Source: Anaeramoeba ignava BMAN (Eukaryota > Protista > Anaeramoebae). From it: a stretch of DNA of 64,000 nt. The notes under the pieces were generated by a model that searched no databases, was not told where the DNA came from, and worked only from the letters and a program-made list of their open reading frames with translations. The position numbers and the translations under genes are program-made. Position 1 is the first letter of the stretch. Each line of letters begins with the position of its first letter. This document shows positions 1-64,000 of the stretch, in pieces. The DNA is taken from the NCBI GenBank assembly GCA_028826165.1, contig JAPDFW010000057.1:372001-436000 (forward strand), written 5' to 3'.

Positions 1-158
1 AAAGAAAAAGAAAAAGAAAAAGAAAATTATTCTTTTTGAAACTTGAGTTTTTTATAAATTTGCTTTTTTCCTTTTACTTTTACTTTCTTTATAAATGAAA
101 AAAAAATGATCAAAAAAATTTCAATTAAATAAATAAACAATTTTTTTTATTGAAAAAG

Positions 159-3100
159 TTAAGCAATATTCTTTTTGATAAAATGTTTTGGACAAAAGAA
201 AAAGGGATGATTTATGTTCAAAAGAATGATATGAAAATTATATGTTCAATTTGCTTTTTAATTTCTAGAGGAATTACTGAACCTTTATTCTTTTTAATTA
301 TCTATTTCCTTTTTCATTTCAGACAGAAAACAAACACTTTCCAAATAAAAAATGCTTCAACAAAAATTACTCTCTCATCTTTTCTTTGTTTGATTCCAAA
401 TTTTGCTCTTCATTTAATTATTTTTATTGTTCGGTTTTCTTCAAATACTACAAATAAATTTTATTCAATTTATAATGAAGATAGTAACACTTGTTTAATT
501 CCTGGAATTTCTACATTAATTTTTGCTGCATTTGAATTAATATTTTTTATTTTTTTCCGTAATGATTTTCTATAATTCCAAAATATATTCAAAATAAATA
601 TTCCAAATAAATATTCAAAATAAATATAATTCCAAAATAAATATATTCAAAATAAATATATTCAAAATAAATATAATTCCAAAATATATTCAAAATAAAT
701 ATTCAATATAAATATATTCAAATAAATATATCCAAAATAAATATTCAAAATAAATATAGAGACCTTCAAAATAAATATTCAAAATAAATATTATTCCAAA
801 ATATATTCAAAATAAATATTATTCAAAATAAATATAATTCCAAAATAAATATATTCAAAAAAATAAATATTCAAAATAAATATATATTCAAATAAATATT
901 ATTCAAAATAAATATTATTCCAAAATAAATGGGGATCCAAAAATATTCAAAATAAATATAATTCAAAAAAATATATTCAAAATAAATATATTCAAAATAA
1001 ATATATTCAAAAATAAATATATTCAAATTAAATAATATTCAAAATAAATATTCAAAATAAATATTCCAAAATAAATATATTCAAAATAAATATAATTCCA
1101 AAATAAATATATTCAAAAATATTCAAAATAAATATTCAAAATAAATATATTCAAAATAAATATATTCAAAATAAATATTTAATATAAATATTATTCAAAA
1201 AAATATTCAAAATAAATATTTAATATAAATATAATTCCAAAATATATTCAAAATAAATATATTCAAAATAAATATAATTCCAAAATAAATATTCAATATT
1301 TATTCAAAATATTTAAAATGTTTTCTAGTTATAAAAGCTTATCGTTTTGGAAATCATATTATAAACAGTTCTTTTACAGATAAAGTATTCATTCTCACAT
1401 TATTTTTGCTAGTTGGTGTAATTATGGATATTGTACTTTCGATTCCAGAAAATTCTTCAAATCTTCAATTATTTCGAATTTTAATCATTTTTGCAATAAT
1501 TTTCTCAACTGTTTTTGTAAGAAAAAATTTCAATTCAAATTCAAATTCAAATTCAAATTCCAAATTAAAATTAAAATTAAAATTAAAATTCAAATTCAAA
1601 TTCAAATTCAAATTCAAATTCAAATTCAAATTCCAATTCCAAATTAAAATTAAAATTCAAATTAAAATTGTTATTTTTTTTTAAACATAGATTTTGATCC
1701 TCCAACCTTTAATTAAATCTAAAGGATTGAAATTTGAATCTTTTAATTTTGTTCTCAAGGAATCAAAACCAAACGAAACAAGAACAAAAGAAGTTCAAAT
1801 ATTTGATAAAAAAAATGGAATTCAAGAAGAAAAAAAGGAATCAAGTGAACAAGAAGAGGATATAAATTTAAAACCTGAAACACCAACAACAAGTGGTGAA
1901 GATTTCGTTGTTTATTTAGATCAAGAAGAAACAAAACACATTACTCAAATAATGAAAGATTCTGGTTATAAAGAAGAAGATGATGATGATCTTGATTTGC
2001 AACTTAGTGATGATGAAGTAAATGCTGTTTCTCGATTTAAACAATATAATCGATCACTTCGTTTGGGAAAAAGAAGACTTTTATTGAAACCAAAAAAGGA
2101 TAATGAAAATCAAATTGAAATTAAAAATCAAAATCAAAATCAAAATGAAAATAAAAATCAAAATAAAAATCAAAATCAAAATGAAAATCAAAATAAAATT
2201 AATCCAATTACAAAAGAATATTCAATCAAATCAAAGAATAATTTGGATAACAATTTAGATTATGATTTAAATTTAGATTTAGAACAAAGTTTAGATTTAA
2301 ATTTAGATAAAAATCATAATCATAAATCAAACCATAAATCAAATCATAAATCAAATCATAAAATCAAATCATAAATCAAAACAAAATTTGGATAACAATT
2401 TGGATGAAAATTTGGATAACAATTTAGATAACAATTTGGATGAAAATTTGGATAACAATTTGGATTATGATTTAAATTTAGATTTAGAACAAAGTTTAGA
2501 TTTAAATTTAGATAAAAATCATAATCATAAATCAAACCATAAATCAAATCATAAATCAAATCAAAAATCAAATCATAAATCAAATCATAAATCAAATCAT
2601 AAATCAGAACATAAATCAAATCATAAATCAAATCAAAAATCAAATCATAAATCAAAACATAATTTGGATAACAATTTGGATGAAAATTTGGATTATGATT
2701 TAGATTATGATTTAAATTTAGATTTAGAACAAAGTTTAGATTTAAATTTAGATAAAAATCATAATCATAAATCAAACCATAAATCAAATCATAAATCAGA
2801 ACATAAATCAAATCATAAATCAAACCATAAATCAAACCATAAATCAAACCATAAATCAAATCATAAATCAAAACAAAATTTGGATAACAATTTGGATGAA
2901 AATTTAGATAATAATTTAGATTATGATTTAAATTTAGATTTAGAACAAAGTTTAGATTTAAATTTAGATAAAAATCATAATCATAAATCAGAACATAAAT
3001 CAAAAAAAAATTTAGATGAAAGTTTGAATTCAGATTTTGAACAAAGTTTAGATTTCATTTTAGATCCAAATTCAACAGAAAATATAATTAAAAATTCAAA

Positions 3101-3423
3101 AAAAGATTTAGAAAAAGATTAGAAAAGATTTAGAAAAAGATTTAGAAAAAGATTTAGAAAAAGATTTAGAAAAAGATTTAGAAAAAGATTTAGAAAAAGA
3201 TTTAGAAAAAGATTTAGAAAAAGATTTAGAAAAAGATTTAGAAAAAGATTTAGAAAAAGATTTAGAAAAAGATTTAGAAAAAGATTTAGAAAAAGATCCA
3301 ATTTCTCAAGATCAATTTTCAGATAATTCTTCTTTTGAATTTCAATCAATTTCTGAAAATGAATTAGCAGAAATATTTGAAACATTTGATGATAATGAAT
3401 TTCAAGAAAATGAATTGAATTAG
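159..3423 (+). CDS. 7TM GPCR-like protein (plant CAND2/PMTR1-like), 5'-partial, with long repetitive cytoplasmic tail
   Basis: Exons 159-558, 1329-1516, 1691-3423; GT-AG introns 559-1328 and 1517-1690 keep frame. Motifs ISRGITEPLFF, CLIPGISTLIF and LILQPLIKSKGL align with the paralog at 53947, which has the same intron positions. Three single-base indels in tail repeats (~2360, ~3120, ~3126) are probably sequencing errors. First exon lies before the window. Confidence 0.75.
559..1328 (+). repeat. Intron filled with degenerate ~13-16 bp (AAAATAAATATATTC)n tandem repeat
   Basis: Visible tandem repeat between GT at 559 and AG at 1328. Confidence 0.85.
2230..3297 (+). repeat. Coding tandem repeats: (HKSN)n, (LDNN/LDEN)n, LDYDLNLDLEQSLDLNLDK blocks, (KDLE)n
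   Basis: 12-bp units CATAAATCAAAT and GATTTAGAAAAA inside higher-order blocks repeated four times. Confidence 0.9.
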
Positions 3424-3550
3424 TATTTGATTTAAAAATTTTGAATATTTATATTTTTTTGTTTTTATTTTATTTTGTTTTGTTCCACTTTCAATTTGTT
3501 CCACTTTTTTTTTTTTTAACCTTTTTCAATAAACAAAAAAAAAAAACAAT

Positions 3551-3620
3551 CCGTTAAATCGTTATTTTTCTTTTATTTTTTTTTTTTCATTTTTTCTTGT
3601 CATTTTCAATTAACTAACGG
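3551..3620. promoter_or_regulatory. Two oppositely oriented TAACGG (MSA/Myb-type) elements upstream of cyclin
   Basis: CCGTTA at 3551-3556 and TAACGG at 3615-3620, in a spacer with very few CpG dinucleotides, ~120-190 bp upstream of the cyclin ATG. Confidence 0.5.
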
Positions 3621-3736
3621 TTTTTTTTTTTCTTTTTAAAATTCATTTTAAATTCTTTTTGATTTGAAAAAAATTTTTTTTTCATTATTTTCATCTTTTC
3701 TTCTTGTTTTTTTTTTCAAATTAAAAATAATTTAAA

Positions 3737-4943
3737 ATGAATTCAAATCCTTTAAAACCTTTACCAAGAAAAATTCCAAAAGAAATACATCCAAAAAAAA
3801 TGAATAAAATTAATCGAATAAAAAGACCGTTAGATAATATAACAAATATACAAACAACTTTATATGAAAATTCATTAAAAAACCCAAGAATTGGAAATAA
3901 AGATAAAAAAGGAAAGAAAAAAGAAAAGAAAATTGAAACCAAAACACCAAAATTAATTGAATCAACAATTCAAAACAGTAAATCAATAATTTTTCCACTT
4001 TTTTTATTTTTGATTTTATTTTTGATTTTATTTTTGATTTTAATTTTAATTTCATTATTGAATAGATTCTTCAATTCAAATGGTTTTAACACCAAATTGT
4101 ACTTCAACTATTTCACAAGAATCACCAATCAAACAAAAAACAACAAACACAGATCCATCATTAGTAGCAGAATATTCTGAAGAAATATATCAACAATTTT
4201 TAGAAAACGAAAAAAAATATCAACCAAGTATTGATTATATCGAAGAAACTCAAAACATGATTAACGAAAAAATGCGTGAAATTTTAGTTGATTGGCTAAT
4301 TGAAACAAGTCAAGAACATGAATTTCATAGCGAAACATTATTTTTAGCAATAAATTTAGTAGATCGATTTCTAAGCAAATATTCAGTTTCAAAACAACAA
4401 TTCCAATTATTAGGCGCAGCTTGCCTGATGATTGCATCAAAATATGAAGAAATATATCCGCCTTCAATTGATGATTTTGTTTATATTTGCATGAATACAT
4501 ATACAAAAAATAATTTCGTTGTTTGTGAGACTAAAGTTTGCAATGAATTGCATTTTGATTTCACAGTGATTACTCCTATTCATTTTTTGAGAAGGTTTCT
4601 TCGAATCACTGAAGGATCTGATTTGATTTTAATGGTTTTGTCGAATTATTTATGCGAATTGCAACTACTTGATTATTCCTTATTGAAATATCCTCCTTCT
4701 TTAATTGCTGCTGCTGCTATTTTTGCTGCAAGAGGAATCCTTCAAAAAAATATTTGGGATCCCGCTTTACTTTCTGATTGTCCCTATTCTATAGCTCAAT
4801 TAAGAACTTGTGTTTTTGATTTATTGAGATTGTTTGAATCAGCAAAAAATAGTGAAAGTAAAGCTTGTTTTTCTAAATATTCTGGAACTGAATTGTATAA
4901 CGTTGCTTTGCTTAAATCTCCAAGTCTTGAAAATTTCTTCTAA
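3737..4943 (+). CDS. Mitotic cyclin (A/B type)
   Basis: Exons 3737-3977 and 4066-4943; the intron 3978-4065 joins the two ORFs in frame. Cyclin box MREILVDWL, ETLFLAINLVDRFLS, IASKYEEIYPP; D-box-like KRPLDNITN. Confidence 0.93.
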
Positions 4944-5100
4944 AAACAAAAAGAAAAGAAAAATTCTATTTGTTATGAAATAATCAAAAATTTATTTTTA
5001 ATTTTTAATAATAATAATAATAATAATAATTGAATAAATCAATCCAAAAAAATTTATAAAAATTAAAATCATTTTTTCTTTTTTTTTCTTTCAATTAAAA

Positions 5101-7554
5101 ATGGATGTTTGGAAAATAATCGAACAAGAAAATATTCAAATTGATAATTTAAAAGAAATTGAATTTATTCCACAAAATGAATTAATAAAACAAAATAAAC
5201 CAATTTTACATTTTGCACTTGAAAAAAAAGTTTCAAAAGAAATTATTCAACTTTTAATTGAAAAAGGAGCAAACATAAACTCAATTGATAATTTAAGAAG
5301 AAATTCTTTGCACATTTCAATTATACATAATCCTTCATTAGAAATTATTGAATATTTGATTTCAAAAGGAATTAATATTAAATCAAAAACAAATTATAAG
5401 GAAAATGCTTTACATTTTGCTTGCAAAAATTTAAATCCTTCATTAGAAATTATTGAATACTTGATTTCAAAAGGAATTAATATTAAATCAAAAACAAATT
5501 ATAACGAAAATTCTTTACATTTTGCTTGCAACAATTTAAATCCTTCATTTGAAATTATTAAATATTTAATTTCAAAAGGAATTGATATTAATACAAAAAC
5601 AAATGAAAATAAAACAGCTTTACATTTTGCTTGTCTAAATCCAAAAATATCATTTGAAATTATTGAATATTTAATTTCAAAAGGAATTGATATTAAATCA
5701 AAAACAGATCATAAGGAAAATGCCTTACATTTTGCTTGTCTAAATCTAAATCCTTCATTAGAAATTATTAAATATTTAATTTCAAAAGGAATTAATATTA
5801 AATCAAAAACAAATGAAAATAAAACAGCTTTACATTTTGCCTGTGAAAATTCAAATATTTCATTTGAAATTATTAAATATTTGATTTCAAAAGGAATTAA
5901 TATTAAATCAAAGGCAAATGAAAACAAAACAGCTTTACATTTTGCCTGTGAAAATAATACATCATTAGAAATTATTAAATATTTGATTTCAAAAGGAATT
6001 GATATTAATGCAAAAACAAATTATAATGAAAATGCTTTACATTTTGCTTGCAAAAATCTACATCCTTCATTAGAAATTATTAAATACTTGATTTCAAAAG
6101 GAATTGATATTAATACAAAAACTGATTACGATCAAAATGCTTTGCATCTTGCTTGCGAAAATTTCAATCCTTCATTCGAAATTATTAAATATTTGGTTTC
6201 AAAAGGAATTAATATTCATGAAAAAACAAATGAAAATGAAACCGCTTTACATTTGGTTTGTTTGAATCCGAAATCATCAATCGAAACACTCAAATATTTG
6301 GTTAAGAAGGGTATTAACACTGATCAAAAAACATATGGAAATGAAACTGAATTACATTTTGCTTGCTTAAATGAAAATGAAAAATTTTTATTTGAATCTG
6401 TCAAATTTCTTATTGAAAAAGGGGTTAATATCAATTCACAAACTGAAGAAGATCAAAATCCTTTTCATTATGTTTGCGAAAATGAGGTTGTATCTATTGA
6501 AATTCTCCAATTGTTTATTGAAAAAGGAATAGATATTAATTCAAAAACAAGCACAGATATGACACCTTTACAAATTGCTTGTTCAAAGAGAAATACTTCA
6601 ATCCAAATTATCCAGTATTTGATTGAAAATGGAAGTGATATTAATGCGAAAAATGTGAATAACAAATCAGCCCTTTCAATAGTAATTAATCAAAAAAGAC
6701 AAGATTTAATAGAATTATTATTGATGAACGATGCAGATATTTCCCATTTAACAGAAGATGAAATCACAATTGAATTTGTTGAAAGTTTCTCCAAAGTTTT
6801 TTCAATAAACGAGGATTTACACAAACTATTGAATTCAAATGATAATTTTTCCGATTTAATCATTCAATCAAACGATTCTGAAAAATTCAATGTTCATAAA
6901 TTGATTTTATTAACAAGATTTGATAAAAACGATTCAATTTTATCTAAATTTATCAATATTTGCTCTCAAAAATCAAAAGGAGATGTTCAATTTGCATTAA
7001 ATTTCATTTATACTGGATTTTTTAATTTTCAACAAATTTCTGATAAATTAAATCAAAAAGAGCAAATAAAACAAATTGGAGAAGAAGAAGAAAAAGAAAA
7101 AGAAAAAGAAAAGAAAATTGTTGAAGAATTTTTCAAAGAAATTGGAATTGATTCAAAATGGATTGAATCAAAAAAGGGAAGAAAAGGAATCATCAAAGAT
7201 TTATCAAAATTATATGAAGAAAATGAAACAAAAGATTTTACAATAATAATTTCAAATGAAAATAATGAAGAAGAAAAAGAAATTAAGGTTCATAAATTAA
7301 TATTAATATTAAGAAGTGAATTATATAAAGGAATGTTTCAATTAAATGTTCAAGATACATCAAATCAAGTTCATGATTATTCAAAAAAATCATTTGAAAC
7401 AATTCAAGAATTAATTTATTTTCTTTATCATGATAAATTTGAAGAAACAAAAGAAATTAATTCAAGAATGATTGAAGAATTTGAAGATTTAAAAGATTAT
7501 TATCAATTAAATCAAAACTCAATAATTGATTTAATTTTAAAATCAAAAATTTAA
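5101..7554 (+). CDS. Ankyrin-repeat protein with C-terminal tandem BTB/POZ domains
   Basis: About 14 ankyrin repeats (TALHFAC...EIIKYLISKGIDIN), then BTB motifs FSDLIIQ...VHKLIL and KDFTIII...VHKLILILRSELYKGMF; intronless. Confidence 0.92.
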   Translation: MDVWKIIEQENIQIDNLKEIEFIPQNELIKQNKPILHFALEKKVSKEIIQLLIEKGANINSIDNLRRNSLHISIIHNPSLEIIEYLISKGINIKSKTNYKENALHFACKNLNPSLEIIEYLISKGINIKSKTNYNENSLHFACNNLNPSFEIIKYLISKGIDINTKTNENKTALHFACLNPKISFEIIEYLISKGIDIKSKTDHKENALHFACLNLNPSLEIIKYLISKGINIKSKTNENKTALHFACENSNISFEIIKYLISKGINIKSKANENKTALHFACENNTSLEIIKYLISKGIDINAKTNYNENALHFACKNLHPSLEIIKYLISKGIDINTKTDYDQNALHLACENFNPSFEIIKYLVSKGINIHEKTNENETALHLVCLNPKSSIETLKYLVKKGINTDQKTYGNETELHFACLNENEKFLFESVKFLIEKGVNINSQTEEDQNPFHYVCENEVVSIEILQLFIEKGIDINSKTSTDMTPLQIACSKRNTSIQIIQYLIENGSDINAKNVNNKSALSIVINQKRQDLIELLLMNDADISHLTEDEITIEFVESFSKVFSINEDLHKLLNSNDNFSDLIIQSNDSEKFNVHKLILLTRFDKNDSILSKFINICSQKSKGDVQFALNFIYTGFFNFQQISDKLNQKEQIKQIGEEEEKEKEKEKKIVEEFFKEIGIDSKWIESKKGRKGIIKDLSKLYEENETKDFTIIISNENNEEEKEIKVHKLILILRSELYKGMFQLNVQDTSNQVHDYSKKSFETIQELIYFLYHDKFEETKEINSRMIEEFEDLKDYYQLNQNSIIDLILKSKI

Positions 7555-8320
7555 TCAAAAATTTAATCAAAAATTTAATCAAAAATTTAATCAAAAATTT
7601 AATCTAAAATTAAAATAAATAATTTAATCAATAATTTAATCTAAAATTAATAATTTAATCTAAAATCAATAATTTAATCAAAATAATAATTTAATCTAAA
7701 ATAAATAATTTAATCAAAAATCAATAATTTAATCAAAAATAAATAATTTAATCAATAATTTAATCAAAAATTAATAATTTAATCTAAAATTAATAATTTA
7801 ATCTAAAATTAAATAATTTAATCAAAAGATTAATAATTTAATCAAAAGAAAATAAAATAATTTAATCTAAAATTAAATAATTTAATCAATAATTAATTTA
7901 ATCTCAAAAATCAATAATTTAATCTAAAAATCAATAATTTAATCTAAAAATTAATAATTTAATCTAAAATAAATAATTTAATCTAAAATTAAAAATTTAA
8001 TCAAAAATTAAATCTAAAAATCAAAAAAAGAAAAATTAAATAATTTAATCTAAAATCAATAATTTAATCTAAAAGAAAATTAAATAATTTAATCAAAAAT
8101 CAATAATTTAATCTAAAATCAATAATTTAATCTAAAATCAATAATTTAATCAAAAATTAAAAAATAAATAATTTAATCTAAAATTAATAATTTAATCTAA
8201 AATTAAATTAAATCTAAAATTAATAATTTAATCTAAAAGAAAATTAATAATTTAATCAATAATCAAATCTAAAATAAAATAAATAATTTAATCAAAAAGA
8301 AAATTAAAAATTTAAAATTA
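7555..8320. repeat. Intergenic minisatellite (AATTTAATCTAAAATTAAT-like, ~12-20 bp unit)
   Basis: Tandem degenerate AATTTAATC(T/A)AAAA units starting at the stop codon of the ankyrin-BTB gene. Confidence 0.85.
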
Positions 8321-8362
8321 TTTTTTCATTTTTCATTTTTCATTTTTTTCTTTTTTTCTAAA

Positions 8363-11300
8363 ATGGGAAGAAATAAAAAAACTCAAAGAGTTTCTTCAAA
8401 AAAATCAAGAAAAAAGAATCAAGAAAAAGAATTACAATCAAATCCTTTTAATTTTAGACAAAAAAAACAAAAATTTGAAATTATTGGAACTAAAACAGAA
8501 AAATCACAAAATATTCCACAAAAAAGAGAACAATCATTTAAAATTGTAAAAGAAATAAAAAGAAATAAAAGAAATAAAAAGAAATAAAAGAAAAGAAAAA
8601 AAAAATTTTTTTTAAAAATATTAAAATATTAAATTCAAAATCAAAATCAATTATTCTTTCTAAATTTTAAAAAGAGAGAAGAAACTTTAAGAAAAGAATT
8701 ACAAAATCAAAATAAATCAAATGTTTTTATTGATAAAAGAATTGGTGAAAATGATTCTAAACAAATTGCAAAAGAAGATAAAGTTTTTCTTCGATTTCAA
8801 CAACAAAGAATGAAAAAATTTTCGAAGAAAAATATTTATAATCTTGATGATAATGAAGAAAAAATTCAAAAGAAAAAACCTATTTTAACTCATAATGGAG
8901 TTGATATTATGGAAATTCCTAATTCAATTTTAAATCAAGAAATTGATAAAGAAAAAGAAGATGATGAAAATGTTTATAGTTTTGATGATGAAAGAATTAT
9001 TGATGAATTTCATTTTGGTCGTGGTTCAAATAATCAAAATAAAAAGAAATCAAGAAAAGAAGTTTTACATGAAATTATTTCAAAGAGCAAAATGTATAAA
9101 GTATATATTAAAAAATAAAAATTGAAATTCATTTTAAAATTCATTTTGAAATTAATATTAAAATTAAAATTCATTTTAAAATTAAAATTAAAATTAAAAT
9201 TAAAATTAAAATTCATTTTAAAATTAAAATTCATTTTGAAATTAATATTAAAATTAAAATTAAAATTAAAATTAAAATTAAAATTAAAATTAAAATTAAA
9301 ATTAAAATTAAAATTAAAATTAAAATTAAAAATTAAAATTCATTTTAAAATTCATTTTGAAATTAAAATTAAAATTAAAATTAAAATTAAAATTAAAATT
9401 AAAATTAAAATTAAAATTAAAATTAAAATTAAAATTTAAATCAATATTAAAATTAAAATTAAAATCAATATTAAAATTCATTTTGAAATTAAAATTAAAA
9501 TTAAAATTAAAATTAATATTAAAATCGGATAAAAAATTCATATTGAAATTAATATTAAAATTCATTTTAAAATTCATTTTGAAATTAAAATTAAAATCGG
9601 ATAAAAAATTCATTTTGAAATTAATATTAAAATCGGATAAAAAATTTTGAAAAATTAAGAATCAACACGATCAACAAAAAAAAGAACAAAAAGAAGAAAG
9701 AAAAATGCTTGATAATGAATTTGATGAAATTATTTCACATGGATTTTTGAAACCAAAAAGAAAACATACTTTAGAATCAACAAAAAATTCTCAAAATAAT
9801 GAATTTACTTCATCAATGAATGAATTATTTTTTGAAAAAAGAATTAAACCTTCAAATCGTTCAAAAACAGAAGAAGAAATCACAAAAGAAAAAAAAGAAA
9901 AAATGAAACAAAAAGAAGTAAAATTGATTCAATTCAAATTTAATTTGAAAATAATAATAATAATAATAATAATAAATCATTTTTTTTTTAAATTGAAAAT
10001 CAAATTTAAAGAAAGAAAACCAAAAAAGAATGCTTATGGATCAAGAATTTTCATCAGAAGATGAACAAGAAATGGAAAAACAAAAAAATACTTCTTTGAA
10101 TAAAAAAAAGAAAAATACAAGAATTACAGATGATGATATTTTTGATGATTTTGAATTACTTGAAGAATTTAGACAACATAATTTGAATGAGAATGAAAAT
10201 GGAAATGAAAATGAAAATCTAAGTGAAAATGAATTGGATGAAGAATATCAAGAAAAAGAAGATCTAATCAATGAATTTGATTTGGATCCTGATTTTAATA
10301 TTGAAGAACAATACAAAGAATTTATTTCTATTCTTGAAAAAAAAGGAAAAGAAGAAGAAAAAACCAACTTTATTCAAAAAACTCGAATCAAAATTACAAA
10401 TTCAAATCAAAACAAAAGACTGAAATTACAAAGACTTTATCAGCTTGTGTTTTATCATTTTACTCAACTTTGTGGAGCTTTGAATATTTCAAATGCAAAT
10501 TTGTTAGTAAATGAATTATTTGAAATTACTCAAATTATTCCAAGTTTTGTTGTTTATCATTCAAAACAAGAATTGAAAAAAATACAAGAAAAATTCACTG
10601 AGAGTTTACAACAAAATGTGCAGATATTACTTTCTCAAAATGATTCAAATCATAATGATAACCAAGAAAAGCAAAATATCATCAATTTTCCTGAAATTAT
10701 TGATATTTTTAAATTTAGATTGTTTTCCATTTTATTTCCTGTTACAGATTTTAGACATCCAGTTATCACACCAACTTTACTATTAATTAATGAAATTTTA
10801 ACAAAACGTCCTATTATAACTTTCCAAGATGTTTGCTCAAGTTTATTTTTAGCCTCAATATTTTATTCATGTGTATTTTAACAAAATTTTAAAAACCAAA
10901 AACCAAAAACAAAAAACAAAATTTCTTTTTTTTAAAAAAAATAATCTTTTAATTATGTATTCTTTTCTTTCTATTTTTCGTTCTTTCATTTTTTTATAAT
11001 TGATTTATAATCAAACTTTAAGTATTTGAAACCATCAAAAAGATATAGTCCTGAATTGATATTATTTCTAAAATCACTTCTTAAAACTTCAATTAAAGAA
11101 AATACAAAAAATTCTAATTCTTTTCAATTTAATATTTGTCCTCTTTGGATAAGAAATGATTGGTTATTTTTAAATCAAAAAGAAAAATTGATTCCAGAAA
11201 AACTTAAAATTAATATTTTAGTTGAAAATCAAGAGACAAATCAAAATAAAGTGAATTGTTTATCAATAATTGCTCAAATTTTAGATGAACTTATTGATGA

Positions 11301-11889
11301 TTGGAATTTACATCCTTCTTTTCCCGAAATTTTCACAGAAATTTCACAAATCATTTCCCTTTCAAAATTATCAATTTTAAATGAAAAAAAAAGCAAAAAA
11401 AAGAAAAGCAAAAAAAAGAAAAGTGAAAATTCTTTACAATTTATTTATTCATCTTTATTAAAGAAAATGAACAATCAAATTGAACAAAAATCAATTACAA
11501 GATCTAAATTACAAATTTATAACCGAAAACCTGCAATGATTAAATCTCTAAATCCAAAATTTAATATAACGTAATTAAAAAAAAAAAGTGGAACAAAAAA
11601 AAATTGAGAATTTTAATCAAAAAAAAAATATTTTCTTTTTTTTTCATTTTTAATTAGATTTTCATTATCAAAACCAAAAAGACTTGAAGCTTTGAAAAAA
11701 AAAGTACAAACAGAAACTCGAGGAGCAATTCGAGAATTAAGAAAAGATACAGCATTTTTAGCTTATGAAAAAGAAAAGAATAAACAAATTGAAAAAGAAG
11801 AAAGAAATCAAAAAACGAAAGAAATTTTTTCAGATTTACAACAACAACAACATCAATGGAAACAATTTTTAACTACAAAAAGAAAATAA
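8363..11889 (+). CDS. NOP14: Nucleolar protein 14 (SSU processome)
   Basis: Exons 8363-8545, 8675-9100, 9660-9917, 10012-10872, 11023-11570, 11658-11889, all with in-frame GT-AG joins. Motifs NPF, KSNVFIDKRIGEND, LTHNG, KSRKEVLHEIISKSK, PSNRSKTEEE, FPVTDFRHPVITP, ETRGAIRELRKD. Confidence 0.93.
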
Positions 11890-11985
11890 ATCAATAAAAT
11901 AAAATAAATCAATAAACAAATCAATAAATAAAATAAATCCTTTTGAAATTTATTGTTTTCCAATAAAATATTAAATTAAATTAAA

Positions 11986-14900
11986 TTAAATTAAATTTTG
12001 TTTTCGATAAAGATAATCTAATTGAGGATAAAATTCATAATCAACTGGAAAATGTATATCTAACCATCCTTCAATTTTAATTGATTTAAAATCAATCATT
12101 AATTCAATTTTTTCTTCTGAATTTGAATTTGAATTTGATTTTGAATTTTTTGAATTTGAATTTGATTTTGAATTTGATTTTGAATTTAATTTTAGATTTG
12201 AATGTGATTTTGGTTTTGATTTTAATTTAATTTGTATTTGTTTTTTTTCTTGAATTGATGATTGTGTTTTTGTTCTTGATCTTGTTGTTAATTTTCTACT
12301 TCTTTTTGGTTTTGAATTAAATTTTTCAATTTCCTTTTCAGAAATTTTTTCATTAACAAATCTAATTTTAATTTTAAATTCAAACAAAATCATTAAATTA
12401 TTAAATTTTTAAATCATTAAATTTTTAAATTTTACTCATCAGTTGAAAAATTAATTAATAATTGCTTTATTATTTTTGAATTAAGATTTGGAAAAGTTGA
12501 TTTATAATTTCGAGAATCTGAACTTTCAAGAAATTTCCGATTTAAAATTAGTAAATTAAGAGATTCTTTGATCATATTTAAATTTGGTCTTTAAAAGGAA
12601 AAGTAAATAATTTTTTAAATTTTGATTTTAATTTTGATTTTGATTTTAATTTTAATTTTAATTTTGATTTTGATTTTTATTTTGATTTTTAATTTTAATT
12701 TTAATTTTAATTTTAATTTTGAATTTGATTTTGATTTTAATTTTAATTTAAATTTTAATTTTGATTTTAATTTTTGATTTTAATTTGATTTTGATTTTAA
12801 ATTTTAATTTTGATTTTAATTTTAATTTTAATTTTAATTTTGATTTTAATAATTACCTTGATTTTTCAAAATGAAAATTTTTAAACCATTGATCTAATTC
12901 TTGAATCATCATTTTACTTTGCAAAGCATTTCCAAAAGTACAAAGATCTTTATTATTCATTAATTCATTTGTTAAAAATTTACTTATTAAATAAGAAATT
13001 TTTTGGAAGAAAGAATGAATCAAAGAAGAAGGAATTTTATGGAATTGAAGAATTGAATAATTTCTATATAAAATTTGAGTAACATCATTTGGAGAGAAAA
13101 ATTCCTGATCAAGAAGTCTTGATTTTGAAGGCATTTCACTTCTTCTTCTTGTGATTGAAAAGGAAATTTCTGGTCCGAAATCAAGAACATGAATTTGTTG
13201 CAGAAAAGCTTTTGATAATAAAGGTTTGATTTCGGAAAAAAAATACTCAACAATGTATTTTGAAGCTGATTGAAAAAATTCCTTGATTTTTGTTAGTAAA
13301 TTTTGGTTCGGTTTTTTGATGTTTTGAGTAATAAATGCTTGAAGATAAATATGATTGTTCAAAATCCAAAGTAAATCATCAATACTGTTTTTTTTCACAC
13401 CCAAAAGAAGTAAAGAAGAATCGGAAAAAAAGGTGAATATTTTCATTTTGGATTTGTTTTCTAATATCTTCTCATGCTGGAAAAATTTGAATATTAAACA
13501 AGCGCTGAGCGGAATATGATTTTGTAAATATATTTTGTCTCCAAAATAAAATAATCTCTCAATTAGCCATCTTGCTTGATATTCAATTTCGTTTTCTGAG
13601 TGTTTTTTTGTGATGATTTTCTTTGGTTTGTTTTCTGATTCTATTCTCGTTGATTTTCCTTGAGGAATAAATATTTTTGCTTTTTTGGGAATCATAAAAG
13701 ATACTCTTTTTTTTGGTTTTGTTTTAATCATCACTTTTTCATCACTTTTCCCATGATTTTCATTGTTTTCATTGTTTTCATTCTTTGTTTGCATGAATTT
13801 TGTTGATAATGCTCTTCTTTTGGGAAATTTTTTAGGACTTTGAATTTTTTCTACATTTATATCATCTTGAGTGATTTGTTTTAAATTTATACTTAAATTT
13901 GGATCTGATTTTGGTGATTTTTTCTCAACCGTTTCTGCTTCTTTAGATTTTGTTAGTTTTTTATTTTTTTCTTCATCCTTTTCTTTTTCTTCATCTTTTT
14001 CTTTATTATTTAATTGATTTTGAAGGAATATTTTTTCTTGATAAGAAATTTCAAGTAAATCACGCAATTCTTGGATTTCATTTTCCAATTTTTCTTTTGA
14101 AGTATTTAAACTTTCCAAATTATTTTTTAATTTTTGGAATTCATTGAAATTGATTGAAATTTTTTCCATTCCAATTTTTTGATTTTCTAATTGATTTTCT
14201 AATTGATTTTCTAAATTATTTTCTAAATTATTTTCTAATTGATTTTCTAATTGATTTTCATTTTCATTTTCTAAATTATTTTCTAAATCATTTTCTAAAT
14301 TATTTTCTAAATGATTTTCATCTTCATTTTCATCTTCATTTTCATATTCAGATTCATATTCAGATTCATCTCCATTAAAAAATAATCGATCTTCAAGTTT
14401 TTTTTTATCAATTAATAAATCTTCAACTGTTTTTGTTAACTTATCATTTTCTTCTTTTAATTCATTTAAAAGATCCAAATTCATATTTGAATTCTAAATT
14501 GAAGAAAAAAAGTTTTAAATTTTAAATAAATAAATTCTTTTTAATTTGATTTGATTTTGATTTTTGTTTACTAATTGTTTTAATTCTTCAATTTGTTTCT
14601 TAAGTTGAATATTTTCAATTTGATAATCAACATTTGTAGAATATTTTTCTAAATTTTTTTTAAGTACAAGATCTTGTTCTTTTAAAAATTCATTTGAATC
14701 AGTTAAATTTTCATCTTTTTCAGATATTTTTCTTTGAAGTGAATTTATTTTTAAATCACGAATACTAATCATTAAATTAAGTGACTATTTTATTAAGAAA
14801 AATTAAATTTGAAATGAATTTAATTTTAATTTGAAAATATTTTGGATTTAATACTTGAATAACTTCTTCTTTTTTTCTAAATAATTTTCGAATTTTATCA

Positions 14901-17226
14901 ATAAAATTATGTTCTTCTTGAAGTTTTGTTTCTAATTCAGAATTACGTTTCATTTGTTGAGAAAATAATTCTTCTAATTCTTTAATTCTTTTTTTTTGTT
15001 CTTCAATAATTTTGTTAAGTTCTTGTGAATTTTTATCTTGAGGAATTGTTTCTGTATATGAAGAGTTTTGATATTCTTTCATAATTTTAATTTTGATTTT
15101 AATTTTAATTTTTGATTTAAATATTTAATTTTGATTTAATTTTAATATTTGATTTAATTTTGATTTGATTTTAATATTTGATTTTATTTTGATTTAAATA
15201 TTTGATTTAAATATTTGATTTAAATTAAATATTGATTTAATTTTGATTTAATTTTGATTTTAATATTGATTTTGATATTGATTTTGATATTGATTTAATT
15301 TTGATTTTGATTTGGATTTAATTTAAAATATTTGATTTAAATATTTGATTTAATTTTGATTTTAATTTAAATATTTGATTTTAATATTTGATTTAATTTT
15401 GATTTTAATTTAAATATTTGATTTAAATATTTGATTTAATTTTGATTTTAATTTAAATATTTGATTTTAATATTTGATTTTAATATTTGATTTCAAAAAA
15501 TATACTCGCAAGTTGTAATCTTAATCTTTTAATTTCTCTTTTTAATTCAGCAACAGATCCAGTTGTAGATTCATTAATCATAGATTTATTCTTAATTTGT
15601 TTAGCTCTTTCAGCAAAAGTAAGAGTAGAATAAGTTTCACCAAAAGATCTTTTTGAAGCAGAAACATTACAAATGATCCAAGTTTTATTATTCCCACCAA
15701 GAGAATCCTTGAGAAAAAAAGTTAACTTTGAATCACGATAAGGAACATGTCTTTTTTTTCCATTACAAACTTCTACAAGAGCAGCAATAACATTACCCAA
15801 AGCAGACAAAGAGCGATTAATCTTACCAGCTTCCTTAAGCCTCACTCCAGTAGTCTTAGTGAGTTTTTGTCTTTCAGAACCGGCAAGATCAACGAGATTT
15901 AATCGCGAAGTTCTTGTGCGAATTATTCCGTTAATTGTCACTTCTTTTCGCTCCAAAACCATCACAAAACAACTGTGTGATCTGGAGCTATCGGGATTAA
16001 GACTTGTGGCGCCAACAACGCGGTTCGCCGAGCCAAGTTCAATAACTTCGAAAATTTGTTCTGGACTTGTTACAATGATTTCTTGCACTCCATCAACATA
16101 TGTTCCTCCTAAAATATCTTCCTTGATTTGTAAATGATGCGAAGTAGGGTTAATCAAATCGGAAATGATTTCGTTGTATATCTGCAAATAATAGCACTTT
16201 AAAACAAAACTCAATTCGGCTTTTTTTGTGTCTTCATTTTGAGAAAATTTTTCTTTTTCGTTTTTAATCAAGGAAAAAATGAATGAAACCATCCTTGGAA
16301 TTAACCCTCTAGACTTCACCATATCGCGGTCTCGAGACAGTAAATCAATCCCAGGCGGTCCTGTCATCGTGTATGTCTTACCCGAGGCGGTTTGTCCATA
16401 CGCGAATATTGTTCCGTGATAACCTTGAACAAATGACTCACAAATTGATTTTCCTGTTTTATTAAATACTTCTTCTTGTGTTGTTTCTGGTCCTCCGATA
16501 AAGTCAAATCTGAAATACTTCGGTGGTGTGCTTGATAATGTTATGCTTCCTCTTTCCTTTTCCATACTCAGACAACTTTCTTCATTGTTGTCTTCTTCCC
16601 CAATTTTTAATGGTCTAATTCTTAAGAAAATTTGAATGTTATTTTTTGTTGATATTTTTGTTGGTGTTTTTTCTTTTGGTTCATTTGATTCTTTTTCTGT
16701 GATTATTTCTTCTACTTTTGGAGATCTTATATACATTTTTTTTAATATTTTTAATTTTAATTTTGATTTTAATTTTGAATTTTAATATTAATTTTAATTT
16801 TAATTTTAATTTTGATTTTAATTTTAATTTTAATTTTAATTTTGAATTTTAATATTGATTTTAATTTTGAATTTTAATTTTAATTTTAATTTTAATTTTA
16901 ATTTTAATTTTGATTTTGATTTTGATTTTAATTTTAATTTTAATTTTGATTTTAATTTTAATTTCAATTTTAATTTGAATTTTAAATTTAATTTTGATTT
17001 TAATTTTAATTTTAATTTTAATTTCAATTTTAATTTTAATTTTAATTTTAATTTTAATTTTGATTTTAATTTTAATTTTAAATTTAATATTGATTTTAAT
17101 TTTTAATTTCAAAATGAATTTTAAATTTAATTTTAATTTTAATATTGATTTTGAATTTAATTTTAATTTTGATTACGCAAGATTTGGCATCGTTAATCCT
17201 CTTTTCATTTTTCTTAGATGAGTCAT
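11986..17226 (-). CDS. Kinesin motor (kinesin-12/KIF15-like) + coiled coil + C-terminal Dilute (DIL) domain, ~1289 aa
   Basis: Exons 17226-17177, 16725-15506, 15075-14855, 14784-14572, 14493-12857, 12588-12436, 12361-11986. All six introns are GT-AG and phase-compatible; total 3870 nt. Motor motifs: GQTASGKT, SSRSH, DLAGSE, HVPYRDSKLT. DIL-like: FFQKISYLISKFLTNELM...LCTFGNALQSKMMIQELDQWF...FPNLNSKIIKQLLINFSTDEF. Confidence 0.88.
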
Positions 17227-17305
17227 CTTAAAAATATATATAAATTTAAATATAGAAATGAAAATGAAAAAAAAATGAAAAAAATGAAAAATTTTTTTTT
17301 CCATT

Positions 17306-17851
17306 TTATTTTTTCCCAATTTTCTCAATCATTTTTTTCCAAAAATTCAAAATAAAATCTTCTTTAAATTCATAATCAATTACATGAAGAAATAAACGGA
17401 AAATTAAAGCAAAAACAAAAATTTTAAAAATTAAAACAATAAGTTTAAAAACTGGAGAAAATAATTTTTTAACTTTTGAAACTGGTTTAATTTTTAAAAA
17501 CAATTCTTCAGATTCTAATTGTTTTTTCTGTTTTTCCAATTCAAAAATTTGAGAATTTAATTTTTTAATAATTTTTTGATTTCCTTCAATATTTTGTTGT
17601 AAATTTTGAATTTCTTCTTGATAATTTTTAACTTGTTGTGATAATTTTTTTGCAAAATTCGCATCAAAAACAAATTCTTGTAAAATTTTTGTTAAATCTT
17701 GATAACAAATTCTAAATAATAAAAATTAAATTAAAATTTTTATTTTTTTTTTTTTATTTTTATATTTTTACTTTGAATCAGTTTGTATTTTATCTAAATC
17801 TTCTTTAAAACTTTTAAGTTCTTTTATCATTTCTGGAAGTGCATTTTCCAT
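17306..17851 (-). CDS. Small coiled-coil protein with C-terminal transmembrane segment
   Basis: Exons 17851-17772 and 17711-17306 (intron 17771-17712); MENALPEMIKEL..., heptad-rich, hydrophobic LIVLIFKIFVFALIFRLFL near the C-terminus. Confidence 0.7.
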
Positions 17852-17960
17852 TTTTTATATATTTTTTAAAAAAAAGAAATACAAAAAAAATAAAAAAATG
17901 AAATTTAAAATTTATTTTTTTAACGAAATTTTTTTCATTTTTTTTCTTTTTATTAAAATT

Positions 17961-18726
17961 ATGTCAGAAAATTTTGAAACAATTTTTGAATTTTGTTTAA
18001 AAAATGATTTAAAATCAATTGAAAATTTTATTTCAAAAGGAGGTTCAATAAATATACAAGATAAAGTTAGAAAAAAAATTAAATTAAAAAAATTAAAAAT
18101 AAAAAATTAAATTCAATAAAATTTAGTTTGTAATTTTAATTTAAAAAAAAAACAAAAGAATTTAAATTAAAAATCAAAACAAAAAAAAAACAGGGAAATA
18201 CTCTTTTACATATTTCTTCTCAAAATGGATTTATTGATATTGTTAAATTTCTTATTAATCATCAAGCAGATCTTTCAATAAGAAATAATGTAAATGATTT
18301 ATAATTATTTCTTATTAGCAAAAATGGATATAATAATTAAGAAATTTTTCTATTTTTCAAAAAAAAAAAGGAAGTAAAAATTTTTATCAATTTAAAATAA
18401 AGAAAATAATAAAATTATTATTATAATAATTTAGGGACAAACTGTTATAGATATTGCAAAAAAATTTAATCAAAAAGAAATATTAAAAGAACTTCTTAAT
18501 AAAACACTTTCAAATAATTTAAAAAAATAATAATAAAAAATTATTAATTACTCCTTCTATTCCTGATAGAAAAACTGATTGGTCAATTCATTTAATTGAT
18601 GTTTTTGATGATTTTAGATCAAAAGATGAAACAAAACAAATCAAAAAGAATACTTTAATTAATTTGGTTTGTTTTTCTTCAATTTGTTTAATTTGTGAAA
18701 CATTTTATTTTCTAAATAAAAATTAA
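17961..18726 (+). CDS. Small ankyrin-repeat protein with hydrophobic C-terminus; probable 3-nt microexons
   Basis: Exons 17961-18065, [18127-18129], 18194-18289, [18371-18373], 18435-~18726. Ankyrin motifs GGSINIQDK-F-GNTLLHISS and ADLSIRNN-E-GQTVIDIA. Confidence 0.8.
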
Positions 18727-18917
18727 AAAATAAAAATTAAAAAGAAAGAAAAAAGAACTTTATTAATTGAATTTCTAAAATGAATTGATTTAAAAGAATT
18801 TAATCATAAAAACTGTTTTGGAAATGAAAAAAAAAGAGATGAAAAATTTGAGGAAATAAAAGGTTGAATTTAAAAAGATTGAATTAGAAAAATTTTGATA
18901 AAGATTTCTTATGGATT

Positions 18918-21900
18918 TTAGTTTTTAAGAGGGAATAATTTAGTAATAACACCAACAGCAATAGTTTTTCCTAATTTTTCAATGAAATCAAAAAGAAGAT
19001 TTTTTAAATTAAATTAAATTAAATTGATTTTGAAATGATAAAATTAATTTATACCTTCATCTCGCAACATAAAACGACCAAATTGAGGGAAAGATTTATA
19101 TGTTTCAACAGAAATAGGATTTGGAAGAAATAATCTAACAACAGCAGAATCACCAGTTCGAATAAATTGAGGTTTTTTTTGAATCACTTTTTGGGTTTTT
19201 TTATCAACAGTTGCCAATAATTTTCCAAATGCGCATTCGATTACAAGAGAATGAATGTGCATTACGCATTTATATCCTGGTGATATAATTGATTTATGAT
19301 CAAGAATAATTGTTTGTGCAAGGAATGATTGTGCAACTGATACTGGATTTTCATAATCACAAATAACAAATCCAACTGAAATATCTTCTTCATTTACTCC
19401 TCTAAGTCTCATTTTAACATTATCTCCTGGTTCAGCTTTATGAATTCTTGTTGATTCAATTGAAATTGTTAAAATTTCAACTGGAATCTTTTAATTTTAA
19501 AATGAATTTTAATTAAATTTTAATTTTAAAATGAATTTTAATTTTAATTTTAAAATGAATTTTAATTTTAATTTTAATTTTAAAATAATTTCTATACTTT
19601 GGGAGGCATTAAAAGTAAAATATCTCCTTTAGAAACAGTTCCTGATTCAATTTTACCATGAATTACTGTTCCTTTTTCTCTATATCTATCAATAATTGAC
19701 ATACGAAATGGAAGTTGAAAAAGTTGTTCTGGAGGTTGAATTTGATCAATATATTCTAAAAGAGTAGGTCCAGTATACCTTTTAAAATAAATATTAAATT
19801 ATTAAAATAAATATTTAAAATAAAATATTAAAATAAATATTAAATTAAATATTAAAATAAATATTTAAATAAATATTAAAATAAATATTAAAATAAAAAA
19901 ATAAAATATTAAAATTAAAATAAATATTAAAATAAATATTAAAATAAATATTAAAATAAATATTAAAAATTAAATATTAAAATAAATATTAAATTAAATA
20001 TTAAAATAAATATTAAAATAAATATTAAAATAAATATTAAATTAAATATTAAAATAAATATTAAAAATAAATATTGAAATGAATATTAAAATAAATATAT
20101 TAAAAAATATTAAAATAAATATTAAAATAAATATTAAAAATAAATATTAAAAATAAATATTAAAAATAAATATTAAAAATAAATATTAAAATAAATTAAA
20201 TATTAAAATAAATATTAAAATAAAATTAAATAAAAATAAATATTAAAAAAAATTAAAATATTAAAATAAATATGGAAAAAATAAAAAAAATTAAAAAAAA
20301 AAATAAATATTAAAAAAATTAAAAATAAAATTAAAATAAATATTAAAATAAATATTTAAATATTAAAAATAAAAATAAATATTAAAATAAATATTAAAAT
20401 AAATATTAAATATAAAAATAAATATTAAAATAAATATTATTAAAATTAAAAAAATAAAATAAAAATAAATATTAAAAATAAATATTAAAATAAATATTAA
20501 AAATAAATTAAAAAAAATATTAAAATAAATATTAAAATAAAATAAAATAAATAAAAATAAATATTAAAATAAATATAAAATTAAAATAAAAAATATTAAA
20601 ATAAATATTAAAAATAAATATTTAAATAAAATAAAATAAATATTAAAAATAAATATTAAATTATTAAAATATTCAAATAAAATTAAAATAAATATTAAAA
20701 TAAAATAAAATAAATATTGAAATAAATATTAAAATAAATATTAAATTAAATATTAAATTAAATATTAAAATAAATATTAAAATAAATATTAAAATAAATA
20801 TTAAAATAAATATTAAAATAAATATTAAAATAAATATTAAAATAAATATTAAAATAAATATTAAAATAAATACCAAGTGCAAAAACCTTCTGGAAAACGA
20901 TCCTTAATATTATATCCTTTAATTCCAGAAACTGGAAGAAAATGTACACTTGTTTTTGCATATCCAACTTGTTTTAAAAAAGGAGTTAATTTTGATAAAC
21001 ATTCATTGTATCTTTTTTCACTGAATTTAACAGTTGGTTCATCCATTTTATTTATAGCTACAATAATTCTTTTAACTCCTGCAGTTTTTACTAAAAGTGC
21101 ATGTTCTCTTGTTTGTCCTCCTTTTTCAAAACCTGTTTCAAATTCTCCTTTTCTTGCAGAAATAACTAAAACAGCAATATCAGCTTGAGAAGCTCCTCCA
21201 ATCACTAATAAATAAATATAAATAAATATATTTTTGATTTTAAATATATTTTGAATTTAAATATTTTTGAATTTAAATATTTTTGATTTTTATATTTTGA
21301 ATATATTTTTTTTGAATTTGAATAAAATTTTGAATTTAAATAATTTGGAATTTAAAAAAATTTAAATAATAGAATTTAAATATTTTTGAATTTTATATTT
21401 TTGAATTTATATATATTTTTGAATTTAAATATTTTTGAATTTAAATAATTTTTGGAATTTAAAAATAATTTGAATGGAATTTAAATATAATTTTGAATTT
21501 AAATATATTTTTGATTTTTAAATATTTTCGATTTTATTTTTGATTTTAAATATTTTTGGAATTTCGATTTTAAATATTTGGAATTTTTAAATATTTGGAA
21601 TTTAAAATATATTTGAATATAATTTTAAATATATTTAAATATATTTTGAATTTAAATATATTTTTGAATTTAAATATATTTTGAATTTAAAATAATTTGG
21701 AATTTAAATATTTTTGAATTTAAATATTTTTGAATTTAATTTATATTTTTGGAATTTAAATATATTTGGAATTTAAATATTTTGGAATTTGAATATATTT
21801 GGAATTTAAATAAATATATTTGAATTTAAATATATAATTTTTGATTTAAAAATATATTTGGAAATTTTAAATATTTTTGGAATTTAAATATTTTTAATTT

Positions 21901-23349
21901 TAAATATATTTTGATTTTAAATATTTGGAATTTAAATATATTTTGAATTTAAATATATTTTTTGAATTTGAATAATTTGGAATTTAAATATAATTTTTAG
22001 TTTTTAAATATATTTTTGGATTTAAATATATTTTTGATTTTAAATATATTTTTGAATTTAAATATATTTTTGAATTTTAAATATTTTCGATTTTAAATAT
22101 AATTTGAATTTAAATAAATATATTTGGAATTTAAATATATTTTGATTTAAATATTTGGAATTTAAATATTTTTGATTTAAATATTTGAAATTTAAATATA
22201 TTTTGAATTTAAATATATTTTGATTTAAATATATTTTGAATTTGAATATATTTTTGGAATTTAAATATTTTTCGATTTTAAATATAATTTGAATTTAAAT
22301 AAATATATTTGGAATTTAAATATATTTTTGATTTTAAATATATTTTTGGAAATTTAAATATATTTTGATTTAAATATTTGGAATTTAAATATAATTTGGA
22401 ATTTAAATATATTTTCTGGTTGTATAATGTTAATTAATATAATATAAAGTACTATGAGGAACAAATGCTTTATGTCCTGGAGCATCAAGAATAGTAACTT
22501 TTTTATGTTCAGTTTCAAAATATCCAGTTCCAACTTCTTCAGTTTTTCCCTTTAGAAAAAATAAATTTTTTATATTAAAAATAAATTTATCATCAAAAAT
22601 AAATCTGATTTACTTATTCTCTTTTCAATTTTATATTTTGATTTAAATCAAAATCAAAAAGCCCAATTTTTCGATTTTTGTTTTGCTTCATGTTCATTTT
22701 CTCAAGGACTCTTTTGATAATCTACCAGTTGAATTTACATAATTTGACTGGTTGTATAACCAATTGTACTTTTTCCAGCATCTAATTGGAAATAATTTTA
22801 ATTTTAATTTTAATTAATTTTAATTTTAATTTTAATTCTAATTTTGAATTTAATTTTAATTTTAATTTTAATTTTAATTAATTTTAATTTTAATTAATTT
22901 TAATTTTAATTTTAATTTTAATTTTAATTTTAATTTTAATTTTAATTTTAATTTTAATTTTGGTTTTAATTTTAATTTTAATTTTAATTTTGATTTTGAT
23001 TTTGATTTTAATTTTAATTTTAATTTTAATTTTAATTGGAAATTTGAAAAGGATGTTAAAAGGAGCTTTAAAACTTACCAACATGACCAATAAAAACAAT
23101 ATTAATATGTCTTTTTAATGGACCTTTTTGTTCAGATTCATCTTCAGAATCATCAGAATTTTCATCATCATCAAATTGATCTTCATCTTTATCTTCTTTA
23201 ATTTCTTTAATTTCTTTAATTTCTTTAATTTCTTCTTTAATTTCTTTAATTTCTTTAATTTCTTTATTTTCTTCTTTATTTTCTGTGTTTTCGTTAATTT
23301 CTTCCTTTTCCTTTTCTTGAATTTCTTGTTTTTGATTATTATCTGTCAT
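18918..23349 (-). CDS. eRF3: Eukaryotic peptide chain release factor 3 (translational GTPase); exon 2 corrupted in this sequence
   Basis: Exons 23349-23079, 22781-~22614 (garbled), 22549-22453, 21204-20874, 19778-19598, 19487-19055, 18970-18918. Motifs HINIVFIGHV-DAGKST, GKTEEVG, TILDAPGH, MIGGASQAD, ISARKGEFETGFEKGGQTREH, INKMD, GRFMLRDEGKTIAVG. Confidence 0.92.
19779..20873 (-). repeat. eRF3 intron made of a 12-bp (AAAATAAATATT)n repeat
   Basis: Tandem 12-mer, clean at 20760-20870 and degenerate elsewhere. Confidence 0.85.
21205..22452 (-). repeat. eRF3 intron made of a degenerate ~18-bp (TTTGAATTTAAATATATT)n repeat
   Basis: Visible tandem units between the splice sites. Confidence 0.85.
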
Positions 23350-23499
23350 TTAAAATTGAATTGGAAAAAAATGAAAAAAAATTTTTTTAATTGAAAAATT
23401 TAATTAAAAAAATAAAAATAAAAAAATGAATGAAGTGACGTGATCGTTTTATTTATTATTTTTTTTTTAATTAAAAGTAATGACGTCATTGATTTATTA

Positions 23500-24920
23500 A
23501 TTTTTTAATTAATTTTTTAAATAAATTTAAATTAATAAGTAATAATTATTTAATTTAGAAATTATTTTAAAATTTAATAAATAATTAAAATATTTATAAT
23601 AAATTATATAAAATATATTTAGAAATTGATATAATATTAAATAAAATATTTTGGAAAATTAATTTAATAATTTTTAATTAATTTTTAAATAAATTTAAAT
23701 AAATAAATAATAATTATTTAATTTAGAAATTATTTTAAAATTTAATGAATAGTTAAAATATTTATAATAAATTATATAAAATAGATTTATAAATTGATAT
23801 AATATTTAATAAAATATTTTGGAAAATTGATTTAATAATTTTTAATTAATTTTTAAATAAATTAGGATAAATAAATAATAATTATTCAATTTGGGAAAAT
23901 TATTTTAAAATTTAATAAATAATTAAAATATTTATAATAAATTATATAAAATAGATTTAAAAATTGATATAATATTTAATAAAATATTTTGGAAAATTGA
24001 TTTAATAATTTTTTTAATTAATTTTTTAAATAAATTTAAATAAATAAATAATAATTATTTAATTTAGAAATTATTTTAAAATTTAATAAATAATTAAAAT
24101 ATTTATAATAAATTATATAAAATAGACTTAAAAATTGATATAATATTTAATAAAATATTTTGGAAAATTAATTTAATAATTTTTAATTAATTTTTAAATA
24201 AATTTAAATTAATAAGTAATAATTATTCAATTTGGAAAATATTTTAAAATTTAATGAATAGTTAAAATATTTATAATAAATTATATAAAATAGACTTAAA
24301 AATTGATATAATATTAAATAAAATATTTTGGAAAATTGATTTAATAATTTTTAATTAATTTTTAAATAAATTAGGATAAATAAATAATAATTATTTAATT
24401 TAGAAATTATTTTAAAATTTAATAAATAATTAAAATATTTATAATAAATTATATAAAATAGACTTAAAAATTGATATAATATTAAATAAAATATTTTGGA
24501 AAATTGATTTAATAATTTTTAATTAATTTTTAAATAAATTTAAATTAAATAAATAATAATTATTCAATTTGGAAAATTATTTTAAAATTTAATAAATAAT
24601 TAAAATATTTATAATAAATTATATAAAATAGACTTAAAAATTGATATAATATTTAATAAAATATTTTGGAAAATTAATTTAATAATTTTTTAATTAATTT
24701 TTTAAATAAATTTAAATAAATAAATAATAATTATTCAATTTGGAAATTATTTTAAAATTTAATAAATAATTAAAATATTTATAATAAATTATATAAAATA
24801 GACTTAGAAATTGATATAATATTTAATAAAATATTTTGGAAAATTAATTTATTAATTTTTTAATTAATTTTTTAAATAAATTGGAATTAATAAATAATAA
24901 TTATTCAATTTAGAAATTCT
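23500..24920. repeat. Tandem satellite, ~170-bp unit, ~8 copies
   Basis: Anchor AAATTATATAAAATA recurs at ~23601, 23769, 23939, 24110, 24279, 24447, 24616, 24787. Confidence 0.9.
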
Positions 24921-25062
24921 TTAAAAAAGTTGGAATGAAAAAGAATAAATTCTAAAAGTAAATTGGAATAAAAGGAGAATTATTTGCTTTTTTAAAAAAA
25001 AAAATAGGGAAAAAAAAGAAAAAAAAAATTTCATTTTCATTTTAACCAAGCCAAAAAAAAAG

Positions 25063-25662
25063 ATGCAAATGTTATCTGTTAAATGTGTAGTTATTGGAGA
25101 TGCAGGAGTAGGAAAAACGTGCCTTTTGCTATCATATACAACAAGGGAAGGATTTCCAACACAATCTGTTCCAACAGTATGTGAACCAATTCCAATAACA
25201 GTAACAGTAGAAGGAGAACCAATCAATATCAGTTTAGTTGATACAGCAGGAGATGGAAAATATGATTCACTTCATCCATTATCATATCCACAAACAGATA
25301 TTTTTTTGATCTGCTTTTCTTTAGTTTCTCCTTCTTCATTTGAAAATGTAAAATCTAAATGGATTCCTGATCTAAACTATAATTCTCCAAATACTCCTTT
25401 TATTCTTGTTGGAACTAAATTGGATTTGAGAGATGATCCAAATACTGTTAAAAAACTTGAAGAAAAAGGTTTATCTCCAATTACTTTTCAAACAGCAGAA
25501 AGTTTATCCAAAGAAATTAAAGCTGTTGATTATGTTGAATGTTCTGCTTTAACTCAAAAAAATTTAAAGAATGTTTTTGATGTAGTTGTTCGAAAGGGTT
25601 CTTCTTTTGTTCCACCTCCTCCTTATGAAAAAAAAAAATCTGGCAAATGCTTAATTTTATAA
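25063..25662 (+). CDS. Rho-family (Rac-like) small GTPase, atypical
   Basis: [35 protein letters not shown], Rho insert, ECSALTQ, polybasic region + CaaX CLIL; intronless. Confidence 0.93.
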
Positions 25663-25709
25663 TTCCTTTTTTTTTCCAAATTTATTTTTTCATTTTTTTC
25701 TTTTTAAAA

Positions 25710-27481
25710 ATGAATGATTGTTTATTTTTTGGTTTAAATAAATACTCAAAACTTATCAAAAATAAACCAGAAAAATAACAAAACCAATTCAATTTAAATT
25801 TGAAAATGAAAATGAAAATGAAAATGAAAAACAAATTAAACAAATTTCATCAGGTGATTTTGTAACAATTTTCCTTTTTGAAAATGGAAAAGCAATAAGA
25901 TATTTAAGTGAAAAAGATTCAAATCAAAATCCTGAAAAAATCCAAATTGAAAATATTCAAAAAGTAACTGTTGATTATCTAAATGAAGCTATTTTAACAA
26001 TAGAAGGAAATGTATTTGCAAAAGGAAATGATATTAATCCAAATAATCCAAATAAATTTATCAATATTTCATCATTAATTGAAGATACAAATGATAGAAT
26101 AATTCAAGATATTGTTTCTGGAGCTAAATCAATTTACTTATTAACTTCAAATCAAAATGCTTATGGAATTGGTTCAAATCATTATGGCCAATTTGGTTTT
26201 GATTCTGAAACACTTGAAAAAATAGAAAAACCAATTTTAATGATGAAAAATGTTTCTAAAATATTTTCAGGAAATTCTTCAAATTGTGTTTTTCTTTTAA
26301 ATTCAAATCAAGAATTATTTGGATCTGGTGATAATTATCAAGGTCAACTTGGATTAGGAGAATCAAGAAAAGAAGAAGATAAAATCCAAAAATTAACCAA
26401 AATCCAAAATATTCCAAAAGGTAAAATAATTGATATTCAATGTGGATTTTGGTATTCAATAATGTTGATTGAAAATGAAAATCAAAATCCAAAAAGAAAA
26501 CTTTATTCATGTGGAAATTTTCGATATAATGGACTTGGCAAAAATGAAAATACTTATGAATTTACTGAAATCAAATCATCTTTATTTGATAATGATTATG
26601 ATATTCTTGATTTTTCTTGTGGAAATGTTCATACTTTGATTTTAACTTCCAAAGGGAAATTTATAGTATTTGGATATAATTATTCTGGTCAATTAGGAAC
26701 TGGAGATACAAATGATCAATTAACTCCAATTCAAATTGAACTTCCTAAATTAAGATTTAATGAAAATATTTCCAATTATCATGTTTATTGTGGATTTAAC
26801 AAAACATTTATTTATTATTCTCCTCCTTCTTTTTCCAATCTTGAAGAAGATTTGATAAAATTATTTAGAAGAAAAGAATTTTGTGATATTTCATTTAAAA
26901 CAGAAAATGGAGAAATAATTGAAGCTCATAAATTAATATTGAAATATAGATTAAAAGATCAAAATCAAGATGAAATTGAAAAACTTCAAGAAATTATTTC
27001 AAATAAATCAATTAAAGAATCAAATCAAATATTTGAAATGATTTATTCAAACAGAATAACAAATCCAAAATTATATTCTGAAATTAAAGAAATTATAAAT
27101 TCAAATGAAAAAATTGAAGAAACAATGAAAAGAATTTATTTAAATGAAAATGAAAATGAAAAAGATTTTATAATTGAAAGAAAAGAAAAACAATATAAAT
27201 TTCCAAAATTAATATTAATAATGAGAAGTGAATTATATCGAGGAATGTTTTTATCTGTAACTGAAGATAAATCAAATAAAGTTACAGATTATAGTGAATT
27301 AAGTAATAAATCATTTCAAATATTTGAATATTGGATTTATTTAAATCAAATTAAAGAAGAAATTGAAATTACACAAGAAATCATTAATGAAATTCAAACT
27401 GGAATTGATTATTTTCAATTAAATCAAACAAATCCAAATTTATTTGATTTATTAATTAATAAATTTAATAATCAAAATTAA
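25710..27481 (+). CDS. RCC1-repeat + tandem BTB protein (copy 1); one -1 homopolymer frameshift near 25775
   Basis: ATG at 25710 gives MNDCLFFG, identical to the paralog at 48494; adding one A to CCAGAAAAATAACA restores PEKITKPIQFKF and opens the frame to 27481. Confidence 0.85.
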
Positions 27482-27489
27482 TAAAGAAA

Positions 27490-28470
27490 ATAAGAATAGA
27501 TTTAATATTTAATTTATAAATTAATTTAAAAATATAATTTAATATTTAATTTTATTACTAAAATATTAATTTATTGTTTTAGATTTAAATATTTTCTTAT
27601 TTAAATATTTAACATATAAATATAAAAAATGGAAATAAATTTAATTTAATATTTAATTTATAAATTAATTTAAAAATATAATTTAATAATTAATTTTATT
27701 ATTAAAATATTAATTTATTGTTTTAGATTTAAATATTTTCTTATTTAAATATTTAACATATAAATATAAAAATGGAAATAAATTTAATTTAATATTTAAT
27801 TTATAAATTAATTTAAAAAATATAATTTAATAATTAATTTTATTATTAAAATATTAATTTATTGTTTTAGATTTAAATATTTTATTATTTAAATATTTAA
27901 CATATAAATATAAAAATGAGAATAGGTTTAATTTAATATTTAATTTATAAATTAATTTAAAAATATAATTTAATATTTAATTTTTATTAAAAATAATAAT
28001 TTAATGTTTTAGATTTAAATATTTTATTATTTAATTATTAAACATATAAATATAAAAATAAGAATAAATTTAATTTAATATTTAATTTGGAAATTAATTT
28101 AAAAATATAATTTAATATTTAATTTTGTGTTTAAAATAATAATTTAATGTTTTAGATTTAAATATTTTTTATTATTTAAATATTTAACATATAAATATAA
28201 AAATAAGAATAGATTTAATTTAATATTTAATTTGGAAATTAATTTAAAAATATAATTTAATATTTAATTTTATTATTAAAATAATAATTTAATGTTTTAG
28301 ATTTAAATATTTTATTATTTAAATATTAAACATATAAATATAAAAATAAGAATAGATTTAATTTAATATTTAATTTATAAATTAATTTAAAAATATAATT
28401 TAATATTTAATTTTATTATTAAAATAATAATTTATTGTTTTAGATTTAAATATTTTATTATTTAAAAATA
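27490..28470. repeat. Tandem satellite, ~144-bp unit, ~6.5 copies
   Basis: Anchor AACATATAAATATAAAAA at ~27611, 27755, 27899, 28041, 28186, 28329. Confidence 0.9.
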
Positions 28471-28873
28471 TTTTGAAAATTGATTTTTTTGAAATTAAAA
28501 TTTTATCTTTTTTTTTGAATTAAATTGAATTAATATTAATTTGGAAATTTGTTTTTAAATTTAAATTTATTAATAATTTTTAAATTCCAAAAAAAAAAAT
28601 TAAATTAAAAATTAAATTAAAATAATTTTCTTTTTTTTTTAATAATAAAAATTAATAAAAAATAATAATAATTTATTAATAAATTAATTTAAAATAATAA
28701 ATTAAAAAGAAAATTAAATTAATTATTAATTTAAATTTATTCTCATTTTTTATATTTTTATTTATTTTCAAAATCCACTTTTTTTATTCATTTTTTTTTT
28801 TAAATTTTTTTTTCATTTTTTTTCCTTTTTTTTTAAAACAAACAAAAACAAACAACAAAAACACAAAAACAAA

Positions 28874-30706
28874 ATGGATAACAATAATAATAATAACCAA
28901 ATTGAAAATGCAAATCAAAATCAAAATGAAAATGAAATGAAAAATTTAGAAAAAAAAGTAACAAAAAATTTAATTAAAGATTATTCAAACCTTTTAAATG
29001 AAAATTCATTTAAAGATTTTTCAATTTTTGTTGAGAATAAATCAAATCCTTTTGAAATTAAAGTTCATAAATCAATTTTATCTTCAAGATCTCCTTTTTT
29101 TAATGAATCATTAAGGCAAGAATCTCTTTCTATTTCTTTAAATCAATTTAATAAAAAAGAAATGGAATCAATTTTGAGTTATATTTATTATGGAAATATT
29201 TCTTTTGAGAATCAAGAAAATCTTATTCAATTATTAGAAATTTCAATTTATTTTAAATTAAATTTATTGAAAGAAATTATTCAAAAAAAAATTTCAAATT
29301 CAATTAATTATTCAAATTTTTTCCAATTTTTATTCCAAAATCGAAATTTAAATTCAAATGAAATTGAAATAAAATGTTTTGAATTAATAAATCAAAATTT
29401 TTCCCAAATTCAAAATAATGAGAATTTATTCAATTTAACTAAAGAAGAAATTATCAAATTTATTCAATTTAAACAAGAAAAAAAAGAAATTTTTCAATTT
29501 GATTTTTTTCAATTTTTAAATCATTGGATTGAAAAAAGAATTAATTCATTAAAAGGAAAGAAATATGAAAACAAAATGAATGCAAAGAAAAGATTATTTC
29601 ATTCTTTTTTTTCATTATTTGATAAAGATTCAATTTCAAAACAAGATTTTGATAAATTAAAACAATTTGATTTTTTTCCTAAATCTATTTTCATCAAGAA
29701 GCAAAAAAAATTAATTCAAGATAATCAAAAAGAAATTGAAGAGAAATGGAAGAAAGAAGTTGAGAATAAAGAGAAGGAAAATCAACAAATGAAAATCGAA
29801 ATTGAAGAGAAATGGAAGAAAGAAGTTGAGAATAAAAAAAAAGAAATTGAAGAGAAATGGAAGAAAGAAATTGAAAAGAAAAACAAAGAAGTTGAAGAGA
29901 AATGGAAGAAAGAAATTGAGAATAAAAAAAAAGAAAATCAACAAATGAAAATTGAAATTGAAGAGAAATGGAAGAAAGAAATTAAAAAGAAAGATAAAAT
30001 TCTGAAACAAAAAGAGAAGGAAATTCAAAATCTTAAATTATCATTTGAAAAAGAAAAACAAAAACAAAATAAAAATCAAAAAGAAATTCAAAAAGAAATT
30101 CAAAAAGAAAATCAAAATCAAAAACAAAAACAAAATAAAAATCAAAATCAAAAGAAATTGTTGAAGATTTTTTCCAAGTCAAGAATTGTGAAAGATATTG
30201 AATATGTTAAGAAATTACAAGAATGGATAAATGATAATAATTTTTTTTCTAAAATGAAAAAAGGATTTCCAGCAAAAAAAGATGGATTTAATTCTCAAAA
30301 TTGGCATAAAGCAGTTGATGGGAAAGGAAAAATATTAATTATTATCAAAACAAAAGATAATTTTATTTTTGGAGGTTTTACTCAAGTTGGATTTAATGGA
30401 AATACAGGAGACATTTATGATTCAAATGCATTTATTTTTTCATTAAGAAATGATAAAGGAGATAGAATATCTGCAAAGTTTACAATTAAAACACCTCAAA
30501 GTGCAATTTATTCTAATTTAAATTATGGTCCATATTTTGGAAATGATTTTCGTTTATCTTCTAATTTACAATCTGGTTGGTCAGATTTTGGTAATAGTTA
30601 TAATCTACCTAATGGAATTACTTATGGAACAAATGAAGCTAGAAGTTATTTAGCTGGTTCTTATAATAAATGGGTTGTTGATGAACTTGAAACTTATTTC
30701 ATTTAA
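28874..30706 (+). CDS. BTB + coiled-coil + TLDc protein
   Basis: FKDFSIFV...VHKSILSSRSPFF (BTB), EIEEKWKKE repeats, TLDc motifs DGFNSQNWH, NFIFGGFT, AFIFSL, YGPYFG, VVDELETYF. Confidence 0.9.
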   Translation: MDNNNNNNQIENANQNQNENEMKNLEKKVTKNLIKDYSNLLNENSFKDFSIFVENKSNPFEIKVHKSILSSRSPFFNESLRQESLSISLNQFNKKEMESILSYIYYGNISFENQENLIQLLEISIYFKLNLLKEIIQKKISNSINYSNFFQFLFQNRNLNSNEIEIKCFELINQNFSQIQNNENLFNLTKEEIIKFIQFKQEKKEIFQFDFFQFLNHWIEKRINSLKGKKYENKMNAKKRLFHSFFSLFDKDSISKQDFDKLKQFDFFPKSIFIKKQKKLIQDNQKEIEEKWKKEVENKEKENQQMKIEIEEKWKKEVENKKKEIEEKWKKEIEKKNKEVEEKWKKEIENKKKENQQMKIEIEEKWKKEIKKKDKILKQKEKEIQNLKLSFEKEKQKQNKNQKEIQKEIQKENQNQKQKQNKNQNQKKLLKIFSKSRIVKDIEYVKKLQEWINDNNFFSKMKKGFPAKKDGFNSQNWHKAVDGKGKILIIIKTKDNFIFGGFTQVGFNGNTGDIYDSNAFIFSLRNDKGDRISAKFTIKTPQSAIYSNLNYGPYFGNDFRLSSNLQSGWSDFGNSYNLPNGITYGTNEARSYLAGSYNKWVVDELETYFI

Positions 30707-32211
30707 AAATTAATTAATAATAAGAAAATCAAACTTTTTTTTTTTAATTTTTTTTTTTCAAAATTTAATTCAATTTTAATTTACTTTTAATCAAATTAAT
30801 TTCTTTAAAATAATAAATAAGAAACAAGTTTAATTTTAAATAATTTAATTTTAATTTAAAATATTTATTAAAAATTTAATTAATAAAAATAATCCAAAAA
30901 AAATGATAAATTTTAAAAATTGAATATTTTTAATATTATAAATAAAAATAAAAATTGAAAATAGAAATTAATAATAATTAAATTTAAATTCATTAATTAA
31001 AATATTAAAATAAAAATCAAATAAAATTTATTATTAATTAATATTTAAATATTAATAAATTATAATCAAAATCAAAAATAGAATAATTAGTAAATTATTT
31101 TTAGAAAGTTTATCTTATTCAATCATGTTAAATTCAATTTATTTAAAATTTTTAATTTTTAATTTTATTTTTAATATGTTTTATTATAATTAAAATTGAA
31201 ATAATAAATAAATAAAAATATTAATATAATAAATAAAAATATTATATCAAATTAAAATAAAATAAATTTAAATTAAATTATTATTAAATATTATTAAAAT
31301 TAAAGATTTATGTTTATTAAAAATATTTATTCCATTTTTTCTCATATTTTATTAAATTAAAATGAAATAATAAGTAATTAAAAATATTTTTATAATAAAT
31401 AAAAATATTAATAAAATTAAAATAAAATAAATTTAAATTAAATTTAATTATTTATTATTCTTTATTCCATTTTTGAAATAAATTAATTAAAATATTTTTT
31501 ATTATTTTATTAAATTATTGGGAATAATTTTATATTATTTTAAATAAATAAATATTAATAAAATATATAAAATAAAATTAATTTTAAATTGAATTATTTA
31601 ATATTCTTTATTCCATTTTTGAAATAAATTAATAAAAATATTTTATAATTGAAAGAAAGAAAAACAATATAAATTTTATATTATTTTAAATAAATAAATG
31701 AATTATAAAAAATGTTTTTATCTATAATTAATTTTAAATTTAATTATTTACAGATTATATTTATTCCATTAATAAGTAATAAAATTTAAAATAAGAAAAA
31801 TGGATTTATTCAATTGAAAGATGGAAAAGAAAAACAATAAACATTTAATAAATTAAAATTATTGATTATTTTTGAATTAAATCAAAGGAATCCAAATTTT
31901 TTGGTTTGTAATTAAGAAATTTAACAAATCAGAATTAAAGATTAAAATTAAAATTAAAATTAAAAATCAAAATCAAATATGAATTAAAATTAAAATCAAA
32001 ATTAAAAATCAAATTCAAAAATTAAAATTAAAATCAAAATCAAAATTAAAATGAAAATCAAAATTAAAATTGAAATTTAAAATTAAAAAACAAATTAAAA
32101 TTAAAATTAAATTTAAAATTAAAATTATAATTAAAATTAAAATTAAAATTAAAATTAAAATCAAAATTCCAAAATCATTTTTTTCATTTTTTTTCAATTT
32201 TTTATTTAAAA

Positions 32212-33631
32212 ATGGAAAATTATTTAAATTTAGAAAAACTTTCAAATGATTTAAAAAATTTATTTCAAAATCAAAATCAAAATGAAAATGAAAAAGAAAG
32301 TTATTTTGATTTTGAAATAATTTGTGAACAAAATCAAACTTCATTTAAAACTCATAAATCAATTCTTTCTTCAAGAAGTGAATATTTTAAAACTCTTTTT
32401 AAATCTAAAATGAAAGAATATCAAGAAAATAAATTAATTTTAAAAGATGTTTCAAGTTCAATTCTATCTTCAATTTTAAATTATTTTTATTCAGGAAAAA
32501 TTGAAATTAATTTAGAAAATGTTATTGAAATTTTAATTTTTTCATCAAAATATTTAATTGATGAATTAATTGAAACTTCGTTTAAATTTTATCAAAAACA
32601 ATTTACAATTTGAAACTATTATTGATGTTATTAAATTATCTGAATTAATGAATTTCAATCAATTATTAGATTTTGCTTATCAATTTATTTCAGAAAATTT
32701 TAATGAATTTATGAAAACTCCTTTTTTTCTTGAACTTGAAGAAAATCATTTAAATTTAATTTTATCAAATGACCAAATTTTAATAAATGAATTTGAAATA
32801 TGCCAATCAATAATAAAATGGGGAAAACATAAATCAAATATTAACCAAGAAAAAGAATTAGAAAAAGAAGAAAAAGAACAAATACAAAATCAAATTTCAA
32901 ATGTTGTTGATAAAATCAGATTTATTGATTTTACAAAAGAAGAACTAGGAGATATTTTGAAAGAAGATTTAATTCCAAATCAATTTTCACAAAAATTAAT
33001 TCAATTCCAAAAAATCCAAGAAACTGGAGATGAAAAAGAACTAAATCAATTTATTGAAAAAGAAAATTCATTAATTTTCAAATCAAGATTTAGATTTGAT
33101 TCAGAAATTGTTACAAAAGAAGAATATGTTAAGAAATTACAAGAATGGATAAATGATAATGATTTTTTTTCCAAAATGAAAAAAGGATTTTCAGCAAAAA
33201 GAGATGGATTTAATTCTCGAAAATGGCATAAAGCAGTTGATAGGAAAGGAAAAACATTAATTATTATCAAAACAAAAGATAATTTTATTTTTGGAGGTTT
33301 TACTCAAGTTGGATTTAAAGGAAATTCAGGATGGATTAATGATGCAAATGCATTTATTTTTTCATTAAGAAATGATAAAGGGGATAGAATATCTGAAAAG
33401 TTTACAATTAAACAAGGTTCTGCAATTTATTCTCAATTAGATTATGGTCCAAGATTTGGACTTGGAATTGATTTTTATTTACTTGGAAATTTACAACCTG
33501 GTTATTCGAATTTTGGTTATAGTTATAATCTTCCTAATGGAATTAAACATGGAACAAATGAAGCTCAAAGTTATTTAGCTGGTTCTTATGATAAATGGGT
33601 TGTTGATGAACTTGAGTCTTTTTTCATTTAA
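32212..33631 (+). CDS. BTB-BACK-TLDc protein with a +1 frameshift near 32579
   Basis: ORFs 32212-32613 (BTB: FKTHKSILSSRSEYF) and 32570-33631 (BACK + TLDc) overlap; removing one base from ACTTCGTTTA gives ETCLNFIKNNL. Either a sequence error or a young pseudogene. Confidence 0.8.
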
Positions 33632-33773
33632 TTTCATATTTTTCAAAATTAAAATCAAAATTAAAATCAAAATTAAAATCAATTCGAAAATTTAGTTCTT
33701 TGGTTTATTTCTAAATTAATTATTATTATTTAATCTAAAAAAAAATGAAAGAAAAAAAAGTTTGTTTTGCTTT

Positions 33774-36191
33774 TTAATTATTTGAATCTTCTTGTGTTGT
33801 TGAAGTAGATTTTGTTGACGATTTTGTTGAAGAAGAAATTGAAGAAAGATCATGATTTTCATCCCAAAATTTAATACTAACTTTTTTTTCATAAAATTCT
33901 TCTTTCAATTTACCAAGAAAAACACCATCTAAATTATGAATATCTCTCAAATTAATAAATTGTAAATTAAGACAATTTGTTGTTAAATATTGAACACCTT
34001 TTGTTGAAATTGAATCACATCCTTTACAATCAATCCATTGAATTTGTTTGCAACCTTTTGATAAATATTTTAATCCTTTATCTGTTATTTGTTTGCAATT
34101 AGAAATATTTAAGAAATTAATATTTGGACAATTTTGTGAGAAAGTTTTTAAATTTTGATCATTTAGATTTGTTGCAGAAATAGCCAATGTAACAAGTTTA
34201 GTGCAATTAATAGCAATTTCATTGATTCCAATATTTGTGAGTTGGGAACATTCATCAATATCTATTGCAATTAAATTAGGTGATTTTTTGGCAAATTTTT
34301 TCATTCCTTCATCAGTAATTGAACATGATGAAAATGATATTGCTCTTAAATTATTGGTTTCTCTTGATAATATTTCTAGTGTTTTATCTGTGATTAATGA
34401 ACAAAATTCAAAATCAAGTTCTTTCAAGTTCAAAAAACAATTTGAAATTGCTAAATGATCAACAATTAATTCAACTGTTTTATCAGTTATTTCTGAAGAA
34501 GAAAATCTTAAAATCTGGATATTATTCAAAATTTGTGAATATTCATTATCATTATCATTTTCATTTTCCAAAAATCCAATAAATTCATCATTAAGAGAAG
34601 TAATTTCATTTAAATCTAAAATTTCTAAAAAAGGACAGGATTGAATGATGTTTTCTATTCCTTGATTTGTAACATTTTCATTAGATTCAAGAGAAAGTTT
34701 TTTGAGTCTAGTATTATTTATTGAGATGTAATCCAAAATATTATCTGTAATATCACATTCATCTAAAATTAAAGTTTTAAGGTTTGTTAATCCACCCAAA
34801 AGAGCTTTTAGACTTGAAGTATTAAGTTCTTTGTGATCAGATAGATCAAGATATTTTAGTTTATTGCATTCAGAACTAAAATCTGCAAATATTGATTGTA
34901 GATAACCATCATAAATTGAAGATACATCTTCACTTTCATCATCTTCATCTTCATCTTCATTTTCATCATTATCTTTTTTGATATTTTTTTCATTTTCATC
35001 ATTATCTTTTTTGATATTTTTTTCATTTTCATCTAAATCAAATTCATTCATTATTTCATCAACAACTTTATTAATATCATTTTCATTTTCATTTTCATTT
35101 TCATTTTCATTTTCATTTTCATTTTCATTTTCATTTTCATTTTCATTTTGATTTTCATTTTCATTTTCATTTTGATTTTCATTTTCATTTTCATTTTGAT
35201 TTTCATTTTCATTTTCATTTTCATTTTCATTTTCATTTTGATTTTGATTTTGATTTTGATTTTCATTTTCATTTTCATTTTCATTATCATTTTCATTTTC
35301 ATTTTCATTTTGATTTTGATTTTGATTTTGATTTTCATTTTCATTTTGATTTTGATCTGAATCAGTTTCAGATTCTGTCTCTGTTTCAGTTTCAGATTCA
35401 GTTTCTGTTTCTTCATCACCAAATTCATCAGTTTCACCCAAAGCTAAATATTCAATATTGGGACAATTAGTTAAATATTCTAAAGATTGTTCTGATATCA
35501 ATTTACAACCAACTAAAGATAATTTAATCAATTTATCTCCACAACCTTGAGAAATCTCACGAATTGAATCATCAGAAATTAAATCACAATAATCAAGGAT
35601 AAAAGTATTTAAACGAGGACAATTCTCAACAAAAGCTTTTATTGTTCTGTCTTTAACCCAAAAACACATTTCAAAATTGACTTTTTCTAAATTCTTCAAA
35701 CAAGTCATTTTGGAATAACCCCAACGAGTAATAGCTCCATTCATTCCTGATAGATTTAATGATTTAATACTTTTCTGATATTTTGATATAAAATTCACAA
35801 TACTAAATTCATTTAAATTTTTGCAATTTTTAAAAATAACTTCTTCAACTTCATTTGCCCATTTACTTATTTTATGAATTGAATTTGAATCATATTTATA
35901 TTGTTCAGGATATTTTGAAAAATTTCTAAAAATGGGAAGCATTTCAATTTCTATTCCTTTTGGTGATAAATCTATTTTCTTCCATAATTTTTTAGATTTT
36001 GAACAGTTTCTCCATTTTTTACAAACTAATCCTGCTTTTATTTTGTTTTTTATATCTAAATTTTGAAATATTTTTATTAATAATTCATCTGGAAACATTT
36101 CTATTATTGATTTTTTATAATTTTTTTGATTTTTTCTTTTAATTTGTGTTTTTCTTGCTTTTCTTCTTTTTGTTTTTTGATTTAAATTCAT
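33774..36191 (-). CDS. F-box/LRR (FBXL-type) protein with acidic N/E insertion
   Basis: F-box FPDELLIKIFQNL...VCKKW; cysteine-containing LRRs (CxxITDxG); ENENQN tract at ~35080-35350. Confidence 0.92.
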   Translation of the reverse strand: MNLNQKTKRRKARKTQIKRKNQKNYKKSIIEMFPDELLIKIFQNLDIKNKIKAGLVCKKWRNCSKSKKLWKKIDLSPKGIEIEMLPIFRNFSKYPEQYKYDSNSIHKISKWANEVEEVIFKNCKNLNEFSIVNFISKYQKSIKSLNLSGMNGAITRWGYSKMTCLKNLEKVNFEMCFWVKDRTIKAFVENCPRLNTFILDYCDLISDDSIREISQGCGDKLIKLSLVGCKLISEQSLEYLTNCPNIEYLALGETDEFGDEETETESETETETESETDSDQNQNENENQNQNQNQNENENENDNENENENENQNQNQNQNENENENENENENQNENENENQNENENENQNENENENENENENENENENENENDINKVVDEIMNEFDLDENEKNIKKDNDENEKNIKKDNDENEDEDEDDESEDVSSIYDGYLQSIFADFSSECNKLKYLDLSDHKELNTSSLKALLGGLTNLKTLILDECDITDNILDYISINNTRLKKLSLESNENVTNQGIENIIQSCPFLEILDLNEITSLNDEFIGFLENENDNDNEYSQILNNIQILRFSSSEITDKTVELIVDHLAISNCFLNLKELDFEFCSLITDKTLEILSRETNNLRAISFSSCSITDEGMKKFAKKSPNLIAIDIDECSQLTNIGINEIAINCTKLVTLAISATNLNDQNLKTFSQNCPNINFLNISNCKQITDKGLKYLSKGCKQIQWIDCKGCDSISTKGVQYLTTNCLNLQFINLRDIHNLDGVFLGKLKEEFYEKKVSIKFWDENHDLSSISSSTKSSTKSTSTTQEDSNN

Positions 36192-36434
36192 TTTTATAAT
36201 TATTAAAAATGAAAAATGAAAAAATAATTTTTTTTTAATTTTAATTTTTTTTAATTTTAATTTTTTTTATATTTTTTTTTTCTGGAATTTTGAAATAAAA
36301 ACAAATTCCAAAAAGAAAAGAACAAAAAAAAATTTTTTTTTTTCCATTTTTAATTTTAAATTTGATTTTGATTTTGATTTTAATTTTAATTTTAATTTTA
36401 TAAATGAATTTTGATTTTGATTTTGATTTTGTTT

Positions 36435-38443
36435 TTAATTTAGATTTAGATTTTGATTTTGTTTTTGATTTAAATTTAAATGATGTTCTGAAATTTGTTG
36501 AATTAAAACAAGAACTTTTGATAATGTACTTTCTACTTGAATTTGACCAGGAATAAATCTCATATTAGTTGTGATATTTTCCATATTTAAAACATGAAAA
36601 AAAGAATTTTTATAACTATCAATTATAGCAAACGAAAAAAACAAATGAAAATCTTCAGAAATAGAATTTGCAAAAAAAGCTTCCCATAATCTATATATAT
36701 CATTAGGATCTGAAAACACTCTTATAAACAAAATAAGAATCCATTCAATACAAAAGAAAAAATGTTTTGCATCAACACTTGAAAGAATTTTCTTATAATT
36801 TTCATAATCAAAGAATTTTAAAATTGTTCTAATTTTTCTCAAATCATTAATTCGAAATTTGTCTGAAAGAATAAAATATTTTCCAAATTTATCCATTAAT
36901 CCTTTAAAACACCAAAAAGTATCAACTTCATTTTCCATTAAATTTAAAATAAATAGTAGTATTTCACTCATTCCTTGTCCATATCCAAGATCATAATTAT
37001 AAAAACTATAACTAATTAAAATTCTTTTCATTATTTCCTTTGCTTTTGCTTTTTTTTCTTCATTATAATCAAATTTTTCAAAATTTGAACGAAGAACATC
37101 AAATTCAATTAAACTCTTCCTTTTGTTAAACATATCAAAATTTTTAAGTTGTTCATTTTCCATGTTTATCCATTGATTTAAGATTTGATTATATTGCTTC
37201 CTTAAAAAGAATAAAAAAAATTCTTCTGTTTTAAATTTTGTTTCTTTTCAAATTTTTTTGGAAATTAATTTGATTTACTCTTTTTCTTCATAAATGTGAA
37301 GTCTTTCAATCAATGTGGAATCTAAAGGAAAATATCCTAATAAAAATTTCCAAATTTCTTTCCTAATTTCTTTATTTATTCCCTAAAAAAAATTTATTTA
37401 TTTTTTTATTATTATTTATTTTTTGGATTAAATTTTTACATGAAGAAAAACAATTTCAAGAAATTGATCTGGATCTTTTATTTGTCCTTTTGAATTAAAA
37501 AATTTCTGCCATTTTTCTAAACTTAATCTTTCTTTTTTAATTTCAAGTTTTTTTTTTGGAAAATTAATAGATTCTACAATTGAATTGAAAATTTCATCAT
37601 CTTCCTTTTCTTCATTTTTTACTTCATTTAATAAGGATTAAATTTGGATTTAAAAAAATTTGAATTAAAATGAATTTGATTTTTTGAAAGAATTGATATT
37701 AAAATTTACTATTAGATTCCTTTTTCTTTTGAAAAATAAATATAATTTTAATTTTAATTTTAATTTTAATTTTAATTTTAATTTTAAATTAAATACAGAA
37801 TCAGGAATTTGTTTTTGGATTTGAATATTTTGCACTTTTTCATTAATAAAAATATATCCCGATTTTTTGGTATTTCTATTTTTGTTTTTTTCAATTTTTT
37901 TAATTTTTTAAATTTGATTTGATTTGATTTGATTTAATACTTTTTGCTGTATTGATAATAACTTTCAATTGCTAATAAAAACCCTTCAATTCTTCCCTTT
38001 TCAAAAAATAAATGATGTTTTGTGTTTTGAATTTTAAGTTCAGTAAATGGAGATTTATTTTGAGGAGAATCAATAAATATAGAAGAAATATTTTGTAAAG
38101 GAATTTCAAAAGAATTTTGATAACCTCGATTTTTCAATAAATCATTTGGAATTTGCCCAAAAGTTTCTTTTTTATCTTTATTAAAAAATAAGAGAAATTT
38201 TGAGAAATTGAATTTTTGTTTTTGATTTTGTTTTTCATTTTCATTTTCTTTTTCATTTTCAACTTCAATTTCGATTTGGTTTTCAATTTGATTTTCATTT
38301 TCATTTTCATTTTTATTTTCATTCCAATTTAAAATAACTTCTTCATTATTTCCTTGAGTTGATAAATAAAGAGTTCCATTATAAATTATATTTTTAAAAC
38401 GATATGAAACTTCTTGTTCAATAAATAATAATTTTCTATTCAT
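36435..38443 (-). CDS. TBC-domain RabGAP (TBC1D15/17, Gyp7-like)
   Basis: Exons 38443-37941, 37875-37797, a 10-16 nt mini-exon ending 37710, 37621-37440, 37382-37279, 37200-36435. Motifs GINKEIRKEIWKFLLGYFP, IEFDVLR (R finger), GYGQGMSE (Q finger), DTFWCF, RLWE. Confidence 0.87.
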
Positions 38444-38563
38444 TTTTTAAAATTAAAATTGAAAATAAAATTTTTTTGTTTTTTAAAAAAAAAATAAAAG
38501 GAAAAAAATGAAAAAAATTATTTTCTTACAAATTTTAATCAAAACAAAAAAAAAATTTTATTT

Positions 38564-41500
38564 TCAAACTCTTTTTTTAATGTTTTCAATTAAATATCTT
38601 GATTCATCAATTAAAATTTCATTTAAAGGACATAAACCAATTATAATCAATTTTTTGGTGAATTTTCCAGCAAAAAAATCATTTTTAATTTGCATTTTAA
38701 AAAGAAATTTTTGGAAATAAAATTTTTGGAAATATTTCTGAATTTCTAATTGAGAATAATTAAGAACAGATTCTCTGAATTCGGAAGCAGTTTGATTAAA
38801 AAGAACCTGAGCAGTTTCATTAAAAATAACACACCAACGAGTATCAGAGCAATCATGAACAGCGGCGGTTAGCATAAATCTATAACTACATTTTGAATAA
38901 ATTTGGTTGCATTTGGGACAATACCATTTCCCTTCTTTTTTAATTGCTTTCTTATTGCAATTCTTATTGATACAAGATGGATATATAATCCTTTCCAAAT
39001 TTGTGTTGATTATATGTGTTATAACTCCAGAAATTATAAATGTTTCTGATTCCGTTATTTTCCCTAATTTATGATCCCTAATTTCAGATAGTAGCAATCT
39101 TTTATGATCAAACCAATCATAATCCACTCCTGAAATTGGTTCTTTTCCGTTTTGATTATTATTGTATTCCTTCCAAAATTCAATTAGATTTTGTGTTTCT
39201 TGACAATTCGGATTCCAAAATATTTGCGATATTTCGTTGATGTTAATATATTTTCCATTAAAATCTCCAATCATTGCTCCTTTTATTGCAATAATATTTA
39301 GAATATCATTTTGTTCATTTTTTTGAATAAATTCTTCAATTTTCTCTGCTGCTGTACTCCATAGTCTAATCTCAATTTTGGATGTTTGATCGATAATTAG
39401 TCCTTTTCTTTTTATGACTTCTTTTCCATCCTTTGTGGCTATTCTTTCCAAATCACCCAAATCAAATAGAATACCAATAGAATCAAATAATGAAAATCTA
39501 TTTAATTTTTTGATTTCTGAGATTTGAATAAAATTGAATTGGATGTTTGGAATTGAACCATCATCTCCACATTTTTCAACTATTGTTTGGGTTGTAAACG
39601 AAATTTCAAAAAGAATATTTGAATTTATTAACAAAGGATTTGATTTCATAAACTTCCCATTTTTGATATAATAAACAGATCCAATTTGAAGAACTGGATA
39701 AAATTTATCAATCATTTCATTAAACATTATTGCTTTTATTTCAGATTTTTCTTGATCAAGCAAAGTTATTGAAAATATTCTTCCTGATCTTGCTAAATTA
39801 TTTGAATAATTTTGAATATCTGTTTTCATGGTAACTCTTGCTTTGATTAGAAATTTTGTTTCAATAGGATTAATACTTTTAAAAGGTAATATTTTTAATT
39901 TTTTGAATCTGTTTAAATTTCTATTTCGTTTTTGCTTATAGAAACGGTTGTAGTGAGGAATATAAGTGCTGATACTATTCTTAGAAGCACTTTGTTGATA
40001 TTTTAAAAGATTGATTTTTTTTCCTTGACTATTTCCATTGGAGTTATCTTTTCCGTTTTGATTATTATTGTATTCCTTCCAAAATTCAATTAGATTTTGT
40101 GTTTCTTGGCAATTCGGATTCCAAAATATTTGTGATATTTCGTTGATGTTAATATATTTTCCATTAAAATCTCCAATCATCGCTTCTTTTATTGCAATAA
40201 TATTTAGAATATCATTTTGTTCATTTTTTTGAATAAATTCTTCAATTTTCTCTGCTGCTGTACTCCATAGTCTAATCTCAATTTTGGATGTTTGATCGAT
40301 AATTAGTCCTTTTCTTTTTATGATTTTTTTTCCATCTCTTGTTTCTATTCTTTCCAAATCACCCAAATCAATTAGAATACCAATAGAATCAAATAGTGAA
40401 AATCTATTTAATTTTTTGATTTCTGAGATTTGAATAAATTTGAATTGGATGTTTGGAATTGAACCATCATCTCCACATTTTTCAACTATTGTTTGGGGTT
40501 TAAATACGATTTCAAAAGGTATTTTGGGTTTTTGCGAGTATATTTTTGTTTTCAAATCCAAGTTTTTGATATAATAAACAGAACCAATTTGAAGAACTGG
40601 ATCAAATTTATCAATCATTTCATTAAACATTATTGCTTTTATTTCAGATTTTTCTTGATCAAGCAGAGTTATTGATCTCATTTTTTTTATGTTTTCTGTA
40701 TTAGTTGTGTAATATTGAATATCTTTCTTCATGATCACTCTTGTTTTGGTGATGAAATTTTGGTTGAAAATACTAAGATTTCTAAAAAGTGTAAAATGAG
40801 AAAATGGGTCTATTTTTGGTTGTTTTTCTTTTTCTTTTTCTTTTTCTTGATTTAATTGTTGATGTCTCCATTTAATTAAGATAGTTAAATTGTTTTGGTT
40901 TTCATCATCTTTTTCTGAAAAATTCAAAGATCTCACAGCTGAATGTCTGTTGTAATTTCTATGTTGATATCTTAAGTAATTTGATTTTGGTTTTTGACTG
41001 AAAAAAAAGTATGGATTTTGATTTTGATTTAAATTTATATTTTGATTTTGATTGATATTTGGATTTTGATTTAAATTGATATTTGGATTTTGATTTAAAT
41101 TTATATTTGGATTTTGATTTAAATTTATATTTGGATTTTGATTTAAATTTATATTTGGATTTTGATTTAAATTGATATTTGGGTTTAAATTGATATTTGG
41201 ATTTGGATTTAAACTTAAATTTGGATTTTTATTTGGACTTTGATTTAAATTGATATTTGGATTTATATTTTGATTTAAATTGATATTTGGATTATTTTGG
41301 CTTGAAAATAAATTATTTGGATTTATATTTTGATTTAAATTTGGGTTTTGATTTAAATTGATATTTGGATTTAAATTGATATTTGGATTTATATTTGGAT
41401 TTAAATTGATATTTGGATTTTTATTTGGACTTAAGAATAAATTATTTGGATTTTGATTTAAATTTAAATTTGGACTTGAAAATAAATTATTTGGGTTTGG

Positions 41501-43316
41501 ATTTAAATTTGGATTTTTATTTGGACTTAAGAATAAATTATTTGGGTTTTGATTTAAATTGATATTTGGATTTTGATTTAAATTTATATTTGGATTTTGA
41601 TTTAAATTTATATTTGGATTTTGATTTAAATTTATATTTGGATTTTGATTTAAATTGATATTTGGGTTTAAATTGATATTTGGATTTGGATTTAAGTTTA
41701 AATTTGGATTTGAAAATAAATTATTTGGATTTGGATTTAAATTGATATTTGGATTTTTATTTTGATTTAAATTTATATTTGGATTATTTTGGCTTGAGAA
41801 TAAATTATTTGGATTTTGATTTAAATTGATATTTGGACTTTTATTTGGACTTAAGAATAAATTATTTGGATTTTGATTTAAATTTATATTTGGATTTATA
41901 TTTTGATTTAAATTGATATTTGGGTTTTGATTTAAATTTATATTTGGATTTTTATTTGGACTTAAGAATAAATTATTTGGGTTTGGATTTAAATTGATAT
42001 TTGGGTTTTGATTTAAATTTAAATTTGGATTTTTATTTGGACTTAAAAATAAATTATTTGGATTTGGATTTAAATTTAAATTTGGATTTAAATTTGGATT
42101 TGAAAATAAATTATTTGGATTTTGATTTAAATTGATATTTGGATTTTTATTTGGACTTAAGAATAAATTATTTGGATTTTGATTTAAATTTAAATTTGGG
42201 TTTTGATTTAAATTGATATTTGGATTTAAATTGATATTTGGATTTAAATTGATATTTGGATTTGGATTTAAATTGATATTTTGACTTGAAAATAAATTAT
42301 TTGGATTTATATTTTGATTTAAATTGATATTTTGATTTATATTTTGATTTAAATTTAAATTTGGGTTTTGATTTAAATTGATATTTGGATTTAAATTGAT
42401 ATTTGGGTTTTGATTTAAATTTAAATTTGGATTTGAAAATAAATTATTTGGATTTGGATTTAAATTGATATTTGGATTTATATTTTGATTTAAATTGATA
42501 TTTGGGTTTTGATTTAAATTGATATTTGGATTTTTATTTGGACTTAAGAATAAATTATTTGGGTTTTGATTTAAATTTGTATTTGGGTTTTGATTTAAAT
42601 TTGTATTTGGGTTTGGATTTAAATTGATATTTGGACTTTTATTTGGACTTGAGAATAAATTATTTGGGTTTTGATTGCGATTTAAATTTGTATCTGAACT
42701 TGAGATCGATAATGAATTTGGGCTTGAAAATAAATTAATTGGAGTTGATAATAAATTTGGATTTAAATTCAATAATAATTTTGATTTTTCATTTTCATTT
42801 TGATTTTGATTTTCATTTTGATTTTGATTTTCATTTTGATTTTGATTTTCATTTTGATTTTGATTTTGATTTTGATTTTCATTTTGATTTTCATTTTGAT
42901 TTTCATTTTGATTTTCATTTTGATTTTCATTTTCATTTTCATTTTGATTTTCATTTTGATTTTCATTTTCATTTTCATTTTGATTTTGGAGTTTATCATA
43001 ATCTAAAATTTCCATAAATCTAAATACAAAAGAAAAAGAAAAAGCAAAAGTTTGATTTAGTTTTTTATTTTGAATTGAAATTTGTTTAAAATTTAATTTT
43101 AAACTTATACTCTTTTGATTTATCATAATAAATCCTTATTTTTTCACCTTCTAAAACATTTTTTAAAAAAATATTTTGAATTTCTTCTGAAACTAAAGCA
43201 TCAGTTATTGCATCATCTTCTTGAACATTAATTATAAGTCCAAAATTAGAAATAAAACGAAAATTTGAAACAAAACATATTGATTCAAGAATTAAATTTG
43301 AAAAATCCAAATTCAT
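38564..43316 (-). CDS. RPA1: Replication protein A 70-kDa subunit-like, with duplicated DBD-A/B and a long N/P-rich linker
   Basis: Exon 1 43316-43111, intron 43110-43020, exon 2 43019-38564. Two copies of [59 protein letters not shown]; DBD-C zinc finger [24 protein letters not shown]. Confidence 0.88.
41010..42990 (-). repeat. Coding low-complexity repeat (NINLNQNP / NNLFLSPNK / NQNE)
   Basis: Uninterrupted in-frame tandem repeats within the RPA70-like ORF. Confidence 0.9.
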
Positions 43317-43684
43317 AATTGAAAAAATTTGATTAAAAAAAATCCAAAAAAAAAATGAAAGAAAAAAAATGAAAAAATAAAAAGGAGAAAAAAATAAAAA
43401 AAAAAAGGAGAAAAAAAAAATAAATTAGTAATTTTTATTTTAAACTTACTAAGTAAAACGTAAATAAAAAGAAATTATTTTTTTAATTAAATTTTTTTTA
43501 ATAAACTTTTAATTAAATTTTTTATTTAGATTACGTCATAGAACGAATTTCTTTTTTAATTTTTAATTTCTTTTTTTTAAATTTAAAAGAATTTTTTATT
43601 TTTTATTTTTTTTTTCATTTTTTTCTTTTAATTCTTTTTATTTTCCTTTTTTTTATTATTATTATTATTTAAAAATTTAAAAAC

Positions 43685-45967
43685 ATGATTTATCAACAAT
43701 TAAATAATTCAATTCAACAGAAAAAACGAATACCTTCTATAAATCAAATTTTAAGAGGTGAAAGATCCAAAAAACGGAAATCAGATTTACTTCAACAAGA
43801 AATTACACAACTTCAAAATGATACCAATAATTTATCAAACCAAATTGATAAAAAAGCGATTGAAAATGTTACACTCAAAGTAAATATCGCTAAAACTTGA
43901 AAAAAATAATAAATTTAAAATATTAAATAATTTTAAAATATTAAATCAATTTTAAAAAAATAATAAATAAATTTAAAATAATAAATCAATATAAAATATT
44001 AAATCAATTTAAAATAATAAATCAATTTAAAATAATAAATCAATATAAAATAATAAATCAATTTAAAATAATAAATCAATATAAAATAATAAATCAATTT
44101 AAAATATTAAATCAATTTAAAATAATAAATCAATTTAAAATAATAAATCAATTTAAAATATTAAATCAATTTAAAATATTAAATCAATTTAAAATCAATT
44201 TAAAATAATAAATAAATTTAAAATATTAAATCAATTTAAAATATTAAATCAATATAAAATATTAAATCAATATAAAATATTAAATCAATTTAAAATATTA
44301 AATCAATTTAAAATAATAAATAAATTTAAAATATTAAATCAATTTTAAAATATTAAATCAATATAAAATAATTAAATCAATTTAAAATAATAAATCAATT
44401 TAAAATAATAAATCAATTTAAAATATTAAATCAATTTAAAATATTAAATAATTTTAAAATATTAAATCAATTTAAAATCAATTTAAAATATTAAATCAAT
44501 TAAAAAATATTAAATCAATTTTAAAAATAATAATTTTAAAATATTAAATCAATATAAAATATTAAATAAATTTAAAATATTAAATCAATATAAAATAATA
44601 AATAAATTTAAAATAATAAATCAATTTAAAATATTAAATCAATTTAAAATATTAAATCAATTTAAAATAATAAATCAATTTAAAATAATAAATCAATATA
44701 AAAATAATAAATCAATATAAAATAATAAATCAATATAAAATATTAAATCAATATAAAATAATAAATCATTTTAAAATAATAAATCAATATAAAATATTAA
44801 ATAAATTTAAAATATTAAATCAATTTTAAAATATTAAATCAATTTAAAATAATAAATCAATATAAAATAATAAATCAATTTAAAAATATTAAATCAATTT
44901 AAAAATATTAAATAAATTTAAAATATTAAATCAATTTAAAATAATAAATTTAAAATAATAAATCAATTTAAAATATTAAATAATTTTAAAATAATAAATC
45001 AATATAAAATATTAAATCAATATAAAATATTAAATCAATATAAAATAATAAATCAATATAAAATATTAAATCAATATAAAATATTAAATCAATTTAAAAT
45101 ATTAAATCAATTTAAAATATTAAATCAATTTAAAATAATAAATCAATATAAAATAATAAATCAATTTAAAATATTAAATCAATTTAAAATATTAAATCAA
45201 TTTAAAATATTAAATCAATTTAAAATATTAAATCAATTTAAAATAATTGGAAATAAAATATTAAATTGAAAATATTTTTTTTTTAATAGGACCAAATCAA
45301 AATTTTAAACGCACAACTTAAGAGACAAAACAATCTTAACCAAATCAAACGAACAAGAACACTAAAAAAATTAGCAAATTTAGATCACGAAACAAAAATG
45401 AATGTTTTAGAAAGAATTAGAAAATTAACCAAAGAGAAAGAAAACGAATTAAACAACGGAAATGAATCAAACCCAAATCCATTATCACCCGAATTATTAG
45501 TATGCTTTGTAGTATTTGCAATGATGACACAGAATAGCAACATGAAGCTTACAATTGAAAAAGGCAAAAACTCAAAAATTTCTGAAGAAGATGAACTAGA
45601 AGAATTTTCCGAATCAATTGAATCAATCAAATCAACCTGGCACTCAAAAATCATTGACCACAAATACCCAGAAAAACTTTTCAAAGAATACAAAAATTTT
45701 GTTGGAAATCAAGGAAGAATGCAAGTTAATAATCAACAACAAGAGACACAAGCCACCGATTCAACAAAGAAGGATTTATCCAAAACTGTTTTGATTCCTA
45801 GCTGTCAAAAATGCTGTCAAAAATGCTGTCAAGATCCATTATTTATTGATGTAAAACAATGTACTAACATTGAAAATACAGATTTATTCAAATTCCAAGA
45901 GACTGGGAAGAATAGAACTCGAAAAAAAGAATCAAATTCAATTGAATCTGAAGACCAAAAGGATTAG
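43685..45967 (+). CDS. Divergent bZIP-like coiled-coil protein
   Basis: Exons 43685-43879 and 45290-45967 joined in frame by intron 43880-45289; basic NQILRGERSKKRK followed by heptad leucines ...LQNDTNNL...ENVTLKDQIKIL. Confidence 0.6.
43880..45289 (+). repeat. 1.4-kb intron of an 18-bp (TAAATCAATTTAAAATAT)n repeat
   Basis: Regular 18-mer tandem between the GT and AG splice sites. Confidence 0.9.
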
Positions 45968-46327
45968 TTATAATCCTTTTTCTTATTTCACTGATGAATG
46001 ATATTCATCCAGAAACTTTCTTTATTTCTTTCAAGAAAGTTTTTCTTTTTTTAACCAAATTAACTTCGAATTTGGCTTTCTTTTTTTCTTCTTCTTTTTT
46101 TTGATTTGGATTCATTAATTCATTTTTTTAAATTGATTGATTGGTTGATTGATTGATTAATATCATCGTCAGATGATAAGATTCTTCTTTTTCTTCATTG
46201 ATTTCTCTTTCTTTTTTTTGATTTTTTTTGGTTCTTTTCTTTTCTTCTCTTTTCTTTAAAATAAAAAACAAAACAAAAAACTAAATTTCATTTTTCATTT
46301 CATTTCAAAATAATTAAAATATTTAAA

Positions 46328-48046
46328 ATGTTTGAAGAAGATCAAGAGAATGAAAGAGATGAAATTAAATATAACGAAATTTGCTTTTTTGGTTCAAATA
46401 CTTTTTCTTTTTTTCCAAAATCAAATAATATCGCAATTCCTTCTTTATTGCATCCTACAAATCAATTCCCAATTAAACAAATTTCTTCAGGAGATGTTGT
46501 TGCTATTTTGCTTTTTGAAAATGGGGAAATGAAGCTTCATTCAAATGGATTACACGATTACCAAATTTCCAAAATGAAAAATATCCAAAAAGTATCTGTT
46601 AGTGGAAATGCTGCTATTTTAACTTTTGATGGAAATGTTTTTGTTGAAGGAAGATTTCTTGACTCTCAATTCCAAATGAAATTTATCAATATTTCTTCAT
46701 TAATTGAAGATAAAAATGATAGAATAATTAAAGATGTTGTTTGCGGAAGATTTTCAATTTACTTATTAACTTCAAATCATAATGTTTATGGATTTGGTTC
46801 TAATAATTATGGCCAACTTGGTTTTGATTCCTTTCATCAAACAGATAAACCAATTTTAATGATGAAAAATGTTTCTAAAATATTTTCAGGAAATTCTTCA
46901 AATTCTGTTTTTCTTTTGAATTCAAATCAAGAATTATTTGGATGCGGCGTTAACCATTTTAGTCAACTCGGATTAGAAAATTTATTTAGGCAAAATCAAA
47001 TCAAAGAATTAACTCAAATCCAAAATATTCCAAAAGGCAAGATAATTGATATTCAATGTGGAGAAACTCATTCAATAATGCTTATTGTAAATGATGAAAA
47101 AAGAAAACTTTATTCATGTGGAAATTGGCAATATAATGGACTTGGCAAAAATAAAGACACTTGCATATTTACTGAAATTAAATCATCTTTATTTGAAAAT
47201 GATAATATTCTTGACATTTCTTGTGGAAAATACCATACTTTGATTTTAACATCGAATCACAATCTTATAGGATTTGGAGCTAATTTATTTGGTCAATTAG
47301 GAACTGAAGATACAAATATCCAAACAACTCCTACTCAACTGAAAATCCCAGAATTATCCTTTAGTATCTTCAATTATCATGTTTCTTGTGGTGATTATTC
47401 TTCTTTTCTTTATTCCCCTTTTCTTTCTAATCTTGAAAAAGATTTGATAAAATTATTTGAAAGAAAAGAATTTTATGATATTTCATTTAAAACCATAAAT
47501 GGAGAAATAATTGAAGCTCATAAATTAATATTGAAATATAGATTAAAAGATGAAAATCAAATTGAAAAACTTCAACAAATTATTTCAAATAAATCAACTA
47601 AAGAATCAAATCAAATATTTGAAATGATTTATTCAAACAGAATAATAAATCGAGAATTATATTCTGAAATTAAAGAAATTATACAACAAGAAAAAATTGA
47701 AGAAACAATGAAAAGAATTTATTTAAATGAAAATGAAAAAGATTTTATAATTGAAAGAAAAGAAAAACAATATAAATTTCCTAAATTAATATTAATAATG
47801 AGAAGTGAATTATATCGAGGAATGTTTTTATCTGTAACAGAAGATAAATCTAATAAAGTTACAGATTATAGTGAATTAAGTAATAAATCATTTCAAATAT
47901 TTGAATATTGGATTTATTTAAATCAAATCAAAGAAGAAATTCAAATTACACAAGAAATAATTGAAGAATTAGAAATTGGAATTGATTATTTTCAATTAAA
48001 TCAAACAAATCCAAATTTATTTGATTTATTAAAAGAGAGAATTTAA
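46328..48046 (+). CDS. RCC1-repeat + tandem BTB protein (copy 2)
   Basis: RCC1 blades GSNNYGQLG, IQCGETHS, ISCGKYHTLIL, GANLFGQLG; C-terminal AHKLILKYRL and FPKLILIMRSELYRGMF. Confidence 0.92.
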   Translation: MFEEDQENERDEIKYNEICFFGSNTFSFFPKSNNIAIPSLLHPTNQFPIKQISSGDVVAILLFENGEMKLHSNGLHDYQISKMKNIQKVSVSGNAAILTFDGNVFVEGRFLDSQFQMKFINISSLIEDKNDRIIKDVVCGRFSIYLLTSNHNVYGFGSNNYGQLGFDSFHQTDKPILMMKNVSKIFSGNSSNSVFLLNSNQELFGCGVNHFSQLGLENLFRQNQIKELTQIQNIPKGKIIDIQCGETHSIMLIVNDEKRKLYSCGNWQYNGLGKNKDTCIFTEIKSSLFENDNILDISCGKYHTLILTSNHNLIGFGANLFGQLGTEDTNIQTTPTQLKIPELSFSIFNYHVSCGDYSSFLYSPFLSNLEKDLIKLFERKEFYDISFKTINGEIIEAHKLILKYRLKDENQIEKLQQIISNKSTKESNQIFEMIYSNRIINRELYSEIKEIIQQEKIEETMKRIYLNENEKDFIIERKEKQYKFPKLILIMRSELYRGMFLSVTEDKSNKVTDYSELSNKSFQIFEYWIYLNQIKEEIQITQEIIEELEIGIDYFQLNQTNPNLFDLLKERI

Positions 48047-48059
48047 TCAAAATCAATAA

Positions 48060-48395
48060 AAAAAATGAGAATTGATTTAATATTTAATTTATAAATTAAT
48101 TTAAAAATTTAATTTATTATTTAATTTTATGTTTAAAATAATAATTTAATGTTTTAAATTTAAATATTTTATTATTTAAATATTTAACATATAAATATAA
48201 AAAATGGAAATAGATTTAATTTAATATTTAATTTATAATTTAATTTAAAAATATAATTTAATATTTAATTCCATGTTTAAAATAATAATTTAATTTTTTA
48301 GATTTAAATATTTTATTATTTAAATATTTAACATATAAATATAAAAAATAAGAATAGATTTAATTTAATATTTAATTTATAAATTAATTTAAAAT
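48060..48395. repeat. Short array (~2.3 copies) of the same ~144-bp unit as 27490-28470
   Basis: Shares TATTTAACATATAAATATAAAAA..GATTTAATTTAATATTTAATTTATAAATTAATTTAAAA. Confidence 0.8.
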
Positions 48396-48493
48396 TAAAA
48401 TCAAAATTAAAATTAAAATTAAAATTAAAATTTAAATTAAAAAAGTTCCAAAAATACTTTTTTCATTTTTTTCATTTTTTTCTTTTTTCAAAA

Positions 48494-50239
48494 ATGAATG
48501 ATTGTTTATTTTTTGGTTGGAATCAATTTCCAACTCTTTTCGAAAATGAATCATTTCTAATAACAAAACCAATTCAATTTAAATTTGAAAATGAAAATGA
48601 AAATGAAAAACAAATTAAACAAATTTCATTAGGAATACTTTCAATAATTTTCCTTTTTAAAAATGGAAAAGCAATAGAATACTTAAAAGATTCAAAACAA
48701 AATCCTTCAAAAATCCAAATTGAAAATATTCAAAAAGTAACTGCTGGTGGTGGAAATGAAGCTATTTTAACAAAAGAAGGGAATGTATTTGCCAAAGGAT
48801 ATCATATTGATTCAGAAAATAAAACAGAATTTATCAATATTTCATCATTAATTGAAGATACAAATGATAGAATAATTCAAGATATTGTTTCTGGAGTTAG
48901 TTCAATTTACTTATTAACTTCAAATCAAAATGCTTATGGAATTGGTTCAAATCAAAAAGGTCAACTTGGTTTTGATTTTAACACACTTCAAAAAACAGAA
49001 AAACCAATTTTAATGATGAAAAATGTTTCTAAAATATTTTCAGGAATTTCTTCATCTCATGCTTTTCTTTTAAGTTCAAATCAAGAATTATTTGTATGTG
49101 GAAATAATCAATTTGGCAAACTTGGATTAGGAAGATCAATAAAAGAAAAAATCGATAAATTAACCAAAATCCAAAATATTCCAAAAGGTAAAATAATTGA
49201 TATTCAAGGTGGATTTAATCATTCAATAATGTTGATTGAAAATCAAAATCTAAAAAGAAAAGTTTATTCATGTGGAAATTATCGATATAATGGATTTGGT
49301 AAAAGGCGAGATATTTATGAATTTACTCAAATCAAATCATCTTTATTTGAAAATGATGATAATATTCTTGAAATTTCTGTTGGAGAATATCATAATTTGA
49401 TTTTAACAGAAAAGGGGAAACTAATAGTATTTGGATACAATGAAATTGGTCAATTAGGAACTGGAGATACAAAATTTCAAAGAATTCCAATTCAAATTGA
49501 ACTTCCTAAATTAAGATTTAATGAAAATATTTCTAATTATCATATTTCTTGTGGATTTCGCAAATCATTTCTTTATTATTCTCCTCTTTCTTCTTCCAAT
49601 CTTGAAGAAGATTTGATAAAATTATTTAGAAGAAAAGAATTTTGCAATATTTCATTTAAAACAGAAAATGGAGAAATAATCAAAGCTCATAAATTAATAT
49701 TGAAATATAGATTAAATCAAAATGAAAATCAAATTGAAAAACTTCAAGAAATTATTTCAAAAAAATCAATTAAAGAATCAAATCAAATATTTGAAATGAT
49801 TTATTCAAACAGAATAATAAATCCAGAATTATATTCAGAAATTAAAGAAATTATAAATTCAAATGAAAAAATTGAAGAAACAATGAAAAGAATTTATTTA
49901 AATGAAAATGAAAATGAAAAAGATTTTATAATTGAAAGAAAAGAAAAACAATATAAATTTCCAAAATTAATATTAATAATGAGAAGTGAATTATATCGAG
50001 GAATGTTTTTATCTGTAACAGAAGATAAATCTAATAAAGTTACAGATTATAGTGAATTAAGTAATAAACCATTTCAAATATTAGAATATTGGATTTATTC
50101 AAATCAAATCAAAGATGAAATTCAAATTACACAAGAAATTATTGATGAAATTAAGAGTATAACAGGCTATTTCCAATTAAATCAAACAAAACCAAATTTA
50201 ATTGATTTATTAATTAACAAATTTAAAAATCAAAATTAA
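48494..50239 (+). CDS. RCC1-repeat + tandem BTB protein (copy 3)
   Basis: Same architecture as copies 1 and 2; intact, intronless ORF. Confidence 0.92.
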   Translation: MNDCLFFGWNQFPTLFENESFLITKPIQFKFENENENEKQIKQISLGILSIIFLFKNGKAIEYLKDSKQNPSKIQIENIQKVTAGGGNEAILTKEGNVFAKGYHIDSENKTEFINISSLIEDTNDRIIQDIVSGVSSIYLLTSNQNAYGIGSNQKGQLGFDFNTLQKTEKPILMMKNVSKIFSGISSSHAFLLSSNQELFVCGNNQFGKLGLGRSIKEKIDKLTKIQNIPKGKIIDIQGGFNHSIMLIENQNLKRKVYSCGNYRYNGFGKRRDIYEFTQIKSSLFENDDNILEISVGEYHNLILTEKGKLIVFGYNEIGQLGTGDTKFQRIPIQIELPKLRFNENISNYHISCGFRKSFLYYSPLSSSNLEEDLIKLFRRKEFCNISFKTENGEIIKAHKLILKYRLNQNENQIEKLQEIISKKSIKESNQIFEMIYSNRIINPELYSEIKEIINSNEKIEETMKRIYLNENENEKDFIIERKEKQYKFPKLILIMRSELYRGMFLSVTEDKSNKVTDYSELSNKPFQILEYWIYSNQIKDEIQITQEIIDEIKSITGYFQLNQTKPNLIDLLINKFKNQN

Positions 50240-50455
50240 ATTTAAAATTAAAATTAAATTTAAAATTAAAATTAAAATTATAATTAAAATTAAAATTAAA
50301 ATTAAAATTAAAATTAAAATTAAAATTAATATTAAAATTAAAATTAAAATTAATATTAATATTAAAATCAAAATTAAAATTAAAATTCCAAATTCATTTT
50401 TTTTCATTTTTCATTTTTCATTTTTTCATTTTTCATTTTTTTCTTTTCAAAAAAT

Positions 50456-53400
50456 ATGGAAAAAATTAAACAAAAAGCTTTTCTTCATTTTCAATTTCAT
50501 GATTTTGAAATAAATTCACAAACGTAAATTCTAATTTATAAATTAAAATTTATTAAAAAATTTATTAAATAAAAAAATTTTTTCTTTTTAAATTTAAAAG
50601 AATTCTTGAATGTCATATATTGTTTTATAATTATGAAACATCAAGTTGGACTTATTTTGAGAAGAATATTTTAAAACCGTAATTGAAACATTTTTTATAT
50701 TGGGATATTATTTAAGCAAATTTATTTAAAAAAAACAAATTCAAATAAAAATTAGTCAATCAAATTATCTTGTTTATCCTCAATTAGTTGAAGTTTTAAT
50801 TGATTTACGTTTTGATCAAAAGTTTCAAATATATTTAATGAAAGGAAACACTGAAATTTTTGGTTCTTCAGTTTTTTCTCTTGCTGAAGTAAGATGAATA
50901 TTTTTTACAGAAAAAAGGAAATCAATTTAAATTTAAAAATCAATTTAAATTTAAAAATCAATTTAAAAATCAAAATTAAAAATCAATTTAAAATTAAAAA
51001 TCAATTTAAAAATCAATATCAAATAAAAATCAAAATCAAAAATCAATTTAAAATTAAAAATCAATTTAAAAATCAATTTAAAATTAAAAATTCAAAATTC
51101 AAAATTCAAAAACCAAATCAAAAATCAATTTAAAATTTAAAATTCAAAATTCAAAATTCAAAATTCAAAATTCAAAATTCAAAATTCAAAATTCAAAATT
51201 CAAAAAAGATTTTTTCTGAAAAAGATCAAATTATAGAAAAACTTTTTCAGGAAAGAAAAGGAAAAATTAATATCCAAATCAGTTTTCCTAATTTTCAACC
51301 TCCACACTTTATTTCTATTCCACAAATTCCACCAATTGAAAAACAAGTAAACACAAAATAATATTTTTGAATTAAATTCAAAAAACTCATTTGCTTTGTT
51401 TTATAAAGATTGAGAATATTCATTATAGATTTATTCAAGAATTAAAAGATGTTGAATTTCAAAGTGGAAATAAAATAATTTTCAATGCAAATGGATTAAA
51501 AAAAAATTCAGTTTTTGGAAAAATGAAATCATTTTTAATTCTACAAAAAGAAAATGGAGATGAAATTGGAAGAACTGGAATTGTTGAAAAAGTAGAAGAA
51601 AAAAAAAAGCAAAAGCAAAAGCAAAAGGAATCAATTAAAATTTATTGTTTCAATTTGAAAATAAATTAGGAAATTAATCCAAAATGGAATGAAATGGTTA
51701 TTTCTATTCCATTTGATATGAAATCACATATTTACCTTCAATGCTGGAATTCTTCAACTAAAAAATCATCTAATTTAATTGGAGAATGCAAAATTCTTGC
51801 TGAGGATCTTTATAAAGAAGGAACACAATTTAAATTAATTAATCCAAAAAAAATCAACTCAAAAAAATATGATAATTCAGGAATTGTTTCTGTTCGTTCA
51901 ATTCAACCAAATTTTCGAACAGAACAAAGATTATTAAATACAAGAATTCAATTTTCACCACCAATTCCATTTGATCCTAATGCCTCTTTATTTGATTATG
52001 TATTTATAATAATCCAAAAAAAAAAATCATCGTTTTTTTAAGATTAGTTTTTATTATTATTATTATTATTATTTAGATTTTATCTGGTTTTGATATTCAA
52101 ACGATGTTTATGTATTTGATATTTTTTATATTTATTCGTTTAAATATTTATTCATTTAAATTTTTTCAGTGCTGATTTTACAGGATTTAATTTAGATCGT
52201 CATTCAAATTTTCATTATTTACTTGTTAATAAAAAAATGAATATTTTTTCTGTATTTAATCAAAATCAAAATCAAAATCTAAATCAAAATCAAAATCAAA
52301 ATCAAAATCAAAATTTAAATCAAAATTCAAAATCAAATTCAAAATCAAAATCAAAATCAAAAATTTAAATCAAAATTTAAATCAAAATTTAAATCAAAAT
52401 TCAAAATCAAATTCAAAATTTAAATCTAAATCAAAATATTTTAGTTCATTCTTCATTCTTTAGTTGCAGCAATTTCCCCTTTAAATAAAACAAAACAATT
52501 TCCTGTAAAAATAATTTAAAAATCAATTTTTAAAAATAATTTTCATATCCATTTTAAAACAAAAACAAAAACAAAAACAAAATAAGGCATTTTATTGGGG
52601 GAATTATCTTACCAATTTATCACCAAATAAAGAACCATTTGAAAATATAGAACAAATTGAAACAGGTTTAAATAAGATTACTTCTGGATTAAAAAAACAA
52701 ACAAAACATCAATTTGATTATATTCGAGTTTGCGAATTAGCTTGCAATTATCCTGAAAATTTTAATAATCCAAATCGTTATTTAGTATTTTAAATCCAAA
52801 TTTAAATTCAAAAATCAAAAATCAAATTCAAATTTAAATTTAAATTTAAATTCAAAATCAAAATCAAATTCAAAATCAAATTCAAAAATCAAAAATCAAA
52901 TTCAAATTCAAAATAAAATTCAAATCAAATTCAATTTCAAAATCAAATTCAAATTATTTTTTCTTTTTAGGTTTCAATTATAATAATTGATAATCTTGAT
53001 GTTGATGAAACTCAAATGAATATATTAAGAACACTTTTTATTAAAGCTTCAAAACAACCGTTATCAATTATATTTATTGCGTAATTTATTTTTTATTTTT
53101 ATTCCACTTTTTTTATTTTTATTTTTATTTTTATTCCACTTTTTTTATTTTTATTTTTATTCCACTTTTTTTATTTTTTTTTCTTATTAGTTTATCTCAA
53201 GAACCAAACAAATTCAAAAATCTTCAAATTTTAACAAATGAATTCAATGAATCTGTTTTGTCATCATCTTCTTTACATACTTTTCAAAGACCTTTTATTT
53301 CTGTATTAATTTTTAATTTAATTTTTTATTTTTTTAATTATTAATTTTTTAATTTAATTTTTTAATCTTTTTAGACTTATTTATTTTCAGATTTTTTTGT

Positions 53401-53497
53401 TGATCAAACTTTCTCTTTACCAAATTGGTTTAAACAACAATTTTCTTCTCTTGAAAATCAAGTTCTTTTATTCTTAAAACAAATGAGAACTTTCTAA
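50456..53497 (+). CDS. Divergent copine-like protein (C2-C2-vWA), 13 exons
   Basis: Exons approx. 50456-50523, 50601-50678, 50756-50888, 51209-51346, 51409-51591, 51670-51999, 52077-52111, 52170-52251, 52445-52504, 52587-52784, 52971-53080, 53190-53302, 53374-53497, frame-consistent. Motifs FGSSVFSLAEI, GRTGIVEKEINPKW, SLFDYILSG..ADFTG, KQFPAF, YLVSIIIID, KASKQPLSIIFI. Confidence 0.78.
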
Positions 53498-53946
53498 TTG
53501 TTTTAATATTTACTTTTTTCAATTATTCAAAAAAGAAATTATTCCATTTTTTTTTCTTTTTGAATTGTCAATTATTTTTTTTTTAATTTTGAATTTTGAA
53601 AAACAAATCTAAACAAAATTTTGATAGAAATTGCCTTATTTTTTTTTTTAAAATTAAATTAAAAGAAAAAGATTTTTTTTTTTTTAAATTCGAAATTTTT
53701 AATTTTTTTATTTTTCATTTTTTTCTTTTTTTTCATTTTTTTAATTATATTTTTTTTCTTCTTCTTCTTCTTTTTGTCTTTTTCTTTCTGCTTTTAAATT
53801 GTTTTTTAAAATAACAAATCAAAACAAATCAAAACAAAAAAAGAGTATTTGTTTACTTCAAATTTTAATATTGACATTTTTGCCACTTCTTTTAATAACT
53901 TTCTTTAAATTAACGTTATTTAATTGATCTTTTTATTAATTTAAGA

Positions 53947-56900
53947 ATGGGTGATCTTGATATTTCAATTACACAATGGATAACATTTTCATTATCTGTT
54001 CTTGCAATTTTATGCATAATTGGTTTAATATTTTTTATTCTTCAAAAAAGAAAACGAAGTTTTAATAAAATTTGGCATTTTAGAGTTAATTTAGCTTTAA
54101 CTGGACTTATTTGGCTTGTAATTATTTCTGCCATTTTAATCACATCTTTTTAAATATAAAATTTAACAAGAAAATTTATTTTGAAATTAAAATTCATTTT
54201 AAAATTTATTTTGAAAATTAAAATTAAAATCAAAATTGAAATCAAAATTAAAATTGAAATTAAAATTTATTTTGAAATTAAAATTCATTTTAAAATTTAT
54301 TTTGAAATTGAAATTAAAATTAAAATTCATTTTAAAATTAAAATTAAAATTAAAATTAAAATTAAAATTAAAATTGAAAATTAAAATCAAAATTAAAATT
54401 AAAATTAAAATTAAAAATTAAAATTAAAATTAAAATCAAAATTAAATTTAAAATTAAAATTAAAATTAAAATTAAAATCAAAATTAAAATTAAAATTAAA
54501 ATTAAAATTAAAATTAAAATTGAAATTAAAATTGAAATTAAAATTAAAATTAAAATTGAAATTAAAATTAAAATTAAAATTTAAAATTGAAATTAAAATT
54601 CAAAATTAATTGATAAATAGCTTTCCATATTATTATCAGCAACTTTTTTTTGGAGTGAAAAAGGGTTCTTTCCATTAAGTGAAACAGGACATAAGATAGC
54701 ATGTTTAGTTACACTTACAATATCAAGAGGATTTGCACAACCTTTTTTATTTTTATTAATATTTTTTTTACTTCAAATAAGAATGAAGACACAAACATTC
54801 AATATTTCGAAAACATCTAAAAAATCTTGCTTGCGTTCTTTACTTTTTATACTTCCAATGCTTGCTGTTCAAGGTATTTTGATAGCAGTTAATGTGACAC
54901 AAGAAAAATCAAATGTTGTTTATAATATTTATGATTATGATAATTCTCGTTGCATTATTCCAATTGTTTCAACACTTGCTTTTGCAATTTTTTCATTTTT
55001 CTTTCTTTTCTTTTTTCGTAAGTGATTTTAAATTAAATATTAAATTAAATATTAAATTAAATATTAAAATAAATATTAAATTAAATATTAAATTAAATAT
55101 TAAATTAAATATTAAATTAAATATTAAATTAAATATTAAATTAAATATTAAATTAAATATTAAAATAAATATTGAATATTAAATTAAATATTAAATTAAA
55201 TATTAAATATAAATATTAAAATTAAATATTAAATTAAATATTAAATTAAATATTAAAATAAAATTATTAAATTAAATATTAAATTAAAATATTAAATTAA
55301 ATATTAAAATTAAATTGAAAATTAAATTAAATTAAATATTAAATTAAATATTAAATTAAACATTAAATTAAATATTAAAATAAATATTAAATATCAAATA
55401 TTAAATTAAATATTAAATTAAATATTAAATTAAATATAAAATTAAATATTAAATTAAATATTAAATTAAATATTAAATTAAATATTAAATTAAATATTAA
55501 ATTAAATATTAAATTAAATATAAAATTAAATATTAAATATCATATATTAAATTAAATATTAAATTAAATACTAAATATTAAATATTAAATTAAATTTTAA
55601 ATATTAAATATTAAATTAAATATTAAATTAAATATTAAATTAGTTTTTCGAATTATTAAATTTGCTGGAACTTTAAAAAATGAAAGTTTTAGAAGTAGAC
55701 TTTTCTTTGTAATGTGGATTTTTATTCTTTCAATTCTTGGAAATATTGGATTATCTTTCCCTTCTCAAAATGAATATATTATTCTTTTTCATATTATTGT
55801 AGCTTGTATTACTTTATTTGCATGCTTTTATGTATTTATTTAAAAATTAAAATTAAAATTAAAATTAATATTAAAATTAAAATTAAAATTAAAATTAAAA
55901 TTAAAATTAAAATTAAAATTAAAATTAAAATTAAAATTAAAATTAAAATTAAAAATTAAAATTAAAATTAAAATTAAAATTAAAATTAAAATTAAAATTA
56001 AAATTAATATTAAAATTAAAATTAAAATTAAAATTAAAATCAAAATTAATATTAAAATTAAAATTAAAATTAAAATTAAAATTAAAATTAAAATTAAAAT
56101 TAAAATTAAAATTAAAATTAAAATTAAAATCAATATTAATATTAAAATTAAAATTATTATTATAAAAGACTTTCATAATTAGACCAATACTTGGCTCAAG
56201 AGGTTTATATCAAAATTTAGAACACTTTGATTCACAAATACAAAACCCAAAACTTGATCAAGAAATATCAGGAAATAATGAAGGAGAAATTCAACTAGAA
56301 GATTTAGAAAGTCAAGAAACAAAAAAAGATCAAAAATCCAAAACAAAAGAAGAATCATCAAATGAAGAATTTTTATTTTCTCCACAAGAAGATAGCAAAC
56401 ATCAACAACCACAACAACAACTACAGATCAAATCATTACAAAATGCACCTGATTCACTTGATATTTCTGATTCTGAGCCAAATGATGTTGATACTGTTAA
56501 TTTAAATGCAGATTCTATTCAAACAATTAAACAAATGACTAGAAATTCAAGAATTGGTCGCAGATCAATTATGAATACTCCTGCTGTTGTTCAAAATGTT
56601 CATAATTTGGATGGATTTTCAAGTGATGATTTAAAAGATGAATCTGAAGATAATATTCCAAAAGATTCATTAAAGAAAGATAATATTCCAAAAGATTCAT
56701 TAAAGAAAGAAAATATTCCAAAAGAATCATTAAAGAAAGATAATATTCCAAAAGATTCATTAAAGAAAGAAAATATTCCAAAAGAATCATTAAAGAAAGA
56801 TAATATTCCAAAAGATTCATTAAAGAAAGATAATATTCCAAAAGATTCATTAAAGAAAGAAAATATTCCAAAAGATTCATTAAAGAAAGAAAATATTCCA

Positions 56901-57599
56901 AAAGAATCATTAAAGAAAGAAAATATTCCAAAAGATTCTTTAAAAGATGAATTTGATTTCAGCAATTCAGATGAAAATGAAAATCAAAAAGATGAAAATC
57001 AAAAAGATCAAAATCAAAAAGATGAAAATCAAAAAGATGAAAATCAAAAAAATGAAAATCAAAAAAATGAAAATCAAAAAGATGAAAATCAAAATAGACC
57101 ACACAAACACAAACAAAAGCATAGACACAAACACAAACACAAAAATAAAAACAACAAACAAAATAAATCAATTTCATCAGAACCACCAAAAAGAAATGTT
57201 GTTGATTCTAAAAAAATTGAAGAAATTGCTGATTTTTATATGAATGAATCAAATGATCCAACAAATATTGAAAAAGTTGATGCCAAAGAAATTTTAACCC
57301 AAAGTCTTTCAAAATACGAAAAAACTCAAAGTAATATTGATCAAGATAAAATATTTGAAATCATGCAAATTTTGGAAAATCAAGAACAAACGGATTCTGT
57401 TCAAAAACCTACACATAAAAAGAGACATCATCGACAACATACAGGAAAACATCACAAAAAAGATTCAAAAAAATCACATTCAAGAAGTCATTCTCAAAAC
57501 AAAAATCCTTCAAAAATTTTAAATACAAATCTTGATATTAATATTGATATTGATTTAGATAATGATATTTCCAATTCCGAAAATCAAGAAAAAAAATAA
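53947..57599 (+). CDS. 7TM GPCR-like protein (plant CAND2/PMTR1-like) with long repetitive tail
   Basis: Exons 53947-54117, 54621-55017, 55644-55831, 56169-57599 in frame; seven hydrophobic segments; FNKIWHFR, ISRGFAQPFLFL, CIIPIVSTL, FIIRPILGSRGL; tail with (KDSLKKDNIP)n, (KDENQ)n and HK repeats. Confidence 0.82.
55018..55643 (+). repeat. Intron of a 12-bp (TAAATTAAATAT)n repeat
   Basis: Tandem 12-mer between GTAAGT and TAG. Confidence 0.85.
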
Positions 57600-57763
57600 T
57601 CAAATTCAAAAATCAAATCCAAAAATCAAATTCAAAACTTTTTTTTTAAGAAATTGTTTTCTTTTTTTCTTTTAATTCTTTTTAATTTTTAATTTTCGAA
57701 AATTATTGAAATTTTGATTAAAAAAAAAATATTAAAATAATAAAATATAATTTTATTTTTCTT

Positions 57764-60015
57764 TTAAAAATCAGTTGAAATAATCATTCTAATATCTTCT
57801 TCAGCATTTTTCAATTTTTGAAGTAAATCTTGATAATGTTTTCTTTGCTTTTCTACTTTTTCATCTTCAACCATTAAAGTATTTGCATCCATTTGAGAAA
57901 TTTCAGAATAAAGAAATTTAAATAATTCATCAAAACCAAATTTAATAAAAAGATGAACAATAGTTTTTGGAATAGAATCAATCACTTTAATTCTAACAAT
58001 ATCAAGATAACTATTTGAAAACAATCTCAATAATTCACATTCATTTTGATCATTTTGAGTTAAATTTAGATTTGAATTTTCAAATTCCATTTCAATTTCA
58101 TTTGAATTTTGATTTGAATTTTGATTTGATTTTTGATTTGATTTTTGATTTGAATTTTGATTTGAATTTTGATTTGAATTTTGATTTGAGCGAACTCTTG
58201 GTTTCTTATTATCATTCTGTTTTGGTGAATTGGTGTCTTTCCGTTTTTTTTTCTCATTTTTATTTTCTGGTTTTTTTGAATTGAGATTTGAATACCAATC
58301 ACGAAAGGCTTGAAAAATACCTTTTCTTTTTTCAATTTGGTTTTCAATTCCAATGAGATCAGAAGGTTTTATAATATCAGCCAAATTAGTAAAATCAGGA
58401 TGATTAGTATCAATAAAAGCCTTTTCACAATCAAGCATTTTATCAATAAATTCTGTTGTGGTTTTTTTTTTGAGAGAGAAAAAATCAAGAGCTCTTTGAG
58501 TAATTTCTTGATTGAATTTTGGATATTTCTCAATAAAATGGAATCCATGAGAAGAAACAAGAGAAATGAGAATTTGATAAACATTATTAAGAAGTTGGTA
58601 AACTGGAGAACGGAAAGTATCGATTCCTTCTCTAATAAGATATTCAAAAGTTGTACTTGAAATAAACAAAGTTCCTTGAAAAGCTGTTGAATTTAAAATG
58701 GAGTTCATGATCACTTCGTCACTGATTTCATCAAGAGGCTCAATTTCCTTCATTTTTTGAGAATATCCAAGGAATGTTTGCTTGATTTTTGCAGCTGCTG
58801 TCATTTGATTCAATTGAACCTTATTTGAATCACCGTTGATCGTTGAAGTTAATTCTTGTGTAAATTTATGCATCAAAATCATGCACAATTTCTCTTTTGA
58901 TTCAATTAAACTCATTGAATCAGGACCTTCAAATTGTTTGAGTTGCTCTTCGCAATTTTGCTTTTCCTTTCTTATTTGGGTTAATAATGATGGAAGTGAT
59001 TTCTTGATGTGTTCTATTAATACTGATGAAAGTCTTTGTGTTAAATAAGGTGTTCCACATTTTTCGGATATATTTCGATAAATTTTTGATTCTTCAAAAA
59101 ACATCTTTTCTTTTGCTAATGCTTTTTCAATTGGTACTTTTTCCTTAATATTTTTTTGTGAACGATTAACAACTGGAATATATCCTAATTTGAGTGGATG
59201 AACTTTTCCATTCAAAATATCAAGAGCATGAGTTCCTTGATCCATTATATCTATTTTAGTTAATACTCCTATTGTTCTATCTCCTGTTTTATCAAATTCT
59301 GTTATTACTTTCATTGCTTGATTTACTGCAAAATCTTGATTTGCTGGGATTACTGCTAAAATTATTGAATTTTCTTGTGAAATGTATTTTTTCACTAAGT
59401 TTTCAATTTCTTCTATTATTTGTTTTGGTTGATTTTGGGTTGTTAGTTGGATTAATCCTGGGAGATCAACTAATGTAAGTTCTGGAACATTTGGTAAATA
59501 GAACTTTTTTTTAATTTTGATTTTAATTTTATAAATGAATTTAATTTTAATTTTATAAATGAATTTAATTTTGATTTTATAAATGAATTTAATTTTGATT
59601 TTAAAAAAAGAAAACAAACTGTTAAATCAATTGGTTGAGATGAAATGGGATTATTTTCAGTAAGAATATTTGTAAATCTTTCAATTTCCTTTTTAACATC
59701 ATTAAAATTAGTAAAAGTTTTATCTAAATGAGAAAAAACAGCCCATTCAGTAACATTTTCATTAGGAAATTCTGGATTAGGAATAGCAACTCTTTGAATA
59801 TGAAGAATTAAAGGACATCTAGTTACCATATTATTTCCTCTTGGAAGAAAATCTTTTCCAACAATATTTTCAAGTACAGATGATTTTCCTGAACTTTGTC
59901 CTCCTACTACTACTATTTGTGGTAAATTTAATAATGTTGGATCATTTCTTAAAAAATCAAGTTGCATTTTTCCTATAACTGAAACTAGACTTGAAAAATT
60001 TTTATTATGTTCCAT
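57764..60015 (-). CDS. Dynamin-related GTPase (Drp1/Vps1-type, no PH domain), paralog A
   Basis: Exons 60015-59620 and 59503-57764; LPQIVVVGGQSSGKSSVLE, FLPRG, VTRCP, TLVDLPG, RTIGVLTKID, VVNRSQ, GED YLDIVRIKVIDSIPKTI. Confidence 0.93.
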
Positions 60016-60109
60016 TTCAAAAAAAAAATGAAGAGAAAAAAATGAAAAAAAATTAAATTTAAAAAAAGGAAAAAAGGAAAAAAATTTAAAAAAGGAAAAA
60101 AGGAAAAAA

Positions 60110-60450
60110 ATAAAAAGGTGAATTAAGTAAAAAAAAGTGGATCTTAATTAATTAATTTAATTTAATTTAATAAAAAAATAAAAAGGTGAATTAAGTAAAA
60201 AAAAAGTGGATCTAAATTAATTAAATTTAATTTAATTTAATAAAAAAATAAAAAGGTGAATTAAGTTTAAAAAAAAAAGTGGATCTTAATTTAATTCAAT
60301 TTAATTTAATTTAATAAAAAAATAAAAAGGTGAATTAAGTAAAAAAAAAAGTGGATCTTAATTAATTCAAATTAATTTAATAAAAAAATAAAAAGGTGAA
60401 TTAATTCAATAAAAAAAGTGGATCTTAATTAATTTAATTTAATTTAATAA
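60110..60450. repeat. ~70-bp tandem repeat (5 copies) immediately upstream of dynamin paralog A
   Basis: AAAAGGTGAATTAAG...AAAGTGGATCTTAATT, with GGTG at 60117, 60185, 60255, 60329, 60395. Confidence 0.85.
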
Positions 60451-60569
60451 AAAAATAAAAATTGAAATTTGAATTAATTCAATAAAAAAAGGAATTAAGA
60501 AAAATTGAGCTTTTATTGAATCATTTTAAATTTTTTCATCATTATAAAAAAAAAATTTTTTTCGTTCAT

Positions 60570-63410
60570 TTAAAAAAGTTGAGATGAAATGAAATTCCCA
60601 ACAATTTGTTCTGCATTTTGGAGTTTTTGAAATAAATCACTATAATATCTTCTTTGTTTTGATATTTTTTCATCTTCAATCATTAAAATTCTTGAATCAA
60701 TTTTTGAAATATCAGAACTAAGAATACGAAACAATTCATCAGAAGTAAAATTCATGAAAAAATGAACAATAATTTTTGGAACAGAATCAGCAATTTTCAT
60801 TCTAACAATTTTAATGTAATCCTTTGAGAACTTTCTAAGTAATTCGCATTGATTTCTTTGATCTCGAGTTAATTTAATAATTTTTTGTGCTTGAATTAAT
60901 TGATTTTGATTTTTTTGATTTTTTTGATTTTTTTGATTTTTTTGATTTTGATTTTTTTGATTTTTTGGTCTTGTTAATTTGGGTTTTTTCTCTTTCTCTT
61001 TCTCTTTCTCTTTCTCTTTTTCTTCCTCTTTTTCTTTTGTTTCAAACCAAGATAGAGGATTGATCAAACTAAAAGAAGATTTTTTAAAAGGTTTCTTTGT
61101 TTCGTTTTCTTTATGTTCTGTTTTTGTTTCGTTTTCTTTGCTTTTTTCATTTCCTGTTGTTGTTTCGTCATGTCTTATTGTTGCTAAATGATGAAGAATT
61201 AAATCATGAAAATTCAAATTCTCATTTGAAACTTGCATCATTTTCAGTTGATTTAATAAATCTGCTGGATTAGTAAAATCAGGATGATTAGTATCGATGA
61301 AACAGCTTTCGCATTGCAACATTTTCTCAATAAGTTCTTTTGCTATTTCGAATTTTGAAGACAAAAAAAACTGAGTTCCTTGAATAATTTTCTCATTCAA
61401 TTTGGGGAATTTCTCAATAGCATGAAGTCCATGAGAAGAAACAAGATCAGAAAGTATTTGCGAAATATCATCAACAACTTTGAAACTTGGAAGATTGAAT
61501 TTGGAAATGCCTTCTTTTACTAAAGATTCAAAAGCTGCATCAGAAGTGAACCAACTACTTCTAAAACCGAGTGAATTTTTCATAAGAATCATGATATTTT
61601 CAGCAGGAATATCATCAAGAGGTTTGATTTCATTCATTTCTTTAAGATAACTAATAAATCTTTGTTTGATTTTTGCTCCTCCAGTTATTTTATCCGCTGA
61701 GACTTTGTCAGGAACACCGCGAATCATTGATATCAAATAACTCGTGAATTTTTGTATTAAAAGTGTGCACTGTTGCTCTGCTGATGTAAATGTAATGATT
61801 GAATCAAGTCCTCCATATTTGTCTAAATTTTCCTTACATGTTTTTTTTGTTCTTCTTATTTGCTCAATTACTGATGGAAGCACTTTTTTGATGTGCTTAA
61901 GTAATACTGATGAAAGTTTTTGTGTTAAATAAGTTGTTCCACATTGTTTTGATATATCTTCATAAATCTCTGATTCTTCAAAAAACTTCTTTTCTTTTTC
62001 TAATGCTTTTTCAATTGGTACTTTATCATCAATATCTTTTTGTGAGCGATTAATAACTGGAATATATCCTAATTTGAGCGGATAAACTTTCCCATTCAAA
62101 ATTTCAATAACATCAGTTCCTTTGTTCATTATATCTATTTTGGTTAATACTCCTATTGTTCTATCTCCTGCTTTATCTACTTTGGATGACATTTTGATTG
62201 CTTGATTTAGTGCAAAATCTTCGTTTGCTGGAATTACTGCTAAAATTATTGCATTTTCATTTGAAATATATTTTTTCACTAAATTTTCAATTTCTTCTAC
62301 TATTTCTTCTGGTTGTCCTTTGATTGGAACTTGTATTAATCCTGGGAGATCAACTAATGTAAGTTCTGGAACATTTGGTAAATAGAACTTTTTTTTAAAT
62401 TTTAATTTTAATTTTAATTTTAATTTTAATTTTAATTTTAATTTTAATTTTAATTTTAATTTTAATTTTGAATTTAAAAATGAATTTAATTTTGATTTTA
62501 TAAATGAATTTAATATTAATTTTATAAATGAATTTAATTTTAATTTTGATATTAATTTTAATATTTAATTTTAATATTTAATTTTATAAATGAATTTTAT
62601 AAATGAATTTTATTTTAATTTTGATTTTTAATTTTATAAATGAATTTAATTTTAATTTTATAAATGAATTTAATTTTAATTTTATAAATGAATTTAATAT
62701 TTAATTTTAATATTTAATTTTAATATTAATTTTATAAATGAATTTAATTTTATTTTTAATTTTAATTTTAATTTTATAAATGAATTTAATTTTATAAATG
62801 AATTTAATTTTAATTTTATAAATGAATTTAATATTAATTTTATAAATGAATTTAATTTTAATTTTAATTTTAATTTTAATTTTAATTTTATAAATGAATT
62901 TAATTTTAATTTTATAAATGAATTTAATTTTGATTTTAATTTTGATTTTAATTTTAATTTTAATTTTGATTTTATAAATGAATTTTATTTTGATTTGAAA
63001 AAAAGAAAACAAACTGTTAAATCAATTGGTTCAGATGAAACGTGAAAAGGTTGAGTAAGAATATTTGTAAATCTTTCAATTTCCTTTTTAACATCATTAA
63101 AATTAGTAAAAGTTTTATCTAAATGAGAAAAAACAGCCCATTCAGTAACATTTTCATTAGGAAATTCTGGATTAGGAATAGCAACTCTTTGAATATGAAG
63201 AATTAAAGGACATCTAGTTACCATATTAATTCCTCTTGGAAGAAAATCTTTTTCAACAATATGTTCAAGTACAGATGATTTTCCTGAACTTTGTCCTCCT
63301 ACTACTACTATTTGTGGTAAATCTAATAATGTTGGATCTATTCTTAAAAAATCAAATTGTATTTTCCTTATAACTGAAATTAGACTTGAAAAATTTTTAT
63401 TATGTTCCAT
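60570..63410 (-). CDS. Dynamin-related GTPase, paralog B
   Basis: Exons 63410-63015 and 62387-60570 (intron 63014-62388 at the same position as in paralog A); MEHNKNFSSL start and the same G1-G4 and GED motifs. Confidence 0.93.
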
Positions 63411-63559
63411 TTCAAAAAAAAAATGAAGAGAAAAAAATGAAAAAAAATTAAATTTAAAAAAGGAAAAAAGGAAAAAAGGAAAAAAATTTGAATTTTTTTT
63501 TCCCAAGTTTCTTTTAATTTTTTTTAATTGAAATGATCAAAAATTAAATCAAAATTAAA

Positions 63560-63820
63560 TCAAATAATATTTTTCAATTCAATTCAAATATTCTTTTTCT
63601 ATTTAATTTAAATATTCTTTTTCAATTTAATTTAAATATTCTTTTTCAATTTAATCTAAATAATATTTTTCAATTCAATTCAAATATTCTTTTTCAATTT
63701 AATTTAAATATTCTTTTTCAATTTAATTTAAATATTCTTTTTCAATTTAATTCAAATATTCTTTTTTAATTTAATTTAAATATTCTTTTTCAAATCAAAT
63801 ATTCTTTTTTAAATATTCTT
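63560..63820. repeat. ~24-bp tandem repeat (CAATTTAATTTAAATATTCTTTTT)n
   Basis: Visible tandem units in the intergenic spacer. Confidence 0.8.
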
Positions 63821-63833
63821 GTTAAATTTAAAT

Positions 63834-64000
63834 TCATTTCATATCTTTTTCTTCAACTAAATCATGGAATAAGAAATATCTTCTTTCATTTTTCTTTCTT
63901 CTAACAAAAATAATAACCAAAATAACAATCAAAATAACAACAACAGGAACAATAATTCCAACTGCAATTTTGATACTTTTTGAATTTTTGCTAGTTGAAC
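63834..64000 (-). CDS. 3' end of a type I single-pass membrane protein (partial)
   Basis: STSKNSKSIK-IAVGIIVPVVVILIVILVIIFV-RRKKNERRYFLFHDLVEEKDMK*: TM helix, basic stop-transfer signal, YxxF-like motif. Confidence 0.75.
   Translation of the reverse strand, partial: STSKNSKSIKIAVGIIVPVVVILIVILVIIFVRRKKNERRYFLFHDLVEEKDMK

What the first reader, a model, noticed from the sequence alone, without database searches (positions are those of the whole stretch)
11986..17226. Chimeric motor: kinesin head joined to a myosin-V/XI-type Dilute (DIL) cargo-binding tail
Seen: five separate ORFs in the track plus two unlisted exons splice into one 1289-aa frame through six phase-compatible GT-AG introns, with no intervening promoter-sized spacer. 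Known: the C-terminal ~350 aa carry hallmarks of the myosin V/XI globular tail (upstream P-x-x-A-C-L-I-F-K and W-I-L-N-N; DIL core F-x-K-I-x-Y-L-I...N-E-L-M...C-T-F-G-N-A...I-Q-E-L-D-Q-W; later F-P-N-L-N...L-L-I-N-F-S-T-D-E-F..I-S). DIL normally sits on actin motors or on afadin/RADIL-type adaptors. I do not recall it on a kinesin. Inference: a microtubule motor using a myosin-type Rab/cargo receptor, possibly moving myosin-V-like organelle transport onto microtubules.
Basis: partly seen in the sequence, partly recalled or inferred. Interest (0 to 1): 0.85.

Follow-up and report, generated by a model that had tools for sequence, protein, structure and literature searches.

The report
Kinesin-12 motor with myosin-V-type cargo tail
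In the anaerobic amoeba Anaeramoeba ignava, whose genome shows no myosin V, a spliced gene and two related copies join a microtubule motor to the cargo-gripping tail fold known from the actin motors myosin V and XI, a pairing I found in no kinesin survey, which suggests this cell hauls such cargo along microtubules.

Summary
Seven minus-strand exons give 1289 aa through six GT-AG introns. Exon 2 is an intact kinesin motor of the KIF15/kinesin-12 group. Exons 5-6 hold a Pfam DIL domain, and the exon-5 tail folds like the myosin V/XI globular tail (Z 17.6). RNA contigs confirm introns 2 and 5 exactly. Introns 3 and 4 rest on homology and paralog gene structure. Exon 1 is doubtful (alternative start 16736, 1276 aa). 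The organism is Anaeramoeba ignava. Two diverged paralogs share the architecture and intron positions; one is a pseudokinesin. The scan noted both on other contigs. The tail groups with, and shares two introns with, about 22 motor-less NT-C2-DIL genes of this genome, not with myosin V. All five myosin tails I could read are class I. The myosin-V Rab11-binding Tyr/Gln are not kept, so the cargo partner is unknown. No kinesin-DIL appears among 1624 surveyed kinesins or in the papers searched; MyTH4-FERM kinesin-14 is the precedent. Presence in other species could not be tested. Verdict: real, lineage-specific new motor architecture; function inferred.

The parts
17177..17226 (-). Predicted exon 1 (16 codons); doubtful
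   Evidence: GT donor and 34% GC island. Not covered in the RNA lay-on, probably masked; the RNA contig reads 10 nt through the intron-1 acceptor. My models of the two paralogs have no such exon.
16726..17176 (-). Predicted intron 1 (451 nt), or 5' UTR/upstream DNA if ATG 16736 is the start
15506..16725 (-). Exon 2: complete kinesin-12/KIF15-type motor (Pfam Kinesin at 15594-16622), neck linker and neck coil; P-loop, switch I, switch II and L12 intact
   Evidence: covered by spliced contig record 6
15076..15505 (-). Intron 2, phase 1, same position in all three paralogs
   Evidence: Exact splice in RNA contig
14855..15075 (-). Exon 3: coiled-coil stalk, kinesin-12 stalk profile positions 55-102
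   Evidence: 15.4 bits; reversed controls up to 7.7; matches exon 2 of the C2 paralog (0/500 shuffles); partly in RNA record 6
14785..14854 (-). Intron 3, 70 nt, phase 0
   Evidence: Not seen in RNA; the kinesin-12 stalk profile runs on across it (102 then 104); phase-0 intron at the same place in the paralogs
14572..14784 (-). Exon 4: kinesin-12 stalk segment, profile positions 104-169
   Evidence: 19.9 bits; aligns to KIF15 residues about 470-540 (z 6-7)
14494..14571 (-). Intron 4, 78 nt, phase 0; the one link between motor half and tail half not shown by RNA or by a profile
   Evidence: GT-AG and phase; same intron and flanking exon homology in C2; a split here would leave 30 nt between stop 14515 and ATG 14484
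12857..14493 (-). Exon 5: coiled coil, acidic E/N low-complexity and basic linker, then the globular tail (from about 13596); Pfam DIL first half at 12868-13011
   Evidence: covered by RNA records 2-5
12589..12856 (-). Intron 5, phase 2, inside DIL; shared with NT-C2-DIL genes
   Evidence: Exact splice in RNA contig
12436..12588 (-). Exon 6: second half of DIL (profile 58-104)
12362..12435 (-). Intron 6, 74 nt, phase 2, just after DIL; shared with NT-C2-DIL genes
   Evidence: RNA record 1 ends at 12361
11986..12361 (-). Exon 7: end of the tail with an S/N/K low-complexity insert; stop at 11986-11988
   Evidence: RNA record 1; homology to the last exon of C72 is weak (7/500 shuffles)

Best explanation
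One expressed gene encodes an N-terminal kinesin-12 (KIF15-type) motor, its own kinesin-12 neck and stalk, a further coiled coil and linker, and a C-terminal myosin-V/XI-type globular tail (DIL). Shown: gene structure (introns 2 and 5 by RNA, 3 by profile continuity, 4 and 6 by paralogs), intact ATPase motifs, tail fold, three paralogs from one motor lineage, and a tail related to this genome's NT-C2-DIL family. Inferred origin: a kinesin-12 gene captured the 3' part of an NT-C2-DIL gene once, so that the motor replaced the membrane-binding NT-C2 end; the fusion then triplicated and one copy lost its catalytic motifs. Inferred mechanism: the protein dimerises through the coiled coil and walks to microtubule plus ends, as animal kinesin-12 does, that is away from the acentriolar centrosome. 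The tail docks on membrane organelles through peptide adaptors or Anaeramoeba-specific small GTPases, using a surface that differs from the myosin-V Rab11 site. It would do on microtubules the kind of organelle hauling and positioning that myosin V/XI does on actin. The cargo is unknown; endosomal, symbiosome or hydrogenosome membranes are candidates.
For: Splicing. Domains. Fold: pLDDT 85, pTM 0.79; Foldseek and VIA top hits are all myosin V/XI cargo-binding domains (Z 17.6, rmsd 2.9 over 217 residues). Motor: best hits KIF15/KIN-12 at about 50% identity; the three motors form one clade (SH-aLRT 99) inside the KIF15/KIN-12 group (99); motifs intact in the window and C72 copies. Paralogs at C72 and C2 give 1273 and 1264 aa models with the same intron positions and phases. 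In C72 a kinesin-12 stalk motif and the DIL lie in one uninterrupted 651-codon frame. Of 26 DIL-tail loci, 19 have a Pfam NT-C2 upstream, 3 a weak one, 1 none, and the 3 with a kinesin have no NT-C2. Myosins: six head loci, five tails read, all with TH1 and none with DIL. Context: microtubules radiate from a centrosome beneath the symbiont-hydrogenosome mass, and Rabs are greatly expanded (PMC11550330). Plant class II kinesin-12 is reported to carry cell-plate material (bioRxiv 10.1101/2024.08.20.608524, title and abstract start only).
Against: No localisation, motility or binding data. The myosin-V Rab11 residues are not kept (Tyr to Met, Gln to Ile; Y1714E abolishes Rab11a binding in Myo5b, PMC7496772), although other motor-less DIL proteins lack them too. 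Animal kinesin-12 is mainly a spindle motor (PMC6747500 abstract). Intron 4 is not covered by RNA. The three tails are not resolved as one clade in the free trees (monophyly not rejected, p=0.67). Tail identity to myosin V is only 14-19%, and the fold also belongs to the CATCHR tethers (Munc13 MUN Z 14, Sec6 Z 13.4).
Confidence: 0.55

Rival explanations
1. One gene, but a division-specific linker: the kinesin-12 keeps its ancestral spindle or cytokinetic role, and the DIL tail tethers organelles (symbiosome, hydrogenosomes) or the cortex to microtubules at division, as yeast Myo2 does for organelle inheritance on actin (own knowledge).
For: The motor and stalk are kinesin-12, and these three are the only clearly placed kinesin-12 motors in the genome (C64 and C71 are long, partial rows). 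Symbionts segregate in an organised way at division (PMC11550330). The fold is shared with tethering complexes.
Against: Contig depth in a bulk run (19-30) cannot tell timing, so there is no direct evidence either way. Three diverged copies, one of them catalytically dead, suggest more than a single mitotic task.
Confidence: 0.27
2. One gene, but the DIL tail is not a cargo receptor: it serves for autoinhibition or for hetero-assembly with the many NT-C2-DIL proteins or the pseudokinesin copy, which supply the membrane contact.
For: The Rab11-site residues are lost. A large motor-less DIL family and a pseudokinesin-DIL exist side by side. Myosin V tails fold back on their heads (7yv9), and yeast Myo2 tail binds the kinesin-like Smy1 (6ixq).
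Against: The whole globular tail, including the part before the Pfam DIL core, is kept in three copies that are only 21-31% identical. No interaction data.
Confidence: 0.12
3. Two adjacent genes: a short kinesin-12 ending in or after exon 4 and a separate motor-less DIL protein starting in exon 5.
For: No listed RNA contig spans introns 3 or 4. Exon 5 has its own ATG at 14484, and motor-less DIL genes are common in this genome.
Against: Only 30 nt would separate the stop from the next ATG. The DIL half has no NT-C2, unlike 22 of the 23 other DIL loci. The same order and intron pattern occur at two other loci, and in C72 the kinesin-12 stalk motif shares an exon with the DIL.
Confidence: 0.06

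Closest known systems
Kinesin-12 (animal KIF15/Xklp2, plant KIN-12/POK)
   Same: N-terminal motor about 50% identical, same clade, family-typical switch II and neck sequence, homologous first 170 residues of stalk.
   Different: The long coiled-coil tail is replaced by a DIL globular tail; none of 237 kinesin hits (76 of 900 aa or more) matched a DIL-tail profile.
Myosin V / myosin XI (MYO5A-C, yeast Myo2/Myo4, plant XI-K)
   Same: Motor - coiled coil - globular tail layout; the tail has the same fold (Z 16-17.6) and the Pfam DIL core.
   Different: The motor is a kinesin; no convincing IQ lever; tail identity 11-19%; Rab11-binding Tyr/Gln absent; the tail does not group with a myosin-V tail (AU p=0.01).
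NT-C2 - coiled coil - DIL proteins (about 22 in A. ignava; also A. flamelloides and an environmental sequence)
   Same: Closest tail sequences, same tree clade, and the same two phase-2 introns in DIL.
   Different: The NT-C2 end is replaced by a kinesin motor and kinesin-12 stalk.
KCBP/ZWICHEL (kinesin-14 with MyTH4-FERM)
   Same: A kinesin carrying a tail module otherwise typical of myosins; listed in the supplements of PMC2867816.
   Different: Different tail module, C-terminal motor of the kinesin-14 family, different lineages.
Afadin/RADIL and fungal ankyrin-DIL proteins
   Same: DIL outside a myosin (ankyrin-DIL seen; afadin/RADIL from own knowledge).
   Different: No motor domain; a separate branch of the tail tree (ankyrin-DIL).

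Membership tests
Kinesin superfamily | Complete motor domain with P-loop, switch I, switch II and L12 | tested here: met
   Pfam Kinesin 1-327/327, 344 bits; motifs aligned
Kinesin superfamily | Microtubule-stimulated ATPase and motility | not testable with these tools
   Needs a bench assay
Kinesin-12 (KIF15/KIN-12) | Motor groups with KIF15/KIN-12 in a tree | tested here: met
   SH-aLRT 99 in a quick IQ-TREE mixture tree; references covered kinesin-2, -3, -4 and -12 only; database-wide best hits agree
Kinesin-12 (KIF15/KIN-12) | N-terminal motor followed by the family's neck and stalk | tested here: met
   (15-20 bits, above reversed and NT-C2-DIL controls)
Kinesin-12 (KIF15/KIN-12) | Long coiled-coil C-terminus without a DIL domain | tested here: not met
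   DIL globular tail present; absent from 237 relatives. Filed as a chimeric variant, not a typical member.
DIL / myosin V-XI globular tail fold | Pfam DIL above the curated cut-off | tested here: met
   28.7 bits (cut-off 24) in exon 5 alone; the rest in exon 6
DIL / myosin V-XI globular tail fold | Two-lobed helical cargo-binding fold | tested here: met
   Exon-5 part only (260 aa): Z 17.6 to MyoVc and 17.5 to MyoXI-K; the parts in exons 6-7 were not folded
Myosin V/XI | Myosin motor domain and IQ lever arm | tested here: not met
   No Myosin_head at this locus; no credible IQ motif
Myosin V/XI | Rab11/Ypt31-binding Tyr and Gln on lobe II | tested here: not met
   Tyr to Met and Gln to Ile by alignment to MyoVa and a myosin-V tail; residue identity read from sequence alignment, not from a complex model
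Myosin V/XI | Cargo, adaptor or GTPase binding by the tail | not testable with these tools
   Needs pull-down or localisation
Anaeramoeba NT-C2-DIL family | N-terminal NT-C2 domain | tested here: not met
   No NT-C2 hit at the three kinesin loci
Anaeramoeba NT-C2-DIL family | Tail sequence and intron positions of the family | tested here: met
   whether myosin V/XI genes share these introns was not tested

The most novel reading that the evidence does not exclude
Anaeramoeba, which shows no myosin V/XI, built a small family of microtubule motors (two active, one pseudo-motor) with myosin-V-type tails from an expanded NT-C2-DIL tether family, and uses them to position or segregate the symbiosome and hydrogenosomes along centrosomal microtubules. 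That would be a switch of a cargo-receptor system from actin to microtubules tied to a symbiotic organelle.
Probability: 0.2. Interest if true: 0.88.

Novelty: new variant of a known kind. Interest (0 to 1): 0.68.

Why it matters
Motor heads and cargo tails are usually track-specific, and the DIL globular tail is the hallmark of actin-based myosin V/XI, which one classification places in the last eukaryotic common ancestor (PMC3942036). A natural kinesin with this tail would be a second case, after KCBP, of a myosin-type tail on a kinesin. It is a ready-made test of how portable the tail is between tracks. It gives named candidates for the motors that arrange the Anaeramoeba symbiosome, for which the papers I read mention no motor. 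It also shows that a metamonad kept class-I myosins and expanded motor-less DIL proteins, whereas Trichomonas and Giardia are reported to have no myosin.

Tried and rejected
1) The joined 1289-aa model was built only inside scripts to check phases. It was sent to no search or folding tool; every search and the fold were done exon by exon, by reference, so the full tail (exons 5-7) and the full protein were not folded or searched. 2) Orthologs in A. flamelloides or elsewhere: a motor search limited to 223-710 aa, a motor alignment reaching longer proteins, a tail alignment (it did not even recover its own member P0001) and two metagenome scans found none. These searches are insensitive, and records of this genome are hidden, so they say nothing about absence. 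3) The HMMER search of cluster representatives returned no kinesin-DIL protein, but also missed the C72 paralog that should have scored, so this blank is uninformative too. 4) Direct descent of the tail from a myosin V was rejected by the AU test, with only two myosin-V-like references and possible composition bias; the mixture model gave the same split. 5) Pfam found no stalk family in exons 3-4; a custom profile was needed. 6) The kinesin-12 NP..EN..L motif is exact only in C72, not in the window's exon 4. 7) A one-base insertion in an A run at 15751 in the RNA contig would break the conserved L12 motif; I take it as a contig error, since the genomic frame is continuous. 8) Short 'joints' with 20-23 letter sides come from repeats and were ignored. 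9) Two papers I wanted (the C2-domain classification and the Myo5b-Rab11 structure) are not held.
Full report
Observation. The window is AT-rich eukaryotic DNA. The finding lies on the minus strand. Rebuilding the model gave seven exons (17226-17177, 16725-15506, 15075-14855, 14784-14572, 14493-12857, 12588-12436, 12361-11986), six GT-AG introns and 1289 aa, exactly as stated. Pfam finds a complete kinesin motor in exon 2 and a DIL domain split in order over exons 5 and 6.

Organism. Contig lengths of this assembly (844100, 382398, 774986) equal those on record for Anaeramoeba ignava proteins, and those proteins map exactly on the fetched loci. The genome is A. ignava, an anaerobic metamonad amoeba with a symbiosome (PMC11550330).

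Is it one transcript? One public run holds the stretch. Its contigs are spliced. One contig joins the motor exon to exon 3 across intron 2, which removes the possibility that transcripts all stop after the motor. Another joins exons 5 and 6 across intron 5. A third ends at the intron-6 acceptor. Introns 3 and 4 are not shown. For intron 3, a profile built from 48 kinesin-12 stalks matches exon 3 at positions 55-102 and exon 4 at 104-169, so the homology runs straight across the junction; reversed exons and twelve DIL proteins score lower. For intron 4, a split would leave 30 nt between a stop and the next ATG, and the paralogs below have the same arrangement. Exon 1 is the weak point: the contig matches the genome 10 nt beyond the intron-1 acceptor, and exon 1 was probably masked. 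A start at ATG 16736 would give 1276 aa.

A family of three. Genome-wide searches show a kinesin followed on the same strand by a DIL at two more loci, C72 and C2. My models are 1273 and 1264 aa. They share the phase-1 intron after the neck, a phase-0 intron after a stalk exon of about 70 codons, and both phase-2 introns of the DIL. Window exons 3, 4 and the start of 5 match C2 exons 2, 3 and 4 in order (0, 4 and 1 of 500 shuffles). In C72 the exon that carries the DIL begins with a kinesin-12 stalk motif; it ties for the best score among 2327 windows and is absent from twelve DIL controls (modest, 11.8 against 8.5 bits). This is evidence for the fusion that needs no splice prediction. The three motors are 38-56% identical and form one clade (SH-aLRT 99) inside the KIF15/KIN-12 group. 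The window and C72 motors have intact catalytic motifs; the C2 motor has altered P-loop and switch motifs and is a probable pseudokinesin. The scan's earlier notes flagged both paralogs and the pseudo-motor; I tested these points myself and do not count the notes as support.

The tail. The exon-5 part matches MyoVa globular tails by sequence (E 1e-5). AlphaFold2 gives a confident helical model (pLDDT 85) whose best structural matches are the cargo-binding domains of myosin Vc, XI-K, Vb, Va and Myo2 (Z 16-17.6), then CATCHR-type tethers such as Munc13 MUN and Sec6 (Z 13-14). Its closest sequences, however, are Anaeramoeba NT-C2-DIL proteins. The genome has at least 26 DIL-tail loci: 19 with a Pfam NT-C2 upstream, 3 with a weak one, 1 with none found, and 3 with a kinesin instead. 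All Anaeramoeba tails fall on one side of the tree (98/83 with LG+G, 100 with the mixture model). Forcing the kinesin tails with a myosin-V tail is rejected (p=0.01); forcing them together is not (p=0.67). Five annotated motor-less DIL genes carry the same two phase-2 introns at the same codons. The simplest history is one fusion of a kinesin-12 5' half to the 3' half of an NT-C2-DIL gene, followed by duplication. Limits: few myosin references, biased composition, and myosin intron positions not checked.

Myosins. Six myosin-head loci were found. Five tails could be read and all have TH1, one also SH3; the sixth runs off its contig and repeats peptides of another. None has a DIL within the fetched flanks. 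Counts are lower bounds, but no DIL locus sits behind a myosin head. So there is no sign of myosin V/XI, which is inferred for the eukaryotic ancestor in PMC3942036 (disputed in PMC5583752).

How it probably works. Established knowledge: animal kinesin-12 moves to plus ends and acts in spindles (PMC6747500); one plant class is reported to carry cell-plate material; myosin V/XI tails bind adaptors and Rabs. In Anaeramoeba, microtubules radiate from an acentriolar centrosome under the symbiont-hydrogenosome mass, and Rab families are expanded. I infer a dimeric plus-end motor that moves or positions membrane organelles through its tail (0.55). The Tyr and Gln that myosin V uses for Rab11 are replaced, so the partner is probably different. 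Rivals: a division-specific organelle tether (0.27), a tail used for autoinhibition or assembly with other DIL proteins (0.12), and two genes (0.06).

Known or new. The supplements of the 45-genome kinesin survey (1624 proteins, 105 architectures, Trichomonas and Giardia included) contain no DIL; MyTH4-FERM is the myosin-type tail listed. Paper searches found no kinesin-DIL, and the Anaeramoeba papers do not mention it. None of 237 kinesin relatives has the tail. I could not run an InterPro architecture query; automated records of these A. ignava proteins may well list both domains, and searches for orthologs in other species were too insensitive to count. Verdict: a real, lineage-specific domain combination of two known parts, with one precedent of the same kind (KCBP); new variant of a known kind; interest 0.68.

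Noticed in passing
L037:5080-6220 (G000:C2:124080-125220, minus): The C2 kinesin-DIL paralog has altered P-loop, switch I and switch II motifs: a probable pseudokinesin carrying a DIL tail.
   Followed up: partly
G000, 22 loci: Large expansion of motor-less NT-C2 - coiled coil - DIL genes, also present in A. flamelloides; several are mis-named 'myosin-7', 'golgin' or 'anillin' in NCBI. The layout recalls C2 + CATCHR tethers. Not mentioned in the Anaeramoeba papers read.
   Followed up: partly
G000:C117, C93, C56, C61, C81, C91 (L021-L035, L045-L050): A metamonad with class-I myosins (TH1, one with SH3), although metamonads are described as having lost all myosins (PMC3942036). C117/C93 and C61/C91 are near-identical pairs, possibly assembly duplicates.
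   Followed up: partly
L038:5222-8425 and L039:1020-3413: Two kinesins (C93, C27) have in-frame inserts of about 280-340 aa near the P-loop, consistent with inteins; a kinesin intein host is reported in PMC10710043.
   Followed up: no
G000 kinesin set: About ten kinesins; none grouped with the kinesin-3 references, the usual vesicle motors, but several rows are long or partial and kinesin-1 was not in the tree.
   Followed up: partly
L054:6271-7691 (G000:C104:402271-403691): A DIL tail gene with no NT-C2, kinesin or myosin found upstream; possibly DIL-only.
   Followed up: no
L052 (G000:C24), protein P0016: The annotated protein starts at the DIL tail and runs on into about 440 unrelated residues, while a long coiled-coil frame and a weak NT-C2 lie upstream; the public gene model is probably wrong.
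   Followed up: no
window 38564-43126 (minus): 1520-codon RPA1-like frame with about 700 residues of N/P/L/Q repeat at the front and an internally duplicated OB-fold segment (around residues 900 and 1200).
   Followed up: no
window 57764-62279 (minus): Two dynamin-family genes in tandem.
   Followed up: no
window 5101-7554, 26240-30706, 46328-50239 (plus): Several BTB-domain genes (ankyrin-BTB, RCC1-BTB three times, BTB-TLDc).
   Followed up: no
window 10030-11889 (plus): Nop14-like gene converging on the kinesin gene, with about 100 nt between the stops.
   Followed up: no
window 15751: The RNA contig has one extra base in an A run, plus single-letter differences at 14171 and 16572; probably a contig error and strain or allele differences.
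   Followed up: no
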